Positions 1-64,000 of a stretch of 64,000 nt of DNA are shown here, in pieces. The stretch lies in IMG/VR virus record IMGVR_UViG_3300021368_000002. One strand, 5' to 3'. How positions within the stretch are numbered: the first letter of the stretch is position 1; the number at the start of each line of letters is the position of its first letter. The stretch is from a virus (Duplodnaviria > Caudoviricetes). The translations under genes and the position numbers were made by a program. Under the pieces are notes generated by a model. That model had not been told where the DNA came from. It made no database searches and worked only from the letters and a program-made list of their open reading frames with translations.

Positions 1-51
1 TTATATTGCTGAGAAGCATTATGATGATATGGTAAACAAAAATCTAGTGGG

Positions 52-267
52 GTGGGTGTAATGACTGCAATAACTCACACTAGTTTTTATACAATCACCT
101 GTAAAGTTTGTACTGTAATTAGAAATGCACTAATTGCATTTTTTGTTGGCATGATCGCAATGGGCGAAAATGCTGGCAGATCAAGAGCTGCTGCTGAACT
201 AGCTCGTAACGGAATGATGGATGAAGCCAAAGCTCTAATGCTAAGAAAGGATAAAGAAGATGTATAG
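52..267 (+). CDS. small hypothetical protein
   Basis: ORF track; stop overlaps next ATG at 260; exact start uncertain (52 or 61). Confidence 0.6.
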   Translation: MGVMTAITHTSFYTITCKVCTVIRNALIAFFVGMIAMGENAGRSRAAAELARNGMMDEAKALMLRKDKEDV

Positions 268-370
268 TTGGAAAGACTTAGTTAAAACAACTGCTATCTT
301 TATCGGAATGATGGCATTCCTTGCTGCATTCCTAACATTAAACGGATTGCATTACGCAGGAGTTCTATAA
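260..370 (+). CDS. 36-aa single-TM membrane peptide (MYSWKDLVKTTAIFIGMMAFLAAFLTLNGLHYAGVL)
   Basis: read by eye; below ORF-track cutoff; fills gap between co-oriented genes; hydrophobic core. Confidence 0.5.
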   Translation: MYSWKDLVKTTAIFIGMMAFLAAFLTLNGLHYAGVL

Positions 371-374
371 TAAG

Positions 375-584
375 ATGAGCGGACAACGCCGCTGGTTGAA
401 ATGGTGGGCAAGAACTGTTGGTATGCCTATTGGTATTACCGATGACGACAAACCAGAGTTCCTGCCTATTAGCCAAAAAGACGTAAAGCGAGCTTTATGG
501 GCTCGCACCTTTTGGATCATACTGCACATTCTAACGTGTTTTATGATCATTGCAGGAAACGGCAGAGCATTAGGTCTGTGGTAA
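375..584 (+). CDS. small membrane protein, hypothetical
   Basis: ORF track; C-terminal hydrophobic helix; operon context. Confidence 0.65.
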   Translation: MSGQRRWLKWWARTVGMPIGITDDDKPEFLPISQKDVKRALWARTFWIILHILTCFMIIAGNGRALGLW

Positions 585-618
585 CTGCTACAAAACAGCA
601 CATCACCTATCGCAAGGG

Positions 619-649
619 TTGACATTACGCCAAACCCTTGCTATATATT
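619..649 (+). promoter_or_regulatory. sigma70-like promoter for pseudoazurin operon
   Basis: TTGACA at 619, 17-nt spacer, TATATA/TATATT. Confidence 0.65.
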
Positions 650-678
650 ATACACAGATTTACACGGAAGGAATCGTA

Positions 679-1110
679 ATGAGAAATCTTATCACTGCCG
701 CCGCCCTTGCCAGTTTTATTACAGTACCAGCATTTGCAGCGGATATTTCAATCGATATGTTAAACAAGCGAGATGACGGAGCCAAAATGGTTTACGGTCA
801 AGATATTGCTACTGTTGACGTAGGCGACACTATTACTTGGCTACCAACATCTAAAGGACACAATGTAGAATTTATTGCAGGTCCAGATGGTTGGGAAGCG
901 CCAAAGAAATCTAAACTATCAAAAGAATATTCATATACATTTGACACACCAGGTGTATACTTGTATCAATGCACGCCACACAAAAGCATGGGCATGATTG
1001 CTCTTGTCGTAGTTGGTGAAGACACTTCTAACCTAGACGCAGTAGCTGACGCAAAGGTGCGTGGCAAATCCAAGAAGAAACTCAAGGAACTGCTAGGTGA
1101 CATTAACTAA
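679..1110 (+). CDS. paz: pseudoazurin (type-1 blue copper protein, secreted)
   Basis: signal peptide (..VPAFA); cupredoxin ligands GHNV and YLYQCTPHKSMGM (His, Cys, His, Met); C-terminal pseudoazurin helices; start reassigned to ATG 679. Confidence 0.92.
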   Translation: MRNLITAAALASFITVPAFAADISIDMLNKRDDGAKMVYGQDIATVDVGDTITWLPTSKGHNVEFIAGPDGWEAPKKSKLSKEYSYTFDTPGVYLYQCTPHKSMGMIALVVVGEDTSNLDAVADAKVRGKSKKKLKELLGDIN

Positions 1111-1513
1111 GATAACATCCCGCATACCGGAGTTCTGTATGAGTCATTGGCTCATACGGATTCCACTCATTGTAGTATTCCTACAGCAAGGCTTTGCCAA
1201 ATGGCCTATTGATCTTGACACTGCTGAATCGTTTGGACTAACACTGTTGGTTTGGACGTTTGTTGTGTTGGGTGAGATTGGTGCAGGCTTTGGACTTATT
1301 GCTGGAGGAATACTTTATTATTTTAAAAACTGGATTAAGGAACTAGGTGATCTAATCACACGTTTCTCAGGCATTGTTATCACAGGTATTATGACTGGTG
1401 TCATATGGGTAGGAGAGCCAGACAGTTTTTGGGACGTAATACTTTATGATAACTTCCACGTCCTGTTATGGGTCGGCGGTATGTATTTTGCACTAAGAGG
1501 GAATAGAACATGA
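1097..1513 (+). CDS. DoxX-family membrane protein
   Basis: LIRIPLIVVFLQQGFAKW and LGEIGAGFGLIAG pattern; 3-4 TM helices; start uncertain. Confidence 0.7.
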   Translation: MTLTKITSRIPEFCMSHWLIRIPLIVVFLQQGFAKWPIDLDTAESFGLTLLVWTFVVLGEIGAGFGLIAGGILYYFKNWIKELGDLITRFSGIVITGIMTGVIWVGEPDSFWDVILYDNFHVLLWVGGMYFALRGNRT

Positions 1514-1731
1514 ATAAGCCAAATACAAAATTTGAACTGAGTGTGAAAGATATTAGGATTATCGAAGAAGCACTTAACAATAAAGTATCTCGTAGAAGCA
1601 AGCGGATGCTTGAAGGAGAAGATCCTGAAATACTAATGTCTGAAGCAAAAGAAATTAGAGATCTATTAGGCCGATTGCATAATCAAAAACAGTTTTATCG
1701 TCCAACCAAAGGCGTCTACGTTGGTGGTTGA
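1510..1731 (+). CDS. hypothetical protein
   Basis: ORF track; ATGA overlap with upstream gene. Confidence 0.7.
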   Translation: MNKPNTKFELSVKDIRIIEEALNNKVSRRSKRMLEGEDPEILMSEAKEIRDLLGRLHNQKQFYRPTKGVYVGG

Positions 1732-1756
1732 CAAATACTAAATAATACGTTATATT
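1728..1756 (+). promoter_or_regulatory. sigma70-like promoter with an embedded CTAAATA late-type motif
   Basis: TTGACA(1728)-N17-TATATT(1751). Confidence 0.7.
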
Positions 1757-1791
1757 AATAACACTACACACAGACACAGAAGGAGAATACA

Positions 1792-2103
1792 ATGTCAAAA
1801 GTAGAAACAACCTACGGGGAAACTATCCTCAAACAAACACAAGAAATTGCCGATATGTTTAAACAGGCAATGCCAAAAGTATCAACTAATAAAAACGGTT
1901 ACGAAATTCGCACTAAAGTACTAGAGATGGCTCAAAATAATGTTTGGCAAGATTATCACGCTAAACTGGGTGCATTTGAAACTTCAATTAAGAAGGATGG
2001 TGACGAAGTAGTGACCAAAGTAACAATGCCAGAAGTACCAGGCGTTGACGCTGTGATGGAAGCTGCTGAAAAGTTTTATGCTTTCGTTAACGGTAATAAA
2101 TAA
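1792..2103 (+). CDS. hypothetical protein
   Basis: AGGAG RBS; own promoter and terminator. Confidence 0.8.
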   Translation: MSKVETTYGETILKQTQEIADMFKQAMPKVSTNKNGYEIRTKVLEMAQNNVWQDYHAKLGAFETSIKKDGDEVVTKVTMPEVPGVDAVMEAAEKFYAFVNGNK

Positions 2104-2160
2104 AGTATAACAAAAAGAACATTGTGGGCATAGCCCAGCGTAAAGTAATTTAAAGTAGCA

Positions 2161-2190
2161 GCCCCTAGTTATTAATTTAGCTAGGGGTTA
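2161..2190. terminator. intrinsic terminator hairpin between convergent genes
   Basis: CCCCTAG..CTAGGGG inverted repeat. Confidence 0.65.
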
Positions 2191-2195
2191 ATCTT

Positions 2196-2945
2196 TTATG
2201 GGCTACGATTATTTAGATGTTCTTGATTATCCATTTCGTGTAACACACCTTCACCAAACACGCCCATTTCGTGCGAGCCTGAGATACTTGCTAGTTGGAA
2301 TTGGATGTCAGTCTTTTCTGCGTACACAAATGGTATGCGTCTTTGGATATTCATATTGTTGAAGAATGTTGTTCGTGCTACGTTTAAGATCCTGCCTGAT
2401 TCATTAGCAACATAGTTTCTAAACACCGCAGGTTTTGCCGCTGTGTTATCTGCTGAGAAAGCATCAATACGATATAGAGCAAACTGGTAGCCTCTAGGTA
2501 TAGTCGATATGCTGTCTTGGCAACGACCATCCCCTGGACGTATGCCTTTGTAGTATGTGGGTGTTCCAGCTAAGTCATCGCCTATGTCAATTGTTCCTGC
2601 GTTTGATCCTGCAAGTATGATAGCACCATTTAGTCTTAGATATTCTTTTGTAGTGCTAACCACACTTGTGCCTGCGAGTGTGACTGTTTCACTTATCCTG
2701 TCATAGTTAGCATCTAGTCCTTGTATGAGCAAGTTCATTGTGTCTGCGGCATTGGTGCTTTTGACTTGCATTATCTGTGCGGCTGGAGGAAACACATAGT
2801 CTGTGGTATCACCTCTATACCACATTGCTCTTAGGTTAGTGCCAGCATCTTCATTATAGCCAAATATGTTCCACGCTTCGTTGCCATTAGTTTTACCTAG
2901 TGCAACTGCGGCTTCCCAGTTGATATACTTGTCATTACTTGCCAT
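2196..2945 (-). CDS. hypothetical, beta-rich, possibly virion protein
   Basis: 249-aa ORF downstream of late-type promoter at 3250. Confidence 0.75.
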   Translation of the reverse strand: MASNDKYINWEAAVALGKTNGNEAWNIFGYNEDAGTNLRAMWYRGDTTDYVFPPAAQIMQVKSTNAADTMNLLIQGLDANYDRISETVTLAGTSVVSTTKEYLRLNGAIILAGSNAGTIDIGDDLAGTPTYYKGIRPGDGRCQDSISTIPRGYQFALYRIDAFSADNTAAKPAVFRNYVANESGRILNVARTTFFNNMNIQRRIPFVYAEKTDIQFQLASISGSHEMGVFGEGVLHEMDNQEHLNNRSP

Positions 2946-3231
2946 ATGGTGAAGGGTCCTTCACTCTAATATCTGCTGGATGCTTAGGACCATTTACACC
3001 GCCGCCTGCGTCAGTTGTGACAGCGTCAACTGGAGCAACTACCTCGTTTGGAGCATTACTTAACGGGCTTGCATTGTCTCTATTTTGTAACATTGCAAGT
3101 ATTTGCTTAAATCTACTTGTTTGCTCACCTGGTTCATTAGGTACACTCACATCAACACTCATTGTAGGTTGTTGTTGTTCTTCTTGGTCTAGTAAATCTA
3201 GTACAGCTCTAATAATATCTTGCGCTCGCAT
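2935..3231 (-). CDS. hypothetical protein
   Basis: AGGAG RBS and TAAATA motif upstream; + strand ORF 2939-3235 is its shadow. Confidence 0.75.
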   Translation of the reverse strand: MRAQDIIRAVLDLLDQEEQQQPTMSVDVSVPNEPGEQTSRFKQILAMLQNRDNASPLSNAPNEVVAPVDAVTTDAGGGVNGPKHPADIRVKDPSPYGK

Positions 3232-3249
3232 TTAAAACTCCTGTTATTG

Positions 3250-3264
3250 TATTTAGCGTAAATA
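3250..3264. promoter_or_regulatory. divergent pair of late-type TAAATA promoters
   Basis: TATTTA-GCG-TAAATA between divergent genes; T4 late promoter core is TATAAATA. Confidence 0.6.
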
Positions 3265-3268
3265 ACAT

Positions 3269-4468
3269 ATGATAGATAAAGAACCATTTGAACAGATACT
3301 TAAAGATTTAAAAGATCAAGGCAAGTATCGAGTTTTCAACGATATTGTTAGAGAGCGAGGGGATTTCCCTACAGCCATATGGTATGGACCGTATGCAATC
3401 AAAAATATTGTTAACTGGTGTTCGAATGACTATCTAGGTATGGGTCAAAACAAGGTAGTTATTGACGCAATGCATACTGCACTTGATCAAACAGGAAGTG
3501 GATCAGGTGGCACTAGAAACATTGGCGGCACATCACATTATCATGTTGCCCTTGAATTGGAACTAGCGTCTCTACACAGTAAAGAGAGTGCGCTCTTGTT
3601 CACTTCGGCATATGTCGCCAATGAATGGTCACTAATAGCTCTAAGCAAAATTGTTCCCGACATTGTGTTTTTGAGTGATTCAAAAAATCATGCAAGCCTC
3701 ATACAGGGTATCCGACACAGTGGTGCTGACAAACTAATATGGCAGCACAACAATATGAGTGATTTAGAGGAGAAGTTAGCACAAGTTACCGCCGAAGGAC
3801 GAACACCTTGCATAGTCTTTGAGTCTGTGTATAGCATGGATGGTGATGTCTCGCCAATTTCTTCGATCTGCGATCTAGCAGACACTTATGGTGCTATGAC
3901 CTATATTGACGAAGTCCACGCTGTAGGATTGTATGGAGAAGCTGGAGCAGGGTATCTAGAGAAGCTAGGTATTAAAGATAGGGTTGATATAGTCAATGGC
4001 ACTTTAGGTAAGGCCTTTGGTGTACAGGGTGGATACATAGCTGCCGATAGGACCGTTATAGACGCAATCAGATCTGTGTCTAGTGGATTCATATTCACCA
4101 CCAGCACTAGTCCTGTGATTTGTGCCGGTGCCCTTGCATCTATAAAATATCTAAAAGACCATAATGAGCTAAGAGAACAACATCAAGAAAGAGCTGCTTC
4201 TTTAAAACTTATGCTGAAACAAAAAGGTATAGAAGTATTAGAAGATGCTTGTACACACATCATACCAGTAATGGTAAGAGATGCCAAAAGATGCAAATCA
4301 ATGAGTGATGCATTATTAAATGATTATGGTATATACATACAGCCAATTAATTATCCAACAGTGGCTGTCGGGGAAGAACGTTTACGCATCGCGCCTACTC
4401 CTTTACATACAGATGCGATGATGCATCATTTAGTTGATGCACTTAGAAAGGTATTCGATGAATATTAA
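3269..4468 (+). CDS. hemA: 5-aminolevulinate synthase (PLP-dependent, Shemin pathway)
   Basis: [53 protein letters not shown] (PLP Lys), [13 protein letters not shown]. Confidence 0.95.
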
Positions 4469-4874
4469 AAAAACGTTTTGGCTAGTCTTGGGCTTTATGA
4501 GTCTCGGAATGGCCTATGTAGGAGTTGTCGTTCCTGGCATTCCATTTAGTATCTTCTTAGTATTTGCTGCCTATTGTTTTGCAAAAAGTTCTAAGCGGAT
4601 GCATGATTGGATTTACAATCACAAATACTTTGGTCCTTTCCTAACTAACTGGACGCAAAAAAGTGTGTTTCCTACCAAAGGCAAATACGCAATGATTCTA
4701 GTGATGGCATCGTCACTTGCATTCCTTTGGTTCACTACAGAAAATATCAAAGCTGTTGCTTGGAGCGGAGGGTTCATGGCACTGGTTGCAATTTGGGCAT
4801 GGAGGTTTCCAGGAACAGTCGACGAATGGCAAAGACGAAAAGATCAAGGTCTAAAGATAGGCTGGATAAAGTAA
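4458..4874 (+). CDS. ybaN: YbaN/DUF454 family inner-membrane protein
   Basis: [47 protein letters not shown] matches DUF454 pattern; start ATG 4458. Confidence 0.85.
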
Positions 4875-4885
4875 AGGCCCCGCTG

Positions 4886-5395
4886 TTACAGGTAGGGTTC
4901 CCAACTAGGATGCCGTACATCAATTTCTAATTGCTTACGCTTGTTCACAAGTTCCCAGTAATCAGGTTGGTACGGCATTTTTAGTGGCTTCATTTTCATT
5001 TTGTTGCCTTTGGAACTATTACATGGCCCGCAAGCAGCGACAATGTTGTTCCATGCGGTTTTGCCTCCCATACTAAGTGGTCGGACGTGATCTAATGTTA
5101 ATAATCTTCTAGGGAATTGTGTGTTGCAGTATTGACAAGTGTAAAGGTCGCGGAGGTAAAGGTTAGTTTTAGAGAATCTAGGCGTTCGCCGTCGCCGTTG
5201 AAATTCTTTAAGCATAATCACAGCAGGAACTTTAGTTTCCCAATTTGCACTGCTAACAACCCAATCATCATACCATTCAAGTACATCACACTTGTCTAGC
5301 CACATATAGGTAATGGCTTCTTTCCATTGTACAGCTGATAAAGGTAAGTATGAAACGGGTTGTGCGTCTGCATTTAACACAAGAACATCTGACAC
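4886..5395 (-). CDS. HNH endonuclease
   Basis: RDLYTCQYC..TLDHVRPLSMGGKTAWNNIVAACGPCNSSK; GTG start after AAGGAG. Confidence 0.9.
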   Translation of the reverse strand: MSDVLVLNADAQPVSYLPLSAVQWKEAITYMWLDKCDVLEWYDDWVVSSANWETKVPAVIMLKEFQRRRRTPRFSKTNLYLRDLYTCQYCNTQFPRRLLTLDHVRPLSMGGKTAWNNIVAACGPCNSSKGNKMKMKPLKMPYQPDYWELVNKRKQLEIDVRHPSWEPYL

Positions 5396-5420
5396 AACTA
5401 GAACTCCTTTTGGACTAGTA

Positions 5421-5621
5421 TTAATATTTATCAGTGGGAATACACACAGCTTGAGTATTGGTAGGAAAATAGCCTTCAGAACCACCTACTGTGAAACTTA
5501 GTTTTTCTCTTGCTTCAAAGCATTCTATCATATCATCGAACACATCACCATTAGGTCCTAGTGCATTCACTGCAATAGGATCAGTACCGCCTAAGATAAT
5601 ATATACCAACATCCATTTCAT
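5421..5621 (-). CDS. hypothetical protein (paired Cys)
   Basis: ORF track; tightly packed operon. Confidence 0.65.
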   Translation of the reverse strand: MKWMLVYIILGGTDPIAVNALGPNGDVFDDMIECFEAREKLSFTVGGSEGYFPTNTQAVCIPTDKY

Positions 5622-5872
5622 ATCGATTCACCTTGTTCTATTTGGCTTGCTTCAAGAAAATCTTTTAGTTTGTCCTCATTGACACACAAGAGCTTCTCTA
5701 GGCCATCTCCAGGAAATTCATCTTTCAAATGTAGATATATTGTAGGACCATTATCCTTTACCCATTCTACGCATTGTTCGGGATTATCAAAAATAGGATT
5801 GCTCCAAATGTAAACATCCTTTTGGTCTCCACTATAAACAAGAGACATAATTGCAACTAGGAAGACTTTCAT
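5618..5872 (-). CDS. hypothetical protein
   Basis: ORF track; 4-nt overlaps. Confidence 0.7.
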   Translation of the reverse strand: MKVFLVAIMSLVYSGDQKDVYIWSNPIFDNPEQCVEWVKDNGPTIYLHLKDEFPGDGLEKLLCVNEDKLKDFLEASQIEQGESI

Positions 5873-6222
5873 TGAGTAGGCCCTCCACTATAGGGTGCGA
5901 AATTTTTTCCTGTCATTAACATACAGCCTATTCCATCACCAAAAATCTGCATTACCGAAAATGTTCCTGTGTCTTGATTGGTAAAGAAAAATAATCCTCC
6001 CGTCATCATTTGGCCACTTCGTGCTTCAAAAGTAACCCCGTCGCCAAAAAACAAAAGTTCTTCACCATATTTTTCTGTTACCAGTGTCATCATTTCCGGT
6101 GCATAGTCACACGCTGAACGTGTGAAATAAAATCTCTCTTGGGGTTGGGTTTCTTGGGCTATACTTTGAGCTCCAAACACAACCGCAAGCAGAAAAAATG
6201 CAACCGCGGTTAGTTTGGTCAT
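5869..6222 (-). CDS. secreted hypothetical protein
   Basis: signal peptide; AGGAG RBS. Confidence 0.75.
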   Translation of the reverse strand: MTKLTAVAFFLLAVVFGAQSIAQETQPQERFYFTRSACDYAPEMMTLVTEKYGEELLFFGDGVTFEARSGQMMTGGLFFFTNQDTGTFSVMQIFGDGIGCMLMTGKNFAPYSGGPTQ

Positions 6223-6232
6223 ATCCGTTCTC

Positions 6233-6346
6233 CTATCTGTTCAGATACTCCAAATAGTTTTGAGCCACAAGCTGATCTATTTTGTCTTGTAACTTTCGCC
6301 ACTCCTTGGAGTCTTCAGCATAACGGCTTTGATCCTGTCTAAGCAT
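6233..6346 (-). CDS. 37-aa hypothetical peptide
   Basis: read by eye; fills gap in operon. Confidence 0.4.
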   Translation of the reverse strand: MLRQDQSRYAEDSKEWRKLQDKIDQLVAQNYLEYLNR

Positions 6347-6348
6347 TT

Positions 6349-6900
6349 TTAGAACCAGGCTGATATTGTTTCCTTCGTGCATTGTTCTAACGCCTTTTCC
6401 CATTGTTTTTCACCATCATACTGAAATACTATAGCACGGTCTGCTGGCATTGTCAACCACCCATTGTAATTTTGATAAGGAAAAGTTCCGTTTATCTCTG
6501 CTTGGAGCTGACCCTTAGACCATACTGCTAATCCTGTGAACACTCTATACTGTCTTGGAGCGTTACCAGTGCCTATTTTTTCTATCATAAATTCATCACT
6601 ACTAGCGGCTAGGCCCCGCTGTAGCAGGTAGGTATTACCACTATACCAATCATCTTCATGCACCAATGTGACGGCTTGCCCATTTACAGGCCCACCACAA
6701 TGTATCACTTCGTCTGTGATTGCAGGGCAACCTTTAGATTCTAAAAAACTCTGGAATGGAAAATTACTAGGTTTATTTAATACTACACCAACGCTGCCAT
6801 TATCAGCGTCTTCAATCATTAACACCACAGACCGGGTAAACATCCTATCTTTTAGATTAGGATGTGCGATTAGTAGATAGCCTTGGAGACTTTTTGACAT
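6349..6900 (-). CDS. yqgE: YqgE/AlgH (DUF179) family protein
   Basis: LLIAHPNLKDRMFTRSVVL, GSVGVVLNKP, GGPV, RVFTGLAVWSKGQLQAEI..GW. Confidence 0.9.
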   Translation of the reverse strand: MSKSLQGYLLIAHPNLKDRMFTRSVVLMIEDADNGSVGVVLNKPSNFPFQSFLESKGCPAITDEVIHCGGPVNGQAVTLVHEDDWYSGNTYLLQRGLAASSDEFMIEKIGTGNAPRQYRVFTGLAVWSKGQLQAEINGTFPYQNYNGWLTMPADRAIVFQYDGEKQWEKALEQCTKETISAWF

Positions 6901-6908
6901 AATATCTC

Positions 6909-7154
6909 CTAACTGTAATCCGGTAAAGGTCCGCCGTGAGCTTTTCCTTTAATCTTTTTACCACCAACCTTAATTCTTCTCTTGCCTACCTTATGACTTT
7001 TATTGCCACTACGGGTTCTAAGGCCTTGGCTTTTACAACTAGCCAACGCTGAGGCTCCTAATTTAGAATTAGGTTTGGAAGAACGACAAAGCTCTTTAGA
7101 GGCTTGCCATTCTTCAATATCTTCGACTAATGTTAATAATTCATCTATTCTCAT
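6909..7154 (-). CDS. small basic protein, hypothetical
   Basis: ATG 7154 just downstream of GATAAATA; Lys/Gly-rich. Confidence 0.7.
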   Translation of the reverse strand: MRIDELLTLVEDIEEWQASKELCRSSKPNSKLGASALASCKSQGLRTRSGNKSHKVGKRRIKVGGKKIKGKAHGGPLPDYS

Positions 7155-7155
7155 G

Positions 7156-7371
7156 CTATCTGTATTTATCCGCAGGATTATCAAAATCCGTGTCGGCTGA
7201 TTCGCATAATCTGAAAGTCAGCGCCTTTCGAGGTCCCCTGGTTGTATTGATATTGATCTCTCCTGATTTCTCATGGAATTCTATTTTCGTGATTTTAGCT
7301 CTATCATTTTTTGGTCCGACAAGTATCTCTTGTCCTAACTCTAGGTTAAGATTGATATTCTTCAATGTCAT
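7156..7371 (-). CDS. hypothetical protein
   Basis: AGGAG RBS; ATAAATA upstream at 7413. Confidence 0.7.
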   Translation of the reverse strand: MTLKNINLNLELGQEILVGPKNDRAKITKIEFHEKSGEININTTRGPRKALTFRLCESADTDFDNPADKYR

Positions 7372-7499
7372 GGGATTCTCCTTTTCGACTCAAAGGGCTG
7401 AGGCCTTCAAAGTATTTATTTTTCCAAAACAGGTTGACAATCTGTAGAGACTATAGTATATTGTATAGACAATGAGGCAACGAACTGAGGGGTTCAAAC

Positions 7500-7772
7500 A
7501 TGAAAACACTTAAACAATATATCAACGACAACAACCGTTGGATCGCAATTTTTGGCAATCCGCAGATGTCGTTTCCATTATCGCAAAAAGATGTAGATGA
7601 ACTGGCACAGACACTAGACAGCAACCTGTCTCCAGAAAATTTACATTGCGATGGTGAGATTTCGGTTGCAGAAGCAAATCGTAAATATCGCTTCTATGCA
7701 ACGGTAGCCGCAGAGCTTGAGGCATACTGCCGTTCAAACTCGCTTGCAATGCCAACCATTTACGAACTTTAA
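7500..7772 (+). CDS. early hypothetical protein
   Basis: behind promoter 7434 and GAGGGG RBS. Confidence 0.85.
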   Translation: MKTLKQYINDNNRWIAIFGNPQMSFPLSQKDVDELAQTLDSNLSPENLHCDGEISVAEANRKYRFYATVAAELEAYCRSNSLAMPTIYEL

Positions 7773-7783
7773 GAGGGACTGAT

Positions 7784-8116
7784 ATGTATTACATCTACGA
7801 ACAATCGACTACCTATATCATTGGCAAGCCAGACCGCAATGGTGTGGCTCGTCCAGATCATCGTCAGAGCTATAAAACAATGGCGGCGGCCAAAGCCGGG
7901 CTCACACGAATTGCAAAGGCGGAAGGCTTGTTGAAGACAGATCCTAACCATGCTGAGTATCGTTATGCGATAGCAGAAGCAGATTATTTCCATAAGAACA
8001 TTGAGAAGCAGGTGAAGCGAAAGGTGCTTGAAGGCTTTGGTGGCAAGGAGTTTATGGAACCTATCAACACCCCTTCCTATATGTCACCGTCAAGTGAATC
8101 ATATTGGAGTATGTGA
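7784..8116 (+). CDS. early hypothetical protein
   Basis: GAGGG RBS. Confidence 0.8.
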   Translation: MYYIYEQSTTYIIGKPDRNGVARPDHRQSYKTMAAAKAGLTRIAKAEGLLKTDPNHAEYRYAIAEADYFHKNIEKQVKRKVLEGFGGKEFMEPINTPSYMSPSSESYWSM

Positions 8117-8117
8117 T

Positions 8118-8642
8118 ATGGGAATGAAAATTACAGATTTTGTCCACGATGGTTTTTGCAAGATTGCTGATGTAAGATGGCATCCATGCGAACAAAGAAT
8201 TAGAGAGGGTAAATGGACTTTGGTAAACACAAACGACCTACTCCTCTTTTCAGAGCATGATAGTTGGATCTATTGTATTGTAGAAGGCGACATCATTAAG
8301 AAACTTGGCGAAACAGGTAACCCCTTAGGCGTGCAGAACAAAGATGGATCTTTGGCTACAGGCACCCAGGGCAGACTAGGACGTCTTTGTTCTATGGGCA
8401 GTATCAACTCCGACACCACCGACACCGACACCCGTATTAGATATGAATTGCAAGATTCTATAGATGCAGAGGTTGTATCTATTTGGGCCAAACCATGTGA
8501 GATTGTATATACTACAGTTTCGTTCCATGGACAGGAAAAACAAGTCAAGCTCACCACCCATAAGGATTTAGAAAGAGTGATGCTGGATCATATCTATGCT
8601 GAAACAGGAACATATCCTGATCTAAACAAAGGCAGAAAGTAA
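8118..8642 (+). CDS. GIY-YIG nuclease resembling T4 endonuclease II (DenA)
   Basis: WIYCIVEGDIIKKLGET ~ IYAIAINDELVYIGKT; SIWAKPC ~ EFYARQC; KDLE; PDLN ~ PPWN (by-eye comparison from memory). Confidence 0.6.
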   Translation: MGMKITDFVHDGFCKIADVRWHPCEQRIREGKWTLVNTNDLLLFSEHDSWIYCIVEGDIIKKLGETGNPLGVQNKDGSLATGTQGRLGRLCSMGSINSDTTDTDTRIRYELQDSIDAEVVSIWAKPCEIVYTTVSFHGQEKQVKLTTHKDLERVMLDHIYAETGTYPDLNKGRK

Positions 8643-8718
8643 CCAAAAGAGGTTGACATTTGCTAGTGTCGACCTTATTATGTATGTATAAGTTGAAACA
8701 ACAGACAAGAGGGTAACA

Positions 8719-8994
8719 ATGTCTAATTCAGTAACAAAAGCCGTCCAAGAGATTTACAAAATGGACAACGATCAGCTCAACCAAGTCGTTGAAGCGATTA
8801 AACTTCGTAGAACTTATTTGACTCGTGAGGCAGCTCGGTCTTTCCGAACAGGACAGATTGTGTCGTTTACATCTCGCACAGGTGGCAAAATTACAGGTTC
8901 TATTCAAAAGGTCAACCGTAAGTATATTATCGTTGATGCCCATGTAGGTGGCACACGATACAAGGTGCCTGCGTCAATGCTGGAGACTGTATAA
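8719..8994 (+). CDS. early hypothetical protein, SH3-like pattern
   Basis: promoter 8653; GQIVSF..ITGSIQKVNRKYIIV. Confidence 0.8.
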   Translation: MSNSVTKAVQEIYKMDNDQLNQVVEAIKLRRTYLTREAARSFRTGQIVSFTSRTGGKITGSIQKVNRKYIIVDAHVGGTRYKVPASMLETV

Positions 8995-9194
8995 TGTTAG
9001 CCTATTGCGATTACATTGCAGACACTATCAAGCGATCATTTAATAATGACAAGCCTGATAATATGATTAAAAGTGTAGGTCCTATTCAAATGGACCTACA
9101 TCCAACCGAAGGGTATTTCCTGTCTACCAAAAAGACGATGAGCATGACAGACATGAACGGAAAGACCTATATGATTACAATAGAGGAGGCGTAA
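8994..9194 (+). CDS. early hypothetical protein
   Basis: TAATG coupling. Confidence 0.75.
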   Translation: MLAYCDYIADTIKRSFNNDKPDNMIKSVGPIQMDLHPTEGYFLSTKKTMSMTDMNGKTYMITIEEA

Positions 9195-9359
9195 ATGAAC
9201 GAACTTGTTGAAATGATCGAAGACCTTGAAACGATCTCTACCATGACCATGCACCCTGCATTGGAAGAAACAATCGAACGCATCACCCAGAAGTATGAAC
9301 AGCGTTTGGCTGATGCAGAAGCAGATCTTGAACGCCAATACGAGATGGACTTTGCTTAA
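9195..9359 (+). CDS. 54-aa acidic hypothetical protein
   Basis: GAGGAGG RBS; read by eye. Confidence 0.7.
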   Translation: MNELVEMIEDLETISTMTMHPALEETIERITQKYEQRLADAEADLERQYEMDFA

Positions 9360-10002
9360 TCCTAACACCATAACAGGGAGGTATCTTGCATTCTACCAAG
9401 ACCTCCTTGAACATTGCGACACCTGCGTAGGTGAAGCATTGGGTTCCAATCAGCCAGCGGCTCGTGCTAAAGATTTGAGAAACAGAGGCTATGTTTTTAA
9501 GAAGCACGGCAACCAATATGTTCGCTCAGTGTTCTGCGAAACCTGTGGCAAGTCTACTCCACATCGTCAATTGGAAAGTGCCGAGCCGGTCAATGCTGCC
9601 ATACACAGAGCAGGATGGAGCGCCAAGTTCGTCAAGCGAGTAAAAAAGGTCCTTTCCAACTACGATGAAATAGAACGGCGGACACTCAACCCTGCCCAAC
9701 TAGAAATTGATCACCGTGTTCCCCATATCCGATTTGAAGAAAGTGAACAGCTCGACGAAGCGACAATCACGGACAATGAAATCCGTGAACGGTATATGCT
9801 CCTCAAGCGAGACAATAACCTGCTCAAAAGTCGTGCCTGCGAAAGATGCGAACGAGACGGAAAGAGACAGCCTAGTCGCGATGGTGTCCAGTTCTTTTAC
9901 GAAGGCTCAGATGTATTCACAGGATCTTGTGTAGGGTGCTATTGGCACAATCCAAGTCTCTGGACAGAAAAACTTAATCAAAATCTCTTGACAAATGCCT
10001 AG
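9295..10002 (+). CDS. HNH nuclease resembling NlaIII/IceA-type restriction endonucleases; start uncertain
   Basis: EIDHRVP, N..KSRACERC, FYEG, CVGCY; comparable motifs recalled in NlaIII (EIDHK, CKKC, FYVG, CVGCY). Confidence 0.65.
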   Translation: MNSVWLMQKQILNANTRWTLLNPNTITGRYLAFYQDLLEHCDTCVGEALGSNQPAARAKDLRNRGYVFKKHGNQYVRSVFCETCGKSTPHRQLESAEPVNAAIHRAGWSAKFVKRVKKVLSNYDEIERRTLNPAQLEIDHRVPHIRFEESEQLDEATITDNEIRERYMLLKRDNNLLKSRACERCERDGKRQPSRDGVQFFYEGSDVFTGSCVGCYWHNPSLWTEKLNQNLLTNA

Positions 10003-10050
10003 ACTGACGCTATATTGTATGTATAGTTAGAAACAACGGAGGGCAATCCA

Positions 10051-10269
10051 ATGGCAACAGATTTGAAAAGCACCACAGAAGATGTTAGTTTGACTCGCTT
10101 CTGGGGTGGCAAAGACCGCGGAACTTGTGTTCAAGTCACAACCACATACACCGCTCGTAGAGAAGACTTCTTCAAACATATATCGTTGACTCGAGAACAG
10201 GCTCGTTCTGTTGCTGAGGATTTGATGGCATTTGCTGAAGGTAATGAAGAGGCAGACTATTCATTATGA
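10051..10269 (+). CDS. early hypothetical protein
   Basis: promoter 9988; GGAGGG RBS. Confidence 0.8.
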   Translation: MATDLKSTTEDVSLTRFWGGKDRGTCVQVTTTYTARREDFFKHISLTREQARSVAEDLMAFAEGNEEADYSL

Positions 10270-10409
10270 TTTATGTGGTTAAGGACTCAAAAGGCAATAC
10301 GGTAGCACTCTGCTCAGATATAAAAGACGCTGAAGCATATCTAAAGAGTGCTGCCGTTGATAAAACAACCTACACGATTGAAACAATAAAAAACAAGGAA
10401 GAAAAATGA
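10266..10409 (+). CDS. 47-aa hypothetical protein
   Basis: read by eye; ATGA overlaps at both ends. Confidence 0.6.
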   Translation: MIYVVKDSKGNTVALCSDIKDAEAYLKSAAVDKTTYTIETIKNKEEK

Positions 10410-10807
10410 CCCATACCTTTTTCGAAAAAAATTCAAACTATATTGTAGAAGAACAATTCGACTCCGAACCGTTCATCGTCGAAGTGTCATGGGCACCAGA
10501 CTCAACCCAACTGGAGTTGGTATTTGATCCTTCAGAAGACTATTTCGAAGAGCTCCAGGAAAAGATCCGTGATGGTGTTTGGGAGCATTTCATCCTTAAA
10601 GTGGCTGTCTATTATGATGGACTGGAAGTAGGCAGTTCCTATCTGGGATCTATCGTTGCAGAATCACCTGCAGATTATATCAAAGACGATCCAGACAATC
10701 ATGTAGACGAAATGGTCAGAGAAGCACTCGACGAAGCCCAGAACGAATGTCTTAAACGATTAGACCGTTTGAAAGAAGATTTCCTAGGATTGTCCATTAC
10801 TGGTTGA
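10406..10807 (+). CDS. very acidic early protein
   Basis: AAGGA RBS; D/E-rich. Confidence 0.8.
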   Translation: MTHTFFEKNSNYIVEEQFDSEPFIVEVSWAPDSTQLELVFDPSEDYFEELQEKIRDGVWEHFILKVAVYYDGLEVGSSYLGSIVAESPADYIKDDPDNHVDEMVREALDEAQNECLKRLDRLKEDFLGLSITG

Positions 10808-10864
10808 CACGAGTGTGATCAGAATGTATTATTAGGGTATAGTTAGAAACAACGGAGGGCTCCG

Positions 10865-11149
10865 ATGGCTTATTACACCTACACTCAAAAACCAATTGGT
10901 GTTTTTGTAGAAAAAGACACTGGCAATTATTTTGAATATTCGGTTAATGACGAGCCCTATTCAAACCCACTTGCTGAGGACTTTCCACACAAGGTATGGG
11001 TAGGTGGAGGAGGTGTTGCTGGCATGACTGGCTGGCGCTTTGCCCATGTTCGCAAGACTGTGGCAACTATAGTCGTAGACGAAGATGAGTATGGTCTACC
11101 TGTTGTAGAGAAATGGTATTTGAAATCCAATAAGGAGTATGCGGTATGA
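10865..11149 (+). CDS. early hypothetical protein
   Basis: promoter 10804. Confidence 0.85.
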   Translation: MAYYTYTQKPIGVFVEKDTGNYFEYSVNDEPYSNPLAEDFPHKVWVGGGGVAGMTGWRFAHVRKTVATIVVDEDEYGLPVVEKWYLKSNKEYAV

Positions 11150-11418
11150 GATTTGATAATCTCGTGTTTTTCGGATCGCCTGAAGGCATCAAAAGAGCAA
11201 AGGTTCAGTTCGGCAAGTATGAACTGAGTGTGATACAGGAGCCCAAAAAGAACTCCTATGAAATCGCAATCTTTGACGAACAAGGAAGTTTCGTTCAGCT
11301 CCCTGGTATCCATAGAATCCCTGTGGATGATAGAGACTTCGTAGACGATGTGATCCCTTATCTTCAACCCGAGGCTGTTTCGGCAATCATGCTCAAGTTG
11401 GCATCCATTTCAGGTTGA
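11146..11418 (+). CDS. early hypothetical protein
   Basis: AAGGAG RBS; ATGA overlap. Confidence 0.75.
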   Translation: MRFDNLVFFGSPEGIKRAKVQFGKYELSVIQEPKKNSYEIAIFDEQGSFVQLPGIHRIPVDDRDFVDDVIPYLQPEAVSAIMLKLASISG

Positions 11419-11488
11419 CAATACAAAAATAGATGTTATAGTAAGAGTATAGTTAGAAACAACAAAACGCCTTAGGAGGGCTCCACAA

Positions 11489-11944
11489 ATGGCAACTCGT
11501 TCAAATATCGCTTACAAAACCGCAGAAGGCAAAATCCGTTCAGTGTATTGTCACTGGGATGGCTACCCTGCTCACAATGGTGAAATGCTCACTCGTCACT
11601 ATAGCGAACTAGACAAGGTGCGTCAGTTGATTGCACTAGGTTCTATCTCGTCTTTGCGTGAGGAGATCGGCGACAAGCAGGACTTTGATGATCGTTCGAC
11701 ACAGAATGACGCATGGACACTTGCCTATCACAGAGATCGCGGCGAGCAATTGAGCATCCAAGAATATGATGATGTTCCCAGCTGGATCGAAGACATGGAG
11801 GAGTATGCCTATCTTTGGACGGAAAACGGTTGGTTGGTAAACGACCACGGTGCAAAAGATGCCAACGGCTTTCCTATCTTCGACTATGTTGAAACGGTAG
11901 TCACAGATGAGATGCGAAAGCAGATTGGATGGGATAACGAATAA
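11489..11944 (+). CDS. conserved phage early protein (YCHWDGYP motif)
   Basis: MATRS.I..IRSVYCHWDGYPAHNG..L..HY; promoter 11415. Confidence 0.85.
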   Translation: MATRSNIAYKTAEGKIRSVYCHWDGYPAHNGEMLTRHYSELDKVRQLIALGSISSLREEIGDKQDFDDRSTQNDAWTLAYHRDRGEQLSIQEYDDVPSWIEDMEEYAYLWTENGWLVNDHGAKDANGFPIFDYVETVVTDEMRKQIGWDNE

Positions 11945-12114
11945 TGACAGAGATGCATATGGCGTGGGATGCCTTACAAGCCCTTCTTATCGTAGGATTC
12001 ACAATCGGTGTGGTTTGTGCAGTGATATTCGCTGCCATTAGACTGGGCTGGCAACTAGCCCCTTGGCTGTTTATTGGTGCATTTATCGTATGGTTTTTCA
12101 ATCAAATCACTTGA
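11944..12114 (+). CDS. 56-aa two-TM membrane protein
   Basis: read by eye; TAATG coupling; stop lies in next -35. Confidence 0.6.
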   Translation: MTEMHMAWDALQALLIVGFTIGVVCAVIFAAIRLGWQLAPWLFIGAFIVWFFNQIT

Positions 12115-12175
12115 CATTACGTCTAGAGATGTTATTATATATGTATAGTTAGAAACAAGGCAATGGAGGGTAACA

Positions 12176-12730
12176 ATGCCAAACTGGTGTAACAACACAA
12201 TCACAATCAAAGGTTCAACTGAAACTGTAAAGGCTCTTTGGGACCAAGCCACACAAGAAGACTCAGGTTTGCTGGATGCAATGATTCCTATGCCTGAAGC
12301 ACTCAAAGGCACTACTTCACCTGATCCTCAGCCAGGACAAGCCAATTACAAAGGTCCACAGCCTGTGGTTGATGGCTTCACTAATTGGTATGATTGGGCT
12401 ATCAAGAACTGGGGCGTCAAGTGGGATGTTTCAACCGAAGGGCTTGAGTATGAAGATCTAGGTGACGGCACTGCCTCTATCACAGGCTGGTTTGATTCGC
12501 CTTGGGGACCTCCTATTGAAGCCATGCAGAAGTTCGCAGACGATATGGACGGTGCCTATGTCGAACTGTTCTATCACGAGCCAGGCATGGCATTCGTAGG
12601 CTGTTGGGACTCAGAAGGTGGAGATGACTATTATGAATATGCCTCTGCTGATGACATTCCCGATTACCTAGACGAAGCCTTTGGCATCTCAGAAGATCTT
12701 GCGATGTGGGCAGAAGAGGAGACAGCGTAA
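12176..12730 (+). CDS. DUF1281/YubB-like (Api92-like) protein
   Basis: MPNWCNN.I.I.G, WYDWAIKNWGVKWD, FDSPWGPP, L.Y.EPGM.F.G. Confidence 0.8.
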   Translation: MPNWCNNTITIKGSTETVKALWDQATQEDSGLLDAMIPMPEALKGTTSPDPQPGQANYKGPQPVVDGFTNWYDWAIKNWGVKWDVSTEGLEYEDLGDGTASITGWFDSPWGPPIEAMQKFADDMDGAYVELFYHEPGMAFVGCWDSEGGDDYYEYASADDIPDYLDEAFGISEDLAMWAEEETA

Positions 12731-12894
12731 TGGATGCGGTATTGTTTGAAGACGTGGATCCAATGGAACTGGTATTAGAAGCAGTAGAGGACGCACTCAA
12801 AGGTCAGTGCGCCTCGTTTGAAATCATGAGTATTGATGGCGATGACACGGGCTTGACCTTTACTGTCTCTGCAGAATACAAGGAGAACTCTTAA
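12730..12894 (+). CDS. acidic 54-aa protein
   Basis: TAATG coupling. Confidence 0.65.
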   Translation: MDAVLFEDVDPMELVLEAVEDALKGQCASFEIMSIDGDDTGLTFTVSAEYKENS

Positions 12895-13139
12895 TGGTAA
12901 TGAGCCTGCGTGAAACTTTCAAAAGCCCCGGCGTAAAAGCTCGCTGGGTCTGCGTGTATGAGAATGCACCTATGACGGTTCATGCTACCAAAGAAGATGC
13001 AATGAACCAATTGATCCGTGAACACAATCCTGCGATTCGTGTAACTGATCCTAGAGGCGTGACACGGGTGACCATAGACGAGCATCGATCGTTCGTATAT
13101 CACACCCACGAACCGGAGGCAGATGATGGGACCGTATAG
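12894..13139 (+). CDS. hypothetical protein
   Basis: AAGGAG RBS. Confidence 0.7.
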   Translation: MVMSLRETFKSPGVKARWVCVYENAPMTVHATKEDAMNQLIREHNPAIRVTDPRGVTRVTIDEHRSFVYHTHEPEADDGTV

Positions 13140-13335
13140 CGAAGAAACACAATATCGCAGAGCTCAGAGCATCTGCAACCTGTTGGAGCGATCGCCTGAT
13201 CTGCCCGCAGAAACTAGAGCTATTTGGCAGAATCACCTCGCCAATCTCGCTAGAAACGAAACCACTTACAATTGGCGAGTGAAAGAAATCTATTCTAAAC
13301 TAACAAGGAGGCCTTTGATCCAATGGGACGAGTAA
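13123..13335 (+). CDS. hypothetical protein
   Basis: GGAGG RBS. Confidence 0.7.
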   Translation: MMGPYSEETQYRRAQSICNLLERSPDLPAETRAIWQNHLANLARNETTYNWRVKEIYSKLTRRPLIQWDE

Positions 13336-13508
13336 ACGACTGGACACTTGGTATGGAAGAAGATGCGAGCTGGATGAGCAGAGACGTGTTCGTTCGAGTG
13401 TATGGCATCCGTCAACAAGACATCTGGGAACGGATTAACAACCCTGAGGACTACTACGAACCAGAGCCTGACTTTGAAGCAATGGAAGAAGGTTTCTATG
13501 GCTCGTAA
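13323..13508 (+). CDS. acidic hypothetical protein
   Basis: AAGGAGG RBS. Confidence 0.7.
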   Translation: MGRVNDWTLGMEEDASWMSRDVFVRVYGIRQQDIWERINNPEDYYEPEPDFEAMEEGFYGS

Positions 13509-13722
13509 GTTCGCAAAAAGATATTTGAAGCCTACAGTATTTGATCCCAAGGATCATTGGATGGTAGGCATTGAATGGCCCGTGCAAGGTTCCAAAGGCA
13601 ATGAATATCTAGTGACCTTGCACGACCAAGGCTTTGAATGTGAATGCACAGGATTCCAATTCCACGGTGCTTGCAAGCATAGCAAAGCCGTTCTCGCTCA
13701 AGTAGAAGGAGCAATGACATGA
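13498..13722 (+). CDS. SWIM zinc-finger protein
   Basis: CECTGFQFHGACKH (CxCxnCxH); start ATG 13498. Confidence 0.8.
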   Translation: MARKFAKRYLKPTVFDPKDHWMVGIEWPVQGSKGNEYLVTLHDQGFECECTGFQFHGACKHSKAVLAQVEGAMT

Positions 13723-13928
13723 GCAAACCTAAACAGTTTAAGGGCCGGGTCTACACCTATTCACAGCCCTACACAACCTACAATACCTTTCCTAACTCTG
13801 CACCATTCACCAAACAGGAGATGCAGACACAACAGGAATTAGGTCGTTGGAAAACAATCGACTCAATCGTAGATAAGATGGATGAGTTCCCTGAAGTTGA
13901 GAGGTTGCTGGCCCAAATAGTGCGATAG
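13719..13928 (+). CDS. hypothetical protein
   Basis: AAGGAG RBS; ATGA overlap. Confidence 0.7.
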   Translation: MSKPKQFKGRVYTYSQPYTTYNTFPNSAPFTKQEMQTQQELGRWKTIDSIVDKMDEFPEVERLLAQIVR

Positions 13929-13953
13929 CACCTGCGGTTCTAAAAAAAATTTT

Positions 13954-14247
13954 ATGAGCATTGTATACGATATAGATGATGAAACACGGCAATACCTAGA
14001 GGCAGCTCTTAACTGTCTTGTTCATGTAGCAGATTGCCAAATACAAGATGCAGACGCAGAAGCTCTTTATCACATAGGTGACACACTAGCAGATAGATTC
14101 GGCATTGAAAAGATAGATGTTGAAACCGTGCAGGGCACTGACGAGAATGGTGAAGAGGTTACTGTGATCAGAGAACGCAAGCGACCTTCAAAAGGATTGA
14201 GTTGGAGTATTAGCCACGAAGATCCAGATGATATGAACGAAGATTAA
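13954..14247 (+). CDS. acidic hypothetical protein
   Basis: ORF track. Confidence 0.65.
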   Translation: MSIVYDIDDETRQYLEAALNCLVHVADCQIQDADAEALYHIGDTLADRFGIEKIDVETVQGTDENGEEVTVIRERKRPSKGLSWSISHEDPDDMNED

Positions 14248-14257
14248 CACACCACGA

Positions 14258-14310
14258 GGCCCCGCTGTTAGAACCTAGATTACCTACACGACCTACAGGC
14301 CCCGCTGTAT
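14258..14310 (+). repeat. two copies of GGCCCCGCTGT, 40 bp apart
   Basis: 14258-14268 and 14298-14308; further copies at 4876 and 18357. Confidence 0.85.
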
Positions 14311-14342
14311 GGTCTCTGCGATCTGCGATAAATATCTTTCAC

Positions 14343-14495
14343 ATGGCACATGAACGAGATTTTGCAGACGAAACAGACGATCCTTGCGATCACATACCTA
14401 TCGAACGACTGTTGTTATGGTATACGTCAAATGAGCCACATCCTGAATACCCCAAGCAAATAGAAACACGAGATACTGAAGGCGATGCCCTATGA
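14343..14495 (+). CDS. 50-aa hypothetical protein
   Basis: read by eye; GATAAATA upstream. Confidence 0.5.
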   Translation: MAHERDFADETDDPCDHIPIERLLLWYTSNEPHPEYPKQIETRDTEGDAL

Positions 14496-14635
14496 TCTCA
14501 GTAGTAGAGAAACAGAATCGTAACCGTAAAACCTATTGGGTGGTAGAGCGGAACGGTAGTATATTGCTTATCACACACTCAAAAAGCATTGCCCAAGACT
14601 ATGCAGATAAACTACGAGCCAACACTAGAGACTAG
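14492..14635 (+). CDS. 47-aa hypothetical protein
   Basis: read by eye; ATGA overlap. Confidence 0.5.
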   Translation: MISVVEKQNRNRKTYWVVERNGSILLITHSKSIAQDYADKLRANTRD

Positions 14636-15228
14636 TGTGAGTGCGAGTATAGTTAGAGTGAAAAACGGTGAAAAGTATTTGAACTATGCCTCTCGTCACC
14701 TTCCGTGACTCGAAAAAATTCACACTTAGAACCGTAGAGAACCGTGATTGTTGGATGGTTTTCTGCACACTAGCCACCATTTAACCACCATTGCAGGGCC
14801 CTTAAAACCGTCTTAAAAGGCGAGTTTGACCTTGGTCCACGGCTCGCAGGGAGAGGTGGTTTGAGGGGCCTCCGGCCCCACTTTGCCCCTACTCTACTAC
14901 TACAGTTTCAACCTACTCTGTCGCTAGTAGTGTTTCAACCTAAGACTCTGATTCTGCACATTTTTTCCACTCTTTGCTAGCCGTATATTATACACTCTCT
15001 ACACTATATAAGCAAGTTAAAAGACACATTAACTATACGATGTAACCTACTGTTATTATTAGACTTTTTCCTAAGTATTTGATTTTATTGGATTTTTTCT
15101 CGCGGCCATCGTGGTCTTTCGTTCTTTAGGTGTCGTTCGTTCTTTTTGCGATTTTGGATAAAAAGAGGTTGACAGGTGTGTAGGCAGGTGCTATAGTGTA
15201 TGTATAGTTAGAAATTAGGAGGGCACCT

Positions 15229-15444
15229 ATGCAATACGGAATGTTTACTAAAGAAGGCGATGCGAAAGTCCACAAGTTGGTCCTGCAAGCGAGGCAGTAT
15301 GCGGATTTGGATGGACCGATTAATCCTGTAGAGCAGGCGTGGAATTGGTTGCTAAACGAGCTCCATGCACTAGGCGAGGATCCGGCTTTTGAAGAGGCGA
15401 CCGACACAGCCGTTAGAGAGGCCTGTTACGACAGGCTAATTTAA
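15229..15444 (+). CDS. early hypothetical protein
   Basis: promoter 15169; GGAGGG RBS. Confidence 0.85.
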   Translation: MQYGMFTKEGDAKVHKLVLQARQYADLDGPINPVEQAWNWLLNELHALGEDPAFEEATDTAVREACYDRLI

Positions 15445-15521
15445 TCGCCAAAAGAGGTTGACACTATAGCGAACAGGTGCTATAGTGTATGTATAGTTAG
15501 AAACGCAGAGAGGGCACAATC

Positions 15522-15869
15522 ATGCAATTCATCGTAAGCACACAGGGACTTGAGAACTATGGCGCACACTGTGAGGACGGCAAGTTCCGTTCGGGCAATG
15601 CCTACTGGAAGTTCAAGTCAGGCACGGACTACCTTGTGTCGGGCCTAGAGCGGCCGCAAGATGCGATGGCATTCGTTGCCTCGTTCGGTATGGACAATTC
15701 AATCGGTTGGAAGGAGTTCCCATGCGAGGTTGTGAGCGAGGATGAATGGGAGTCACAGTGGAACATGGACGACGAGTTCGATGTGGAACACAGAGAGTTC
15801 AAGCTCTCTATTATGGTTAAGGTGGATCCGAGAGATCCGGCGACCTACAAACGGTTTTTGGCAAGGTAG
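15522..15869 (+). CDS. early hypothetical protein
   Basis: promoter 15458. Confidence 0.85.
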   Translation: MQFIVSTQGLENYGAHCEDGKFRSGNAYWKFKSGTDYLVSGLERPQDAMAFVASFGMDNSIGWKEFPCEVVSEDEWESQWNMDDEFDVEHREFKLSIMVKVDPRDPATYKRFLAR

Positions 15870-15932
15870 GGGTTGACAACCCCGCCACCTGGTGTTATAG
15901 TAGTTGTATAGTTAATAGAGAGGGTGATGACA

Positions 15933-16136
15933 ATGTTTGTACTGATTTGGAAAGGTGAAGAGATTGATTCGTTTGAGTCCGAGGCAGAGGCCCGGAGCAT
16001 GGCGAGTGAATACAACATGGCCTACGGTGGAGGTGTCCACGTAGAGTTTGTCGAGGAAGACGACGGACAGCCAAGTTGGGAGCAGGAGTGGGAAGACTTC
16101 GGCGAAGACGCAGGATACGAGATGGAGTATCTCTAA
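15933..16136 (+). CDS. extremely acidic small early protein
   Basis: promoter 15873; D/E-rich C-terminus. Confidence 0.8.
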   Translation: MFVLIWKGEEIDSFESEAEARSMASEYNMAYGGGVHVEFVEEDDGQPSWEQEWEDFGEDAGYEMEYL

Positions 16137-16139
16137 AGA

Positions 16140-16336
16140 GGCCCTCAGGTCGGGAGTATAAACCCAGTTAGACCGGAACACCTACATACAAGTTCCGGCG
16201 GGAGATGGGAAGGCGCCCTCGAGAAAGGCCTCCCACTTTTAACGCCCGCGGTTTTAACGCCCGTGACTTTTTGGGTCCTTTCGTGCGGTAAAAAGGTCAG
16301 AGCTCCGTGCCCTCCCGTTCCAGCTCTCCGGTCCTC
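16140..16336 (-). ncRNA. candidate structured RNA from the divergent promoter
   Basis: GC-rich; several inverted repeats (GACCGGA/TCCGGTC, CCGGAAC/GTTCCGG, AGAGCT/AGCTCT); TTTTAACGCCCG direct repeat; no start codon after its RBS-like motif. Confidence 0.4.
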
Positions 16337-16342
16337 AATTAT

Positions 16343-16371
16343 AATATAGCACAAGCCTAGCACTATGTCAA
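16343..16371 (-). promoter_or_regulatory. divergent sigma70-like promoter
   Basis: reverse strand GGGG-TTGACA-N17-TATATT. Confidence 0.8.
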
Positions 16372-16399
16372 CCCCTTGTGCGAAAAAAGAATCCTTTGT

Positions 16400-16453
16400 T
16401 TTCAAGAGGTTAGAAAAAAAATAAAAATAAATTTTTCTGCTAAGTCATTGTTT
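16400..16453. promoter_or_regulatory. inverted pair of IHF-consensus-like sites flanking an A/T tract
   Basis: TTTCAAGAGGTTA (16400) and TAAGTCATTGTTT (16441), each 1 mismatch from WATCAANNNNTTR. Confidence 0.45.
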
Positions 16454-16537
16454 TTAAACAAAACATTTTGCTTTACAAGTACGTATTGTTGTGTTATATT
16501 GTTTGTATGTTAACAAATGCATATAGGAGGGCAACAT

Positions 16538-16852
16538 ATGCAAACAACAACAAAAACATTAGACTGTGCTGTACGTGTAAATTGGGTAGCAGAGGATGCA
16601 GAATGGAAAGCAGAGTTTGAACAGTATGGCTATGACACAGATATGTGGGTTGCTGTAGGTGACTTTGATTATGAATGGAGAGATAACGTAGAAACTGTGG
16701 CTGTATTAAAAGACGAAGAATACGGTTTTATGTGTGGAAACGAAAGTGACAGGCGCTGCTACGGATTTACTGTGGATGTGTACAAAGCAGAGGAAGCAGA
16801 TGGCAACTACAGTTTTTGGATAACAGAGGAAGACTTTGAAAAAATAGGTTGA
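16538..16852 (+). CDS. acidic Pro-free early protein
   Basis: TTTACA promoter; GGAGGG RBS; ATG 16538. Confidence 0.85.
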   Translation: MQTTTKTLDCAVRVNWVAEDAEWKAEFEQYGYDTDMWVAVGDFDYEWRDNVETVAVLKDEEYGFMCGNESDRRCYGFTVDVYKAEEADGNYSFWITEEDFEKIG

Positions 16853-16913
16853 CAACTGTGTGTATGTGTGCTACTATGTACACATACACTAACAAGCAAT
16901 AGAGGGCAATGCT

Positions 16914-17165
16914 ATGCTTACAAAATACGAAAACGCAGTAACAAAAGCAATTGAATATTTTGCACTGCAAATTAACAACTGTGCGCACGACAGCGTAGTA
17001 GAAAACAACGACTACGGAATTTACGACAGCATAGACAGCATAAACTTTTTGTTTAGCAACTACAAAAATTTTGACAGCGTAACAGCACTTGCAAACTTTG
17101 CACTAGACAGCACACTGGATACTGTAGTGCGCGAAAACATATACTACGTGCTAACGGAAAAATAA
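16914..17165 (+). CDS. acidic Pro-free early protein
   Basis: hairpin promoter 16849. Confidence 0.8.
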   Translation: MLTKYENAVTKAIEYFALQINNCAHDSVVENNDYGIYDSIDSINFLFSNYKNFDSVTALANFALDSTLDTVVRENIYYVLTEK

Positions 17166-17231
17166 CACTTGACAACTGTGTATGTGTGCTATAGTGTACA
17201 CATACACTAAACATAGCAGAGAGGGCAAACT

Positions 17232-17447
17232 ATGCTACAAGTACACATTTTACAACTGCAAGGCACAGGCGACGACGAGAAGGCTTGGGAGAACGCAGGG
17301 GTGTTTGCAAGTTGGGAAGAAGCACAAGAACGTGCAGCAGAATTTAGCAAAGAAGACATTGAGGAGTACGGCGAAGCGTTTTGGATAATGGGCGAGAATA
17401 TGCGTATTGAAACACATGACGTAGTAGACAACAACTGGGGGTACTAG
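17232..17447 (+). CDS. acidic Pro-free early protein
   Basis: hairpin promoter 17169. Confidence 0.8.
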   Translation: MLQVHILQLQGTGDDEKAWENAGVFASWEEAQERAAEFSKEDIEEYGEAFWIMGENMRIETHDVVDNNWGY

Positions 17448-17519
17448 TAAAAAAAACAGTTGACAGCAGCAAGTTTTGTGTTATACTGTATGTACAGTTA
17501 AACAAAACGAGGGCTACGT

Positions 17520-17768
17520 ATGTTAACTACAAAACAACTTGCACGTAATGTGTTTTTAACTTATTGCAGCACTAGCAATACAATGTTTAAACATTGTAGC
17601 AAAACAAAGCCGCAGCACGTTAGCACAACAAACGTAAAAGCAGTAAAGCGCAACGTAAGCGCACAACTTGTGCAACAGTACAAAATGCTTCCTGCACTGT
17701 ACAACTTGTACAACAAAAACAAAAGTGTTAAGCAAACAGCAACACAACTAATTAACAGCATTGTGTAA
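17520..17768 (+). CDS. basic early protein with no Asp, Glu, Gly or Trp
   Basis: promoter 17460; GAGGG RBS. Confidence 0.75.
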   Translation: MLTTKQLARNVFLTYCSTSNTMFKHCSKTKPQHVSTTNVKAVKRNVSAQLVQQYKMLPALYNLYNKNKSVKQTATQLINSIV

Positions 17769-17842
17769 AAAAAACTTGACAACTGTGTGTATGTGTGCTA
17801 CTATGTACACATACACTAAACATTGCAACTAGTGAGGGCTAC

Positions 17843-18316
17843 ATGGCAATACATTACAGTACACAGGTACAAGACTACTTTGAACACTTGACAAACGAGT
17901 GTGCAGACGAAACACGTTTTACACAAGACGAAAAGTGTTTTGTGTTAGAATTTTTAGCAAACACACTGTATGGCTTAACGGAAGTAAACAGCGAAAGTTT
18001 GCGTGACGACAAGCAATTTGTGCGTATGCAAGATTGCAGTGAGGTAGCAGACAACTACGTAATGCTACTAAACAAACACAAACGCAGTGACTATACTGTA
18101 GTAAACGGCAAGTATGTGGAAAGTGACGAATACTATACGTTTACACTAGAAGATGCAGGCACTGCTATTTGCAGTTATGACACAGAGTATAGAGAGTGCA
18201 TAACAGAGCAATTTGAAGATGCACTTAACGAGTACTTTGCATTAAGCAAAGCAAACAAAATTGCAACACTTGATATTGCAAACTGTTTAGCGTGGCGAGT
18301 GTTTAACAGTTACTAA
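17843..18316 (+). CDS. acidic Pro-free early protein
   Basis: hairpin promoter 17776; ATG 17843. Confidence 0.85.
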   Translation: MAIHYSTQVQDYFEHLTNECADETRFTQDEKCFVLEFLANTLYGLTEVNSESLRDDKQFVRMQDCSEVADNYVMLLNKHKRSDYTVVNGKYVESDEYYTFTLEDAGTAICSYDTEYRECITEQFEDALNEYFALSKANKIATLDIANCLAWRVFNSY

Positions 18317-18386
18317 CGCTAACACTGTGCAGTGTGTGCAAATGCGTACACTGTGCGGCCCCGCTGTATAGCGGATAAAACATAAC

Positions 18387-18428
18387 AAAAACAAGCACTT
18401 ACAAAAAAAATGCTAAGTGCTTGTTTTT
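18387..18428. repeat. perfect 15-bp inverted repeat with IHF-like arms
   Basis: AAAAACAAGCACTTA-N12-TAAGTGCTTGTTTTT. Confidence 0.85.
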
Positions 18429-18513
18429 AAACGAAACTTTTTGCTTGCATTGTGCAAATAGTTGTGTTATATTGTTTGTATAAATTAAATGTAACAGCAT
18501 AGAGGGTAATAAT

Positions 18514-18774
18514 ATGCAAAACACACAAACAAACAACTATGTATTTTTAGCAGCAGCAAACGCTGCTATTGTTGTAACTGTAAACAACAAAGTTGTTGCT
18601 ACAGACGTACAAACAGCAGACGCACTTGTGCAAGTGTTTTTAACACATAATATTAATGTACTAAAAGACACTATTATGTGTAGCAGCAGCATAGATTTTG
18701 CAGAAGAAGAGGGCTTTGCTAGTGACGCAAGTGCGCATAATATAATAGATGAAGCATTTGAAGCATTAGCATAG
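18514..18774 (+). CDS. Pro-free early protein
   Basis: TTGCAT promoter; GAGGG RBS. Confidence 0.8.
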   Translation: MQNTQTNNYVFLAAANAAIVVTVNNKVVATDVQTADALVQVFLTHNINVLKDTIMCSSSIDFAEEEGFASDASAHNIIDEAFEALA

Positions 18775-18879
18775 TACGCTAATACTTTAGTATAGCAAGC
18801 ACTATACAAAAAAGTGCTTGCTATTTTTATTTTTTGTGTTATATTAGTTGTATAAGTTAACAAGCATATGAGGGCTATT

Positions 18880-19149
18880 ATGCAAAATACAACAACAAAA
18901 ACCGCACGTAGCATTGTGCGTAACATCCTAAAGCAAAACAACGTAATGTATTCCTCACATAGTTATACAAACAAATGTGCAAATCCTGCGCTGCGTAATA
19001 TTTGCTTCCTCACTAAAAACTTAACTCCTGCTGTGCTGCAACAAATTGCTTCTTCGCTTAATGTTAGCAAAGTACACGCAACAAAGCCTAAGTTTTACAA
19101 TGTGCATCCGGATGCACGTTACCTACGCATTGTGCATTGCAAAATGTAA
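18880..19149 (+). CDS. basic early protein (one Asp, no Glu/Gly/Trp)
   Basis: TTGCTA promoter; GAGGG RBS; ATG 18880. Confidence 0.75.
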   Translation: MQNTTTKTARSIVRNILKQNNVMYSSHSYTNKCANPALRNICFLTKNLTPAVLQQIASSLNVSKVHATKPKFYNVHPDARYLRIVHCKM

Positions 19150-19222
19150 AAAAAACGGTTGACAAGTGTGTTTGTGTGTGCTACTATGTACACATAAACA
19201 CTAAAAAGCATAGGAGGGTTAT

Positions 19223-19414
19223 ATGCTTACACTTTGCAACAAAAAACTGCTGCGTGACGGCAGTTGCGTTTTTACAAACTTTAACTTTTACAACAAAGTA
19301 AAAGATGCAGACGGAGACGTGTGCTACTACTACGCAAACTTGCACTACAAAGGCACTACGCAAAAATGCAGTGTTAGTGTGCAAAACGGAAACGTAGTAG
19401 GTTGGCAAACGTAA
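19223..19414 (+). CDS. Pro-free early protein
   Basis: hairpin promoter 19159. Confidence 0.8.
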   Translation: MLTLCNKKLLRDGSCVFTNFNFYNKVKDADGDVCYYYANLHYKGTTQKCSVSVQNGNVVGWQT

Positions 19415-19498
19415 AAAGTTAAAAAAAATGCAAATTAGGGGTTGACAAACGGCTCCTCCTTTGCTATAGTGTATGTATAGTTAGAGAGCGAGGGCAAG

Positions 19499-19660
19499 AT
19501 GATACGTTTTATGACAGGACTTTTTGTAGTGATGGCAGCAGTAGGTACGCTAGAGGCGAACCACGAGGCGAGCTTGCTATGGTACGGAATGCTAGGCTTG
19601 GTTGGTTGTGCTGCAATGGCATGGCCGGTATGTGACGGAACACTGACAGGAGACGAATAA
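19499..19660 (+). CDS. 53-aa membrane protein
   Basis: promoter 19442; read by eye; two hydrophobic stretches. Confidence 0.65.
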   Translation: MIRFMTGLFVVMAAVGTLEANHEASLLWYGMLGLVGCAAMAWPVCDGTLTGDE

Positions 19661-19860
19661 TGGATTGGCGTGAGTATGCACTAGAGCAGGTAGAGATTGG
19701 AACCATCGATCCTGAGCTGCTGGCGACTTGTTTGCTGAAGTATATGTCGCAGGACGACATCCAGGACTGCCTGGACACGAACGAGCTGACCCCTCGTTTC
19801 GCTGACGATCCCAACTTCCCAGCTGAGAGCAGCGATGCAGATATTTGCCTAGTTTGGTAA
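19660..19860 (+). CDS. acidic hypothetical protein
   Basis: TAATG coupling; AGGAG RBS. Confidence 0.75.
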   Translation: MDWREYALEQVEIGTIDPELLATCLLKYMSQDDIQDCLDTNELTPRFADDPNFPAESSDADICLVW

Positions 19861-19933
19861 AAAAGTGGTTGACAGGTGTGTGGTTAGGCCATATACTGTA
19901 AGAGTAAGTTAAACAAAGCAGAGGGCTTTATAG

Positions 19934-20221
19934 ATGAAAACTTTTAGTGTAGCAGGAACTTCGCGTTTGAACGGTACGGTTAAGATTCGCTTTGCAAATG
20001 ACTTTGTAAGCCGTATGAAGGTGCTGTTTAAGAACGGACACGAAGACGTCGAGTTGATCGAACTTGGCGGTGAGTTTACTAAATCCGAAGTTTGCCAGAT
20101 CCTAATGGCACATCCTAACTTCCAATCGGAAGAACAACAAGCAGCGATTTACGAATATGTAATCCGCAACTGCCGTGACATTAAAACCGAAATAGAGGAG
20201 AAGATGCTACAAGAGGCATAA
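19934..20221 (+). CDS. early hypothetical protein
   Basis: promoter 19869. Confidence 0.85.
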   Translation: MKTFSVAGTSRLNGTVKIRFANDFVSRMKVLFKNGHEDVELIELGGEFTKSEVCQILMAHPNFQSEEQQAAIYEYVIRNCRDIKTEIEEKMLQEA

Positions 20222-20302
20222 GATCACCTCGGGCGAAGTACGGTGAAGCCTACTTCGAGATTGGTAGAGCGGTGGGGCTCCAATCACTTTTCGAATTTCA
20301 TA

Positions 20303-20379
20303 GGGCCATTAGCTCAATTGGTTAGAGCACCGGACTCATAATCCGTAGGTTGACAGTTCGAGTCTGTCATGGCCCACCA
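20303..20379 (+). tRNA. tRNA with CAT anticodon, most likely Ile2 (lysidine type)
   Basis: GGGCCAT/ATGGCCC acceptor, CT-CAT-AA loop, TTCGAGT T-loop, encoded CCA; paired G1:C72 argues against initiator. Confidence 0.88.
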
Positions 20380-20382
20380 GAA

Positions 20383-20459
<77 letters not shown>

Positions 20460-20464
20460 ATACC

Positions 20465-20549
20465 GCTCGCGTGGTGAAATAGGTAAACACAACGGACTTA
20501 AAATCCGTCGCCGATAGGCTTGCCGGTTCGATTCCGGCCGCGAGCACCA
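20465..20549 (+). tRNA. tRNA-Leu(TAA)
   Basis: GCTCGCG/CGCGAGC acceptor, ACGGA-CT-TAA-AA-TCCGT, long variable arm, CCA. Confidence 0.95.
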
Positions 20550-20631
20550 AAACTTTTTTTAAAAAAGAGGTTGACAACCGCACTAAAAGATCGTATAGTG
20601 TATGTATAAGTTAAGCAAGAGGGCAAACACA

Positions 20632-20820
20632 ATGATTAGAATTTTTAACTCAGCACTAGAAGGCGAGCGTTGGATTCCACTGGACGAGGTCAACATTGTA
20701 ACACAAGGCATCGATCCTGTGTTTTCATCACCTTACATTTTGTTTGAGCACAAAGACTATCCACTAGGTGCGCTGCGAGCTGAGTTTACAGACGGCCATT
20801 GGGCTGCGGATTTGAATTAA
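20632..20820 (+). CDS. early hypothetical protein
   Basis: promoter 20571; ATG 20632. Confidence 0.8.
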   Translation: MIRIFNSALEGERWIPLDEVNIVTQGIDPVFSSPYILFEHKDYPLGALRAEFTDGHWAADLN

Positions 20821-20889
20821 TTAGGGGTTGACATTCTAACGTTAGAGTGTATACTGTAAGAGTAAGTTAACAAAGGGCAAGAGGCGCAA

Positions 20890-21882
20890 ATGAATATCAT
20901 TATTAACGAAGGCACGTACAAGATACGAGGCAAAGACACTAGTGTAGCCGGTATGGTGTTTCCACTAGTAGAGGAATTTAAAATGGGTGCTGCAGGAGGT
21001 TACGTAACAGTCGACGGCAAGGCAGTCGCAGGCTTTCCAGATCGTAACATCAAGATCAAGGTGTCGGATGCGGATGCATACGAGTCAGTAGATGCTGCAC
21101 CTACGCAGAGAGAAGAGACCGACGAAGAGACCATTGAACGGTTGCGTGAACGATTTGAAATGCTCGAAGACATGACCCGAGCTGCTAAGAAAGGTGATGT
21201 GCGAGCAATGATCGTATCAGGACCTCCTGGTGTTGGTAAGTCGCACGGTGTAGAAAAAGTACTAGGCAAGCACGACTTGATTGCGCAGTTAGGCGATCGT
21301 CCTGCAAAGTACCAGGTGGTGAAAGGTGCTATGTCGCCCATCGGCCTCTACTGTAAACTGTTCAACTATGCCGACAAGGATAATGTATTGGTGTTCGACG
21401 ACTGTGACTCAATCTTCAGCGACGAACTATCGTTGAACATCCTCAAAGCAGCACTTGATTCGAAGAAGACACGTACCATCCATTGGAACACTGATTCATT
21501 CAAGCTACGTAACGAAGGCGTGCCGGATTCATTCGAGTTCAAAGGTTCAGCGATCTTTATCACGAACTTGAAGTTCGACAAGACCAAAGGCAAATTGCGT
21601 GAGCATCTAATGGCACTAGAAAGTCGTTGCCATTACATCGACCTTACGATTGATACCGAGCGAGAGAAGATGCTGCGTATCAAACAGATCGTCGGCGATG
21701 GTATGCTCCGTGAGTACAAGTTCGGTGAAGAACTACAGCAAGAGATCGTAGACTTCGTTGATATTAATAAGAAGCGACTAAGAGAACTGTCATTGCGTAC
21801 AGTACTAAAGGTCGCCGATTTGGCCAAGGCATTTCCTACCAAGTGGGAAGCCATGGCAGAGAACACTGTGATGAAGCGTTAA
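20890..21882 (+). CDS. P-loop AAA+-type ATPase with N-terminal extra domain
   Basis: Walker A GPPGVGKS; Walker B VLVFDDCD; FITN; ALESR. Confidence 0.88.
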   Translation: MNIIINEGTYKIRGKDTSVAGMVFPLVEEFKMGAAGGYVTVDGKAVAGFPDRNIKIKVSDADAYESVDAAPTQREETDEETIERLRERFEMLEDMTRAAKKGDVRAMIVSGPPGVGKSHGVEKVLGKHDLIAQLGDRPAKYQVVKGAMSPIGLYCKLFNYADKDNVLVFDDCDSIFSDELSLNILKAALDSKKTRTIHWNTDSFKLRNEGVPDSFEFKGSAIFITNLKFDKTKGKLREHLMALESRCHYIDLTIDTEREKMLRIKQIVGDGMLREYKFGEELQQEIVDFVDINKKRLRELSLRTVLKVADLAKAFPTKWEAMAENTVMKR

Positions 21883-21948
21883 GCCCTCAACGCTCACAGT
21901 GAGTACAGCATACGAGCAACAGCCCTCACGCTCTGCTGTACGTCCGTG

Positions 21949-21994
21949 GCCCGGGTTGAGCTCTATGCCCTCAGAGCTCCCCGGGCTTTTTTTT
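21949..21994 (+). terminator. intrinsic terminator
   Basis: GCCCGGG..GAGCTCT/AGAGCTC..CCCGGGC followed by a T run. Confidence 0.85.
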
Positions 21995-22064
21995 ACCAAA
22001 AGTGGTTGACATATGAGCACAGTGATCATATACTAATAATAAGAGTTAAGGAAACGAGGGTAAC

Positions 22065-22421
22065 ATGAAAAAATTCGCAATCAACACAACATCAAATCTT
22101 CTTTCAGCACTGGTTATTGCAGGCGCGATCTTTGTAGCACAACCTGCCAAAGCCGGTGACGACTTTGTGAAAGGACTGTTTGGTGTGCTGATACTTAATG
22201 AGATTCTAAACAACAACAGTTCGAACCACACACACTCTACGACGATTATCGATCGCCAGGTGTATAACGATCACGCTCGATCAATCCACAGCCGTTCAGA
22301 GACGATCCGTAGAGCAAGCCAACGAACTGTATGCTATTCGGAATACCGTGAAGCAACGAACGGCACGATCGTTCGTTACGATTACAACTGCCAAGGAAAT
22401 GTTCTTTCAGTAAGCAGATAG
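22065..22421 (+). CDS. secreted or membrane hypothetical protein
   Basis: signal-peptide-like N-terminus; promoter 22006. Confidence 0.8.
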   Translation: MKKFAINTTSNLLSALVIAGAIFVAQPAKAGDDFVKGLFGVLILNEILNNNSSNHTHSTTIIDRQVYNDHARSIHSRSETIRRASQRTVCYSEYREATNGTIVRYDYNCQGNVLSVSR

Positions 22422-22488
22422 GGGTTGACAGACACACAGTCAGATCATATACTGTAAGAGTAAGTTAAACAAAGAGAGGGCACACTCA

Positions 22489-22815
22489 ATGACACAAGTA
22501 GCAGTAATCCACACAGCATTCGAAGACACTCCCCGCACTGTAGCACTGGTAGACGCACCAGAAGGCACAGTAGAACAGCAGCTGGAGTATGCTTACCGTT
22601 GGACACAAAACATCATGGACAGTTGGTCAATGAAAGGTGAAGCCGATGGCAACGATCGAGTAACACTTATGGCTCCACTGTATGAAGATGAGAACGGTAA
22701 GCAATGGGGACACCGCAGCACAAGCATGGGAGATCATATGCTGCTAGGCACTACCAAGTACGTAGTATCAGCTGTCGGGTTTGAACAATTAGAGGTTGAC
22801 AGTGTAGCCAACTGA
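22489..22815 (+). CDS. early hypothetical protein
   Basis: promoter 22425. Confidence 0.85.
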   Translation: MTQVAVIHTAFEDTPRTVALVDAPEGTVEQQLEYAYRWTQNIMDSWSMKGEADGNDRVTLMAPLYEDENGKQWGHRSTSMGDHMLLGTTKYVVSAVGFEQLEVDSVAN

Positions 22816-22861
22816 GGCTATACTGTAAGAGTAAGTTAACAAAGCAAGAGGGCAATACGCT

Positions 22862-23200
22862 ATGAACTACACTGTAAACGATCTTAAAGTAATCCTAAAC
22901 AAAGCACAGGCAGCAGCAGAAGCAGCAGCCGATCAGTTCGAGAACGAATACTTTCCGAACGGTGGCTGGGGAGCGTGTGGCTTTGCTTGGGTAGACATTC
23001 CAGTAAAAGGCAACACCAAGTTGGGCCGTGCGCTTAAGGCAGCAGGTGTAAGCAAGCATTGGAAGTCGGGCTTCCAACTGTGGAACCCAAGCAAGTATCC
23101 TACACAGAACGTGGACACGCTAGAAGCAGGTGCACGAGCAGCAGCAAGAGTGCTGCAAGGCTACGACATTCCAGCTTACGCAGGCAGTCGACTAGACTAA
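22862..23200 (+). CDS. early hypothetical protein
   Basis: promoter 22796; GACGFAWV motif. Confidence 0.85.
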   Translation: MNYTVNDLKVILNKAQAAAEAAADQFENEYFPNGGWGACGFAWVDIPVKGNTKLGRALKAAGVSKHWKSGFQLWNPSKYPTQNVDTLEAGARAAARVLQGYDIPAYAGSRLD

Positions 23201-23252
23201 CAGTAGCAGTCCTAGACTGTTACACTCAACTGATAAATGAGGTTAGTAGAGA

Positions 23253-23281
23253 GGGAGTAGCGGAGACGCTGCTCCTTTTTT
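23253..23281 (+). terminator. intrinsic terminator ending the early region
   Basis: GGAGTAGCG-GAGA-CGCTGCTCC followed by T run. Confidence 0.8.
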
Positions 23282-23473
23282 CTTTTCAAAAAAAAATTTC
23301 TCGAGAGGTCGGGAGGTATATAAAATAAATTTTGTTCTTGCAGTTTAGCGTAGTAGTCCTTTCTAAAAAATGGGGTGATGCAAAATCACCACCCAGAAAC
23401 GATAAGTACTTCACCATAATTTTTTGCGCGACCAAATTTTTTCACTACAGGACCCATTTCGGATAAACACTGT

Positions 23474-23677
23474 ATGCAACATCAATACTGTGCTTATACT
23501 GAGGATCGCGAATCAATGCGTCTAGCATATAAGCTAATACAAGAACACAATCTAAAGTTTGAAGCTCACATTAATCGTACACGCTTTTGGGTAGACTCAG
23601 ACACAGAACTCAACACACTATGCGCTCTACGCTTTAAGTGTATAGATTCAGAAACCAATCATTCACTAGGTGTGTAG
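23474..23677 (+). CDS. hypothetical protein
   Basis: GATAAACA 4 nt upstream of ATG. Confidence 0.6.
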   Translation: MQHQYCAYTEDRESMRLAYKLIQEHNLKFEAHINRTRFWVDSDTELNTLCALRFKCIDSETNHSLGV

Positions 23678-23880
23678 CTAGTACGAGTGCAAACGAGTAC
23701 GTATTGAGCGTAGCTCAATATCAGAACCTCTTAACAATGAGGTAGCGTAGCTTACATCATAAATACTCTTGTGCGTACAGTGCTTACTCACAGTTTGAAC
23801 ACTTGTCACAGGTATGCTTTAGTGTAGCTACATACTACTTGCAAACTAGTTGACACGCTGTACGCACTATTTTATTAAAG

Positions 23881-24099
23881 ATGTATAAACTAAAACTCAT
23901 ATACGATCCAGAGCCAAGAACACAAACGCTCAAAGAGTCAGTTACATTCTGTGCTGCCAATGACTTGTATATATCGCATGGTATTGATGCTTGTCAATGT
24001 AGTGCGAGTGAACTACTGTTTGATACAGATAGGGATCGTATGTTTGCACTTATAGTATTGAGCGCAAGCAAATCATTTACTCCAGTAGCAGTAAAATAA
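23881..24099 (+). CDS. hypothetical protein
   Basis: ORF track only. Confidence 0.5.
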   Translation: MYKLKLIYDPEPRTQTLKESVTFCAANDLYISHGIDACQCSASELLFDTDRDRMFALIVLSASKSFTPVAVK

Positions 24100-24301
24100 A
24101 CACCATCTTTTAGTCAATCGCCATTTACGAATGGTTTTAGGGCTATACAAATGGTGTTGCTGCATGGTTGACTGGGAATTGTTTTTATAGTGTTGCCGAG
24201 TATCGTTGTACTGGCCTACAAATTTTTGCGTAAAACAGCTTCGCTGCTTGTTGAAAAATCGCGGAACCGCAAGCGGCTTTTGGGCTTCCGACCTTGCAGG
24301 C

Positions 24302-25606
24302 TTATTCGGCTTTGATCGCCATCCAGCGGATTGAACGTGGATCTGAAGTTGGAGGTGAATCTGTAAACGTAAATCCAGTTGAGTTGAATGTAGGACGGAA
24401 TGTTACGTTTTGCTGTTCTAGTTCGTTTCTCAGTGTGTGATGGAACTGTGTGCCACGCTGTGCATCGTATATGCGAATCTCGCCATCGTATGAGTCAATC
24501 GTAAATAGATACTGTGGTTCCCATCCCAGTGTTACAGTTACAGTACCAGCGGAGTTTGTGCAGTCAAATGAGCCGCCTCTTACAACACCTGAGCTTGCTG
24601 TGTCATGTGCAAATATGTATGCAACATAGTTATGGCTCAGTGCATTGGTTCTTGCGTTGTTGCCCACTAGTATTGATTCGTCAGTAAACAGTGTTCTGTT
24701 GGGGAATACCGTTGAGTCTGTTGCGTATCCTGTGGTGCCTGATTGGCGGTTTAGATCTTTGTACTGTAGATTGTCAAAGTTTCTATGCCATAGTGTGTTT
24801 CTTACTGTTTGGTTGTAGCACACAACGATCACCATTGACGGTTCTTCGCCTAGGTCGTGTGTGATTACTCTGTTGGCAGCGCCATTGCCTACCCAAGTCT
24901 GTACATCCATAAAACGCTGTGCTTTTTTGAATGTTGTGGCGATCATGTTCTCGCCGTCTGTTCGTGCGTGAGCACCTTGATCCGTGTTGTTTATGATCGG
25001 CGATGCTTCTATGTCGTAACCTGTAGCAAGGAACTGGCTTACACCTTGTGCATCTGCTTGTGCAGGACCTGTTTCTGTAGGTTGATAGAAGTTTGCACCC
25101 CATGCTGTTGAAAGCAACACAGCAGGTGCAGTTGAACTTGCGTCTTTGGTTAGCACAAAGCCCGTGTTGTTGGTTATGTCAACACCAGTTGCAATGGTTT
25201 GTGCTAGTAGTGTACCTGCGAATGTTCTGTTGTCAAACACGTTGCTCATTGTAGGAGCAGAGATTCCACTCAGCAGTTCACCTGTTGGTGTTTCAATTCC
25301 TGTTACCACACAACTGCAATCACCATAACTAACCCAGCCGACCAATCTATCTCCGTAGCCCATTACAACATTTGATTTTTCAAAAACACCCTTGGGAGGA
25401 ACTTCTGTGTCATATTCAATATATTCGCCTGTCACAGGATCGTTGCCTACAGTTTCTTTTGTAGTAGCAAGCCTAATAGCTTGTGTTTGGTTTGATCTGT
25501 TCACAAAGGAAACGTTCACAACTGAAAAATTTGCTTCTGGAGTTGCGTATAGGTCTGTTAGTGTGTTTCCTGCTAGGTTTTCTGCTGCTAGTCTTCCTGA
25601 TGCCAT
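24302..25606 (-). CDS. virion fibre or appendage protein
   Basis: WVGNGAANRVITHDLGEEPSMVIVV module typical of marine phage fibre proteins; N-terminus paralogous to next gene. Confidence 0.7.
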   Translation of the reverse strand: MASGRLAAENLAGNTLTDLYATPEANFSVVNVSFVNRSNQTQAIRLATTKETVGNDPVTGEYIEYDTEVPPKGVFEKSNVVMGYGDRLVGWVSYGDCSCVVTGIETPTGELLSGISAPTMSNVFDNRTFAGTLLAQTIATGVDITNNTGFVLTKDASSTAPAVLLSTAWGANFYQPTETGPAQADAQGVSQFLATGYDIEASPIINNTDQGAHARTDGENMIATTFKKAQRFMDVQTWVGNGAANRVITHDLGEEPSMVIVVCYNQTVRNTLWHRNFDNLQYKDLNRQSGTTGYATDSTVFPNRTLFTDESILVGNNARTNALSHNYVAYIFAHDTASSGVVRGGSFDCTNSAGTVTVTLGWEPQYLFTIDSYDGEIRIYDAQRGTQFHHTLRNELEQQNVTFRPTFNSTGFTFTDSPPTSDPRSIRWMAIKAE

Positions 25607-25614
25607 TTTAGTTC

Positions 25615-27201
25615 CTATGCTATCTTAGTTATGATTACCTGTCCGTGTGCGTCTGAGGTGCTGCCAACGTTTACACGGCTTGCACCACGTGTTCCGTTGA
25701 AGTATGAACCTCCTCCACCACCAGTGGAGTTTTCTGATGTACCAGCGCCACCTGAGTAGCCACCGCCACCTGAACCTTGGTCGTCGGTTGATCCGCCGCC
25801 TCCACCAAAGCCACCGCCGCCATTACCACCGTACAGTGAGTTTGAATTAAATGTGCTGCCACCTTGTAGATATCCATAGCCACCGTTGTTTGGAGTGCTT
25901 GCACCGTTGCCTAGATATCCGCCGCCAGCACCACCGTTTGAACTTGGACCTGAACCACCCGAACCGTTTGAACCGCCGTTGTATCCATCTGTTGAATTTA
26001 CACCACTTGTGCCTGAAACAGCATCACCATTTGTGTGAGTGTAACGTCCGTCTTGGCCTCCACCGCCTCCTGCGATAATCAAAGGATCTCTCGAGTTGTC
26101 TGATCCTATAGCAATAACAAACGTACCACCACCTGATCCGCCCTGACCGTGGCCACCTTGACCTACAGCAATTTCAAGCACTTCTTCTCTTGTGAGTTCG
26201 AAGAGGCCTTTGAGTCTATATCCATATCCTCGTCTATTGTTTGATGAATATGCTAGACCTGATGCGCCTCTTACGTCTATTTCGTATGTACCATCTTCAG
26301 GTACAGTCCAAAGTTGGAAACCTTGTGTTTCGACTGATATATATTCTCCTGCCCAAGACACTGACGAGTATGCGCTTGTTACTTGTGCAGAAGTAGGACC
26401 TTGACGACCAGTTTGTCCTGCATTAGTAAACGTATGAGATGTGAAATCATACAAAGGTGGTACAACAATCGGACCTCCGCCGCCACCTTCTCCTGTATCT
26501 TCAGCAACCTCAGGTTCCCATGCTAGTGGGCCAGTTTCAGGTGCGTTTACTACTTCAACTGAGACAGGTGATGCTTCTCCACCGTCTAGTGTCATTGTAA
26601 CTGTTTGTGTGTCTACAGTACCATCTCTCGGCACGTTAAAACTTTTGTTTGCACGTTCGCCCTCTACAATCATTGTACCTGTTAAGCTATTACCGCCTAT
26701 TTCTCCTGCGTCGGTAATACCGCTAAGTGTGTAAGGTATCGAAGTGCCGTCTGCTACATTTTTAGCTTCGATGTCAAAGCTAATTGTTTGTCCTTCTGTT
26801 ACGCTTGAACTATGCGCAGTAAACGTGTATGCTGCTGTTGATGTAATAGGAGACTGTCCAGGAACAACAATAGTATCCGAACTTGCAACACCTGTCATAA
26901 CAGCGTTTACGCTACCTTGTGTTGTTCTTATGATTACTCTGTCACCTGCTGAACACTGTAGTCCTGTGCGCTCAATTGTTTGTCTTGGCTGCATATGGAC
27001 TTCGTTTTCAATTACGCCTGCTAGGTCGAACGTGTCGTTTGGTGTTATGCATACAGACACTTTATTAACTGCGTTATGTCTGTTTACCAAGTGTAGAGTA
27101 AACGTTACAAACGAACCTACATCGTCATCTGTTTGATAAATGACATAGTCTGTAAACGGTGTTGCACAATCTTGGCTTGCAAGTTTACCATATACGGCCA
27201 T
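25615..27201 (-). CDS. virion protein with Ig-like middle and glycine-rich C-terminal domain
   Basis: WTVPEDGTYEIDVRGASG..GGGGTF..IIAGGGGG; late motif at 27235. Confidence 0.75.
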   Translation of the reverse strand: MAVYGKLASQDCATPFTDYVIYQTDDDVGSFVTFTLHLVNRHNAVNKVSVCITPNDTFDLAGVIENEVHMQPRQTIERTGLQCSAGDRVIIRTTQGSVNAVMTGVASSDTIVVPGQSPITSTAAYTFTAHSSSVTEGQTISFDIEAKNVADGTSIPYTLSGITDAGEIGGNSLTGTMIVEGERANKSFNVPRDGTVDTQTVTMTLDGGEASPVSVEVVNAPETGPLAWEPEVAEDTGEGGGGGPIVVPPLYDFTSHTFTNAGQTGRQGPTSAQVTSAYSSVSWAGEYISVETQGFQLWTVPEDGTYEIDVRGASGLAYSSNNRRGYGYRLKGLFELTREEVLEIAVGQGGHGQGGSGGGTFVIAIGSDNSRDPLIIAGGGGGQDGRYTHTNGDAVSGTSGVNSTDGYNGGSNGSGGSGPSSNGGAGGGYLGNGASTPNNGGYGYLQGGSTFNSNSLYGGNGGGGFGGGGGSTDDQGSGGGGYSGGAGTSENSTGGGGGSYFNGTRGASRVNVGSTSDAHGQVIITKIA

Positions 27202-27275
27202 GCTCTCGGTCTCCTTGAAATTATTATCTACTGTTATTTATCTTGAGCCATTGGTTTAAATTCCAAACTCGAGCA

Positions 27276-27710
27276 TCAAAGGCTATATTCAAAATTCTGG
27301 CAAGTGTCTCCTTTACGAAGAAATAATGCACCGTTGCGTAAATGAAATTTTTCTGCCATTTCGGTAAGAGGACTTAGTGTACAGAAACGCTGTATGTGTG
27401 GTTTATTTGTTTTTATAGCATCAGCTGCTTTGAAAATTATCTCTCTGCCTGCACCTTTGTCATAACTCCATACAGTATAAAACATAGCTGTATTAGGATT
27501 TTCGGTATGAGAGTCCATATATTTTTCATCTAATGCTACACCATTAGTATAGGCTACACAAACAATAGCTCTTGGAGAACTAGTTTGTTCATCTTCTAGC
27601 ATATAAACTTCTCTACCATCGCTTACACGCCAAGCAAGGGGAATATGCGGTCTAACAGGATCATCTTTTACATATCCTAAAGACCAATCATCGCTAACAA
27701 TTTTAAGCAT
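27276..27710 (-). CDS. GNAT-like fold protein (motifs recalling malonyl-CoA decarboxylase C-terminal domain)
   Basis: AMFYTVWSY..GAGREII..FCTLSP..AEKFHLRNGA. Confidence 0.5.
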   Translation of the reverse strand: MLKIVSDDWSLGYVKDDPVRPHIPLAWRVSDGREVYMLEDEQTSSPRAIVCVAYTNGVALDEKYMDSHTENPNTAMFYTVWSYDKGAGREIIFKAADAIKTNKPHIQRFCTLSPLTEMAEKFHLRNGALFLRKGDTCQNFEYSL

Positions 27711-29138
27711 TTATTCTGTTCCTAAGTTATTTAAAAACTGTTTTAGTTTAGTAGAATCTGCTTCGGCACGTATTTTACCTACGGTATCACCTTCTGCTGG
27801 ATCTTCTCTAACTTCACTAGTTTCTGACGGCATACTACCGTTACGTTTTATTTGATCGTAGATTGTAGATTTGCGTTTATCAAATTCTTTAAATTCTTCT
27901 TCATCGCCTAAGTCTCGAATACGAAGACTATCTACATCAAATTCTAAATCAATTTTTTGACCAACACCACTTGATGAACGTGTTTTCATTAACTGTATCT
28001 GATAACGTCCACGCTCACGCATAGCCCTACTTGTAAAGATACCAATTAAGTTGTCAGCAGTATTAATCTTACTAATACCACCCGAAATATGCGAGTGATC
28101 AAATTCAATTTCTTCCACACTGCTTCTGTTCAACTGCGATGCTGTTACAAACAAACAGTTCAGTTCCATAGCCAAGTTACGCAGTTCTTCTGATACATAC
28201 TTGTCTTTAACAAACAAGTTCTCTGCACTAATCTTGGCAGCAATCGGATGCATCAAATCCAAGTAGTCTACAAGCAATACGTCTACCTTCTTGCCTGTTT
28301 TAATTTCATACTCTTTCAAATAACTGCGGATGTCATTTGCATTCTTACCTGTGGGCATATACTTAACTTGGAACGCACCTGACTTCTTACCAATCATCTT
28401 AACTTTCATTTCAACATCATCAATTGATTTGAAAATATCTCTGCTTGGAATATCTGTAGTCATTGAATCTACACGCATACTAACCAAGTTCTCTGAAAGC
28501 TCAAACGTCAAGTAAATAACATTCAATCCTGCTAGTGCCCAGTTCACACCCAAGTTAGCCAAGAACAAACTCTTACCCGAACCTGATCCACCTGCAAAGA
28601 TGTTTAGCTCGCCTCTGTTGAATCCTCCGAACAGTTTCTTATCCAATGCCGGCCAGCCTGTGCTTACTTGTCCGTTCTTGTCTTTAATCGCTTCCAAACG
28701 TGAACGAGGATCTTTCCAATAGTCAGTACCAAGATCTTTTTGAAGGCCAATCTGCACAGCTTTCTTAACCAAGTCTTCACAACTGCCATATTCACCTTTC
28801 TCAAGCAAGTCAGCACTCTTAAGGATAGCAGCTTCTAGTGCCTTGTGCTTGCTAAATGTTTCAAACTCTTGTAACAGCCAATCATAGTGATTTTCTGCCA
28901 AGTCACCTGGGTGTTTCAAGTTTGCATCTGTTGCTGCATTTATCATGTCAAACGTAGGCAGTGCATTGTGTTCTGTTACATAGTCATTCAAAAACTTTGC
29001 AGGTTCCTGCAAACGTCTATCAAATGTTTTTGGATCAAACACCGCTTGACAACGAACAAAGCTCTCTGCGTCTGTCATCATCATCTCAAGATATACTTTT
29101 TGTATATCATAACCATAATCTGTATTCTGTCTTGTCAT
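27711..29138 (-). CDS. gp41: DnaB/gp41-like replicative helicase
   Basis: STGWPALD, GGSGSGKS, YLTFELSE, LLVDYLDLM, TASQLNR, MKTRSS; start ATG 29138. Confidence 0.95.
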   Translation of the reverse strand: MTRQNTDYGYDIQKVYLEMMMTDAESFVRCQAVFDPKTFDRRLQEPAKFLNDYVTEHNALPTFDMINAATDANLKHPGDLAENHYDWLLQEFETFSKHKALEAAILKSADLLEKGEYGSCEDLVKKAVQIGLQKDLGTDYWKDPRSRLEAIKDKNGQVSTGWPALDKKLFGGFNRGELNIFAGGSGSGKSLFLANLGVNWALAGLNVIYLTFELSENLVSMRVDSMTTDIPSRDIFKSIDDVEMKVKMIGKKSGAFQVKYMPTGKNANDIRSYLKEYEIKTGKKVDVLLVDYLDLMHPIAAKISAENLFVKDKYVSEELRNLAMELNCLFVTASQLNRSSVEEIEFDHSHISGGISKINTADNLIGIFTSRAMRERGRYQIQLMKTRSSSGVGQKIDLEFDVDSLRIRDLGDEEEFKEFDKRKSTIYDQIKRNGSMPSETSEVREDPAEGDTVGKIRAEADSTKLKQFLNNLGTE

Positions 29139-29144
29139 GTTTAT

Positions 29145-29174
29145 ATTATACTGCCTTATACCACACTTTGTCAA
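29145..29174 (-). promoter_or_regulatory. sigma70-like promoter for helicase
   Basis: TTGACA-N18-TATAAT on reverse strand. Confidence 0.7.
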
Positions 29175-30117
29175 CATCTACTTTGGTTTTTGTTTTTGCC
29201 AAAACAGCACCAATACAACTACCAGGGTCACCAGGATTAGGAGGTACCCATACGTTTTTCCAGTCTTTACTTATATTATCAATTGCACTTTTATTAAGGG
29301 CCCCTCCACCTGCAACAGCTAAGGCTTGTCCATTATTAGTTTTCCAATGAGCATAGTTACTTAAAATTTTTACACACCATTCAAAAATACCTTGGGTAGC
29401 GGCTGCAATGTCTGCAATATCTTGAACTGTTTTTAATTCTGGACGCCACCATAAGCACCCTCTATGCAAATTTTCTCGCATTTTAATATAAGGTATAGTT
29501 TTATCTTGGTCTACCCTAATTATTTCATTACAAATTGTATGCCATAACCTTGTAGGGTCTCCGGCTTTTGCGTGTTGGGCTATTAAATATTCATCACGTT
29601 GCGGAGTAAACCCCATACGTTGGGTCATAGCACTGTAAAATAACCCTAAGCTATGCGGATACCCTTGTGAAAATATTTTCTTTAGTTGTCCGTCCTTACC
29701 GTGCCATATTGTAAGGGTTTCAAACTCACCTATGCTATCTAAACATATCACTGCACAATCATCATGGGGTTGTGTATAATAAGCATATGCAGCATGACTA
29801 AGGTGATGTTGTGTATATTCAATAGGACAATCTATATTCCAGCGTTGCAAATAATTTTTTATATTATTCTCTTTTAGTTTCCAACCTTGTCCAGCACGAA
29901 GTTGACGAAGAGTTTTAAGAACAGGTCTTTCATACCAAATAACTTTGTTAGGGTAACCAAAACTTTGAATAGCTACATCTATTTGCATATTATTAAAATC
30001 AGGGTCATGTTGAATTCCGGAAAAGTCTTTTGCAAGACTTGCCCAGCCTAATTTGTTGTTTTCAAAAACTGCTAGACTGGCATCATGACTATTGCCAACC
30101 ATACCCCAAGTTATCAT
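29146..30117 (-). CDS. carbamoyltransferase (NodU/CmcH) N-terminal Kae1-like domain only
   Basis: HDASLA, HHLSHAAYAYY, DSIGE, HSLGLFYSA.T, DIAAATQ, LAVAGGGALN, PNPGDPGSCIGA. Confidence 0.85.
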   Translation of the reverse strand: MITWGMVGNSHDASLAVFENNKLGWASLAKDFSGIQHDPDFNNMQIDVAIQSFGYPNKVIWYERPVLKTLRQLRAGQGWKLKENNIKNYLQRWNIDCPIEYTQHHLSHAAYAYYTQPHDDCAVICLDSIGEFETLTIWHGKDGQLKKIFSQGYPHSLGLFYSAMTQRMGFTPQRDEYLIAQHAKAGDPTRLWHTICNEIIRVDQDKTIPYIKMRENLHRGCLWWRPELKTVQDIADIAAATQGIFEWCVKILSNYAHWKTNNGQALAVAGGGALNKSAIDNISKDWKNVWVPPNPGDPGSCIGAVLAKTKTKVDVDKVWYKAV

Positions 30118-30223
30118 TTGTATATAAAAGGATCCTTTTCTTTCATTTCTTTAAGTTTACGTCTAAACTTAATCTCTTCTTTTAATTTTGTATAGGGCCA
30201 GGTAATCCAAGCCCATAACTTTT

Positions 30224-31207
30224 TTATGTAAACCATTTTTTTGCTCTCAACCTAATTTTCAATGGAGATTGTTCTGCTTGTGTTGCTATACTATGTAATG
30301 TATACAACCTACCGTATTTATCAACCGCCTCGCTGACATCTGTTACCTCTGAAGGCCATTCAGGCATACTAACCATATAGCCTAACTCTATTGCTTGTTC
30401 GACAAGTTTTTTACCCGCTTTATCTCTATCAGGAACAACAATTATATCTTTGTCTAATTTATTCAATAACATAGATTGTTGTTCAGAAATTTCAGATCCA
30501 CCTAATGCACACCCTTCGATGTGTATTGCATCAATTTGTCCTTCACAAACAATAGCAAAAACTTTGTTATATCCTTGTTCGTCTAGTCCGTACACAAAGC
30601 CGGGTTGTACTTCAGTAAGATACTTAGGTTTCTTGTCAGGTACAACACTACGCCCTGTCCAACCTACAATGCGTCCTTCATAATAAAAAGGAATAATAAG
30701 ACGATCACGATAACCTAAACTAGGCGACCAGTAATAGTCTGTATCGTCTACGTTTAGATTACGTGATGCCATATACTCAAGCACAGCTATACTAAACTTG
30801 TTGAAGTCAGTAATGTCTGTAATCTTGATAGCATCTTCTGGCAACGGAACAGTATTGAATGTAGGTAGTAGTGCAATTCGTGTTTGTGCTTCAACCCCTT
30901 CATTCTCTCTCATCACTTCAAGTGCCACCTTGTTGATTACATCGTCAGGCGCTCCTGTCCATTGTAAGAGCCTTCGCAACTTGTGTGAGAAATTCCTGCC
31001 CGGTTGCCAGGATGCTTTGAAGCCGCAGTTAAAACAATGATAACTAACGCCTCCGTCTGGGTTGCTTATTAAGCCACCTCTGCCTCGAGTGTCTGCACTG
31101 TGTCCGTTATGATGACAGCACGGCGCATTAAAGGAGAGCCATCCACTAGGCGTTTGTTTACGCTTAGACGGCAAGTATGTCAGAACTATATCTCTTACTA
31201 CACTCAT
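30224..31207 (-). CDS. gp61: DNA primase (gp61-like)
   Basis: CCHH..HCFNC zinc finger; IIPFY..WTGR; CEGQIDA; PDRDKAG; DVSEA (TOPRIM). Confidence 0.92.
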   Translation of the reverse strand: MSVVRDIVLTYLPSKRKQTPSGWLSFNAPCCHHNGHSADTRGRGGLISNPDGGVSYHCFNCGFKASWQPGRNFSHKLRRLLQWTGAPDDVINKVALEVMRENEGVEAQTRIALLPTFNTVPLPEDAIKITDITDFNKFSIAVLEYMASRNLNVDDTDYYWSPSLGYRDRLIIPFYYEGRIVGWTGRSVVPDKKPKYLTEVQPGFVYGLDEQGYNKVFAIVCEGQIDAIHIEGCALGGSEISEQQSMLLNKLDKDIIVVPDRDKAGKKLVEQAIELGYMVSMPEWPSEVTDVSEAVDKYGRLYTLHSIATQAEQSPLKIRLRAKKWFT

Positions 31208-31213
31208 ACTATT

Positions 31214-31242
31214 ATTATAGCGTAGTTATCTAATAATGTCAA
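31214..31242 (-). promoter_or_regulatory. consensus sigma70 promoter for primase operon
   Basis: TTGACA-N17-TATAAT exactly. Confidence 0.85.
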
Positions 31243-32016
31243 TCAGTTTCGGACAAGTATTTTAGTTATTTTATTTGCTGGATCAGCTGTAGCAACAAAT
31301 CTTATAAAGCTATATACTCCATTGAAATTTATTGCTGTTGGTTGTGTTTCTGATCCAGAAAAAGTTACAGTGTCAATATCACTCCAGTATGTACCGCCTA
31401 TGATTTGGTTTTCTAAAGTTCCTTGAACTTTTACATCTCCTGAATAAGAATCTGTGTAAATTGCAGCAGTATGTAGTGCATCGTTGCCATTTATTCCTGG
31501 CTCAGCAGATACGGCTTCACTAACCCATGTTTCGTTGTCCTGGAGGAAGGTTTTTACTTCTACAGAAGCTAACGCTCCTGGAAATGCACAACTACTTAGT
31601 TTCATTGAACCACAAGCATCAAATGCAGTGTTAACATAGGTTAAGGTATTACTGTTTGTATCTTCTAAATAGATTGTATAACTTAAAAATTGATCATTAA
31701 CATTAAGTGTATCGTTGTCTGCAATTACGAATTTAAATAAACCTTTTGTAGAAGTAGTAGAACCGTCATCTAAAACAGTAGCGGACTTTTTTATAATCTG
31801 TCTATTGCTTTCATCGTGTATTACAATATATGGTGTGGTTGTAACTGTAATAGGTTTTTGATCTGCATTTAACAGCCTGAATTCGACCGTGTTATCGATC
31901 CCTCTGTATAAATTAATTTGTCTATGATACACTGGCTTGTACTCCGTAATGAAACCTGCTTCGTTTGAAACAATGTTGATTCTGTTTTTTACTAAATAGG
32001 TATAATGTAATTGCAT
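31243..32016 (-). CDS. hypothetical, beta-rich, probably virion protein
   Basis: late motif 4 nt upstream of ATG. Confidence 0.75.
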   Translation of the reverse strand: MQLHYTYLVKNRINIVSNEAGFITEYKPVYHRQINLYRGIDNTVEFRLLNADQKPITVTTTPYIVIHDESNRQIIKKSATVLDDGSTTSTKGLFKFVIADNDTLNVNDQFLSYTIYLEDTNSNTLTYVNTAFDACGSMKLSSCAFPGALASVEVKTFLQDNETWVSEAVSAEPGINGNDALHTAAIYTDSYSGDVKVQGTLENQIIGGTYWSDIDTVTFSGSETQPTAINFNGVYSFIRFVATADPANKITKILVRN

Positions 32017-32036
32017 ATTGTATTTATTGGATTTAG

Positions 32037-32408
32037 ATGTTATTAAAAGAAATTGCAGAAAACTTTCCCTTTGTTAGCGTTGTTACATACGGCGGGCAAG
32101 AGTTTGTCGGAATAGTCATTAACCAGGATCAATGGGTGACTAGTATGTATGTATACACAGATTTAAGAACACAGGAAGAAAAACAACTCTTACTAGATTT
32201 AGGAGAGATTTGGTGGTGGGAATCAAATAGAATGATTCCTATTAATATCTTTTTGAGAGAAGAAATGAGTCCTTTCAAATATGCTATTCAAACAATGAAT
32301 AGTAAGGACGTAAAGGTAAGCATAGGGCCTGTTGTTAACTTAAATGATATGCAAATAAAACGTGTAAAAAGAAAAAGCGTACAACTTGTGCGTAAACCAA
32401 AAAATTAA
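32037..32408 (+). CDS. hypothetical protein
   Basis: ORF track; isolated + strand gene. Confidence 0.75.
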   Translation: MLLKEIAENFPFVSVVTYGGQEFVGIVINQDQWVTSMYVYTDLRTQEEKQLLLDLGEIWWWESNRMIPINIFLREEMSPFKYAIQTMNSKDVKVSIGPVVNLNDMQIKRVKRKSVQLVRKPKN

Positions 32409-32980
32409 CTACCTGCAGACTGAGCAGATATCTTTTCACATATCAAGTTCATATGGACTACTACTGCTACTGCGTAAGATATAGCGTGTGCTTTCTTAAA
32501 GTAGTAATCATCATTTTCCGGTTTTATCCATACTTCGTTTAAGATGCTGTTCCACGGCTTCCCAATAAGATGTCGCTTCGCCGGACGAATCATTGCCAAT
32601 ACTGCTGCTAACTGTTCTATTGTTTCCGGCTTGGTTTGTTGGAGGATGTGTGAGTGGTCTCCTACGTGAAATAGCTGTTTGCTGAATTCTTCGTGCGTGA
32701 GCAGATCCCATAATGGTTCCTTTGTCATAAGTTCTTGTAAATGAGTTTCATTCTTAATGTCTTTGTATATAGACACATTAAGAAAGTCTAGTTTAAAGTA
32801 GCCACGGTCTTCTGCTGTTTTATAATCTATTGTGGCTAAATTATCCACAGGATTATGTGGAATTTCTGTTGTATAGATACCAGTATTGTGTTTCTTTTCA
32901 GTATTCAACTTTGCTACTCTATGAGTAAGTTTAGATAGAACTTCTTCTCTATTTGCAAAGTCAATGTCGATATCAGGCAT
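32405..32980 (-). CDS. miniature DNA polymerase III alpha (DnaE)-like protein
   Basis: MPDIDIDF, KHNTGIY, GYFKLDFL, FKKAHAISYA. Confidence 0.85.
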   Translation of the reverse strand: MPDIDIDFANREEVLSKLTHRVAKLNTEKKHNTGIYTTEIPHNPVDNLATIDYKTAEDRGYFKLDFLNVSIYKDIKNETHLQELMTKEPLWDLLTHEEFSKQLFHVGDHSHILQQTKPETIEQLAAVLAMIRPAKRHLIGKPWNSILNEVWIKPENDDYYFKKAHAISYAVAVVVHMNLICEKISAQSAGS

Positions 32981-33675
32981 TATAAATTTGCTTCCTTTGC
33001 AACATCTTTAACAAGTGCTATATCACTTGGTTGTCTTTTAAATCTCATTGCCCAGTGTTCGGGATTTATAACATGATAAACAAGTTGTAGTTGTTCATCG
33101 TTAAATTTACTTAGCATTTCTTTACCACTTTTACAATTTAAAATAAGCCACGGAGACATCTTTCCGTCTTTAATTTGCCACACAGCTCTATTCAAACTTA
33201 CATAGTAAAAATACGTATTCCATACTGCATCGTTTTCTTCAGCCCATTCCATCATTGTTTGGACACTGCGTTCTAATGCAGTTGTAACATCTTCTTTCAA
33301 AATAAACTGAAGTACATATTTTTCATATAATTCGTCTTTACACCAGTGGTCAAGTTTCACACCAGATTTAACTACATAGTCAATATATTTTTCAGGATAT
33401 AATGGACGAACATTAGAAATATAACTACCGAACCTAACAAACGCATTGTAGTACGGTGATTTGCTAAAGTCTTCATAGGTTTTTTCTTTTTTCGTTCCTG
33501 TACTGAGCGCATAAAATCTTTGAAACGCATAAAGCCCATATCTTACTCTTTTCTCATCTTTCTGTAATGCACGCCTTTTAGGTTCGCACATATGCGCCGC
33601 AAGTGTTTTTTCTTTTACATAACCATTACCGCAGTATTCACACTTATACGGCTTTTCTATCAAATCCATGTTGTT
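32980..33675 (-). CDS. hypothetical protein with N-terminal CxxC..H..C zinc finger
   Basis: YKCEYC..LAAHMC; start uncertain. Confidence 0.75.
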   Translation of the reverse strand, partial: NNMDLIEKPYKCEYCGNGYVKEKTLAAHMCEPKRRALQKDEKRVRYGLYAFQRFYALSTGTKKEKTYEDFSKSPYYNAFVRFGSYISNVRPLYPEKYIDYVVKSGVKLDHWCKDELYEKYVLQFILKEDVTTALERSVQTMMEWAEENDAVWNTYFYYVSLNRAVWQIKDGKMSPWLILNCKSGKEMLSKFNDEQLQLVYHVINPEHWAMRFKRQPSDIALVKDVAKEANL

Positions 33676-34099
33676 CAGCCAATTCTTGGACTTCTTTTTT
33701 TGTACATATTCTAGCAAGTAATTCTACCTCATCCTGTTTCATGTTAGGGTATATTTGTTCTAGTACTTTTACAACTTTACTATTGTCTGCTGTTTTCTTT
33801 TTAAACCCAACCCAGGGATGATATTCTATTTTTCCAGTTGCGCCGCTCATGCAAAGTAGTTGCCATTGTAATTGCTGGTGCTTACTTACTTCCATGTAGT
33901 TTTTATTGTAATATTCATTTGTTTTAAAAACTGCAAGTTCTTGCTTGTCTCTGTTGCCTTTTACACTACTAACGTATCTATTAAGCAACCAAAAGCTAAC
34001 TTGCTTACGTTCATCGTCAGACAGTTCTTTCCATACGTTTTTTCCGTCCATATCTATAGCAGCAAGTATATCTTTTATTGGTAGTTTTTGCTGTGCCAT
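33644..34099 (-). CDS. clamp-loader small subunit (gp62-like)
   Basis: FWLLNRYVS..TNEYYN..QWQLL..HPWV pattern; replication context. Confidence 0.55.
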   Translation of the reverse strand: MAQQKLPIKDILAAIDMDGKNVWKELSDDERKQVSFWLLNRYVSSVKGNRDKQELAVFKTNEYYNKNYMEVSKHQQLQWQLLCMSGATGKIEYHPWVGFKKKTADNSKVVKVLEQIYPNMKQDEVELLARICTKKEVQELAEQHGFDRKAV

Positions 34100-34761
34100 T
34101 CTTCTACATCCTTAGGTGTATTAATCTCAGTACCTTTATATTGTACACTCAAACAACCTATTTGCCAACCACTTTTTAGCCATCGTAGCTGTTCTAATTT
34201 TTCAACTTGTTCTTCACGTTCTTGTGGCAGCGACATATACATATTCAGTGCATTGCGTTTATAACCATATACACCTAGATGCCATTCGCCGTACCCAGTC
34301 ATACCTCTACCAAACCATAGTGCTTGATCACCTGCACGTACCATTTTTACACTGCTTGGTTCATTTTGTTTTTCTTCTGGCATTTCAGTAAAGACTGTTG
34401 TTACTGAATAATGTTTTAAGTGCCATTCTGCTTTGTCGATCATTTCTTCTGTGACATCAGGCATATCACCTTGTACGTTTATAAAATTATCATACTTGCT
34501 AAGTAAATCACCGTCAATAGCACCAGCACATCTTTCGGTTCCGTTTTCATAACGAACAGTTTGATCAATCCAACAAGTCTGCCAATCGAATAGCCCAGCG
34601 ATCGCCATACTGTCTGTGAGTACGTATGTGTCTCTTCCTGTTGCTTTACATTTTTCATACACAGTCTCGATCATAGTTTTATCGCCTAGCTTAATTAAAG
34701 GCTTGCCAGGTAACCTTGTACTTTTATACCTAGCGGGTATAATTATAGCCGACGATGTCAC
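34075..34761 (-). CDS. kdsB: CMP-Kdo synthetase
   Basis: IIIPARYKSTRLPGKPL, GTERCA, INVQGDMP, HLGVYGY, EKLEQLRWL; GTG start 34761. Confidence 0.93.
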   Translation of the reverse strand: MTSSAIIIPARYKSTRLPGKPLIKLGDKTMIETVYEKCKATGRDTYVLTDSMAIAGLFDWQTCWIDQTVRYENGTERCAGAIDGDLLSKYDNFINVQGDMPDVTEEMIDKAEWHLKHYSVTTVFTEMPEEKQNEPSSVKMVRAGDQALWFGRGMTGYGEWHLGVYGYKRNALNMYMSLPQEREEQVEKLEQLRWLKSGWQIGCLSVQYKGTEINTPKDVEEWHSKNYQ

Positions 34762-35509
34762 GTACAGTCTCCTCAAAATCATCTAGTCGAAGCATATTCG
34801 GACCATCGCTTGGTGCGTTATCAGGCAATTTGTGTACTTCGAGGAAGAAATTGCTGACCCCCAGAGCAGACCCGCTACGAGCGAACCCAGGTACAAGATC
34901 ACGATTGCCCCCACTGCTAGACCCTTGTCCCCCGGGTTTTTGGGCAGAGTGTGTACAATCCAACACGATAGGAACAGAAAGATTACTGAGCATCCAGTCA
35001 ATACCAGCGTAATCAACAACAAGGGTGTTATATCCAAAACAAGTACCTCTTTCTGTTATCCAGACTTCCTTAGCACCATTTGTTTTAGAAAGTATTCCTT
35101 TTACATCCCATGGCGCAAGGAATTGTCCTTTTTTAATATTTACTATCTTACCAGTATTTACCGCACTTTTAATGATATCTGTTTGTCTACAAAGAAATGC
35201 AGGTATTTGTATTACGTCTACAGCATTCATCCATTTATCAACGCCTTTAAAACTTTCAATCTCAAAGACACTATGAAAATCAGTTAAAATTTTAACTTTT
35301 AGTTTTTGTTTCAAAATAACAAAATCATCTAATGTTTTACGCATTCCTAACCCACGAATACCGTCAACACTTGTGCGATTGGCTTTATCAAAACTTGCTT
35401 TAAAATAATATTCGATTCCGTATTTGTCACATACACGTTTACATTCTGTTGCAATTTCTAAACTTTGTTCTATACTTTCGTGTTGGCACGGACCGGCTAT
35501 TATTCTCAT
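34730..35509 (-). CDS. kdsA: Kdo-8-phosphate synthase
   Basis: IAGPC, KASFDKANRTS, QIPAFLCRQTD, KKGQFLAPWD, ERG.CFGY, D.THS.Q.PG, SDG. Confidence 0.95.
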   Translation of the reverse strand: MRIIAGPCQHESIEQSLEIATECKRVCDKYGIEYYFKASFDKANRTSVDGIRGLGMRKTLDDFVILKQKLKVKILTDFHSVFEIESFKGVDKWMNAVDVIQIPAFLCRQTDIIKSAVNTGKIVNIKKGQFLAPWDVKGILSKTNGAKEVWITERGTCFGYNTLVVDYAGIDWMLSNLSVPIVLDCTHSAQKPGGQGSSSGGNRDLVPGFARSGSALGVSNFFLEVHKLPDNAPSDGPNMLRLDDFEETVRDIVGYNYTR

Positions 35510-35772
35510 TTGTTATCCTTAAGTATATAATATGTTGTTAATAGTTTTTTCATTTGGTTTTTTAATGTAGGATATTCTTTTGCGAGTTCCATCATTTCTC
35601 GCCATTCACCGTAACTAAACAAATTACCTTCTGCTTTACTTACACCTTCAGGTGACCCACCAATTATCCATCTTGGTATCTGATTGTGCGGCGGGTCTCT
35701 ATAACGGGCATACACCACATCATCGACCCGTTCATAAACTAATGCCTCGCCATTTATAAGTTTAGCCGACAT
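35506..35772 (-). CDS. hypothetical protein
   Basis: ORF track; operon overlaps. Confidence 0.7.
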   Translation of the reverse strand: MSAKLINGEALVYERVDDVVYARYRDPPHNQIPRWIIGGSPEGVSKAEGNLFSYGEWREMMELAKEYPTLKNQMKKLLTTYYILKDNK

Positions 35773-36115
35773 ATGATCCTACAGTGCGTCTTACTATATC
35801 GTCATGGTTAAACTCTGCCCAGTATAGTTCAAATGCTACACCATCTTCAATACCTTCGAACTGATGTATCTTGCCTGGCTTTACTTGCATAAAGTCACCT
35901 GCCTCAAGAATAGTTTCATCTACTAAACCATCTTGGTCTCCGTCCTGCCAAACACGTACAAGCATTTTGCCTGACTCTACAAAGAAGCCATTCCATTTAT
36001 AACGGTGTTCATGTTCGCTACACTTGTAGCCTCCTTTGTATTCAATACGATGAAACTCTAGTACACCGTTAGCGTGAATAAGTTCTGTTTGTCCCCAAAT
36101 CTTTCCTGCTTTCAT
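35762..36115 (-). CDS. cupin, probable sugar isomerase/epimerase
   Basis: KIWG, CSEHEHRYK..FFVESG, V.PGKIHQF. Confidence 0.8.
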   Translation of the reverse strand: MKAGKIWGQTELIHANGVLEFHRIEYKGGYKCSEHEHRYKWNGFFVESGKMLVRVWQDGDQDGLVDETILEAGDFMQVKPGKIHQFEGIEDGVAFELYWAEFNHDDIVRRTVGSYVG

Positions 36116-36621
36116 TATAACAACTTTCCATATTCTATAACTTCGCTTTGTCTACTTATTTCTTTTATAAAAAAAGCACACAAAGGATTTTCATCATTTG
36201 TTAATGGTATGCTCAGTAACTGTCCATTTTTTGTTTTAGGAAAGTACCATTTCACATCATTATAAAAATTAATTATTTTTATGCTGTTCCATTCAAATTT
36301 AGATCCAGTTAACGGATTGAAACAAAATGCATCAAATCCTCTATCATTTAAACTTGTTAATGGAAGTATTTCTAAATCAGCATCGGAGAATTGATCTCCT
36401 ACAGCTATACTCCAATCTAGCGGCATAGTAATTTCATTTCCACCTATCTCTAATACCATAGCAGGGGAACTAAAAGATTCTAAAAAGATTAACGGAATAA
36501 AATAAAAGTCAGGATCTTTTGGATCTGAATTATCTAATACACTAAAACGTATATCTTCCTCAATCTCATCAGGCATTTTGTTTAAATCATATGCGCTGTT
36601 TTCTAATGTTAATATTCTCAT
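36115..36621 (-). CDS. hypothetical protein
   Basis: ATG overlaps uvsW stop. Confidence 0.75.
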   Translation of the reverse strand: MRILTLENSAYDLNKMPDEIEEDIRFSVLDNSDPKDPDFYFIPLIFLESFSSPAMVLEIGGNEITMPLDWSIAVGDQFSDADLEILPLTSLNDRGFDAFCFNPLTGSKFEWNSIKIINFYNDVKWYFPKTKNGQLLSIPLTNDENPLCAFFIKEISRQSEVIEYGKLL

Positions 36622-38081
36622 TGCCAATCTACCTTTTCTATTGTAAAGGGATATTGAGCTTCCTTATAAAACTTTTTACGCTGTGTAAGGTGCCGCTTCG
36701 CAAACTTACAAGTACTTGTAAGGTCCCATATTTGTACGAAGTCTTTGTCCTTTGCCTTTCTTACGCCTCTACCTATTGATTGAATAACCCTTACAAATGA
36801 CTTGCCTGGTTCTATAAGAACAAGATTAAAAATACGAGGAATATTAATGCCGACGGCAGCAACGCCATACGTAGCAATGACCACGTGATTTGTTCCTTCG
36901 TTAATTTCGTCATATGCGTCCTTTCTATCTTTTAATTTTACATCGCCTTTAACAAAAACTGATCCTGGAATAAGTTCTTGTAATGCTTCGCCTGCTGATA
37001 TTCTATCTACTAGAATAAGTGTATTGCCTGATTCTTTTACTGTGGTTAACAGCTTGCCTATATATTCTAATCTGTTTGTATTTGTTGTTAAGTATTTTAA
37101 TTCTTCTTGATAGTTTGTATGTGCCGCAGTGTCCATTAATTGTACAATATTAACATGACATTGAGATAGTACGCCTTTGTCTTGTAATTCTTTAGCACTA
37201 ATTTGTCCTATTACTGGGCCTAGCGAAGCGTGTATTGCCTCAAACTCAAAACGTTCTTTAGGAACTGTACCAGTTAGTCCCCAACGTATTGGTGCATTGC
37301 GTAGGTTGCGTGTAAGCAAGTTTTTAAGGACTTCTGCTTTCGCTTGGTGTACTTCGTCAACAATAATAGTGCTAACACCGTCTAAGAACTCTGCGAGGCT
37401 TAGTACTGCACTGCCGTCTTTGAACTTCTTGTCTAGAATGTTCAAGCTCTGCCAAGTACAGATAGTGTGAGTCTTACCTAACTCTTTTCTGTCTCCGAAG
37501 TACACCCCTACGTCTAACCCACAATTGATGTAGTCTTCTTCTGTTTGTGTAACAAGTGATTTGTTAGGCACAATTACAAGACTACGTCCGTACGGCTCAC
37601 TAATGTGTGACAGTGTGGCAGTTGTGATTGTCTTACCTGCTCCTGTTGCAATCTCTTGCAAGCTCTGTGGGTTTTTTAAAAAGTTGTTAATTGCTTCTAC
37701 TTGATAGTCACGGAGAATTATTTCTTCGCCTTCTGCAGGATGTCCTTTGGGCCAGCATACACCTTGGTCAGCCCAGTAGCGTTCTGTAATAGGTTGTAAG
37801 TCTAATTTTATAGGATGACGTCTATCTTCAATGTCTACAATACTTACTTTGTTTTTCTCAAGTACTGAAACAATAGTGTCGAGATGATTAACATAACCTG
37901 TGCCGCCGATACCAAAAAAAGCAACTTTACCGTCCCAGCGTCCAAGTTTATACTGGGGCATATATCTTGCATAAGGCACTTCAAACTTGAGAGCATTTGA
38001 TAACTTTCGCCGTACATCTACTTCAAGTCCTTCTATCTTTATGTTTACTTCATCTTCAATTATTAGTTTACAAGTTGCCAT
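36618..38081 (-). CDS. uvsW: SF2 helicase UvsW
   Basis: LRDYQ, ATGAGKT, IVDEVH, GLTGT, AVGINIP, QSIGRGVR. Confidence 0.93.
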   Translation of the reverse strand: MATCKLIIEDEVNIKIEGLEVDVRRKLSNALKFEVPYARYMPQYKLGRWDGKVAFFGIGGTGYVNHLDTIVSVLEKNKVSIVDIEDRRHPIKLDLQPITERYWADQGVCWPKGHPAEGEEIILRDYQVEAINNFLKNPQSLQEIATGAGKTITTATLSHISEPYGRSLVIVPNKSLVTQTEEDYINCGLDVGVYFGDRKELGKTHTICTWQSLNILDKKFKDGSAVLSLAEFLDGVSTIIVDEVHQAKAEVLKNLLTRNLRNAPIRWGLTGTVPKERFEFEAIHASLGPVIGQISAKELQDKGVLSQCHVNIVQLMDTAAHTNYQEELKYLTTNTNRLEYIGKLLTTVKESGNTLILVDRISAGEALQELIPGSVFVKGDVKLKDRKDAYDEINEGTNHVVIATYGVAAVGINIPRIFNLVLIEPGKSFVRVIQSIGRGVRKAKDKDFVQIWDLTSTCKFAKRHLTQRKKFYKEAQYPFTIEKVDWQ

Positions 38082-39256
38082 TATATCTCTTCAAATAAAT
38101 TTCGATTTAACACACTGTTTAGTTCATCGATTGCAATATTCAAATCAGTACTTTTAAATATTGTTTGTCTATGACCTTGATAAGAAGCATCAAATCTTAT
38201 AGTTGCGCCTGCACTCCAATCTGACTGGATAAGAGGTTTTGGAGGCTTTGCATTACTTTTAATATACACTATATCTGGATTATTGTCAAGTGAAACATTC
38301 ATATTGTTATTTTTAATAAAAGTATTAAATGGAGAAATCTCGTTGTCTTTATTTTCTAGTCTAAATAGCACAGAATGTTTTTTGTAAGGACAAGATGAAT
38401 AAATTCTTTCCAGTGTTTTTACATTATCATCTATAAAACACAAAACTGGTAGTCTATTCAAATTGAACAAGGCTTGCATAACATCTTGAATAGAAAACTC
38501 TTTAGGATTAATTATTACATTTATCTTTTTTCTATTAACGATTCTATTTTCTAAGCTGCTATTATCAATGTCGATATCTACAGAATATAATCCATATTTT
38601 ATAGATCTATCTTTTATTAGTTTCAAATCTAAATTAGTTTCTGCGTTTAATAACTCAAGTTTGCTATCCTCAAGATTATATACACCTGTATTATCAGCAT
38701 AAGGCATATATTTTTTAGGATTATCGATAATTTCTGAAACTTTGGCATAATAGTTTAACACATCATCTGATATTGTAAAATCTTTATTTTTAAATTTGTT
38801 TACAATATCATAAACAGTCATTTCAGTTAATTTAAGATAATGAATATGAGAACCTCTCGGGTGTATATGATATTTTCTATGCTTTAATAACACTTCTTCT
38901 AAAGCAAGTATAGTCTTTTTATTAAATGGGAACTTAATTGCAATCCATGTCCATGAGGTTTTAAATTCTTCATACTGTGTACGTTTTATAGGAACATCTG
39001 AAGAATCAACAATTTTAATATATTTTTCTCTGTCTATTTCCCGCAACGGCATACGAAGTTTATCATTAAACTTTACACCATAGTAATTTAATTTTTCAAC
39101 AATTACGTTACGCTGCCTGTCTGTAAGAGCTTTTTGTCTAAAGACTTGCCTGCCAATACTATTTAATATAGTATGGTCGGTACTTTCTATTTTAATATCT
39201 AAACCTTCTTGAAGACCTACAAGGTGTTCAAGAGCATCTTCTATTGTGTTAAACAT
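38081..39256 (-). CDS. hypothetical protein
   Basis: 391-aa ORF; TTGACA-N17-TATTAT at 39263-39291. Confidence 0.8.
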   Translation of the reverse strand: MFNTIEDALEHLVGLQEGLDIKIESTDHTILNSIGRQVFRQKALTDRQRNVIVEKLNYYGVKFNDKLRMPLREIDREKYIKIVDSSDVPIKRTQYEEFKTSWTWIAIKFPFNKKTILALEEVLLKHRKYHIHPRGSHIHYLKLTEMTVYDIVNKFKNKDFTISDDVLNYYAKVSEIIDNPKKYMPYADNTGVYNLEDSKLELLNAETNLDLKLIKDRSIKYGLYSVDIDIDNSSLENRIVNRKKINVIINPKEFSIQDVMQALFNLNRLPVLCFIDDNVKTLERIYSSCPYKKHSVLFRLENKDNEISPFNTFIKNNNMNVSLDNNPDIVYIKSNAKPPKPLIQSDWSAGATIRFDASYQGHRQTIFKSTDLNIAIDELNSVLNRNLFEEI

Positions 39257-39270
39257 ACAACTATAATAAA

Positions 39271-40122
39271 CTATAAAAGCATATTTGTCAAGTATTTAAG
39301 TGGCAAACCTTGGGAAATTTCTTCAATTGTATACTCTGTATGTGCATAGTCATTTAGCCATTGAGTTCTATCTGGTCTTAAAGGATTCTCTATATCATGC
39401 AAAAAGTCTATGTCGTTAGCTACATCATATGCTAGGCTATGTGTGCTTACAAATGCAGGTACGCCTTCTATGATACTGTGTATTCCTGGATTACTACTAT
39501 AACTTACAGTAGCAAATACATTATTAAACTGCATATCAAAATCGTCATAAGTTCCACTAATATATTTTGGCTCCTGTCTAAACACATTTCTGTATTGGTG
39601 TTCTATTGCTTCTAATTTACACCTTGGATGAGGTCTAAAAATTATAGGACGGTCACTGTGTTTTTGGATACTTTCAATAGTATCCATTACCCAATTAGAC
39701 ATAGAAGGCATTCCTTGCCATTGTAAACTTTTATCGTGCTGCCCACATATTAAAATGTATTCGCCGTTATTTTGCCAAGGCTTTAGTTCAAGGTCAAGTT
39801 TCTTTGCCCTGTCATCGGTATTTCCTTTTTCACTAAAATATGCATCACGATTTATTCCATTAAGTCCGACTTTCCACGTTTGCCCTCTCTTGATGCCCCC
39901 GACTTCCAGTACAATGGTCGGTTTGGATTGTGCCATGTTTCTTTTCCATATATCACGGTTTCTAGCCATACGGCCGTTGAACAATACGCTCCATATAACA
40001 TCAATACTATTATCAGAGCTATCGTCAACGCTATGCCCAAGAGCCATAGCGCCAGCGTGAAAGGCGTCAAAAACAGGGCCAGAATTAAGTGCGCCATATT
40101 GTCTCCATAATTTAAAATTCAT
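39271..40122 (-). CDS. KpsS/KpsC-like (capsule synthesis) glycosyltransferase domain
   Basis: LICGQ, IIFRPHP, TVSYSSNPGIHSIIEGVPAF. Confidence 0.55.
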   Translation of the reverse strand: MNFKLWRQYGALNSGPVFDAFHAGAMALGHSVDDSSDNSIDVIWSVLFNGRMARNRDIWKRNMAQSKPTIVLEVGGIKRGQTWKVGLNGINRDAYFSEKGNTDDRAKKLDLELKPWQNNGEYILICGQHDKSLQWQGMPSMSNWVMDTIESIQKHSDRPIIFRPHPRCKLEAIEHQYRNVFRQEPKYISGTYDDFDMQFNNVFATVSYSSNPGIHSIIEGVPAFVSTHSLAYDVANDIDFLHDIENPLRPDRTQWLNDYAHTEYTIEEISQGLPLKYLTNMLL

Positions 40123-40160
40123 CTGTAAATACCTTGTATACTATTTACAAAGGAATTTAA

Positions 40161-41006
40161 ATGCAAGATATAACTGTGGTTACAACTTTTCATAAACCCG
40201 GCTTAGAAGAATACGGTCAAAGATTTTTAGATAGTTTTGCTGAACGAGTTGATAAGAAAATTAAGTTACTTGTGTACGCAGAAGGCTGTTCACCTACTAT
40301 AGATCCTATGTGTGAAAACATTAGAGTTTTTGACCAATTTGAAGCATTACCTAAACTTAATGCATTTAAAAGCACCTGGAGTGCTGTTCCTAAAGCAAAT
40401 GGTATACCACCAGATGACATTAAAGCAAGAAGACCGAGAGACTGGCATAAAAAGTTCAAATGGGATGCTGTAAGATTTGCTAATAAGGTATATGCTGTAT
40501 TTGATGCTTGTGAACGTAGTAGTGATTGGTGTGTATGGATGGATGCTGATAGCTATATTCATAGCGATTGGAGTTATGAAGATTTTAAAAAACTATTACC
40601 AGACGACAAATGGATTACGTATGTAGGTAGAGGCAAAGGATCACAAACTTGGCCTGAGTGTGGATTTTATGGATTGAACTTAAAGCATGGTGCTTGCCAA
40701 ACATTTTTAGAAGAATTTGAACGGTTCTATGAAGATGCAGAGAATGGAATTTTTACATTAGAAGAATGGCATGATAGTTTTGTGTTTGGACATATTCTAA
40801 ATAAAATGAAAACCTTACGTCCAGATATTTTAGACTACAGTGCTAATATGTATATGCGTGAAGCAAAAACAGGTGGTGGAGGACATCCACTAATTAATGG
40901 ACCATTAGGCAAATTTATGGACCACATGAAAGGTGACAGGAAAGTTACTGGAAAAAGTAAAAAGTCTGATATGCTAGTACAGAGAAAAGAATCTTACTGG
41001 ACATAA
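40161..41006 (+). CDS. GT-A nucleotide-diphospho-sugar transferase
   Basis: TVVTTF, RFANKVYA, VWMDAD (DxD), WHDSFVF. Confidence 0.8.
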   Translation: MQDITVVTTFHKPGLEEYGQRFLDSFAERVDKKIKLLVYAEGCSPTIDPMCENIRVFDQFEALPKLNAFKSTWSAVPKANGIPPDDIKARRPRDWHKKFKWDAVRFANKVYAVFDACERSSDWCVWMDADSYIHSDWSYEDFKKLLPDDKWITYVGRGKGSQTWPECGFYGLNLKHGACQTFLEEFERFYEDAENGIFTLEEWHDSFVFGHILNKMKTLRPDILDYSANMYMREAKTGGGGHPLINGPLGKFMDHMKGDRKVTGKSKKSDMLVQRKESYWT

Positions 41007-41917
41007 GTTCTCATATGTGCCCATGCTTCGCCACTCTGCAATTCTTCAAAGTTCCAATGCGACATACTAAGACGCTCTAGCCATTTTTCTCTATTAAAGG
41101 TTTTAGGGCTTTCTATTAAAGAAAAGTCAGTATTACTTACTTCGTTACATTGGCTATATGTAGGATCGGTAAGAAAGCAATGACACCCTTCTACTATAGG
41201 ACCTACTGCTGCACTGCTGTTATGATTTACTACTGCATAGCAATTTTTGATAGCTTCGTACATAGGAACATTTAGATCGCTAAAAACAACATTATTAAAT
41301 CCTGCAAGAGTTTCTGCTTTATAATATTCTCTAAATTTTTTATCACCAGGATGTGGACGTATCACAATGCGCCTATCAGTATATGAGCGTATTTTAGAAA
41401 GCGTTTCTTTTATCCATGTAGAAACATCATAACCTTTCATACTCCATCCTCCTGTCCTTTGAACAAGTAATATTATTTCTGAACCTTTAGATGTGTATGG
41501 CTTTATATCGATTTTTAGATTTTGTTTTAATTTTTGCCATCTTTGCGGATTAGGATTAGTATCGCAATAAATTCCAGTTCGGGGAAATATTCCGTTAAAA
41601 CTATATCTTAAGTAAGTTCTTTTATTTTTTGGATCAGCAAATAAAAAACAATTTGCATCAGCAGTTACAACGTAGCGATTATTTTTAATTTGATAATCTA
41701 TAACGTTTTTTCTCAACCTTAAATGTGGAGTTGTAACTTGATCATAAACCCAACCTTGAATAACAGCAACATCGCAATCAACTGGTGTATTTGAATTTGA
41801 TAAATCTGCAGAATCACCGCAAGTAATTGCACCTTGTGCAAATCTATGTAGCAGCTCTGTCTTTTGATTATTACTATTTCTAGAAGGCACAGACCCTAAA
41901 TAACTAACTACTTTCAT
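40994..41917 (-). CDS. KpsS/KpsC-like glycosyltransferase domain
   Basis: ILLVQ, IVIRPHPGD, VVNHNSSAAVGPIVEG. Confidence 0.55.
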   Translation of the reverse strand: MKVVSYLGSVPSRNSNNQKTELLHRFAQGAITCGDSADLSNSNTPVDCDVAVIQGWVYDQVTTPHLRLRKNVIDYQIKNNRYVVTADANCFLFADPKNKRTYLRYSFNGIFPRTGIYCDTNPNPQRWQKLKQNLKIDIKPYTSKGSEIILLVQRTGGWSMKGYDVSTWIKETLSKIRSYTDRRIVIRPHPGDKKFREYYKAETLAGFNNVVFSDLNVPMYEAIKNCYAVVNHNSSAAVGPIVEGCHCFLTDPTYSQCNEVSNTDFSLIESPKTFNREKWLERLSMSHWNFEELQSGEAWAHMRTYVQ

Positions 41918-43607
41918 TTAATACTTCCCATGCATAACCACTACGCATTTCTATTTCAGTAAATTGACAATAACTTAAATGAGCTGCAAAAGCCATTATG
42001 TCATCTTCGTATGGCATATACAAGTCGTTTAATTGATCTAATTTGGTATTACACAATACAGTTGCACTATTAGGTGCAAGTGCTATCGCAGGACATCCAT
42101 AGAGTAATGCTTCAGTTGCTGCAATACTATTATATGTTACTACAACATGAGCTTCGTCCATTGCTTTCCAAATAGTGTTTGTTGTAACTCTATCCGATCT
42201 TGAAGGTTTTTGTCTAACTATAATTTGTCTTGATGAATATTTTGATATTTCTGCTATGGTATCTTTTAACCATTTGTCTAAGTCTTGACCATAAAATTTC
42301 ATAACTTTTTCGCTTGGAGGACATATTAAAATTGTCTCTCCTTTTTTCTTTCTTGGTCTAAACTTGTATCTTAACTTTTCTAGTCTATCAAAAGGTCTTT
42401 CTATAATAGGACCAGGATGTTGTAACGCATTTTTTGTAACTCGATGATATTCTTTTTTTGTACCTGGTTGAATATATCCTGTATCAACAGCAAAAAAGTC
42501 TCTACCTTTTGTTCTACAATGTTTAAGAGCTTTTTGACTACTTCCTCCCAATCCTCTGATTACCATAGGAGTTTTTTCATTACTATCTATGTTTTTATCC
42601 CATTTTGTAATATGTCCTTGCGAACCATATGCAAAATTTGTTAACACTGGATCAAACTCTAAATTTTTATGCTCTAAATCAAAGTCTTCAGGATCAGGTG
42701 ATAGAACGATAGTTTTTGGTTTTTTCGTCATGTTATCTACCTTCATCTTTTTAAAAAAATCAAAATTAGGATCTATTGATTTATGAAGCTCATTACTTAA
42801 ATGATTTTTTAAATTTTCCGAAAATCCTATTTCTTCAAATTGTTTTTGTCTATTTTTTTCGGTTCGTAAGTTATCTCTTATAATTCTATTTTCTTTATCT
42901 TTGTATGAGATAGCAACTTGCAACCAATCATTACTATATTCGCAATCAGTATATTCATCAAACCAAGGTCCGCCTTCTGTATAATGTAATGCTTTAGGTT
43001 CGCCGTCTTCAGGTTCATTATACCATCCTACAAGCCAATTCCATTCATGCGACACTTCGCCTATTTCTGAATCGTCAAGCCAACTAAATCTATGTAGGTA
43101 TGCGCCGGTAGTATCTGGGTCATTTACAAGTTCTAAGTCTACTGCTTTATTACTAGGATGTCCGCAGTTCCATAATACCATACTTGACCAGTTTTTTCTT
43201 GGATAGACTGTTTGTTGTTGTCCATCCATTTTTGTTCCTTCTTTAGGAGTGTAATCGTGATGCGCACACATAACTGCATATCTATCATCACACTGATTAA
43301 TTAATTTTTTAATATCAGCTTTGAATAAAAAATCACAATCAATGAATAATGCCCAGCCATCATAATTGCATAAATGGGGAATTAAAAATCTTGTAAATGT
43401 AAACTCGGTACTAGCAAGGGCATCTATTTCTCGTGTATATAATCCCTTTGTTCGTAATTCTTTTTGTTTTATAGGTATAACTGTAACTGGTACAGTTGAC
43501 TTTTTCATAATGCTATGTTTTGCTACTTCATATGCTATATTTTCTCTACTGTCATAACCTACAAAGACCTTGAACGGTTTATTTCCTTTCAATATCTTCC
43601 TCCACAC
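41904..43607 (-). CDS. two-domain glycosyltransferase (GT-A plus KpsS/KpsC-like)
   Basis: N: FVGYDSRE, EFTFTRFL, FIDCDFL, RKNWSS, HYTEGGPW; C: ILICPPS, VVTYNSIAATEALLYG.P. Confidence 0.8.
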   Translation of the reverse strand: MWRKILKGNKPFKVFVGYDSRENIAYEVAKHSIMKKSTVPVTVIPIKQKELRTKGLYTREIDALASTEFTFTRFLIPHLCNYDGWALFIDCDFLFKADIKKLINQCDDRYAVMCAHHDYTPKEGTKMDGQQQTVYPRKNWSSMVLWNCGHPSNKAVDLELVNDPDTTGAYLHRFSWLDDSEIGEVSHEWNWLVGWYNEPEDGEPKALHYTEGGPWFDEYTDCEYSNDWLQVAISYKDKENRIIRDNLRTEKNRQKQFEEIGFSENLKNHLSNELHKSIDPNFDFFKKMKVDNMTKKPKTIVLSPDPEDFDLEHKNLEFDPVLTNFAYGSQGHITKWDKNIDSNEKTPMVIRGLGGSSQKALKHCRTKGRDFFAVDTGYIQPGTKKEYHRVTKNALQHPGPIIERPFDRLEKLRYKFRPRKKKGETILICPPSEKVMKFYGQDLDKWLKDTIAEISKYSSRQIIVRQKPSRSDRVTTNTIWKAMDEAHVVVTYNSIAATEALLYGCPAIALAPNSATVLCNTKLDQLNDLYMPYEDDIMAFAAHLSYCQFTEIEMRSGYAWEVLNESS

Positions 43608-44349
43608 AATTTGTTCCGTACTGTATTTCTATTAATTTCAAAGGTTGTTGGCTTTCATTGCAAAGTTGATGCCATTGTCCTTGATGTATATGCAACGACT
43701 CATGTTCTTTATATCTGCCGTATAATTCTATATCTGTTGATGCATTTAATGTATAAACAGTTGCTTCTCCCTCATCAACAAACCAGTGTTCTGCCCTATG
43801 TTTGTGCCTTTGCATAGACAACCTCTGTCCTGGTTCGACTGTTAATTCTTTTACCTTAACTTCTTTTCTCGGTTCATGTAACACTCTATAATACCCCCAA
43901 TTTCTTATAGTCTTAGGTGCTTTCCATTCGTCTAGCAACCAACTTGAAGAATTTTTTTTGTCAGTACCTCCTACACCAAATGCAAATTGAACATTTGGCA
44001 TATCCCCGTATGTTTTATATTCTGGAGTTGTGAAGTCTGTGCGATCTCCGCCATTGGCGAAAATTATTTTTTTTCTGCCGTTAGTGGCCATCGTTTTATA
44101 AATGGCTCCACACGCAGTACCATCTTTGTCATCGAAGCTGAGGACTCTATCTACAACATCTAATTGTTCTATTACACTTACTCTATCCTTAAAAGGCATA
44201 AAAGGTCTGCCCTTTTTATTAGTAAGCCATTCGTCAGAGTTAACCCCAACGTGGAGTTCATCTCCTAACTTTTTTGCTTCTTTAAAATATTCAATATGAC
44301 CGTGATGAAGTGGATCAAATCCACCTGTGACAAGAACTATGGTTTTCAT
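43579..44349 (-). CDS. cytidylyltransferase (RfaE/TagD-like) fused to mannose-6-P-isomerase-type cupin
   Basis: TGGFDPLHHGH, VGVNSDEWL..KKG, FANGGDR, NSSS; R.WG.Y, LSMQRHKHRAEHW, WHQLCN, EDIER. Confidence 0.88.
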   Translation of the reverse strand: MKTIVLVTGGFDPLHHGHIEYFKEAKKLGDELHVGVNSDEWLTNKKGRPFMPFKDRVSVIEQLDVVDRVLSFDDKDGTACGAIYKTMATNGRKKIIFANGGDRTDFTTPEYKTYGDMPNVQFAFGVGGTDKKNSSSWLLDEWKAPKTIRNWGYYRVLHEPRKEVKVKELTVEPGQRLSMQRHKHRAEHWFVDEGEATVYTLNASTDIELYGRYKEHESLHIHQGQWHQLCNESQQPLKLIEIQYGTNCVEEDIERK

Positions 44350-44364
44350 GTACGTATTTAACTG

Positions 44365-45000
44365 TTACCAGCCAAATATGTAATCTTTTCTGATGTTGGT
44401 GATTTCTACTGCGCCTAAACTTTTTAAGTATGTTCCTGCACAGTATTCTGATTCAGGATGCTGTTCTACAACTACAATAGGTTTATATTTTTTGATTGTT
44501 TCTACCCCGCCTTTAATGACTTCTAATTCGTGACCTTCACAATCTATTTTAATAAGTCCAAAAGTTGGTAGATTCAAATCGTCCATTCTACGTATATCTA
44601 TATTGCCTGTGCCAATTTCGCTTACATAACTGCTTCCGGTATTTTCGCTATCGTATATCATTTCTACTTTATCGTTTACACTGCCTAAAGCAAATTTATG
44701 AACTTCTACAGGTAGGCCTTCTACGTTTAATTCTAAACATTTATAAACTTGGGGCAGTGGTTCGAAAGATTTAACGTGTGCAAATTTACTTGCTAATGGT
44801 CTTGCCCATAATCCAACATTTGCACCTACATCTATTGCTAAAGAAAAATCTTTAACATATCTGTATGCTTCATCTCTAACATCATCTTGATACTCTGGAG
44901 GGCCGCCTTTTGATATTCTTTTCGCAATAAGTCTTTCGAAATGATTATCGCTATCTGGCATATAATAATTATAAACTTTTTTCATTTTCGAGGACAACAA
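44365..45000 (-). CDS. FkbM-family SAM methyltransferase
   Basis: IDVGANVG, SFEP, FALG, IKIDCEGHELEVIKGG; start may be ATG 44985. Confidence 0.88.
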   Translation of the reverse strand: MLSSKMKKVYNYYMPDSDNHFERLIAKRISKGGPPEYQDDVRDEAYRYVKDFSLAIDVGANVGLWARPLASKFAHVKSFEPLPQVYKCLELNVEGLPVEVHKFALGSVNDKVEMIYDSENTGSSYVSEIGTGNIDIRRMDDLNLPTFGLIKIDCEGHELEVIKGGVETIKKYKPIVVVEQHPESEYCAGTYLKSLGAVEITNIRKDYIFGW

Positions 45001-45532
45001 TATATTTTATCACATGGACAGGTGGACCTTTTTTTACTTTTGCAACAAAGTCTTTTATATCTTCCTCTACTATTTTCCAGCCTTCTAATTTTTCAATTTT
45101 GTTTTTCCACCATTCTGGGTTTTCAATAATTAGATGTGCATTACGTCCATCACTTAATGCTTTTTTTGCTGGATGACAGGCAATTAAATGATACTGATAT
45201 TTCGATGCTCTATTACAAAGATCTTGTAAAGTTTCATCTATAAGATCAGGTTCGACGTGTTCTAATACATCGCTACTATAAATGAAATCAACCTTTTCTG
45301 GTAGTTCAATAGGAAATGTAACCGGATCGTAAGTATACAATTCAATGTCAGGAAAACGTTCTTTTATACCTGCACTTGTTTTTCCTTGTCCTGCTCCGAA
45401 ATCTAACATACTGGAAATGTTGCCGCTTGATAGCAATTTTTTAACAGATAGAGGAACGGTTTTACCTTTTCCGAAAGTTTTTCTATCGTGCAGTATTTCT
45501 AATTCTTTTTTATATTCTTCACTTAATGCCAT
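44969..45532 (-). CDS. class I SAM methyltransferase
   Basis: MLDFGAGQG, YDP, SSDVLEHV, NAHLII..WW. Confidence 0.85.
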   Translation of the reverse strand: MALSEEYKKELEILHDRKTFGKGKTVPLSVKKLLSSGNISSMLDFGAGQGKTSAGIKERFPDIELYTYDPVTFPIELPEKVDFIYSSDVLEHVEPDLIDETLQDLCNRASKYQYHLIACHPAKKALSDGRNAHLIIENPEWWKNKIEKLEGWKIVEEDIKDFVAKVKKGPPVHVIKYIVVLENEKSL

Positions 45533-45987
45533 TACAATGTTGCATCCTCCATACCTGCTACTCTTAGCTTTACAACATTAGTTATCTGCCATTGCTTCTG
45601 ATCAAGTGCCTTTAGGACTCCTAACCACTTATTACGTAATAAAGCAAATTCGTTAATAATTTTTTCATAGTCAACAACGTCTGCCTCACCGTCAACGTAT
45701 TTTTCAACGTCACGGCTAGACAGAGCTCGTTGATAGTTTTCGAGATATTTTTTGAAGAAAGAGCTACGCAACCTACGTAGCTCAATATTTAAGTAATTTA
45801 GGATTGCTTCAATCTCTTGAAGCTGATTAAATCGATGTTCAACAATGCCAGGCATTGCTGCCGCCGCACGTTCAACATTACCAGTAAGTTTACATTCAAT
45901 CCTTGCATCATTTAGCTCAGATTCAAAGTATGCAATCGCATTAGGTATTTCTCCTATATTGCGTGAAACCTTACTGTACCAACCCAT
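45532..45987 (-). CDS. uvsY: UvsY-like recombination mediator
   Basis: helical protein; next to uvsX. Confidence 0.65.
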   Translation of the reverse strand: MGWYSKVSRNIGEIPNAIAYFESELNDARIECKLTGNVERAAAAMPGIVEHRFNQLQEIEAILNYLNIELRRLRSSFFKKYLENYQRALSSRDVEKYVDGEADVVDYEKIINEFALLRNKWLGVLKALDQKQWQITNVVKLRVAGMEDATL

Positions 45988-46224
45988 TTAGTCATCCCAT
46001 TCATCAATTTCATCGTCAAACATTTCGACAGTTTCGATATCTAGATAATAGTTTATAGCATTATCTAAGTAAGCATCAGTGCCTAAACATTCTTGAAATG
46101 TTTCATCAGCGACACCATAATCTGCTAATAGATCAACATACTTTTCTGCTGCCAAATCTATATGTTTTTTATCTAAAAACTCTTTCATAGTCATCCAGAC
46201 ATCGGATATTTGCGATTCGTCCAT
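45988..46224 (-). CDS. acidic hypothetical protein
   Basis: ORF track. Confidence 0.75.
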   Translation of the reverse strand: MDESQISDVWMTMKEFLDKKHIDLAAEKYVDLLADYGVADETFQECLGTDAYLDNAINYYLDIETVEMFDDEIDEWDD

Positions 46225-46227
46225 AGT

Positions 46228-47307
46228 TTACTCCTCGACTAGGTCTTCTTCGATATTAACCTCAATATCGTCAGCGGTATTTACCACAGCTGACTCTTTT
46301 TCGAGATAATCTGACATAACCTTATCGAGCAATTCACCTTTCCAGTTTTTACGATATTCAAGAAGTTCTTCACCGTCTAGTGTAGTGTACTTTAACCTAT
46401 TACCAGACTTTTCAATTACACCTTTTGATTCAAAAAGCTCAAGTAGTCCACTGTAAGGATTCATACCTGTTTCGTATGGAATCTTTACTTGTACACCTTC
46501 AAACGGTTTAGCGTATCTAGTCTTCATAACCTTACAGCCAGCACGAATACCCATAACTTGACTGATCTTGTTGCCATCTTCATCTTCTTTTAGTTTTAGT
46601 TTTTTCATTGCTACAACAATTGAAGATGCATAGATAAAGCCTTGACCACCTGAAATCTTATCATCTGGATCGAACATATCTTGGGATGCATATGTGTGGT
46701 TAGTACATACAAGTCCTACGTTGTGTGAGCCGATCATATTAACAGTGTTACGAACAAGTGCAGTCAATGCTTTAGGCTTACGACCCATATCACCTTTCAT
46801 ATCACCTTTGTTAAACTGATCAACATCGGTGGGTGTTAATAACATACCCAAACTGTCAATTACAAATAACACCTTAGGGCGTTCTTCTTCAGGCATTGCT
46901 TTGTAGTCTGTCATAAACACACTAATAGTTTTAGCAACGTCATCGATCATTGACATATTAAGTTTAAGTAGTTTATCTTCTGACGTGTCAACGTCGAGTG
47001 CGTGTAGCCAACTTTCGTCAAGTGCATTTTCCGAGTCAATAAGGACTACAAAAATACCTTGCTGTTGTGCATACTTTACAATATTACCTGCACAAATATA
47101 AGATTTGCCTGCACCTGATTCGCCTGCAAACACAGTTACCTTGCCCATTGGAACACCTTTGTTCCAATCACCTGAAATAAGATAATTCAATGCATAGTTA
47201 CCTGTGCTAATCCAATCAGTTGGATCATTAAATCCTGCACTCATGCCTGTAATAGATTTAGTCAATTGTGTCCGAAACTTGCTCGGATCAAATGCCTTTA
47301 CTGCCAT
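46228..47307 (-). CDS. uvsX: RecA/UvsX recombinase
   Basis: GESGAGKS, IDSEN, VIDSLGML, NH.Y, SGG.GF.YASS. Confidence 0.95.
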   Translation of the reverse strand: MAVKAFDPSKFRTQLTKSITGMSAGFNDPTDWISTGNYALNYLISGDWNKGVPMGKVTVFAGESGAGKSYICAGNIVKYAQQQGIFVVLIDSENALDESWLHALDVDTSEDKLLKLNMSMIDDVAKTISVFMTDYKAMPEEERPKVLFVIDSLGMLLTPTDVDQFNKGDMKGDMGRKPKALTALVRNTVNMIGSHNVGLVCTNHTYASQDMFDPDDKISGGQGFIYASSIVVAMKKLKLKEDEDGNKISQVMGIRAGCKVMKTRYAKPFEGVQVKIPYETGMNPYSGLLELFESKGVIEKSGNRLKYTTLDGEELLEYRKNWKGELLDKVMSDYLEKESAVVNTADDIEVNIEEDLVEE

Positions 47308-47329
47308 TAATTTCTCCTATAAAGCCTAA

Positions 47330-47349
47330 GTAGGGGATTGCTCCCCTAC
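47330..47349 (-). terminator. hairpin between SSB and uvsX
   Basis: GTAGGGGA-TTGC-TCCCCTAC. Confidence 0.6.
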
Positions 47350-47360
47350 TGTTGTATATA

Positions 47361-48368
47361 TTACTGTCCTTGTCTTGCACGGATCATTGCGAGAATGTCC
47401 TGTGCATTGCCGTCACCTGCTGGAGCTTCTTCAGCTGCTGGTGCTGCTGCTGGAGCAACATCTTGCCAACCTGTATCAGTTGTAGTTTCAGCTACTGGTG
47501 CTGGTGCTGGTGCTGGAGCACTTTGGCTTACAGCAGTTGCTTGTGGACTTGCTGTTACGTTAGGATCGCCTGTACGTGCTGCCATACCTGCCGGACGGAA
47601 ATATTGACCCCAACGATCTGCATCATATGCTTCACCGTCAACTGACGCTTCAAACATTTCTTGCATTACTTTGACTTCAACTTCCCCTGGCTTCTTAGGA
47701 AGAAACTCTGACAAATTAAACAAGCCATGTGTTTCAATAGCTTTCATTTCAGCATCGCCTAATGGACGCTCTCTACGTGCCCAATTAGAAGTGCTATAAT
47801 CAGCATATCCGCCTTTTGAAGTTTTATTAAGACGGAAGTCTACACCAGCAGTATAATCTGTTGGTAGCTCTTCCATATCAGGATCCATAAGTGCCTGCTT
47901 AATAATTTGAAAAATTTGCGGACCAATAATGAAGCGTCTGATCGGATTCTCAGGTGCTTCGTCATCCGCTAGTGGATTGTCCGTTACAAAACCTTGGAAG
48001 ATATAAGAACGCTTTTTCCAATACTTACGACCCATATCTTCAAGACTTGGATCTTTAAACCAGCCACGTACTTCGTTAAGAATATTACAAGTATCTCCAT
48101 ACATTTCCATACATGGAACTTGTACTTGTACGGGCTTACTACTAGTTTCGCCTTTTACACCAGCAAATGGAAGTTTAATCATTAAACGCTCAACCCAAAA
48201 GAAGTCTGCGTTAGGATTTCCATCAGGAAGGAATCGGAGTGTTGCACTCTCGCCTTCTTTGATATTCCAAAATGGGTAAATTGGGCTAGGACCACTTGGT
48301 CCAGTATTGCCAGATGAGCGATTCTCTTGCTCTTTTAGTTTTGCACGAATTTCTGCTAATGTTGCCAT
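47361..48368 (-). CDS. gp32: ssDNA-binding protein (gp32-like)
   Basis: LRFLP, PC..C, KKRSY, YADYSTS, low-complexity AP linker; TTGACA-N17-TAATAT at 48425-48453. Confidence 0.88.
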   Translation of the reverse strand: MATLAEIRAKLKEQENRSSGNTGPSGPSPIYPFWNIKEGESATLRFLPDGNPNADFFWVERLMIKLPFAGVKGETSSKPVQVQVPCMEMYGDTCNILNEVRGWFKDPSLEDMGRKYWKKRSYIFQGFVTDNPLADDEAPENPIRRFIIGPQIFQIIKQALMDPDMEELPTDYTAGVDFRLNKTSKGGYADYSTSNWARRERPLGDAEMKAIETHGLFNLSEFLPKKPGEVEVKVMQEMFEASVDGEAYDADRWGQYFRPAGMAARTGDPNVTASPQATAVSQSAPAPAPAPVAETTTDTGWQDVAPAAAPAAEEAPAGDGNAQDILAMIRARQGQ

Positions 48369-48472
48369 AGTTATGCCTCCTTATAAATGCCTATGTTGTG
48401 TGCCTTTTTTTCAAGCACAGTCTTATATTACTATAGAACTGTGCTTATGTCAAGTGTTTTTTTTAATTTTTT

Positions 48473-50311
48473 TTACATTCCTGCAAGTGCAAGAATATCG
48501 TTTTGTTCTTGATTCATACGTTCGTGTGTAACAAATGTTTCATGAACTTTTTCTATGAATGCCATTGCTGGCTTTACATAATTGTCTCCATAGTCTTTTT
48601 CGACCATAGTAAGTATGGCTGTTTCTCCTTTTGGGAAACTACCTGTTTCTCTATCATAGTATGATAGAATAAATTCGCCTAATGGTGTCTTTTGATCTTT
48701 TTCAATAGTAATATCATCTTCATCATCGTCTGGATGATCAATCTTGTCACCTTTTTTAGCACCGTTCATTTTAGCTTGTCTAACTGCGTGTGCGTATGCA
48801 TTACCTTCTTCAATACCCATATTAGCAAGTAGCTCAGGCACTAGTTCTGCAGGATCAGTTTCACCATCGTTAAATGTTTTGCCTTTTTCAGTTGCTAGTT
48901 GTTCTAGCTCACCGTATAAAAACTTACCTTCTGGACCATCTTTGTCAATTAAATCCATAACCATTTGTTCTGGATCGTCAGCATTTGCAATCATATCTAT
49001 AATTGCTTTTACATTTGACTCACTAAACTGACCCATTAGCTCTTCTATTGTATCTTCTAGTTCTTCGTCTACTGACTTTGCTTTTTTCTTTTTACGCTCT
49101 TTTGCTTCTGCATCTGCTTTAGCATTTCCTGCTTTTTTCATTGCTGCTATACCTGGGCTATCTGCTTCCATAATATCTGGAACACCATTGCCGTTCTCGT
49201 CTCTCCACCATGAACCTGTTTCATCGTGTGAATCGTGTTCGCAGTTACAATCTGGCTTACAGTTATGCATTTGGCAACCGCAATCTTTGCAGTGATATTT
49301 TTCGTATCCTGCCATATGTGCCTCACCTAGTAAATCATCTGGACCTAGTTCAACTGCCTTAGTGCCTTCTTTAACTAGATTGTAAATGTATGGGAAGATG
49401 TCTTGTAGTTCTTCATTAAATTGTTTGATAGTTAATTCGTCAATCCAATTTTCAGCAACGTCACTTGGTACATCTTCTAGTACTGGGGGATTAAACGATT
49501 CAAATGTTTCCTTGTAATATGCTGGCTTTTGTAAACTTTCAATTGTCTTTTTAACTGTAGCAATACGCTCTTTTACCACATCCATGTATCCTGCAAGACT
49601 TTCTGCCATTACTGCTGAACGTCCCATGTAAGTTTTAAACTTACGTAATTTTGATAACTCTTCACTAAGTCCTACAATATGCTTACCAAAATCATCATAA
49701 GCATTGCCGCCTTCTGCTACGTGACGAGCCATTGCTCTAGCACCACTTAGATGTTTAAATGGATACTTAAATCTTTCACCTTCTGGAGACTCTATATAAA
49801 TCTTTCCGATTTTTTGAGTGCGTCCTGTGGCACTTTCTTGATTTATACTTTCGGTATGCTTTAGAATAATACGTGCATTATCTACATTTTGATAACTTAC
49901 CTTACTTGTACCGTATAATTTTGATTCGTTCATGGTGTCCTCTCCGGCAGCGTTTTTTGCTAGAAAATTATAATCTCTTTTTGTTAAATTACTCTTTGTA
50001 ATATCCCTAGTATCAAAATTTAAAAGTCTCTTTTTTGCAAACTGTCTTAGTTCTCTTAAAAAGTTATACCAGTCTTTTAATTCTGATTCACTTTCTCCTG
50101 CTAAAATATCTGCACCGTGCATTACAACAAGTCCATTGTCTTCTGATAAACTAAGGCTTACTTTGCCTTTGTTTTTATAATCAAATTCAATAAATCTTGC
50201 TTCAGATGGATTATTGGTTATCATGCCTTCTTCAGTGCCTATAGTAACACTTGGAAATCTTCCTCTAATCTTGGCAAAAAGCTCTTCACTTATTTTATCT
50301 AGGTTCTGCAT
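48473..50311 (-). CDS. large acidic modular protein, probable prohead core/scaffold
   Basis: ATG 50311 4 nt after late motif; next to terminase; acidic helical modules. Confidence 0.6.
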   Translation of the reverse strand: MQNLDKISEELFAKIRGRFPSVTIGTEEGMITNNPSEARFIEFDYKNKGKVSLSLSEDNGLVVMHGADILAGESESELKDWYNFLRELRQFAKKRLLNFDTRDITKSNLTKRDYNFLAKNAAGEDTMNESKLYGTSKVSYQNVDNARIILKHTESINQESATGRTQKIGKIYIESPEGERFKYPFKHLSGARAMARHVAEGGNAYDDFGKHIVGLSEELSKLRKFKTYMGRSAVMAESLAGYMDVVKERIATVKKTIESLQKPAYYKETFESFNPPVLEDVPSDVAENWIDELTIKQFNEELQDIFPYIYNLVKEGTKAVELGPDDLLGEAHMAGYEKYHCKDCGCQMHNCKPDCNCEHDSHDETGSWWRDENGNGVPDIMEADSPGIAAMKKAGNAKADAEAKERKKKKAKSVDEELEDTIEELMGQFSESNVKAIIDMIANADDPEQMVMDLIDKDGPEGKFLYGELEQLATEKGKTFNDGETDPAELVPELLANMGIEEGNAYAHAVRQAKMNGAKKGDKIDHPDDDEDDITIEKDQKTPLGEFILSYYDRETGSFPKGETAILTMVEKDYGDNYVKPAMAFIEKVHETFVTHERMNQEQNDILALAGM

Positions 50312-50321
50312 ATTGTATTTA

Positions 50322-51899
50322 TCAATAACTACTAATAAAGATAGGCATTGGCGGTTCGTAATCTTCATCCATCTCGGCTGCATTAAAAGTATTATACACT
50401 CTAGGATCCCAATCTTTCATAACACTCATCATACGTATGCAAAGTAGCGCAGCACTGACTAAGTCGTCAGTCATTCCTACCTTGGCTTGGTAACTAGAAC
50501 CTGTTGCCACATAGCCTTTAAGTTCTGATACAAAAGGTTTGGAATGTATTAACATTTTATCATTCTCTATCATTGTTTTTAATCTTGAACAGGCTGTAAT
50601 CTTTGTGCTATGTGTAGTATTAAATCCTTTACGAAACTTTCTTACGTGTCCTTTACGCATGGGTTCACTTATAAACAATCCGGGAATATTCTCTTCCCCA
50701 AAATCGTTTATAACGATTAGTGCTGCTTCTCCTATGCCGTTGTTTTCTACACTCCAATATATACCTGCAGGATTTTGTGTTTCATTTTCTATATATTTGC
50801 ATATATCAGCAAGCACTCTAACTTGGCCTGGTATAGCTGTTGTATTATGTTGCCATTCTGCAACTTGTTCGTATGTAGGAAGCTCAAAAACTTGTATTGC
50901 TGAATAATCGCCACCAGTTCCCATACTAGGATCTAAACCAACAACGTATGAATATTCACTTGATAATTTTTTATACCAGCGTGTTTGTCCCATATTAAGT
51001 AATGGACTTTGTCCCTCAAGGACAGCAAGTTTTATAGAATTTATAAGTGTTTCATCAAATACTAGAAACTCACAGCCATATTCACGTCTAAATTTTTCTT
51101 CGCCAATACGGCCTATTTCTGCTGTTTTCCATTCTTCATCTCTGTCAGGATGCTCGTCCCAAGTTGCAACAAAACTATGGAAGCCGTTTCTTCCTACCTC
51201 ATTTTCATTTCCATGATCATCAAATTTATCTTCTGCTTGTTTCCAAATTGTAGCAAATGTATCTTCATCTGAGTTTGGTGTGCTTGTAATAATAGCACGA
51301 CCACCTGTTGCTAGTGTAGGAGATATTGAAGTCCAAAACTCTTCTGCAATGTTAGGCATAACAAATGCAAACTCGTCACAGTATAGTAGCGAGATAGACA
51401 TACCACGTCCTGTGTTGCCTGTTGTTGTTTGTGAAACAATCCTACTACCGTTCTCAAACTCTATGCTGCCTTTATTGTAACTTGTAACACCTGCTCTAAT
51501 ATGATCAGGACAAGTTTCGTACACATAGCGTATACGTGCCATAATCTCTTGAGCACCTGTGTACTTATGAGCAGCAATAAGAATAGTTTGATCTGGGTTA
51601 AACATTGCGTACCAAGCAAGATAGATTGCCGCACAAGTTGTTTTACCAGTTTGTCTAGGCATCATATTGATGTTAAATCTATATGAATGATAACTGTGCA
51701 TTAGTCGCAGTTGATACTCGTAAGGATCAAACAACAACTTACCTTGCACAGGATGTTGAATATATGCAAAATTTCTAGCAAAGTGCAAGTAGCCTTCGTC
51801 AGGATCCATACATTTCATAAGATCTTCAATTTGATCTTCTGTATATGTTTCTTTTGTATTTGCTTTTTTTGTTAAAACGCCGTCTAAACTTTTACTCAT
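50322..51899 (-). CDS. gp17: terminase large subunit
   Basis: PRQTGKT, GMSISLLYCDEFAF, ITSTPN, GLDPS.G.GGD.S, DDLVSA. Confidence 0.96.
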   Translation of the reverse strand: MSKSLDGVLTKKANTKETYTEDQIEDLMKCMDPDEGYLHFARNFAYIQHPVQGKLLFDPYEYQLRLMHSYHSYRFNINMMPRQTGKTTCAAIYLAWYAMFNPDQTILIAAHKYTGAQEIMARIRYVYETCPDHIRAGVTSYNKGSIEFENGSRIVSQTTTGNTGRGMSISLLYCDEFAFVMPNIAEEFWTSISPTLATGGRAIITSTPNSDEDTFATIWKQAEDKFDDHGNENEVGRNGFHSFVATWDEHPDRDEEWKTAEIGRIGEEKFRREYGCEFLVFDETLINSIKLAVLEGQSPLLNMGQTRWYKKLSSEYSYVVGLDPSMGTGGDYSAIQVFELPTYEQVAEWQHNTTAIPGQVRVLADICKYIENETQNPAGIYWSVENNGIGEAALIVINDFGEENIPGLFISEPMRKGHVRKFRKGFNTTHSTKITACSRLKTMIENDKMLIHSKPFVSELKGYVATGSSYQAKVGMTDDLVSAALLCIRMMSVMKDWDPRVYNTFNAAEMDEDYEPPMPIFISSY

Positions 51900-51906
51900 A
51901 TAGTAT

Positions 51907-52257
51907 TTAACCTATTATATCATCGTAATAACCTGTATCGAATCTCAAGTCAAATAATTTACGTCTACTTTGTTGAATTAATATAGGCACAGGACTGCCG
52001 TAATCTCCGTACTTAGGCTCGCTCCAAAGCCATTCATACTCGTAACTTGTATTAAGTTTTTTTGCTAGTTTTTTTATGCGTCTACGATTTGTATTAGCTA
52101 CAATATAAACAATGGCCTGGTAATTTTCTAAGTGTTGCCACTCACCAGACCATTGCTCTATTTTTATTTCGCCCTTTTTCCAGGCTGCTAAACTCCAAGG
52201 ACAAACAACTTTAATTTTTTTAAAGTATGCTTCCCAATCAACCTTTTCCTCTGCCAC
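51907..52257 (-). CDS. hypothetical protein; start overlaps upstream gene
   Basis: VCPWS..WLWSEP; only GTG starts lie within the upstream gene's tail. Confidence 0.55.
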   Translation of the reverse strand: MAEEKVDWEAYFKKIKVVCPWSLAAWKKGEIKIEQWSGEWQHLENYQAIVYIVANTNRRRIKKLAKKLNTSYEYEWLWSEPKYGDYGSPVPILIQQSRRKLFDLRFDTGYYDDIIG

Positions 52258-52930
52258 GGCCTTTACCTTTACCACGGCCCTCGGTTGTTTTAATTTCTTC
52301 AGTTTTCTTTTTAGCTTTGCCTCTGCCACGTCCCTCTGCAAATGTATCTTCGCCTACCTTGACACAGTTGTCTACAGTTTTACCGCCTTTTTGTTTAGTG
52401 CCCATACGCTTGTAGCCTTTCCAGCATACTTTGCTATCAACACCTTTTTGCTTTTCTTCGTCTAGTGTGCGCCAGCTTGGGTTACCACAATCTTCGCATA
52501 CTCCGTCCTGTTTTTTCTTTTCAGTTAATGCATTCCAAAGTCTTTCTTTAATAGATTCAACTGCTGGGTCTTTTACACGGATTGCTTTACGGTCTTTTTC
52601 TCTATTAAGTCCACCTGACAAATCTTTTGTCATTAACTGCGTATCGCCATATTCTTCATCAGGCTCATTGGCGTATTCTTCTTCAGTTGTTTCGTCCTTT
52701 GGCCCCATAATAGCTTTAAGTTTTGCCATTTCGCCATCGCCTGTATCCATTGGTGGTTGCGGATGCTCATGTTGTCCGCCCATTAGTTTTATTAAGTCTG
52801 AAATTGCATCAGTACCTTGTGCGTTTAGGTTAACATTCATTGTAACCTTTTCAGGCTCAGGCATTGACGGTTGTGCCATTGGAGGCATAGGACCTTCATC
52901 TAATGCTTTTAGTATTTTTTTCATATCCAT
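52238..52930 (-). CDS. hypothetical head-associated protein
   Basis: CWKGYKRMGTKQKGGKTVDNCVK module seen in T4-like phage proteins; GRG tail. Confidence 0.75.
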   Translation of the reverse strand: MDMKKILKALDEGPMPPMAQPSMPEPEKVTMNVNLNAQGTDAISDLIKLMGGQHEHPQPPMDTGDGEMAKLKAIMGPKDETTEEEYANEPDEEYGDTQLMTKDLSGGLNREKDRKAIRVKDPAVESIKERLWNALTEKKKQDGVCEDCGNPSWRTLDEEKQKGVDSKVCWKGYKRMGTKQKGGKTVDNCVKVGEDTFAEGRGRGKAKKKTEEIKTTEGRGKGKGRGRGKG

Positions 52931-52932
52931 AA

Positions 52933-53490
52933 TTAGCTCCCTACTACACTTTTAGTGTTTTCGCTATCGTTAATGTCTTTAGATTCGCCTGGAGTAACGC
53001 CTTCTAAAGGATTATTATCTCTTTCTTTTCTTGCAGTTTCTAGCTCTTTAAGAAGATCCATTACTCTGTTTCCTGCAACATCTTCTTGTGCATTCATACC
53101 GCCCATATCTTCTTTACCTAAAACTGCTTCGTATGGTTCGTCACTTTTAGGTTCTTGATAAATTTCCTGCATTGCATTAGGATCTCTTACAATGATGTGT
53201 CCTTGGTCAACACCACAGCACTTTCCGATATATTCTTGCATAACTTGTGGTGTAGTAGGATAATTTACTTCTACGTCCCAGTATGTAACTTCCATGTTTT
53301 CTAACTGAGGAAAATCTAATGGTCTTTCTTGGATTGGTGTTTTCTTACCAGCTGAAATATTAGCTAGTTGATATTTGCCTAACGCATTTTCCATCTTATC
53401 AGCAAAACCTTCTGCAAGGCTACCTGCAACTCCAATTTTAAATGCATATGTCTTTTTCGACTCAGTTAAATATTCTGTAAATGACTTCAT
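52933..53490 (-). CDS. hypothetical head-region protein
   Basis: MKSFTEYLTES start typical of T4-like head/core proteins. Confidence 0.75.
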   Translation of the reverse strand: MKSFTEYLTESKKTYAFKIGVAGSLAEGFADKMENALGKYQLANISAGKKTPIQERPLDFPQLENMEVTYWDVEVNYPTTPQVMQEYIGKCCGVDQGHIIVRDPNAMQEIYQEPKSDEPYEAVLGKEDMGGMNAQEDVAGNRVMDLLKELETARKERDNNPLEGVTPGESKDINDSENTKSVVGS

Positions 53491-53506
53491 TTTAACATCC
53501 TAAACT

Positions 53507-54247
53507 TTATATTGTATTTATCCTAGTTAAATATTTTTCTTCTAAGATCTGTGCAAACCTTGCTTGCATTTTTGGCGTTGTATGATAGCCAGGATCTTCT
53601 TCTATCCAGGATCTGTTTAATTCAGAAAGATAAGATAAACTATCTTTTTTCTCGACAAGTATACTATCAAAGTTATAAAACATATTTTTTACATTGTAAT
53701 CTTCGTAATCCCATTCGGCGTTGTGCTGACCCATGAAATAGCCCGGTTGGAAAATTACAGGTATTTTCTTATATGCAAGAAAATTCAAAGCATCTCTAAT
53801 AATCCATTCATCTTGCTGACTTGCCCATTTTTCATCGCCGAAATATTTTAACCATGTTTTCATAATTTTTGATTTATCTTTAGAAAGTTTGGAAACAGAA
53901 GAAATAGCATGGATAGAATATCCTGTATGTCCTTCATTTTTGTCCATATCGGCAATATTACCTAAACTTTTAGTAAGTAACGATTGATCATACGGACCTC
54001 TAAAAATTTCAATTCGAGGGCCGTTTGTTGGAGTATATATTACAACATCTGGATTCCACGCAGCTACTTCTTGTATTTGTAAACGTATGTGAGAATTGCT
54101 TACACCAGTTTTAGCCAAATTTAAAACAGTGTGTCCTTTTCTTTCTAATATTGAGCTAAAATGTGTTCCGACAAACTGTGGTCTAAGTTGTCGATGATAA
54201 TCATCTGGTTTAGCACTTAAACTACACCCACAAACGGCTATTCTCAT
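53507..54247 (-). CDS. SGNH/GDSL hydrolase-like protein
   Basis: IAVCGCSLS (block I), LAK.GVSN (block II), DPGYH (block V). Confidence 0.6.
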   Translation of the reverse strand: MRIAVCGCSLSAKPDDYHRQLRPQFVGTHFSSILERKGHTVLNLAKTGVSNSHIRLQIQEVAAWNPDVVIYTPTNGPRIEIFRGPYDQSLLTKSLGNIADMDKNEGHTGYSIHAISSVSKLSKDKSKIMKTWLKYFGDEKWASQQDEWIIRDALNFLAYKKIPVIFQPGYFMGQHNAEWDYEDYNVKNMFYNFDSILVEKKDSLSYLSELNRSWIEEDPGYHTTPKMQARFAQILEEKYLTRINTI

Positions 54248-54732
54248 TTATCTAAGCCTTTAAGCCTCTCTAATAAACTATTGCGGTCTGTAACTACGTA
54301 TCCGTCTCCGTTAACAATATCTCCAGTATCAACAGTGTCTCTATCCATCTTTTCTTTTTTCAATTGGAGTTCTATCATTTTAAGTTTTTTATCTAGCTTT
54401 GCAGTTTTTGCATCTAACCCTGTTTTTAACATACTACCTGCAACTTCAAAGACCCTGCCACTATAACGACTTTCCACATTCATACCAAGATCCATAAGGT
54501 CTTCGTAGCTTTGCAAAGCTCTCTGTGCAATATCTTCTAGCTCTGAATCTGCTTTGTCGCCTAAACCTTTTACACTAGGTAATGCTGATGCAATTTTATC
54601 TAATTCAGCAATGTCACGCACAGCATCTTCTTGTTCAACTATTGCTTGCTGTGCTTTTTCTTGTTGTTTTGATTGGTCTATCAAATCTTTTGAATCTTGC
54701 AAATCTAATAGTTCTTCTAGTTTCTTAGTCAT
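54244..54732 (-). CDS. terminase small subunit (gp16-like)
   Basis: GRVFEVAGSMLK resembles PRAYEVAGQLIK of T4-like gp16. Confidence 0.55.
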   Translation of the reverse strand: MTKKLEELLDLQDSKDLIDQSKQQEKAQQAIVEQEDAVRDIAELDKIASALPSVKGLGDKADSELEDIAQRALQSYEDLMDLGMNVESRYSGRVFEVAGSMLKTGLDAKTAKLDKKLKMIELQLKKEKMDRDTVDTGDIVNGDGYVVTDRNSLLERLKGLDK

Positions 54733-54764
54733 GGTTGTTTTCCATTATATATGTATATAACTAT

Positions 54765-55202
54765 TTATCTTCTAGCACCGTTATGAAATATGTCATCTTC
54801 AGTAACTACTCTAAAGTGTATACCATTTTGCTTGCAGTAAGCTCTAGCAGCTTCCCATTTTGCTTGATTTAGAATCCAATGTGCTTGATTCTTTTGCGAT
54901 CTACCTACTCTTTCTTTTATTGCTTGATTAGCAGGTTTGACTTCTATCAACTCAACTCTTTGTTTACCTTTTTTATCATTATATGCAATAAAAAAATCAG
55001 GAACATAAATTGTATGCTTACCTGATAATGGGTTTCTATAAGGTATTTTGATTGCTTCACTTGCCCATTTATTAATACTAGGGTGTTCGTCGCAAAATTT
55101 CATGAAAGCAAATTCCCAACTGCTTCTGTAAGTTGGTGTTTTTCCGCCTACATATTTTTCTGGATTTTTTAGAGCAAACTTGCCCTGTGCAAAACGTGGC
55201 AT
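54765..55202 (-). CDS. gp4: head completion nuclease (gp4-like, TnsA fold)
   Basis: YRSSWE, WASE..IPY, YVPDF, EVKP, NQAKWEAA. Confidence 0.9.
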   Translation of the reverse strand: MPRFAQGKFALKNPEKYVGGKTPTYRSSWEFAFMKFCDEHPSINKWASEAIKIPYRNPLSGKHTIYVPDFFIAYNDKKGKQRVELIEVKPANQAIKERVGRSQKNQAHWILNQAKWEAARAYCKQNGIHFRVVTEDDIFHNGARR

Positions 55203-55531
55203 TATACTACAATATTTCTTGACTCTGTTGTGTTAACTTTTGTATCTGTTTTAACACCAAGCGTTTGTGTTTTATTACTGTTAGCATTAATAACTTCTAA
55301 TACGACTTTATTTAATTTAAGCTGTTCTAAATTGCCAAGGCTTTCTAGTAATTGGAATATTTTAACACCGTCAAGTTTTGCTTGCTTTAATAGTATAGCA
55401 CTAATATTAGCTGCACTTTCGTTACTAAATCCACGCTTTTCAAAAAATGCGATTACTGCATCAACTTGGTTACTTGGAAACGATAGTTCTTTTACAAAAT
55501 AATTATCAAAAAATTTCTGTTCATTTGCCAT
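55202..55531 (-). CDS. hypothetical protein
   Basis: ORF track. Confidence 0.7.
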   Translation of the reverse strand: MANEQKFFDNYFVKELSFPSNQVDAVIAFFEKRGFSNESAANISAILLKQAKLDGVKIFQLLESLGNLEQLKLNKVVLEVINANSNKTQTLGVKTDTKVNTTESRNIVV

Positions 55532-55543
55532 TTAATCTTCCTT

Positions 55544-56776
55544 TTATCTACTTAGTGCATTACTTGCTAATCTTATAGATTTTGGATTATTATTTCTAAT
55601 ATTTGTAAAAAATTCTTCTATATAATAATCTTGGGTACTCTGCGGCAATGATCTAAAATTATTGCCGTTAGTTGTCAACATAAAATGTTGCTCTACTATA
55701 TTATATTTTAATGTGTTGTTTGTTTGCAAAGTGTTTAAAATGTAGTTAGGATCAAGTTTTCTTTCCTCTGATCCTTTTTGAACTGCATTAGTTAAGTTTT
55801 TTTCATTTTTTGGATTTGCAAAAAACACCCCGTTTATTCCTACTTGGTTCTTTGAGTCTTCTTCGCTAAATGTAAGTTCTAAACCATTTGGACGTAAACC
55901 TTCTAGGGATTTATCTTTTGTATTTTGATATGCATCTATTGTTGCTTGATTTATTTGTGCATAATTAGGTTCATGTTTTGTATAAAATGTGTTATCAAAT
56001 ACTTCATCTAAATTATTAACAGTAGATCCTGATTGGTTAGGACTTTCGCTATTTAATCCTACAAAACTTTTTTCTTGATCATAATGCTCAGGCGATGCAA
56101 ATCCTTTTGGTGATTCTAATTCCTCAATTTTGCCTGTGTCATATATAACACTTTCGTATTGTATTTGCATACTATTTTCTAATATTTCAGCACTGCCATA
56201 TGCGTCTAAATTATCATGTTGCCAGGAAGTAATTTTTGGTAATATTAATTTAGCAGTATGAAACGTATGCCTACTAAGAGCAGTTATTTCTATATTATAG
56301 AAGAAAGGTAAATCACTTCCGTTATCAAGACCATAACGCTGACTTTCTCCCATTGGCTGGTATGTGCTATTAACTAGGTAAGGTGCTTGCGTGTCTGCAT
56401 AATAATAATCGTAATATGCTTGCCAAAGTCTTGAACTTACGCCTTCATTATCATCATGAAATCTCACTAGAACAGGAGAATAATCTAATCTTGTTTGTAC
56501 AACTTTTTTTCTATTGTATTGTTGTAGCGTTGTTGTTTCTATATCAAATTTTGGCAAATCAACATATTTTACAAGAAGTCCGATCTCGTTGCCGTGTTTC
56601 TCAACAAAACCTCCAGCGACTTGACTGTTTATTTGAAATGCAACATGATAGAGGAATTTGTTTTTTGGTGCTAATCTATAAAAGTTTTGCACAAAGGTAT
56701 GCGAGGCGTGCCAATAGTCTGCCTGTGAAACATTACCTTTTTGGTTAGTATTGCCGTATTTTACTGTCTTTGCCAT
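55544..56776 (-). CDS. tail-tube-like or baseplate initiator protein (gp54/gp48-like)
   Basis: VDLPKF..QYNRK..PV.VRFHDD tube-fold pattern; adjacent to gp19. Confidence 0.65.
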   Translation of the reverse strand: MAKTVKYGNTNQKGNVSQADYWHASHTFVQNFYRLAPKNKFLYHVAFQINSQVAGGFVEKHGNEIGLLVKYVDLPKFDIETTTLQQYNRKKVVQTRLDYSPVLVRFHDDNEGVSSRLWQAYYDYYYADTQAPYLVNSTYQPMGESQRYGLDNGSDLPFFYNIEITALSRHTFHTAKLILPKITSWQHDNLDAYGSAEILENSMQIQYESVIYDTGKIEELESPKGFASPEHYDQEKSFVGLNSESPNQSGSTVNNLDEVFDNTFYTKHEPNYAQINQATIDAYQNTKDKSLEGLRPNGLELTFSEEDSKNQVGINGVFFANPKNEKNLTNAVQKGSEERKLDPNYILNTLQTNNTLKYNIVEQHFMLTTNGNNFRSLPQSTQDYYIEEFFTNIRNNNPKSIRLASNALSR

Positions 56777-56814
56777 ACTAATATTTATCTGTTTTTTTAA
56801 CTACGTATAAAATA

Positions 56815-56838
56815 AAAAAGGGACCTTATGGCCCCTTC
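56815..56838 (-). terminator. intrinsic terminator after tail tube
   Basis: GGGG..CCCC plus T run on reverse strand. Confidence 0.7.
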
Positions 56839-56863
56839 TCTATATTAGTCAATTACGGTGCTA

Positions 56864-57481
56864 TTAACCTGTTGATAAAGAGCCGCCACCAGTTGGAACA
56901 GATTCAGCACTAATGCCTCCACCAACTGTTTGCACTGCATTATCATAACGGATTGCAAGTGTAACCTGCACTGGGTCGTTTGTTGCATATGCTAATGTAT
57001 TATAGTTAGCATTTTGTATGAAACAACCGTATAGCTCAAATGTATCTAAAACGCCTACATCTGTGTTTCCGTTGCCCCCGTCTAATATTTCTATTTTTGT
57101 TGTAAACTTGTAATCAATACCTGATGGTGCGCTTGCTTGCTCAAAGAAATCGTATTGTTTCTGAAGCTGTTCACCAACAAGTTTTTGAACGTTATTGTTT
57201 ACATCTTCACGTAAGTTAAGTGTAACTGCTTCCCAGGCAGGTTTTCCTGCTAGGTAAACACGTGAATTGTAAACAGGTAGTTCAATTTCTTCAAAGTTGA
57301 TTACTGGACGAGTTACATCTACTACTTGCTTTGTTAATTCAGTAGTTGCAGTGCCTAGTCCGAAGTTTGTCATTGTGACTCTAAAACGATACTGAAGTTT
57401 TGGCATTAACAAACCTTGTGTCTGATTGCCTCCTCCACCGTCTAGTGGCACAGTAATTTTTGATAGTGTTGAAATTGCCAT
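56864..57481 (-). CDS. gp19: tail tube protein
   Basis: QYRFRV, RP.INFEEI, YLAGK..WE..TL; downstream of sheath. Confidence 0.9.
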   Translation of the reverse strand: MAISTLSKITVPLDGGGGNQTQGLLMPKLQYRFRVTMTNFGLGTATTELTKQVVDVTRPVINFEEIELPVYNSRVYLAGKPAWEAVTLNLREDVNNNVQKLVGEQLQKQYDFFEQASAPSGIDYKFTTKIEILDGGNGNTDVGVLDTFELYGCFIQNANYNTLAYATNDPVQVTLAIRYDNAVQTVGGGISAESVPTGGGSLSTG

Positions 57482-57514
57482 ATTCTACTCCTGTACGCAA
57501 GTATTTATCAATTA

Positions 57515-57540
57515 ATGAGCCCTATATTTCAAGGGCTCAT
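57515..57540 (-). terminator. hairpin after tail sheath
   Basis: ATGAGCCCT-N8-AGGGCTCAT. Confidence 0.65.
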
Positions 57541-57548
57541 TATGTTAT

Positions 57549-60500
57549 TTAAAGACCTGCAATCTCTCCTGTATTTTTCAAGCGTAGCGGAATGTAAATA
57601 AATTCAACTGCCTTGATTGGTTCAATTGCTATATCTAAGTATAGTTCGTTTCTGTCTATTCTTGCAGGTGTGTTGTTTGTTTCATCACACACAACTAAGA
57701 AGTCGTTTAACGCTCTAAGTCCAACTAGTTCAAGTAGTAAACTTTCTGCTGCTGTCTTAATGTCGTCGCGTGTTACCTTATCATTTGGTTCAAAAATGTA
57801 AGGCTTAGCAAGTTTATTAAGCTGGCTGCGTAAGTATACAACGAGTCTTGATACGTTGATTCTGTCTAGTGCGCTTGCATTTCTTGCACGAGTCTTTTGA
57901 CCGAAGTTAACAAGTCCTGCACCAGTAATAAATGTAATTGGGTTTACATTATTGCTGTACAGTGTATCACGCTGTCCTTCGTTAAGTGCAACTGCAACAA
58001 ATTCACCTTCGCTATTTACATAGCCTGTTGATGTTGCATTTGAAATACCACCACGTCTTGTACCTGCTGGTGCAAACCATGGGAACGATACTTGATCACT
58101 TAGTGCCATTGTTCTTAGCATCATATGCGAAGCTGGAACAACAATGTTGTTTCCAAAGTTATCGCTGCTAAATCCGCTTGGATAAAACACACCTAAGTAT
58201 TCATCACTACTTACAAGTCCACGATCATTATCTTCAACTGCTGTGTTAACATTGGTTGCCCAGTTATTCAGTGAAGTTGCATCTGGAGTAAGTCTCATTG
58301 GCGAATCACCTATGATAAATGCACTTAGTCCTCTATCATAGTTTAGTGTAATCATTTCACCAATTAGTTCTGGATAACCAGGTGTTGCCATGATGTTAAA
58401 CAATCTTGCTTCGTCATCACGTATTTCGTCGTTGTTGTTAACAACTGCTTGTAGTCGTTGTACAACAACTTTACGCTGTGCCATACGTCCAAAGCTACCT
58501 GCACCTGTTGCTTGGTTAGCTGACTCAGTGACCCAACGATGTGGATAGTAAGAAGCCATGCTTGGATCGCCTGCTTGTCTTTTGTTTTCAGCTGTTGTAT
58601 CAATATAGTTACGAACAAACTTCTTAACATTAAATCCACTTCTACGTGTGTTCCATAGCAGCATTCCTTTTGGATAAAGTGCTGGATCTGGAGCATCTGG
58701 ATCAAGGTAATCGCTAACTGCTAAGTCTGCAATAGTTGCCTCGTCACTGTTAGCACCAGCATCGCTCCAACGTGCATCGGCGTAAAGTACACCATTTTCT
58801 GTTGTTTGATCTGTGCTATCAAGTAGTACCCAACCTGTTGGAGTTGGCATTGTTGAGTCATATCTATAAACTCTTGGGAAGTTTTCTAAATCTCCTGTAT
58901 CAATCCAAATATCTCCATCAACAAGTGCGCTTGTTCCATCGCTTTGCTTTGTTGGTGTGCTTGCACTTACGATTGGGTCATCAACTCCTGTAAGTCCTGA
59001 ACCTGTATGCTTACGTCCTACCCATGTAGAACCATTGTGTACAAGCATATCAACTTCATCAACAATTGAGTTGTACCATAATGTTCCGTCTGCTGTTAAT
59101 GCAGTTGGAGCATCATCGCTTGCTGTATAAGTCATTACTTTCCAGTTAGAAGCAATAAAGTATACTGTTGAATCTTCAGCCATGTAATCGTATAAGTTTG
59201 TTGTTGTTCCTGGAACAAAACCAGCTGCTGCTAATGCACCATCGTGGTCAACAAATCTAATTTCACCGCCTGTTGCGTGACTTATTACAACTCTGTTTAG
59301 TGCATCAACACTTGCAGTAACATGATTTAAACCAGCAGCGTTAATAGCATTTGCCATATCTTCTGCATCGTTTGCTGTTCCGTTGTAAGCAACAGTTATC
59401 GTAGTAGCTGCACTCATTGCACGGTTACCTTTAACGCTTTCTATAATATCAAATCTAGCTGTAGCGTTTGGAATAGTACTAGTTGTAATTTTGTCTGATG
59501 TTACAACAGTAGCACCTGCAACTTGACGTCTAAAGATTTTAAAGTTTGCTTCTTTTTGACTTACTTCACCTGTGTTAGTTTGAATGTAAACTGTACCTAC
59601 TGTTAAGTTTGCACCGCCACCTGATTTATCAAGGTTAAAAATAGCATCTGCATTATCTTCGTACAGTGGAGCATTTACATCTGCCCAAAGTTTTGTAGTT
59701 GCATTGTACTGCTTTACTGCCCACTTAGAACCACTATTTGGTTCAGTTGTTTTAATCCAAATAGAACCTGTTGGACGTGGAGTAGTGTCGTTTGTTTTCC
59801 ATTCTGGAACACTTGTATGAGCTGCAATAGCAACTGCTGGTGCTGCGTAAGTTCCTGCTGTAATTCCTAGGTCTGTTTCTAGTCCTGGGGTGCCGCCGCC
59901 GTTGCCAATTACAATACTAACCCCGTTTGAAAATAGTGATAGTACTCCGCCAACTGATTGTGCTGTTACTCCAGTTACTAGTACACCAATGTCGTTTGCT
60001 AATGAAGCTGCATCTGTGCCTGAAGCTGTAATTGTAACACCGTTGATTGTCATTGTTTTACCAGCTGTATGTGTTGAGCTTGTTGCAGTTACAGTTGCAT
60101 GGCTATTTTGCCAGTCATCTGTTCCTACTTCAACCCATGTACCAGCTGAATTTTTATACCATAGTTTGTTTAGTGTGCTTACAGCAACTACTGCGTAGTC
60201 GCCAACTGCGCCAACTGAACCTTTTGGTGCGCCCGGTGCTGTTGATGTTCCTGTAACTTTAGAAACTTCTGTAATTACTATAGGTGTTTTTACTGAAAAA
60301 GTTTGTCCGCCAGTTGTTGTTCTAGCTGCTCCATTCCATTCAAATACACCAAATTTTGTATTTTTTGTATCAAACCAATATGTTCCATCTGCAGGAGCAG
60401 CGCCTGGAGCATTTGCTGATGCTTTTAATTGATTTAAATCAATGTCTGCACGTACAACGTATGCTCTATTTGCAACGCCTAAGAATGAATATGCAGCTTG

Positions 60501-60782
60501 CAAACCGTATTCATTAAGCTCTCCTCCGTGGATTGGATTGTTGCCTGAATCTGTATAAAATGTCGGGTCTCCAAAGGTATCTGCAAGATCACGCTGGCTA
60601 GTAATTAGGTATGGTTTGCCAGCATTAGCTTTAGTTGTACCTTGGGCAATACCACTGCCTGAAGCATTGGTTTTATCTTGTGACGATGTCACAAAGATCA
60701 TTGGTACGGTGCCTGGTTCTGCTGGTGTATAGAACGATTCGTCTATTACCTTAACCTCTACACCTGGTGATGTTAATGCCAT
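57549..60782 (-). CDS. gp18: tail sheath protein with large insertions (1077 aa)
   Basis: SPGVEVKVID, WFAPAG..RG, GQKT, ALDRINVSRL, FEPND, FLVVCDETNNTP, EFIYI. Confidence 0.96.
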   Translation of the reverse strand: MALTSPGVEVKVIDESFYTPAEPGTVPMIFVTSSQDKTNASGSGIAQGTTKANAGKPYLITSQRDLADTFGDPTFYTDSGNNPIHGGELNEYGLQAAYSFLGVANRAYVVRADIDLNQLKASANAPGAAPADGTYWFDTKNTKFGVFEWNGAARTTTGGQTFSVKTPIVITEVSKVTGTSTAPGAPKGSVGAVGDYAVVAVSTLNKLWYKNSAGTWVEVGTDDWQNSHATVTATSSTHTAGKTMTINGVTITASGTDAASLANDIGVLVTGVTAQSVGGVLSLFSNGVSIVIGNGGGTPGLETDLGITAGTYAAPAVAIAAHTSVPEWKTNDTTPRPTGSIWIKTTEPNSGSKWAVKQYNATTKLWADVNAPLYEDNADAIFNLDKSGGGANLTVGTVYIQTNTGEVSQKEANFKIFRRQVAGATVVTSDKITTSTIPNATARFDIIESVKGNRAMSAATTITVAYNGTANDAEDMANAINAAGLNHVTASVDALNRVVISHATGGEIRFVDHDGALAAAGFVPGTTTNLYDYMAEDSTVYFIASNWKVMTYTASDDAPTALTADGTLWYNSIVDEVDMLVHNGSTWVGRKHTGSGLTGVDDPIVSASTPTKQSDGTSALVDGDIWIDTGDLENFPRVYRYDSTMPTPTGWVLLDSTDQTTENGVLYADARWSDAGANSDEATIADLAVSDYLDPDAPDPALYPKGMLLWNTRRSGFNVKKFVRNYIDTTAENKRQAGDPSMASYYPHRWVTESANQATGAGSFGRMAQRKVVVQRLQAVVNNNDEIRDDEARLFNIMATPGYPELIGEMITLNYDRGLSAFIIGDSPMRLTPDATSLNNWATNVNTAVEDNDRGLVSSDEYLGVFYPSGFSSDNFGNNIVVPASHMMLRTMALSDQVSFPWFAPAGTRRGGISNATSTGYVNSEGEFVAVALNEGQRDTLYSNNVNPITFITGAGLVNFGQKTRARNASALDRINVSRLVVYLRSQLNKLAKPYIFEPNDKVTRDDIKTAAESLLLELVGLRALNDFLVVCDETNNTPARIDRNELYLDIAIEPIKAVEFIYIPLRLKNTGEIAGL

Positions 60783-60892
60783 TGCGTTTTCTCCTTGAAA
60801 GTAAACTGTTTATGCTACTGTATTTAGCATTATGAAACGAAAACACTGTTGTTTACCCCATTAAAAAGGGGCACAAAAGGTGTAAATATAGT

Positions 60893-61231
60893 ATGAGACC
60901 TTTATGTATATGCGGAATGCGCCCTGCTGCTGTTAATTATAAAAAGGGCAAGAAAACCTACTATAGAAAAAAGTGTGAAATTTGTAATAAACACGGCGGA
61001 TTTGGACACGGCATACCAAAATGGAAAATGAAAGGTTATGAGAAAAAAGATACTTGTGAAAAGTGTGGTTTTAAATCTAAGCATCAAGAACAATTTAATG
61101 TTTTCCATATAGATGGAAATTTAGATAATTGTAGATATAATAATCTAAAAACAATATGTGCCAACTGTCAAAGAATTTTACAAAAAGAAGGCAGTAAGTG
61201 GAAACAAGGAGATCTTATAGCAGATTTTTAG
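60893..61231 (+). CDS. HNH/zinc-finger protein
   Basis: CxC, CxxC, CEKC..HIDGN..N...NL..ICANC. Confidence 0.8.
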   Translation: MRPLCICGMRPAAVNYKKGKKTYYRKKCEICNKHGGFGHGIPKWKMKGYEKKDTCEKCGFKSKHQEQFNVFHIDGNLDNCRYNNLKTICANCQRILQKEGSKWKQGDLIADF

Positions 61232-61232
61232 G

Positions 61233-61261
61233 TTGACTTTTTGTTTGTCATATAGTATAAT
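61233..61261 (+). promoter_or_regulatory. sigma70-like promoter
   Basis: TTGACT-N17-TATAAT. Confidence 0.75.
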
Positions 61262-61285
61262 TTAACTTATTATTTAGGAGCAATT

Positions 61286-61567
61286 ATGTCTAACAAAATC
61301 GACTACAAATTTGACGAAAAAAAGTACATTGAAGAATTTCAAGCATATATCGATAAAACATACAACGGCCATTATAGTACAAATAAATTTCAGTCAACTG
61401 AAGTAATTATTGACAGAGGACACGGAACTGGGTTCTGTATGGGCAATGTTGACAAGTATTCAAACCGTTATGGTAAAAAAGGTACAGCAGATGATGCTCG
61501 TAAAGATCTAATGAAAATTTTACACTATGCACTAATTCAATTATACGTACACGATAACGATCTTTAG
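61286..61567 (+). CDS. DUF3310-like protein
   Basis: HY..FQ..GFCMGNV.KY..RYGKKG..DL.KILHY. Confidence 0.8.
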   Translation: MSNKIDYKFDEKKYIEEFQAYIDKTYNGHYSTNKFQSTEVIIDRGHGTGFCMGNVDKYSNRYGKKGTADDARKDLMKILHYALIQLYVHDNDL

Positions 61568-62322
61568 CCGATTAAAAATCCGTAGCCTGTACCGCCTGGC
61601 ACAGCTTGGCTAACTTCTTGCTCTAGTTTTTCCATTTCTTGCTGTGCTTCTGCTTTTAATGCATCACCGTTAAGAGTAGAGCCGCCTTGTGGGCCAGCAA
61701 TAGTAGCAAACTTTGAACGTGCTTCACCTAGCATATATTTACAACCAGCAAGTGTATAGTCTTTGATCCACTGTTTTGCCAAATAATCATCTAATAATTG
61801 TTCGTCTGGACGATAGTTGTAAACATATAAAAGTAATGTTTCTTCTGCTCTAGGTCTTTGTAGTAAAGTTAGCTGCTTAGTTGTACTATTCCATTTAAAT
61901 TCAATAAAAGAACCAAACATACGTCCTACAAGTTCCTGATATTGTGAGAACAAGTCATATGTAGCAAGTCCTCCCATATTCGAACTAGCTAACAAGTATG
62001 TATTTGTGTATGCTAAATTAAATGGTTCAAAGATAGTACCGCCATCGCCGCCACCTGTACGTGATCCTACACTTCTACGGAATAATTTTCTAACTTCCAT
62101 AACTTCATTAGGCAATGTATAAGTATTTTGATCAACAATAGTAGGCATAAACATATATGATTCTTCAACGGAGTTGTCACTGCGTTGTCTAAAACGTGTT
62201 AATGCTTTTGTAAGTGCAGTTTCATAATGTACAGGGTCTAATTCTACATCTATCATACCGCCGCCTAGAAAGGCATTTACATAATCAAATATTTCTTGCT
62301 TTTTTGTTGCTAAATTTGCCAT
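61564..62322 (-). CDS. gp13: neck protein (gp13-like)
   Basis: LGGGMIDVEL, W.K.Y.LA..K..LGE.R.KF, G.TLNG; start ATG 62322. Confidence 0.88.
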   Translation of the reverse strand: MANLATKKQEIFDYVNAFLGGGMIDVELDPVHYETALTKALTRFRQRSDNSVEESYMFMPTIVDQNTYTLPNEVMEVRKLFRRSVGSRTGGGDGGTIFEPFNLAYTNTYLLASSNMGGLATYDLFSQYQELVGRMFGSFIEFKWNSTTKQLTLLQRPRAEETLLLYVYNYRPDEQLLDDYLAKQWIKDYTLAGCKYMLGEARSKFATIAGPQGGSTLNGDALKAEAQQEMEKLEQEVSQAVPGGTGYGFLIG

Positions 62323-62339
62323 ACAAGTTCTCCACATAG

Positions 62340-62360
62340 TATTTATCGTAACGATAAATA
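62340..62360. promoter_or_regulatory. palindromic divergent late promoter pair
   Basis: TATTTATCG-TAA-CGATAAATA. Confidence 0.75.
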
Positions 62361-62365
62361 TACAT

Positions 62366-63514
62366 ATGCCGAGACTTAGTTTATATAGACCAGAAAAAGG
62401 CAAGGATTATAGCTTCCTTGACAGACAAATTTCAGAAATGTTTTCTGTTGGGGGTACAGACGTACATTTACACAAATATTTAGGTCCTGTAAATACAGAA
62501 GAAAGTGCTAGTACAGCAGATAGGCCCCAATACGACAGTGTAAAAGAAACCAACATACAAGACCTCCTGTTTATGGAAAACAGAGACAGGAAATACGATC
62601 CTGATGTATACACAATAAGAGGCATATACAATGTAGCAGATATTGATTTTAATTTAAGCCAGTTTGGTTTGTTTATGAGTAATGATACATTGTTTATGAC
62701 AGTCCATATAAATGATAGTGTTAAAAGTATTGGTAGAAAAATTATGAGCGGAGATGTTATAGAACTTCCGCATCTAAAAGATGAATATGCTTTAAATGAT
62801 TACGAAGTTTCATTAAAAAGATTTTATGTAATAGACGAAATAAGTCGTGCTGCTGAAGGTTTTTCTCAAACTTGGTATCCGCACTTATATAGACTTAAAC
62901 TAAAAAGCATATACGACGGGCAAGAATTTAAAGATATACTCGACTTGCCAGCTAGTGAAGATAGTGATTTAACTTTGCGTAATGTCCTGTCTACATTTGA
63001 AAAAGAAATGCAAGTAAATGAAGCTGTGGTACAACAAGCCGAAGCAGATAGTCCACTTAGTGGATATGAAACTAGCCATTTATACACTAAACGTGTTGCA
63101 GAAGATGGTACAAATATTATTGAACAAAGTTTTCCAGAAGAAGTTCCTGAAACTGTTTTTGAGCGTATCACAGAAGAAGGCATCAAAGATGATTACGATG
63201 GATACTTAGTTGGCGATGGGTTAGCACCAAATGGCGAATCTTTCGGCTTTGGTATTAACTTTCCATTAGGTGCAGATAGCGGAGATTATTTTTTGAGAAC
63301 AGATTTTTTACCTAATAAATTGTTTAGGTACAATGGATCAAAATGGGTTAGACAAGAAGATAGTGTAAGAATGACTCTGTCTAATACTACAACAAGACAG
63401 ACACAAAAAACTTCGTTTATTAACAATACAAGTACTAGTACAATTAACGGTAGTGAAGTTAAAGAAAGACAAAGTTTAAGTAAGGCTCTAAAAGCTAAGG
63501 CGGATAATAGCTAA
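62366..63514 (+). CDS. neck protein (gp14-like)
   Basis: LSQFGL..DTLF.T, GDVIELP, WYPHLY; between gp13 and gp15 homologues. Confidence 0.75.
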   Translation: MPRLSLYRPEKGKDYSFLDRQISEMFSVGGTDVHLHKYLGPVNTEESASTADRPQYDSVKETNIQDLLFMENRDRKYDPDVYTIRGIYNVADIDFNLSQFGLFMSNDTLFMTVHINDSVKSIGRKIMSGDVIELPHLKDEYALNDYEVSLKRFYVIDEISRAAEGFSQTWYPHLYRLKLKSIYDGQEFKDILDLPASEDSDLTLRNVLSTFEKEMQVNEAVVQQAEADSPLSGYETSHLYTKRVAEDGTNIIEQSFPEEVPETVFERITEEGIKDDYDGYLVGDGLAPNGESFGFGINFPLGADSGDYFLRTDFLPNKLFRYNGSKWVRQEDSVRMTLSNTTTRQTQKTSFINNTSTSTINGSEVKERQSLSKALKAKADNS

Positions 63515-64000
63515 TGCAACACTTTTATGACGGACAAATTAGAAGATATATTACTCAAATTATAAGATTAATGAGTAATTTTCAATATCAAGATAATTCT
63601 GGCAATTTTACTGGTATTCCTGTGATGTACGGTGACTTAACAAGGCAAGTGGCAAGTATTATACGTGATAACTCTGAAAACAAAATACCGTCAGCACCTC
63701 GTATGGCCGTTTATGTAACAACATTAGAAATGGATAGATCTAGAACGAGTGATGCTAGTTATGTTAGTAAGCTAAATGTTAGAGAAAGATCATACAATAC
63801 AGCAACAGGAGAATATGGTTCAGAGGCAGGTCCGGCCTACACTGTAGAACGTATTATGCCTGTGCCTTATATATTAGGAGTCAATGTAGATGTTTGGTCT
63901 ACAAGCACTGATCAAAAATTACAAATATTAGAACAATTACTATGCCTATTTAATCCTAGCTTAGAAATACAAACAACAGATAATTATGTAGATTGGACAA
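63514..64000 (+). CDS. tail sheath stabilizer/completion protein (gp15-like), runs off window
   Basis: read by eye: MQHFYDGQIRRYITQIIRLMSNF..IPVMYG..PRM..PVPY..QILEQ.L.LFNP. Confidence 0.8.
   Translation, partial: MQHFYDGQIRRYITQIIRLMSNFQYQDNSGNFTGIPVMYGDLTRQVASIIRDNSENKIPSAPRMAVYVTTLEMDRSRTSDASYVSKLNVRERSYNTATGEYGSEAGPAYTVERIMPVPYILGVNVDVWSTSTDQKLQILEQLLCLFNPSLEIQTTDNYVDWT

Follow-up and report, generated by a model that had tools for sequence, protein, structure and literature searches.

Does the DNA between positions 679 and 4,874 of this phage, where genes for a pseudoazurin, a DoxX protein, 5-aminolevulinate synthase (ALAS) and YbaN lie close together, constitute a single respiratory and heme-related auxiliary set, as the initial annotation proposed? 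In our analysis of the window (the whole stretch of 64,000 nucleotides), all four open reading frames were confirmed as intact and phage-borne, and the initial annotation proved correct on what the genes are, on their phage origin and on how their promoters differ; the single set did not hold. Two gene pairs with different timing signals were found instead, and these therefore represent two independent units rather than one cassette; few of the ALAS loci (17/80) include pseudoazurin, which is placed elsewhere in other relatives. We consider it probable that an uncultured marine jumbo myovirus carries here two auxiliary metabolic units under separate regulation. The features on which this reading is built are as follows.

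619-647, plus strand: sigma70-type promoter, recognized by direct reading (TTGACA at 619-624, 17-nt spacer, TATATA at 642-647).
679-1110, plus strand: pseudoazurin, a type-1 copper protein with a Sec signal peptide, assigned by profile and structure alignment.
1097-1513, plus strand: DoxX-like small integral membrane protein, with a GTG start and a 14-nt overlap with the end of the pseudoazurin gene.
1510-1731, plus strand: orf73, small and matching no family, overlapping the DoxX-like stop codon.
1728-2103, plus strand: second sigma70-type promoter (TTGACA-17-TATATT, 1728-1756) followed by the conserved orf103 (1792-2103).
2160-2189, no strand assigned: hairpin of twelve pairs where orf103 and the minus-strand genes converge.
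2196-3231, minus strand: two overlapping genes, one encoding 249 aa (phrog_8198) and the other 98 aa, with the late motif TAAATAC (3249-3255) ahead of them.
3232-3268, no strand assigned: divergent spacer of 37 nt in which two late-type motifs stand back to back, TAAATAC (3249-3255, minus strand) and TAAATA (3259-3264, plus strand).
3269-4468, plus strand: ALAS (viral AlaS, valaS), assigned by profile, residue alignment and tree.
4458-4874, plus strand: DUF454/YbaN inner-membrane protein, predicted to span the membrane with four helices, assigned by Pfam and start analysis.

The source is an uncultured marine jumbo myovirus with a genome of approximately 300 kb and a PA5oct-like terminase. Terminase, tail sheath, tail tube and DnaB proteins are among the PHROGs matches, the terminase being 56% identical to its homologue from Pseudomonas phage PA5oct, and the gene order of the block is repeated in dozens of viral contigs of up to 275 kb. 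Host contamination, named in the initial annotation as a possible refutation, fails on this repeated gene order and on the virus-only ALAS clade (support 100), in which 62 viral and four mis-binned rows group together against 76 cellular rows. When rooted with a KBL outgroup, the virus-only clade still holds and is sister to the 76 cellular ALAS sequences.

The ORF at 3269-4468 is, on profile, residue and tree evidence, a true 5-aminolevulinate synthase. It scores 572.8 bits against TIGR01821 (EC 2.3.1.37; cut-off 338.55), while its scores with the sister models stay below their cut-offs (KBL, 333 against 460; BioF, 315 against 426; SPT, at most 243 against at least 500), so that the assignment as ALA synthase stands against KBL or BioF. 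All catalytic residues are retained: R21, N53, T82, H141, D214, H217 and K248 align with the catalytic residues of the Rhodobacter capsulatus enzyme, for which the PLP-binding lysine K248 and the PLP- and substrate-binding residues H142, D214, H217, R21, N54 and T83 were taken as reference. The position of the heme-sensing His342 is occupied by Arg341 and the C-terminus lacks Cys, because of which the enzyme is expected to form 5-aminolevulinate from glycine and succinyl-CoA without heme feedback. Its identity to cellular ALAS is 55-59%.

That the block is host DNA, through contamination or chimeric assembly, or that the 399-aa enzyme is a KBL or BioF protein, could be argued from four near-identical ALAS genes residing in bins labelled Polynucleobacter, Crocinitomicaceae, Vibrio and Alphaproteobacteria. 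However, three of these four binned contigs show the full phage order (orf103, ALAS, YbaN, HNH, AlgH, orf91), and all four ALAS sequences fall inside the viral clade at separate places, which identifies them as mis-binned phage fragments. The best true cellular ALAS proteins are merely 58-59% identical, and the KBL, BioF and SPT scores are far under their cut-offs. This explanation is thus extremely improbable, being refuted by profile scores, nesting within the viral clade and phage gene order.

Phage ALAS as such is not new, and the phage helper gene was published in 2024. Viral ALAS (valaS) was described and shown to be active by Wegner et al. (2024, Nat Commun 15:8783; PMC11480375), who demonstrated activity for the homologue of phage CB_2 by complementation and a lysate assay and reported the loss of His342 and Cys400 in viral AlaS; ALAS was also listed for huge freshwater phages (Chen et al., 2020; bioRxiv 10.1101/2020.02.13.942896). 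The window ALAS is the same enzyme: it belongs to the same virus-only clade, its signature peptides are also found in the published alignment (PMC11480375), and it likewise lacks the heme-feedback residues His342 and Cys400. With ALAS already accepted as an auxiliary gene of phages, the present copy contributes little by itself. In contrast to the marine contigs of Wegner et al., which were assigned to T4-like pelagimyophages, the present phage has a jumbo genome of about 300 kb and a PA5oct-like terminase. The text and supplements of that study do not mention DUF454/YbaN, pseudoazurin, cupredoxin or DoxX, and do not discuss a late-type promoter. The ALAS-DUF454 pair, the pseudoazurin-DoxX pair and their different timing signals are undescribed in the searchable literature.

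The partner of ALAS is a clear member of the E. coli YbaN/DUF454 family (PF04304), with 101.9 bits against a cut-off of 35.1 over profile positions 1-114 of 115. Translation most likely begins at the ATG at 4458, giving an 11-nt overlap with the ALAS stop. Of 63 distinct viral loci, 51 have DUF454 and ALAS side by side on one strand, which becomes 51/56 if only distinct loci with adequate flanks are counted; in five of these 51 the order of the two genes is reversed with adjacency kept, and in three loci an insert of about 710 nt separates them. The pair is retained at identities down to 73% for ALAS and 50% for DUF454. In comparison, DUF454 was found near none of the 76 cellular ALAS genes (the model recovers 16/16 control DUF454 genes), and the two are united as one unit in phages only. 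With cellular DUF454 proteins the viral members share the predicted four-helix layout and an SS-x-R-x-H-x-W-x3-H-x2-FGP loop, although identity to alphaproteobacterial members reaches at most about 45%. At least 90% of sequences have His49, and His55 is invariant; both lie on a predicted cytoplasmic loop. A search with the predicted DUF454 fold found no informative solved relative. Three papers link DUF454 to iron or heme, and the nearest alphaproteobacterial homologue is located 4 nt downstream of a hemY-type gene; among the ten alphaproteobacterial neighbourhoods examined, the neighbours are mostly non-heme genes, with one hemY-type gene and one copper chaperone.

The regulatory signals of the two pairs differ, the initial annotation having noted a sigma70 promoter for the pseudoazurin gene and a late-type motif for the ALAS gene; these read TTGACA-17-TATATA and TAAATAA (3 nt before the ATG). 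Upstream of pseudoazurin, the promoter is followed by a GGAAGG ribosome-binding site at 666-671. By eye, TTGAC-N17-TATAT recurs in roughly a dozen or more of 53 distinct upstream regions of related pseudoazurin genes, and the late motif precedes pseudoazurin in none of these 53. On the ALAS side, the plus-strand TAAATAA (to 3265) ends 3 nt and its core TAAATA 4 nt before the start codon, no Shine-Dalgarno sequence is visible in the 37-nt spacer, and a TAAATAA-type motif likewise precedes the tail tube gene and other late genes. It is the position relative to start codons that is biased: 16/57 TAAATA sites in the window have a start codon within the next 45 nt downstream (2.0 expected), while TAAATAC as such is not enriched (18 sites in the window against 15.8 expected). 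Of 80 relatives, 32 likewise carry TAAATA no more than 20 nt from the ALAS ATG. The region is not one operon, since the two minus-strand genes at 2196-3231 and two small plus-strand ORFs are interspersed among the four genes; orf103 is present in 51/80 ALAS loci with up to 92% identity, and the hairpin that follows it is likely a two-way terminator. These signals suggest that ALAS and YbaN would be expressed late and the pseudoazurin unit early.

Within the latter unit, the Sec signal of the copper protein ends at AFA|ADIS, and its His, Cys, His and Met ligands align with His40, Cys78, His81 and Met86 of the solved pseudoazurin 1bqk (E 2e-27); matches to all solved pseudoazurins range from E 2e-27 to 2e-20. 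The score against TIGR02375 (107.4 bits) falls 2.4 bits short of the cut-off of 109.85, the next family, amicyanin, reaching 47.9. The 1bqk alignment extends to residue 119 of 124 and thus covers the C-terminal helical extension, whereas amicyanin and plastocyanin matches end at about residue 104-112 of the query. The same ligands, length, signal peptide and C-terminal extension characterize the pseudoazurins of bacteria (Achromobacter cycloclastes 1bqk, Paracoccus, Alcaligenes), whose electrons go to copper nitrite reductase and further enzymes of the periplasm. In contrast to these, the viral proteins, with relatives in 293 IMG/VR stretches, form one clade of their own (support 89), their best cellular relatives being 52-62% identical, and given the slightly low equivalog score we file the protein as a presumptive divergent viral pseudoazurin.

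The protein encoded at 1097-1513 is named DoxX-like only, as this candidate assignment rests on a weak match to the first part of the DoxX profile (PF07681; 21.9 bits against the Pfam cut-off of 23.6), although 16 of 18 members of the viral family match DoxX at E<=0.01 (best 3.4e-8). The family comprises DoxD of thiosulfate:quinone oxidoreductase, MhqP and Mycobacterium tuberculosis DoxX; no DoxA-type partner is present here. Viral pseudoazurin usually has the DoxX-like gene as a neighbour, directly downstream in 36 of 80 viral loci, and orf73, found together with pseudoazurin in 39/80, is probably the third gene of the unit. Only 10 of the 401 alphaproteobacterial genomes sampled contain close DoxX-like homologues, and the closest cellular homologues of both the pseudoazurin and the DoxX-like protein reside in low-GC alphaproteobacterial genomes of 1.4 Mb. 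Streamlined low-GC marine alphaproteobacteria are, in our reading, the gene donors and probably the hosts as well, the host inference being weak because a phage of about 300 kb would be physically awkward in a very small host cell.

Cyanophage plastocyanin (petE, phrog_515), another phage-encoded, exported type-1 copper carrier (PF00127), is thought to keep host electron transport going during infection. It is the only match among 50,697 phage records, but a distant one (29% identity, E 5e-4), and the present protein differs from it in being a pseudoazurin by its best structural relatives and C-terminal helix, in having a DoxX-like partner gene, and in its likely host, a heterotrophic alphaproteobacterium rather than a cyanobacterium. 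We surmise that the early, host-sigma70 operon of pseudoazurin, DoxX-like gene and orf73 would send a copper-based electron carrier into the periplasm, accompanied by a small membrane partner, and may there add an iron-free shuttle to the respiratory or denitrifying chain of the host, comparable to the role of petE.

The late-signal valaS-DUF454 bicistron would act separately: ALAS would condense glycine and succinyl-CoA free of heme feedback, host enzymes would take 5-aminolevulinate on to heme, and DUF454 may act with ALAS at the inner membrane in a tetrapyrrole or iron step, such as binding, retention or transport. The heme could then enter cytochromes, or be passed to a heme oxygenase and a bilin reductase encoded in related phages. 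An adjacent hemO-pcyX pair is present in all five of the large relatives, 24-35 kb from ALAS, matching the "broken cassette" type of valaS. Given the late-type ALAS signal and these genes, a role in bilin or iron metabolism is no less plausible than the support of host electron transport that the initial annotation had proposed. Possibly, though we would not call it probable, ALAS-YbaN mainly feeds the phage heme oxygenase and PcyX bilin reductase instead of respiration: late, unregulated 5-aminolevulinate would be converted via heme to bilin with release of iron, and a late need for bilin is conceivable, for instance in signalling or as the chromophore in a domain of the virion or a fibre. 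The occurrence of hemO-pcyX in all large relatives and the conserved placement of ALAS behind a structural-gene motif speak for this, as does the report of ALAS, hemO and pcyX as an intact or broken cassette of enigmatic purpose (PMC11480375). On the other hand, hemO-pcyX lies within 8 kb of ALAS in none of the 80 loci, in the relative examined it belongs to a different unit behind clpS, and the Pfam phycobilisome model has no match in the five relatives.

It is also conceivable, if quite unlikely, that the four genes are unrelated, singly acquired "moron" genes in a variable region and that the ALAS-DUF454 adjacency is merely ancestral. In favour, pseudoazurin is found at just 17 of the 80 loci with ALAS, the distance between the two genes is 24-32 kb in two relatives, and the region is rich in small ORFs without an assigned role, along with an HNH endonuclease; moreover, the pairing counts come from related viral loci and are not independent. 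Nevertheless, the ALAS-DUF454 adjacency survives both the order reversal and the insertion and persists through the divergence of both proteins, and in each pair the two genes overlap, pseudoazurin and the DoxX-like gene also travelling together. A stronger version of the two-unit reading, which we regard as rather doubtful, would make DUF454/YbaN a dedicated partner of tetrapyrrole synthesis that, with late feedback-free ALAS, drives a burst toward HemO-PcyX bilin and free iron, serving a late or virion-linked end, and would separately make the pseudoazurin/DoxX-like pair a new early, iron-free respiratory shunt in phages of streamlined marine alphaproteobacteria.

The near-obligate coupling to ALAS across hundreds of phage contigs agrees with the scattered bacterial hints at iron or heme, and offers a lead on the function of DUF454/YbaN, a family common in bacteria. 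The opposite timing signals question the simple view of ALAS sustaining respiration and tie it to the phage bilin genes. A copper electron carrier in phages of heterotrophs would extend the plastocyanin idea beyond cyanophages, and pseudoazurin suggests that, in iron-poor seawater, viruses target respiration or denitrification.

The initial annotation had read the pseudoazurin, DoxX-like, 5-aminolevulinate synthase (ALAS) and YbaN (DUF454) genes near the start of the window as one respiratory and heme set. All four genes could be identified, but the stretch consists of two units rather than one cassette: of 80 ALAS loci only 17 include a pseudoazurin gene, and in two large relatives that gene lies 24-32 kb from ALAS. 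The layout of 600-4900 is as follows.

Ahead of pseudoazurin: sigma70-type promoter (TTGACA-17 nt-TATATA) and GGAAGG ribosome-binding site
679-1110: pseudoazurin
1097-1513: DoxX-like gene, with its GTG start inside the stop end of pseudoazurin (overlap)
Overlapping the stop of the DoxX-like gene: orf73
Next: second sigma70-type promoter (TTGACA-17-TATATT), followed by orf103
2160-2189: hairpin of 12 pairs
2196-3231, minus strand: two genes without assigned function
Between these genes and ALAS: divergent spacer of 37 nt
3269-4468, plus strand: ALAS
4458-4874, plus strand: DUF454/YbaN, its ATG at 4458 giving an 11-nt overlap with the ALAS stop

Several neighbours of the two units are themselves well kept. 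The orf103 gene (1792-2103, plus strand) lies behind a near-consensus sigma70 promoter of its own; it ranks with the best-conserved genes in this region (51 of 80 related loci, up to 92% identity) and gave no family match. An HNH endonuclease gene (4886-5485, minus strand; phrog_16726, E 5e-33) borders directly on the end of YbaN and occupies the same place in 44 of 80 related loci, a position more stable than is usual for homing-type nucleases. An AlgH/YqgE-like (DUF179) gene (6349-6900, minus strand) is kept in 50 of 80 related loci; such genes are normally bacterial and their role is unclear. Pfam searches with the small flanking ORFs at 52-267, 375-584, 5618-6222 and 6909-7184 returned no match. 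The pseudoazurin genes located elsewhere in the genome were found in relatives G005 (locus L162, 2-502) and G003 (locus L163, 1686-2546), where the adjoining gene matches Pfam OMP_b-brl weakly (20 bits, below the cut-off) and may encode a phage outer-membrane protein.

The ALAS ORF scored 572.8 bits on NCBIfam TIGR01821 (cut-off 338.55), while the models for glycine C-acetyltransferase (KBL), BioF and serine palmitoyltransferase stayed far below their own cut-offs; the enzyme is thus a true ALAS and not the KBL/BioF that the initial annotation had considered as an alternative. Its closest solved structures are bacterial ALAS enzymes (7x98, E 5e-138; 2bwn, E 3e-125), and alignment to the R. capsulatus enzyme matched the PLP lysine K248 as well as H142, D214, H217, R21, N54 and T83. 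In the same alignment an arginine, Arg341, stands in for the heme-sensing His342, and the C-terminal cysteine is absent.

IMG/VR holds 452 stretches with ALAS at 73-86% identity, on contigs of up to 275 kb, and in relatives the phage genes orf103, HNH endonuclease, AlgH-like and orf91 recur around it. True cellular ALAS sequences reach only 58-59% identity at best (Caulobacter, Hyphomicrobium and others). A maximum-likelihood tree with 76 cellular sequences sets the viral enzymes apart in one clade with support 100; with a KBL outgroup, the sister of this clade is the main cellular group. The recurrent phage gene order and the viral-only placement in the tree establish the block as phage-borne, and host contamination was rejected as its source. 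Four ALAS genes (78-81% identity) were found on short contigs in public bins labelled Polynucleobacter, Crocinitomicaceae, Alphaproteobacteria and Vibrio (L081-L084). Since all four nest within the viral clade and three of the four carry the full phage gene order, these contigs are mis-binned fragments of this phage family. The 'Rhodobacter-like bin' that clusters with viral sequences in Wegner et al. (PMC11480375) may reflect similar mis-binning.

Large terminase, a 1077-aa tail sheath, tail tube, DnaB-type helicase and fibre proteins were recognised in the window by PHROGs models, and the terminase shares 56% identity with its counterpart in Pseudomonas phage PA5oct (287 kb). An ALAS protein identical to that of the window is recorded on a 303,728-base contig. 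Against 50,697 phage records, window 1-9000 gave no match in a nucleotide search, the ALAS protein retrieved only KBL/BioF genes and mislabelled bacterial contigs, the DUF454 query only mislabelled bacterial contigs, and the pseudoazurin a sole match to one distant cyanophage petE. Three adjacent tRNA genes (Met-CAT, Arg-TCT, Leu-TAA) lie at 20303-20549.

ALAS was earlier listed among the genes of huge freshwater phages (Chen et al. 2020, bioRxiv 10.1101/2020.02.13.942896), and Wegner et al. 2024 (PMC11480375) described viral alaS (valaS) in marine and freshwater phages, occurring by itself, as part of a hemO-pcyX-valaS cassette or as a broken cassette; many of the viral copies lack His342 and Cys400, and valaS of phage CB_2 rescued an E. 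coli ALA auxotroph. Signature peptides of the window ALAS were found again in the alignment and sequence file of that study (PMC11480375), one 12-residue peptide 29 times. In five of five large relatives the genes for a heme oxygenase and a bilin reductase lie side by side, 24-35 kb from ALAS, the same arrangement as the 'broken cassette' type. From the shared peptides and this match, the ALAS finding itself is a new member of the published group. No hemO or pcyX was present within 8 kb of ALAS in 80 loci, and a scan with the HemO of a relative yielded 20 loci, none with ALAS alongside; the published tight-cassette type was not among them, so that the link to it is through the shared peptides. 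In the 275-kb relative G001 (locus L161, 209-3056; contig 177-180 kb), the pair is part of a clpS-hemO-pcyX unit in which the gene of the ClpS protease adaptor (Pfam, 90.8 bits) runs into the start of hemO, and hemO in turn overlaps pcyX; the 414-aa gene that follows had no family match. DUF454, YbaN, pseudoazurin, cupredoxin, plastocyanin and DoxX go unmentioned in Wegner et al. (PMC11480375) and Chen et al. (bioRxiv 10.1101/2020.02.13.942896), supplements included, and the ALAS-DUF454 pair, the pseudoazurin unit and the regulation signals appear to be undescribed.

The DUF454/YbaN ORF scored 101.9 bits on Pfam (cut-off 35.1). When genes up to ~700 nt away on the ALAS strand are counted, DUF454 accompanies ALAS in 51 of 63 distinct viral loci, directly downstream in 43, directly upstream in 5, where the order is reversed and adjacency still kept, and with an insert of ~710 nt between the genes in 3; only 5 ALAS loci with full flanks lack it. 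A profile built on the viral proteins, which in a control detected 16 of 16 DUF454 genes at E 6e-26 or better, gave no hit at 4 kb or less from any of the 76 cellular ALAS genes. Of 401 alphaproteobacterial genomes sampled, 100 encode DUF454, whose identity to the viral protein does not exceed 45%. The viral and cellular proteins share a loop motif with His49 (in at least 90% of sequences) and an invariant His55, which the AlphaFold model (pLDDT 88.9) places between helices 2 and 3 of four membrane helices, on the side where positive charges are abundant. A wide PDB comparison of this model returned generic helical-hairpin matches only (Z < 8) and no informative solved relative, and the predicted fold suggests no function. 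Published hints connect the family with iron and heme: E. coli ybaN is predicted to be a target of Fur, iron restriction induces the Avibacterium DUF454 gene, and the domain is found together with loci for hemophore secretion and heme oxygenase. The closest homologue in Alphaproteobacteria is placed 4 nt 3' of a hemY-type gene, the sole heme gene beside ten such DUF454 genes; one of the other nine adjoins a PCuAC copper chaperone gene.

The window pseudoazurin has a signal peptide ending in AFA, keeps the His-Cys-His-Met copper ligands and matches every solved pseudoazurin (E 2e-27 to 2e-20), with the alignment extending into the C-terminal helix; its score is 2.4 bits short of the NCBIfam equivalog cut-off. 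The DoxX-like protein of the window alone falls below the Pfam cut-off, whereas 16 of its 18 viral homologues match DoxX (best 3.4e-8); a family profile found no match among PDB sequences. Pseudoazurin relatives at 64-80% identity are present in 293 IMG/VR stretches, and the viral sequences form one clade (support 89). Among 80 retrieved loci the DoxX-like gene accompanies pseudoazurin in 46, directly downstream in 36, and orf73 in 39. Literature searches for phage auxiliary genes encoding pseudoazurin or cupredoxin returned nothing relevant to bacterial marine phages.

The nearest cellular pseudoazurins (52-62% identity) come mostly from genomes 1.4-1.6 Mb in size, where the G+C content of the locus is 32-36%. 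None of the conclusions depends on the sampled genome G250, which is flagged as unpublished. Of the 401 alphaproteobacterial genomes sampled, only 10 have DoxX-like homologues, with the strongest in 1.4-Mb genomes; one cellular sequence, from a locus of 29% G+C, shares 71% identity with a viral subgroup and clusters with that subgroup (support 99). These small, low-G+C genomes point to streamlined marine alphaproteobacteria as gene donors and perhaps hosts, in agreement with Wegner et al. (PMC11480375) and their pelagiphage idea. Two 1.4-Mb alphaproteobacterial genomes (loci L249 and L250 of G064 and G237) carry their own pseudoazurin ~100 nt from their own ALAS, whose identity to the phage enzyme is 45%; a cellular counterpart of the phage's pseudoazurin-ALAS neighbourhood thus exists in the likely donor lineage.

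The promoter contrast noted initially, sigma70 for pseudoazurin and a late-type word for ALAS, was read at both genes. By eye, TTGAC-N17-TATAT precedes pseudoazurin in roughly a dozen or more of 53 distinct upstream regions, none of which has the late motif there. The window ALAS, ahead of which no Shine-Dalgarno sequence was seen, starts 3 nt after TAAATAA and 4 nt after the core TAAATA, and in 32 of 80 relatives TAAATA is found no more than 20 nt from the start of ALAS. TAAATA(C) likewise stands ~3-6 nt before the ATG of several further genes, terminase and tail tube among them, and at a greater distance upstream of the sheath gene; TAAATA(C)-ATG sites are located at 3259-3268, 32016-32026, 44349-44360, 51899-51909, 56776-56788, 60883-60893 and 62355-62366. 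The word is not enriched in the window overall, while 16 of its 57 TAAATA sites stand 45 nt or less ahead of a start codon (2.0 expected). At many of these genes the word ends ~3-6 nt before the ATG without a Shine-Dalgarno sequence. If TAAATA(C) is a T4-like -10 element, transcripts would begin at or next to the start codon, as leaderless late mRNAs.

Most likely, the early unit would equip host respiration or denitrification with a copper-based periplasmic electron carrier and a membrane partner, and the late unit would supply unregulated ALA. That this ALA serves the phage's own bilin pathway instead of cytochromes carries real weight, given the late-type signal on ALAS and the hemO-pcyX genes conserved in relatives, although phycobilisome PF00502 had no match at E 0.01 or better in five large relatives.

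Follow-up and report, generated by a model that had tools for sequence, protein, structure and literature searches.

The window, a stretch of 64,000 nucleotides from the IMG/VR virus record IMGVR_UViG_3300021368_000002, comes from an uncultured aquatic PA5oct/Atu_ph07-like jumbo myovirus. The phage encodes its own helicase and primase. Five exact copies of a GC-rich 11-mer were found in the window, all on the plus strand. Two of these form a cluster upstream of B1, a conserved core in a composite locus. The features are as follows.

4876 to 4886, plus strand: distal repeat copy, at the junction of the convergent DUF454 and HNH genes, 9.8 kb before B1
6612 to 6622, plus strand: fifth repeat copy, missed in the first-pass annotation, inside the minus-strand DUF179/AlgH gene at 6349-6900
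14258 to 14268, plus strand: repeat copy of the main cluster, 415 bp upstream of B1
14298 to 14308, plus strand: repeat copy of the main cluster, 375 bp upstream of B1; the 40-bp spacing is typical of the family
14674 to 14700, plus strand: B1, a single-copy conserved core of 27 bp with an A/T tract after it; candidate site of end formation by a cut or nick
14774 to 14902, plus strand: downstream arm of the composite locus, with conserved short words and CTACTA repeats, the inverse of the TAGTAG words
15072 to 15084, minus strand: IHF consensus site, 400 bp downstream of B1
15169 to 15197, plus strand: first sigma-70-type early promoter after B1
16446 to 18901, plus strand: YC-free island
18357 to 18367, plus strand: repeat copy in the YC-free island, 3.7 kb after B1
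23367 to 23462, plus strand: B2, a second conserved non-coding element at the close of the early block; candidate for the other boundary and also a terminator-like hairpin on the minus strand
50322 to 51899, minus strand: terminase large subunit, a candidate cutter
54244 to 54732, minus strand: T4 gp16-like small terminase candidate (weak PHROG match to phrog_445, E 0.003)

The expected number of copies in the window was 0.01 and no shuffle reached five, so the first-pass annotation was right that such a GC-rich word is not expected by chance. The four copies that it had listed (4876, 14258, 14298 and 18357) are each exact and each on the plus strand. It had also described the word as intergenic and always 3' of a plus-strand gene. 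Those four do lie 1 to 50 nt past a plus-strand stop codon, but the description fails for the whole set because the copy at 6612 is inside a gene and the copy at 4876 overlaps the stop codon of the minus-strand HNH gene (4886-5485) as well.

The consensus of the word in relatives is GRCCCCGCTGY, invariant over 10-11 nt. Its polarity relative to two anchor genes was 22:0 and 0:25, and 97:0 in an independent metagenome set. Twenty-five long records held 49 copies, on a single strand in each record, compared with 2 for the control. In 4.4 Mb of long contigs the word was restricted to about 15 kb around B1 and lay mostly 50-600 bp upstream of it; in the 10 records that also matched B1 every copy was within 15.3 kb of the core. 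The word or a variant was present in 103 of 105 B1 loci, which are not phylogenetically independent, with 2-8 copies per locus at irregular spacings of 23-73 bp. L081, L085, L093 and L113, which resemble unrelated GC-rich sequence, were omitted from later counts. Variants were clade-specific and for the most part the same throughout a genome, an indication that the reader is encoded by the phage. A polar, protein-recognised signal under selection had been proposed beforehand. The strict one-strand polarity and the conservation in more than 100 related loci agree with this, where equal frequency on both strands or loss in relatives would have spoken against it.

The literature search for the word returned unrelated primers only, and no published motif for a jumbo-phage end or origin came to light. 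Searches against the DNA of cultured phages yielded tRNA or chance matches only. A smpB-like match (E 0.9) was rejected as chance.

Termination or recognition at the RNA level had been among the functions first suggested. As a terminator or processing signal the word would act in the transcript, and many copies do follow a stop codon, one of them with a small hairpin. The word occurs in both sense and antisense contexts with its absolute orientation unchanged, independent of the local gene direction. The hairpin seen at 18357 is present but not conserved, being found in 4/334 distinct copies (distinct meaning with differing flanking sequence), and a T-run follows 12/334. The hairpin and trailing U tract of an intrinsic terminator were not found on the transcribed strand, and the word had no match in Rfam. 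A DNA signal rather than a terminator is indicated, because orientation ignores gene direction and there is no conserved hairpin or U-tract; an RNA-level signal is scarcely credible.

A Chi-like site, also suggested earlier, would be read by host RecBCD or AddAB and would limit resection from an end. The word is polar, G-rich on the minus strand and near the presumed end, and it contains AGCGG, which is the Bacillus Chi. Its invariant 10-11 nt exceed the length of known Chi sites. The word was not enriched in five alphaproteobacterial genomes, none of which is known as the actual host (14, 67, 14, 1 and 3 copies vs 38, 107, 22, 0 and 1 for an anagram). With genome-uniform clade variants and tight coupling to one core also against it, a Chi function is highly improbable.

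B1 is present once per record in 14 records. Inverted low-complexity arrays lie around it, followed by IHF sites, sometimes DnaA-box arrays, and then early promoters. TAGTAG words upstream of B1 and CTACTA words downstream make the site pseudo-symmetric. Across the family IHF sites occur in 61 of 103 loci, at 1.76 per kb near B1 vs 0.08 per kb in the background, a 22-fold enrichment. DnaA-box arrays were found in 14 of 103 loci, where the paired boxes are 11-12 bp from each other and lie 300-800 bp within the early-block boundary; they are absent near B1 in the window.

The SPP1 pac site (pacL-pacC-pacR) and the lambda cos site (cosN, cosB R1-R3 and the IHF site I1) have a unique central site with repeated protein sites around it, along with bent A/T tracts and, on one side, an IHF site (PMC4856287; PMC6316719). 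The B1 locus shares the central site, the bracketing repeats, the A/T tract and the one-sided IHF site. Two features of terminase end-forming sites are present, a unique central B1 and flanking repeats and bending elements. There is no sequence likeness, however, and the SPP1 and lambda sites belong to headful or cohesive-end packaging rather than to long terminal repeats. The B1 locus also differs in having a strict 10-11-mer with satellites up to 15 kb away, and B1 is a candidate cut site.

Direct repeats adjoining a unique core would also suit a replication origin. The word would then serve a phage initiator or helicase loader as an iteron-like site, and B1 would be a melting or nicking site, helped by host IHF and sometimes DnaA. 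SPP1 oriL and oriR are built alike, of direct repeats and an unwinding element (PMC6316719), and the IHF sites, the DnaA-box arrays and the phage's own helicase and primase would fit. No AT-rich unwinding element was found at the B1 locus, where A+T is at most 0.62 vs 0.56. A helical phase in the irregular copy spacing falls short of significance (Rayleigh p 0.07-0.13), most loci, the window included, lack DnaA arrays, and T5 arrays of this sort have been argued not to be an origin (10.1101/866236). An origin is rather unlikely.

In T5, repeats and DnaA-box pairs straddle the terminal-repeat boundary (10.1101/866236). The paired boxes in the 14 loci resemble T5 repeat region 3, and both systems have a long non-coding region with direct repeats at a known or presumed terminal-repeat boundary. 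The B1 locus could accordingly be an injection-stop or tethering locus like T5 iss for staged DNA entry, with the word as one conserved direct repeat. DnaA arrays occur in all T5-like phages, whereas here they are exceptional and the phage family is another one. The word lies on the far side of B1, and the T5 model is itself an in silico proposal. An injection stop appears very unlikely.

The density of sigma-70 promoters jumps right after B1. The span from B1 to B2 is about 8.7 kb in the window and 6-13 kb in relatives. A transcription-level DNA site was also considered, at which a phage repressor, roadblock or insulator would separate or shut off the early block. The cluster stands where the early promoter block begins, copies in the island come ahead of promoter modules, and a phage DNA-binding protein might act as the reader. 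Against such a site, 0.5-1.9 kb separate the main cluster from the first promoter, the cluster in no case overlaps -35/-10 boxes, most of the approximately 20 early promoters are without a copy, and copies also occur inside genes of either strand with no promoter nearby. Such a role is clearly improbable.

The reading that we favour, with about even confidence, is that the 11-mers are oriented phage-protein sites which define where, at B1, a long terminal repeat ends. Of the functions first suggested, processing or packaging would give the best fit. The place of the word in a larger locus with a unique core at 14674-14700 had been missed. The word would be bound by a phage-encoded sequence-specific protein as part of a composite end-defining locus, and a long direct terminal repeat with early genes would have its left boundary at B1 and run to B2. 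On replicated concatemers the protein bound at the repeats, or a nick made there, would position the terminase cut. The repeats might also, or instead, position a priming event that duplicates the terminal repeat. IHF would bend the DNA on the other side of B1, as in SPP1 pacL-pacC-pacR or lambda cosN-cosB, but the IHF sites could instead serve the early promoters. Early-type promoters upstream of B1 in the window (7434-12111) argue against an end at B1.

Long terminal repeats have been mapped in the cultured relatives PA5oct (1-39080, 39,080 bp) and CBB (1-22456, 22,456 bp). As proposed for the window phage, the repeats of these related jumbo myoviruses hold early genes and end near early promoters; the ends fall in gaps between annotated genes, within the margin of short predicted ORFs, and the left end of CBB is about 300 bp ahead of the first early promoter. 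A purine flip across the left end is shared with PA5oct and is absent at the ends of CBB and Munch. The window has the AAA gene between B1 and B2, but in PA5oct the gene is outside the terminal repeat. Five cultured relatives, PA5oct included, had neither the word nor tandem DnaA boxes (CBB was scanned in part), and matches to a short core pattern were at control level. Profiles of B1 and B2 matched none of the mapped ends of PA5oct, CBB, Munch and XacN1. The analogy is positional only, because the profiles miss the mapped ends and the word is absent in five relatives. A by-eye likeness of B1 and B2 to the ends of PA5oct, CBB and XacN1 was dropped, as the profile scan gave no support. The XacN1 terminal repeat length used in the comparison is our assumption and not an annotated value.

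Contig ends within 100 bp of B1 numbered 11 vs 3.1 expected, which is only suggestive, and such breaks may stem from strain variation. Contig starts did not pile up at any single base. The search for contigs starting inside B1 gave four matches, none at a contig start.

Another possibility is that the words are programmed single-strand nick sites in virion DNA, where a phage nickase would cut one strand per copy and so make packaging easier to begin, but would not define the end as such. Known nick words are on a single strand, measure 7-9 nt, differ from one related phage to another and reach their highest density in the first-packaged half (PMC3517423). As in the single-chain interruptions of T5, phiKMV-like phages and tf (PMC3517423), the word here has a one-strand consensus, lies in genes and gaps, and varies between clades. 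Phage tf has 14 sites, for which no tie to a single core is reported, whereas here the copies go together with B1 in 103 of 105 loci and fall within about 15 kb of it, with none in more than 300 kb of G002 and G005. No contig terminates in a partial copy, and nicks here are only putative. Nick sites are fairly unlikely.

A possible reader of the repeat under the favoured end-defining reading is the small terminase candidate, which is conserved in 20 of 30 records. Nothing distinctive was found in the small terminase of a variant-repeat genome. The ORF at 51907-52341, directly upstream of the large terminase, was rejected as a conserved small terminase.

To our knowledge, the choice and duplication of ends in long-terminal-repeat phages (T5, SPO1 and PA5oct-like jumbo phages) is still poorly understood. 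An aligned anatomy of a candidate end signal emerges from the more than 100 natural variants, and the clade variants offer a route to the reader protein through co-variation. The end-defining reading makes a base-level prediction, an end within 14674-14700 and doubled coverage to about 23.4 kb. If true, sequence alone would suffice to orient genomes of this abundant uncultured marine and freshwater family and to delimit the module that they express first.

A wider proposal, which we hold as possible but doubtful, is a dedicated polar address code read by the phage. Repeat, core, IHF arm and a satellite copy in the YC-free island would together direct how a terminal repeat of 6-13 kb is duplicated and cut, and the reader protein or nickase would drift in specificity from clade to clade. 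The building of long terminal repeats by jumbo phages would then have a signal defined in sequence.

Copies 2-15 kb from B1 and the tie to the YC-free island are left unaccounted for by an end at B1. The YC-free island itself was borne out, with six TC or CC dinucleotides on the plus strand of 16446-18901, three of them in the 18357 copy. The island also carries a copy of the word in about 10 relatives. The DUF454/HNH junction holds the word or a GA variant in L116, L117, L121, L123, L257 and L334, with differing flanks. The copy at 6612 supplies codons for LQRGL in a variable loop of DUF179/AlgH; among the homologs the word occurs in only one other, L120, where the adjacent codons are changed.

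The 11-mer GGCCCCGCTGT was found in five exact copies in a scan of the window, at 4876, 6612, 14258, 14298 and 18357, all on the + strand. The count expected from shuffling was 0.01, in agreement with the first-pass annotation, which had considered the word unexpected by chance. Near-matches with two mismatches were at chance level. The four copies listed in that annotation are real and on the + strand while the fifth, at 6612, had been overlooked. The placement it described, just 3' of + strand genes, holds for those four, which follow + strand stop codons, but not for 6612, which sits within the minus-strand DUF179/AlgH gene. Copy 4876 also overlaps the stop codon of a minus-strand HNH gene.

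The word proved to be polar, as had been proposed, and conserved. Among IMG/VR loci its strand ratio was 22:0 where the AAA gene served as anchor and 0:25 where the opposite-strand HNH gene did, giving the same absolute direction. Twenty-five long records (4.37 Mb) held 49 copies, on one strand per record, compared to 2 for the reversed control. Eight copies were contained within 17 kb of a 330-kb record with zero elsewhere, and three within 190 bp of a 357-kb record; a more distant 343-kb relative lacked the word. The single variable base was position 11 (T or C). Variant types included GACCCCGCTG, GGTCACCGCTG and CTCGCTGTG. Most genomes carried one variant throughout, and the two commonest were mixed in five loci.

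Whether a copy lay in a gene on the minus strand, in one on the plus strand, at a convergent junction or in a gap, the word kept the same orientation. A T-run followed only 12 of 334 copies and an Rfam search of the region returned tRNAs only. The hairpin reported at 18357 exists but is private, being seen in 4 of 334 copies. Factor-dependent termination or RNA recognition was not upheld, as orientation ignores gene direction and T-runs and hairpins are rare. An RNA terminator fits worse and is scarcely conceivable; the word is, on its sequence context, a putative DNA signal and not an RNA one. A Chi-like site had also been suggested. In five alphaproteobacterial genomes the 10-mer was no commoner than its anagram; Chi also fits worse and is remote. 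Together with the clade variants of the word, the lack of excess in these genomes would point to a phage-encoded reader.

Genes for sheath, tube, large terminase, helicase, UvsX, SSB and primase mark the window as a predicted T4-like jumbo myovirus. The closest cultured phages by sheath were PA5oct, Atu_ph07 and Phosso (41-47% identity). The aminolevulinate synthase was nearest to alphaproteobacterial enzymes, setting aside probable phage contigs in bins, which makes an alphaproteobacterial host probable but not certain. Host-like metabolic genes occupy 619-4874. From 7.4 to 23.3 kb the window is filled by small + strand genes with strong sigma-70-type promoters ahead of them. The early block includes three tRNA genes (20303-20546).

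Predicted genes of the window
619-1110, copper-protein-like ORF (by eye)
3269-4468, 5-aminolevulinate synthase, host-like metabolic gene
4434-4874, DUF454, host-like metabolic gene
54244-54732, small terminase candidate (weak match)

Downstream of the main copy cluster lies B1 (14674-14700), a conserved 27-bp core found once per record in all 14 records with a match. Seventy-one of ~92 copies (41 loci) lay less than 1 kb upstream of B1, at distances of 50-600 bp for nearly all of them. The word or a variant was present in 103 of the 105 B1 loci having sufficient upstream DNA. Seventy-four distinct loci from an independent metagenome set gave a polarity of 97:0 and the same distribution around B1. 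TAGTAG words peaked 50-250 bp upstream of B1, and the inverse word CTACTA peaked 200-400 bp downstream. IHF consensus sites peaked at +300 to +700 (1.76 vs 0.08 per kb, in 61/103 loci), and sigma-70 promoters rose about tenfold after B1. DnaA-box arrays, with boxes often 11-12 bp apart, were present in 14/103 loci and might serve as a sponge or tether for DnaA. Related loci L057 (777-865), L027, L039, L083, L115, L204, L210, L246 and L266 had 4-8 boxes 300-800 bp after B1. In loci L366 and L038 of the GGTCACCGCTG clade, AT-rich tandem repeats and four copies of a 20-bp word took the place of the post-B1 arm. DUF179 codons at 6628-6644 (+ strand), just downstream of copy 6612, weakly resemble B1 (13/17 bases; profile score 4 vs 51), probably by chance.

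A replication origin would suit the IHF sites and DnaA boxes but is given little probability, the locus being without an AT-rich element and the copies without significant helical phasing. A transcription-factor site fits worse and is distinctly improbable. Programmed nick sites of the kind seen in T5, phiKMV-like phages and tf resemble the repeat in being confined to one strand and in varying between clades (PMC3517423); a tie to one core is not known for them, and this explanation is unlikely.

Roughly an even chance is given to a joint reading in which B1 would mark the left end of a terminal repeat that extends roughly to B2, a second conserved element, and the word would supply oriented sites placing the cut or priming nick for repeat duplication. 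It is based on phage ends and packaging sites already described. PA5oct has a direct terminal repeat of 39,080 bp holding early genes (PMC7318152). That of CBB is 22,456 bp. Its left end falls in a long gap that follows minus-strand genes, with the first early promoter ~300 bp further on; this is the position B1 has in the window. SPP1 pac and lambda cos have the layout of the B1 locus, in which repeated sites, A/T tracts and IHF flank a unique core (PMC4856287). In T5, direct repeats and DnaA boxes in pairs straddle a terminal-repeat boundary (10.1101/866236); a T5-like injection stop fits worse and is highly improbable. Contig ends within 100 bp of B1 exceeded expectation (11 vs 3.1 upstream, 9 vs 3.1 downstream) with no pile-up at one base, an excess that could also come from strain variation. 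Counting against a terminal-repeat end are early-type promoters also upstream of B1 in the window and the far copies, for which it does not account. Also against it, B1 and B2 profiles failed to find the mapped ends of cultured relatives, and the word was absent from five cultured relatives. The small terminase candidate of a variant-repeat genome showed no clear change. Cultured CBB and Munch have a conserved 25-bp context in common at their left ends (L340:1500-1530; L344/L339 junction), and this group would thus have its own end consensus.

Literature searches turned up neither the word nor B1/B2. The repeat is a real, family-wide, undescribed element giving a sharp prediction testable with existing reads, for a mechanism that we infer in phages with no cultured host. 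The locus would act in the manner of a terminase or terminal-repeat signal and is a candidate member of that class.

The early block ends at B2 (23367-23462), 6-13 kb downstream of B1; on the minus strand, B2 can also be read as a terminator-like hairpin. The element is highly conserved and non-coding with phased T tracts, was present in 57 IMG/VR stretches and twice in locus L489, and has a short AAGTAY word in common with B1.

Satellite copies recurred where the DUF454 and HNH genes meet, within variable linkers of the genes for DUF179 and AAA and, in about ten relatives, in the YC-free island. The island (16446-18901, + strand) has only six TC/CC steps, three inside copy 18357, confirming that this copy keeps its YC steps. 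Its C content is close to normal, suggestive of selection and not of C-to-T loss. UV 6-4 photoproducts form at TC and CC, and Rho binds YC. The island was conserved in many relatives, including L005, L015, L022, L036, L042, L076 and the long record G002, and moves with its own repeat copy (+15 kb in G002). Adjoining stretches in some relatives were also without GA/GG. A 71-bp promoter module containing an IHF-like word was duplicated upstream of two island genes (16438-16508 and 18411-18481).

What the first reader, a model, noticed from the sequence alone, without database searches (positions are those of the whole stretch)
16447..19453. 3-kb early-gene island where the + strand has purged TC and CC dinucleotides
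Seen: no TC or CC in 16447-17609 (about 1160 nt), 17693-18358, 18363-18901 or about 19125-19453, whereas flanking DNA is full of them (GATC at 15826). The purge reaches the proteins: six of eight ORFs contain no Pro, all their Ser are AGY, and TTC/ATC/CTC/GCC codons are absent. The left boundary is sharp. TT, CT, AC and TG remain common, so general AT richness or avoidance of all dipyrimidines does not explain it. Inference: strong selection on DNA expressed immediately after entry. Candidate causes are (a) escape from host nucleases or modifiers whose targets contain TC/CC/GA/GG, (b) avoidance of the phage's own context-specific base modification or own nucleases, or (c) escape from ssDNA-acting enzymes such as YC deaminases or DarT (TNTC). 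None of the 11 residual + strand TCs lies in TNTC.
Basis: partly seen in the sequence, partly recalled or inferred. Interest (0 to 1): 0.95.

Follow-up and report, generated by a model that had tools for sequence, protein, structure and literature searches.

The report
Phage early-gene island lacking TC/CC
A 3-kb block of small early genes in an uncultured marine jumbo phage, and the matching block in dozens of its relatives, is written so that the coding strand has almost no TC or CC (and sometimes no GA or GG). This looks like escape from something that reads those dinucleotides, but what that is remains unknown.

Summary
The + strand of 16446-19454 has 25 TC/CC where about 264 are expected, with TC/CC-free (YC-free) runs of 1165, 668, 541 and 332 nt. 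The longest such run elsewhere in the window is 122 nt. Amino-acid-preserving codon resampling does not reproduce the depletion.

The window is a jumbo myophage distantly related to Pseudomonas phage PA5oct. Twenty-six related marine contigs carry the same kind of island (33 kb of YC-free sequence). One 275-kb relative has exactly one island; a complete 357-kb relative has none.

The constrained unit is the gene cassette: promoter, leader and coding sequence. The state has been kept through deep divergence by selection, not by C-to-T decay. A second, weaker purge of GA/GG acts wherever the code allows. One protein family exists in both a YC-free and a GA/GG-free (GR-free) version.

Restriction-site avoidance, a phage-encoded base modification, a deaminase mutation footprint and low RNA structure were tested and are not supported.

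The best reading (about 0.4) is escape of counter-defence or takeover genes from an enzyme that reads dinucleotides on single-stranded nucleic acid. Evasion of the termination factor Rho, whose RNA-binding clefts bind YC, is the main rival. I found no precedent in the papers searched.

The parts
16446..19454 (+). The island: eight promoter-leader-CDS cassettes with 25 YC where about 264 are expected
16472..16500 (+). Entry promoter (TTTACA-17-TATATT). It contains no YC. The last upstream YC lies 26 nt before the -35 hexamer
16538..16852 (+). Acidic, Trp-rich 104/111-aa protein; YC 0, GR 57; no Pro
   Evidence: homologues in L042 and L040 are also YC-free
16914..17165 (+). 83-aa protein; YC 0. 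The family has both YC-free and YC-bearing members (0 to 10 YC per gene)
17232..17447 (+). 71-aa acidic protein; YC 0. All six family members have 0-1 YC
17520..17768 (+). 82-aa basic protein with no Asp, Glu, Gly or Trp; GR 0, YC 3
17843..18316 (+). 157-aa helical acidic protein. The family is always YC-free at 37-76% amino-acid identity. No fold match
18357..18367 (+). The 11-mer GGCCCCGCTGT in the 3' untranslated region. It is the only YC cluster outside a gene. Similar motifs end islands in L044, L040 and L022
18383..18432 (+). Hairpin plus T-run (terminator-like), built without YC or GR
   Evidence: read; not called by the scan (long loop)
18514..18774 (+). 86-aa acidic protein; YC 0. There are 534 metagenomic homologues. 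The homologue in the OM43 (Methylophilales) phage Melnitz has normal YC
18880..19149 (+). 89-aa basic protein; GR 2, YC 19. It is homologous to a YC-free, GR-rich family in other phages. Predicted ferredoxin-like alpha/beta fold
19223..19414 (+). 63-aa protein; YC 0
16849..16877 (+). Internal promoter (TTGACA-17-TACTAT). Its spacer and downstream bases form an inverted repeat. Like copies start at 17169, 17776 and 19159; others at 17460 and 18818. All are YC-free
19442..19470 (+). Exit promoter of the next, normal gene. YC returns inside its spacer
16130..16371 (-). Divergent consensus promoter (TTGACA-17-TATATT, 16371 to 16343) driving a purine-rich (GGA, GAGGGC) non-coding stretch. The same arrangement lies just upstream of the island in at least 11 related loci

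Best explanation
SHOWN. Long-lasting purifying selection has removed the dinucleotides TC and CC from the coding strand of a set of small, accessory early gene cassettes (promoter, leader and CDS). It has also removed GA, and less so GG, wherever the genetic code and the ribosome-binding and -35 motifs allow. Dropping YC from a coding strand costs only proline. Dropping GR costs Asp, Glu, Gly and Trp. This cost difference explains why most genes are YC-free and only acid-free basic proteins are GR-free.

INFERRED. The selecting agent is an enzyme or factor that acts on single-stranded nucleic acid and needs only a dinucleotide. The substrate would be the mRNA, the unwound DNA of these heavily transcribed cassettes, or both. 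This follows the logic of the defence ADP-ribosyltransferase CmdT, which blocks translation by modifying GA in single-stranded RNA. Each site is then an independent hit, which explains near-total removal.

The island genes would be counter-defence or host-takeover functions that must be read correctly while that agent is active. The agent could be a host immunity enzyme or the phage's own host-shutoff enzyme. After that phase, ordinary genes can be used.

Not resolved: whether the target is RNA or DNA, and what the enzyme is.
For: - Pure dinucleotide signal. TC and CC fall together, and no other k-mer is missing in 33 kb of pooled islands.
- Not explained by protein sequence or codon set.
- Selection, not decay. 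C content is kept (AC and GC up by 45 per kb, TT+CT up by only 10 per kb, against 73 YC per kb lost). There is a shift to A-ending codons.
- Kept through divergence. Families at 37-76% amino-acid identity all have 0-2 YC. Between window and G001 orthologues there are 140 synonymous differences and pN/pS is about 0.37.
- Gene families occur in both the purged and the normal state.
- Second constraint. Codon-junction G|A observed/expected is 0.42, against 1.06 in normal genes. Arg codons containing GR are 33% against 52%. Non-coding island DNA keeps GR almost only in ribosome-binding and -35 motifs.
- One protein family is encoded either YC-free or GR-free.
- A dinucleotide-specific anti-phage enzyme acting on single-stranded RNA exists: CmdT, GA.
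- The island is unique per genome and patchy among relatives, as expected for accessory arms-race genes.
Against: - No enzyme with YC specificity was identified in the window or in five large relatives. No RegB was found, and deaminase-family genes do not track the island.
- Flanking cassettes with the same promoter and ribosome-binding-site types are not purged, so 'must be expressed first' is unproven.
- Entry promoters upstream of the transcription start are also YC-free (2 of 19 carry YC, against 393 of 501 normal promoters). A purely RNA-level target does not predict this.
- The 89-aa gene keeps 19 YC.
- Genes with 1-2 residual YC exist, so one site is not lethal.
- The island proteins have no recognisable function.
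Confidence: 0.4

Rival explanations
1. Evasion of Rho. The primary RNA-binding clefts of the Rho hexamer each bind a 5'-YC dinucleotide. A transcript without YC cannot load Rho, so these early genes would escape the Rho-dependent silencing of foreign or poorly translated RNA.
For: - Exact match to the only known universal reader of YC (review PMC12360218).
- Islands usually start at a divergent promoter or non-coding gap, so no YC-rich RNA lies upstream.
- The cassettes are contiguous. YC is tolerated downstream in 3' untranslated regions and later genes.
- The sense strand has G above C.
- The host is probably a proteobacterium: a pseudoazurin gene and sigma-70 type promoters.
Against: - Rho needs many YC over about 80 nt, so near-total removal, also in single 250-nt cassettes that have their own promoter, is more than Rho evasion requires.
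- It does not explain the GA/GG purge or the GR-free gene versions.
- Entry-promoter spacers, which are not transcribed from that promoter, are purged too.
- Residual YC show no 3' bias.
- In L042 and L022 a YC-bearing gene reads straight into the island.
Confidence: 0.17
2. The target is on DNA only. An enzyme marks or nicks YC on either strand of unwound or duplex DNA: a cytosine deaminase, a DarT-like ADP-ribosyltransferase or a frequent nickase. The apparent strand specificity is just the coding cost.
For: - Both orientations of the GR/YC step are selected against where that is cheap.
- Promoters are included in the unit.
- The same protein is encoded with either strand cleaned.
Against: - No YC-context C/T excess among closely related loci (0.0169 against 0.0178 per site).
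- TNTC remains on the - strand (51 GANA).
- An enzyme attacking DNA at a dinucleotide would hit the other ~300 kb of the genome as well.
- The 89-aa gene keeps 19 YC that would be cheap to remove.
Confidence: 0.15
3. Avoidance of the phage's own context-specific DNA base modification. An example would be a guanine modification at GA/GG kept off the template strand so that the host RNA polymerase can read the first genes.
For: - The template strand of most island genes has no GA/GG.
- The phage carries a carbamoyltransferase domain between primase and helicase, and sugar-nucleotide genes.
Against: - No TGT/DpdA and no C5-methyltransferase in five relatives. N6/N4 and Dam-type methyltransferases occur in one genome each.
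- The carbamoyltransferase and ThyA are present in the island-less genome as well.
- Neighbouring early genes with the same promoters are not purged.
Confidence: 0.06
4. Sunlight chemistry. 5'-G of GG and GA is the easiest guanine to oxidise, and TC and CC are the main (6-4) photoproduct sites (textbook photochemistry, not tested here). The island would be damage-proof DNA for genes that must work in a sun-damaged genome.
For: - The dinucleotide sets match exactly, and AG and CT are not avoided.
- Strand orientation would not matter.
- These are surface-water phages.
Against: - Nothing explains why only accessory cassettes are protected and essential genes are not.
- The template strand keeps its YC.
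- TT dimer sites are abundant.
- Second-order selection of this kind is unlikely to be this strong.
Confidence: 0.04
5. Imported block. The cassettes come from a donor whose whole genome has this composition and are slowly reverting.
For: - Sharp borders and patchy presence.
- A gradient of YC density within families, from 0 to 116 per kb.
Against: - Promoters, ribosome-binding sites and hairpins are of the same types as in the flanks.
- YC stays at 0 over about 0.4 synonymous differences per site.
- No such donor was seen in 1.8 Mb of relatives.
Confidence: 0.04
6. Broad escape from restriction enzymes whose sites contain GA/TC or GG/CC steps.
For: Either purge removes GATC, TCGA, GGCC, CCGG and 28 of the 64 six-base palindromes. 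GATC is absent from the island and over-represented in the flanks.
Against: - The remaining palindromes are not avoided more than in the flanks.
- Restriction needs whole sites, not dinucleotides.
- The rest of the genome stays cuttable.
Confidence: 0.03

Closest known systems
[quoted passage not shown]
   Same: It is an anti-phage enzyme directed against T-even-like phages. Its whole specificity is one dinucleotide on single-stranded nucleic acid. GA is one of the dinucleotides avoided here.
   Different: The main purge here is TC/CC, for which no such enzyme is known. The CmdT authors judged escape by loss of sites implausible. No CmdT-like gene was examined in the unknown host.
Rho utilisation (rut) sites and Rho silencing of foreign DNA (PMC12360218)
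   Same: The YC dinucleotide is the unit that Rho's primary binding clefts read.
   Different: Known anti-Rho strategies are proteins (Psu, N, Q) or antitermination RNA, not YC-free genes. Promoters and GA/GG are constrained here too.
APOBEC3 footprints in papilloma- and polyomaviruses, and CpG/UpA loss in RNA viruses (ZAP, RNase L). From my own knowledge, not checked here
   Same: A virus sheds a dinucleotide that an innate immune factor reads.
   Different: Those are genome-wide, partial depletions in viruses of eukaryotes. This one is local, nearly absolute and in a phage, and it removes whole amino acids from proteins. No C-to-T product excess is seen.
Site-free leading regions: the T7 early region before Ocr, the T5 first-step-transfer DNA, anti-defence islands in plasmid leading regions, the SPO1 host-takeover module. 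From my own knowledge
   Same: A cluster of small early genes, each with a strong promoter, whose sequence avoids targets of host enzymes.
   Different: Those avoid specific 4-8 bp sites. No evidence here that the island enters first.
ACA-less mRNAs that resist MazF. From my own knowledge
   Same: Immunity of a message by absence of the nuclease's short motif.
   Different: That is an engineered or statistical trinucleotide case. Here a natural dinucleotide purge is conserved over a clade.

Membership tests
Rho-blind (rut-free) transcripts | No YC dinucleotides in the RNA | tested here: met
   0 YC in six of eight genes and their leaders
Rho-blind (rut-free) transcripts | The constraint is confined to transcribed RNA | tested here: not met
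   Entry-promoter -35..-10 regions are also purged: 2 of 19 carry YC, against 393 of 501 normal promoters
Rho-blind (rut-free) transcripts | No constraint on purine dinucleotides | tested here: not met
   GA/GG are purged at junctions, in Arg codons and in non-coding DNA. GR-free gene versions exist
Rho-blind (rut-free) transcripts | The host has Rho, and recoded genes become Rho-sensitive | not testable with these tools
   Host unknown; a proteobacterial host is suggested by the pseudoazurin gene
Cytosine-deaminase (APOBEC-type) footprint | Depletion of TC/CC | tested here: met
Cytosine-deaminase (APOBEC-type) footprint | Matching excess of the products TT/CT and loss of C | tested here: not met
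   YT rises by 10 per kb against 73 YC per kb lost. C content is 16-18% against about 20%. AC and GC rise by 45 per kb
Cytosine-deaminase (APOBEC-type) footprint | C/T polymorphism enriched in YC context in the same genomes | tested here: not met
   0.0169 (YC) against 0.0178 (RC) per site among loci of 88-99.9% identity
DarT (TNTC) avoidance | TNTC absent from the strands exposed as single strands | tested here: inconclusive
   0 TNTC on the + strand but 51 on the - strand of the island
Restriction-site avoidance | Palindromic 4- and 6-mers under-represented relative to the flanks | tested here: not met
   0.92 against 0.94 for 4-mers and 0.94 against 1.0 for 6-mers. Only AGCT, CATG and CGCG are mildly low
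7-deazaguanine (DpdA) or cytosine-methyl modification motif avoidance | The phage encodes the modifying enzyme | tested here: not met
   No PF01702 and no PF00145 in five relatives of 237-358 kb. Four of the five records are incomplete
Escape from a dinucleotide-specific RNA-modifying defence (CmdT type) | The target dinucleotide is absent from leader and CDS but tolerated in the 3' untranslated region | tested here: met
   YC reappears only in the 3' 11-mer, after terminators and in following genes
Escape from a dinucleotide-specific RNA-modifying defence (CmdT type) | An enzyme with YC specificity exists in host or phage | not testable with these tools
   Host unknown. No candidate in the window or relatives

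The most novel reading that the evidence does not exclude
Marine bacteria, or these phages themselves, possess a still undescribed enzyme that inactivates single-stranded RNA or DNA at every 5'-YC-3', possibly together with a GA/GG-specific one. A clade of jumbo phages answers with 'motif-null' genes. Whole cassettes are rewritten without the target, at the price of proline-free proteins or proteins free of Asp, Glu, Gly and Trp. The island would then be a ready-made catalogue of counter-defence genes and a handle for finding the enzyme.
Probability: 0.35. Interest if true: 0.92.

Novelty: new variant of a known kind. Interest (0 to 1): 0.86.

Why it matters
Viruses are known to shed short motifs that immune factors read. 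A local, almost absolute, clade-conserved loss of a dinucleotide that removes amino acids from proteins has not, as far as my searches show, been described for phages.

It shows that escape by losing the sites of a dinucleotide-reading factor is evolutionarily reachable. That route was thought implausible for CmdT.

It gives a simple sequence signature, runs of more than 300 nt without TC/CC, for finding candidate counter-defence or takeover genes in uncultured phages.

It makes a concrete question testable: what in the infected cell reads YC and GA on these genes? Candidates are Rho, an RNase, a base-modifying enzyme or a DNA-level agent.

The phage is common. Near-identical sequence occurs in seawater, marsh and estuary metagenomes from at least six studies.

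Tried and rejected
- Near-identical DNA in GenBank phages: only tRNA hits.
- PHROGs and Pfam on all island proteins: nothing.
- Protein atlas for the 157-aa protein: no usable hit.
- AlphaFold models of the 157-aa protein (pLDDT 77) and the 89-aa protein (pLDDT 80). Neither has a PDB match by Foldseek at E <= 0.001. The 157-aa model also has no AlphaFold-DB match. The 89-aa model gave only a generic ferredoxin-like resemblance (VIA Z below 8).
- 'Unstructured mRNA' idea: rejected. Island mRNAs fold as well as or better than shuffles, z -2 to -5.
- Restriction-palindrome avoidance: rejected.
- C-to-T decay: rejected on composition and polymorphism spectrum.
- Phage DNA-modification genes: no DpdA or C5-methyltransferase. 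The carbamoyltransferase, ThyA and deaminase-family genes do not track the island.
- RegB and Psu families: no hits, but the controls also gave none, so this is uninformative.
- Physical genome end at the island: contig ends near it share no common sequence.
- DnaA-box cluster next to the island: present only in a sub-clade, not in the window.
- Position of residual YC within genes: uniform, no polarity.
- Rfam: no family for the upstream purine-rich RNA. Its fold is no better than shuffles.
- Metatranscriptome contigs: they cover island and flanks alike and are contigs only, so they give no starts, ends or levels.
- My automatic split of pooled islands into coding and intergenic was unreliable. 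I replaced it with a hand-curated count for the window.
- PA5oct, the nearest cultured relative, has no island near its ATPase gene; it has only a 244-nt YC-free stretch.


Full report
OBSERVATION. On the + strand of 16447-19453 there are 11 TC and 14 CC. The same strand of the surrounding early block carries 0.088 YC per nt, which predicts about 264. The TC/CC-free (YC-free) runs are 16446-17610 (1165 nt), 17692-18359 (668), 18362-18902 (541) and 19123-19454 (332). The longest run anywhere else in the 64 kb is 122 nt. No other single dinucleotide gives a run longer than 407 nt.

IS IT MORE THAN PROTEIN OR CODON COMPOSITION? Yes. Keeping each protein and redrawing synonymous codons from the flanking genes' usage gives 10-35 YC per gene (never fewer than 2-18 in 2000 trials), against 0 observed. 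Even permuting each gene's own codons among synonymous positions predicts 0.6-5.7 YC at codon junctions per gene, against 0. The purge therefore acts on the nucleotide string in all three phases and in the spacers.

WHAT THE WINDOW IS. It is a large myophage. It has a 1077-aa tail sheath, a T4-type large terminase, a DnaB-type helicase and three tRNAs. The nearest cultured relative is Pseudomonas jumbo phage PA5oct, at 56% terminase identity. No close DNA relative exists among 50,697 GenBank phages. A pseudoazurin gene and sigma-70 type promoters suggest a proteobacterial host. Near-identical sequence occurs in seawater, marine, marsh and estuary metagenomes from at least six studies.

CONSERVATION. 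The ATPase gene at 20890-21882 recovered 79 loci from IMG/VR, the public collection of viral contigs, at 51-86% identity.
- Twenty-six non-redundant loci contain 47 YC-free segments of 300 nt or more. These total 33.3 kb, are up to 1969 nt long, and always lie on the strand of the early genes.
- Of 28 loci with about 6 kb or more upstream of the ATPase gene, 16 have an island there.
- A 275-kb relative (G001) read in full has exactly one island. A complete 357-kb relative (G003) has none and also lacks all the island gene families. Eight control dinucleotide pairs give no run of 150 nt or more in either genome.
- The feature is therefore a real, heritable, accessory trait of a phage clade. It is not an assembly or sequencing artefact.

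ANATOMY.
- Each island gene has its own sigma-70 type promoter and a GAGGG-type ribosome-binding site. Several promoters carry an inverted repeat around the -10 box.
- YC-free sequence begins 1-87 nt upstream of the -35 hexamer of the first promoter.
- The -35..-10 segment of entry promoters carries YC in only 2 of 19 cases, against 393 of 501 ordinary promoters in the same loci. None of the 30 internal promoters that have YC-free sequence on both sides carries YC.
- YC returns right after a terminator hairpin, in the spacer of the next promoter, or at the ribosome-binding site of the next gene. It is tolerated in a 3' untranslated 11-mer, GGCCCCGCTGT at 18357-18367.
- The unit is thus the cassette: promoter, leader and coding sequence.
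- In at least 11 loci, including the window, the island starts next to a divergent consensus promoter that drives a purine-rich non-coding stretch.

SELECTION, NOT DECAY.
- C content is nearly kept. AC and GC rise by 45 per kb, while TT+CT rise by only 10 per kb, against 73 YC per kb lost. Third positions shift to A.
- Among closely related loci, C/T differences are no more frequent after a pyrimidine than after a purine: 0.0169 against 0.0178 per site.
- Families that are always purged stay at 0-2 YC over 37-76% amino-acid identity.
- Window and G001 orthologues differ by 140 synonymous changes, with crude pS 0.41 and pN/pS 0.37. The ORFs are real genes, and the state has been held through much turnover.
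- Other families have members from 0 to 116 YC per kb in different phages. The homologue of the 86-aa protein in the OM43 (Methylophilales) phage Melnitz is normal.

A SECOND CONSTRAINT.
- Two window genes (17520-17768 and 18880-19149) have no or almost no GA/GG. Their proteins have no Glu, Gly or Trp and at most one Asp. Resampling predicts 12-15 GR, against 0 and 2 observed.
- The 89-aa protein (YC 19, GR 2) is homologous to a family that is YC-free and GR-rich in other phages (BLASTP E = 1e-8; alignment A3).
- In 48 fully YC-free genes, codon-junction G|A is at 0.42 of expectation, against 1.06 in 776 normal genes. Arg codons containing GR fall from 52% to 33%.
- In the window's 779 nt of island spacers, 41 GR remain against about 85 expected. 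About three quarters of them lie inside ribosome-binding or -35 motifs.
- So both orientations of the GR/YC step are disfavoured. Because YC on a coding strand costs only Pro while GR costs Asp, Glu, Gly and Trp, the strand asymmetry may largely be a coding-cost effect rather than a sign of which strand is read.

HYPOTHESES TESTED.
- Restriction sites: not supported. Palindromes compatible with the purge are no rarer than in the flanks.
- The phage's own base modification: not supported by gene content.
- Weak mRNA structure: rejected.
- Deaminase footprint: not supported.
- DarT motif: gone from one strand only.
- First-entering DNA: no evidence for it.
- Rho: the specificity fits exactly and the islands sit at the start of rightward transcription. 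But Rho does not explain the purged entry promoters, the GA/GG constraint, the near-absolute degree in single short cassettes, or the uniform placement of residual YC.
- A dinucleotide-specific enzyme acting on single-stranded nucleic acid has a precedent in CmdT, which targets GA in mRNA. It would make every site an independent hit. No YC-specific enzyme is known or was found.

PROTEINS. All eight island proteins lack family matches. The 157-aa protein is predicted helical without a fold match. The 89-aa basic protein has a generic ferredoxin-like fold. Their functions stay unknown. Small acidic and basic early proteins of this kind are typical of host-takeover and counter-defence modules, but that is inference.

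EXPRESSION. Contigs from two DNase-treated marsh metatranscriptomes match the early region, including three island genes, with 0 mismatches. They match nothing in 23.2-25 kb. These are contigs only, and carry-over of DNA cannot be excluded.

VERDICT. This is a clade-conserved, selection-maintained, cassette-level purge of TC/CC, with a weaker purge of GA/GG. The mechanism is unresolved. My odds:
- escape from an enzyme that reads dinucleotides on single-stranded nucleic acid, RNA or unwound DNA: about 0.4;
- Rho evasion: 0.17;
- a purely DNA-level agent: 0.15;
- the phage's own modification: 0.06;
- sunlight chemistry: 0.04;
- imported block: 0.04;
- restriction avoidance: 0.03;
- the remainder unknown.

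I found no description of such islands in the papers searched. Other first-stage notes of this scan, on this same genome, flagged the same stretch. No earlier finding on other DNA matched.

Noticed in passing
window 16130-16371 (- strand); similar arrangement in L015, L076, L047, L059, L003, L008, L039, L081, L005, L026, L043: A divergent consensus promoter (TTGACA-17-TATATT) drives a roughly 200-nt purine-rich non-coding stretch with many GGA and GAGGGC motifs, right upstream of the island. It recalls CsrB/RsmZ-type protein sponges or ribosome-binding-site decoys. There is no Rfam match, and its fold is no better than shuffles (z 0.94).
   Followed up: partly
window 18357-18367; L044 about 5470, L040 about 1870, L022 about 8605: The GC-rich motif GGCCCCGCT(GT) recurs at the 3' ends of island transcription units. 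It is the only YC cluster tolerated outside genes.
   Followed up: partly
L036 184-242; L081 8779-9180; L083 8009-8292: Clusters of 4-7 DnaA-box-like 9-mers (TGTGGATAA) lie just upstream of the island in one sub-clade. This may be a replication origin or a DnaA trap. It is not present in the window.
   Followed up: partly
window 7000-25000, metagenome contigs of runs X6 and X9: Contigs from co-occurring strains join distant promoter or ribosome-binding-site positions (for example 15181 to 16878, 16469 to 18558, 15226 to 20551). This is consistent with cassettes being shuffled by recombination at the conserved promoters.
   Followed up: no
L118 (PA5oct NC_071039) 35839-36082: A 244-nt stretch annotated as gp099 has no YC and a 141-nt run without GR. 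It is built of the same ACGCA/TGCAA-type words and inverted repeats as the island spacers. It may be a relic or an RNA element in the cultured relative.
   Followed up: partly
window 619-1110, 29146-30117, 34730-35509, 43579-44349: Auxiliary genes: a pseudoazurin; a carbamoyltransferase N-domain protein between primase and helicase; a KdsA-like gene (DAHP_synth_1 Pfam match); and a cytidylyltransferase-cupin fusion. The carbamoyltransferase is also present in all five large relatives.
   Followed up: partly
L085 13030-13548: A 172-codon ORF has neither YC nor GR. Its predicted protein lacks Pro, Asp, Glu, Gly and Trp altogether.
   Followed up: partly
window 16468-16476 and 18440-18448: Two island promoters have TTTGCTTTA / TTTGCTTGCA around -30 instead of TTGACA. 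This resembles the T4 MotA box of middle promoters (from my own knowledge), so some cassettes may belong to a different timing class.
   Followed up: no
window 9295-10002: An early-block ORF has only a weak IceA/NlaIII-type match (Pfam ICEA, E = 0.003, below the cut-off). CATG is mildly under-represented in the islands (0.59 of expectation against 0.84 in the flanks).
   Followed up: partly
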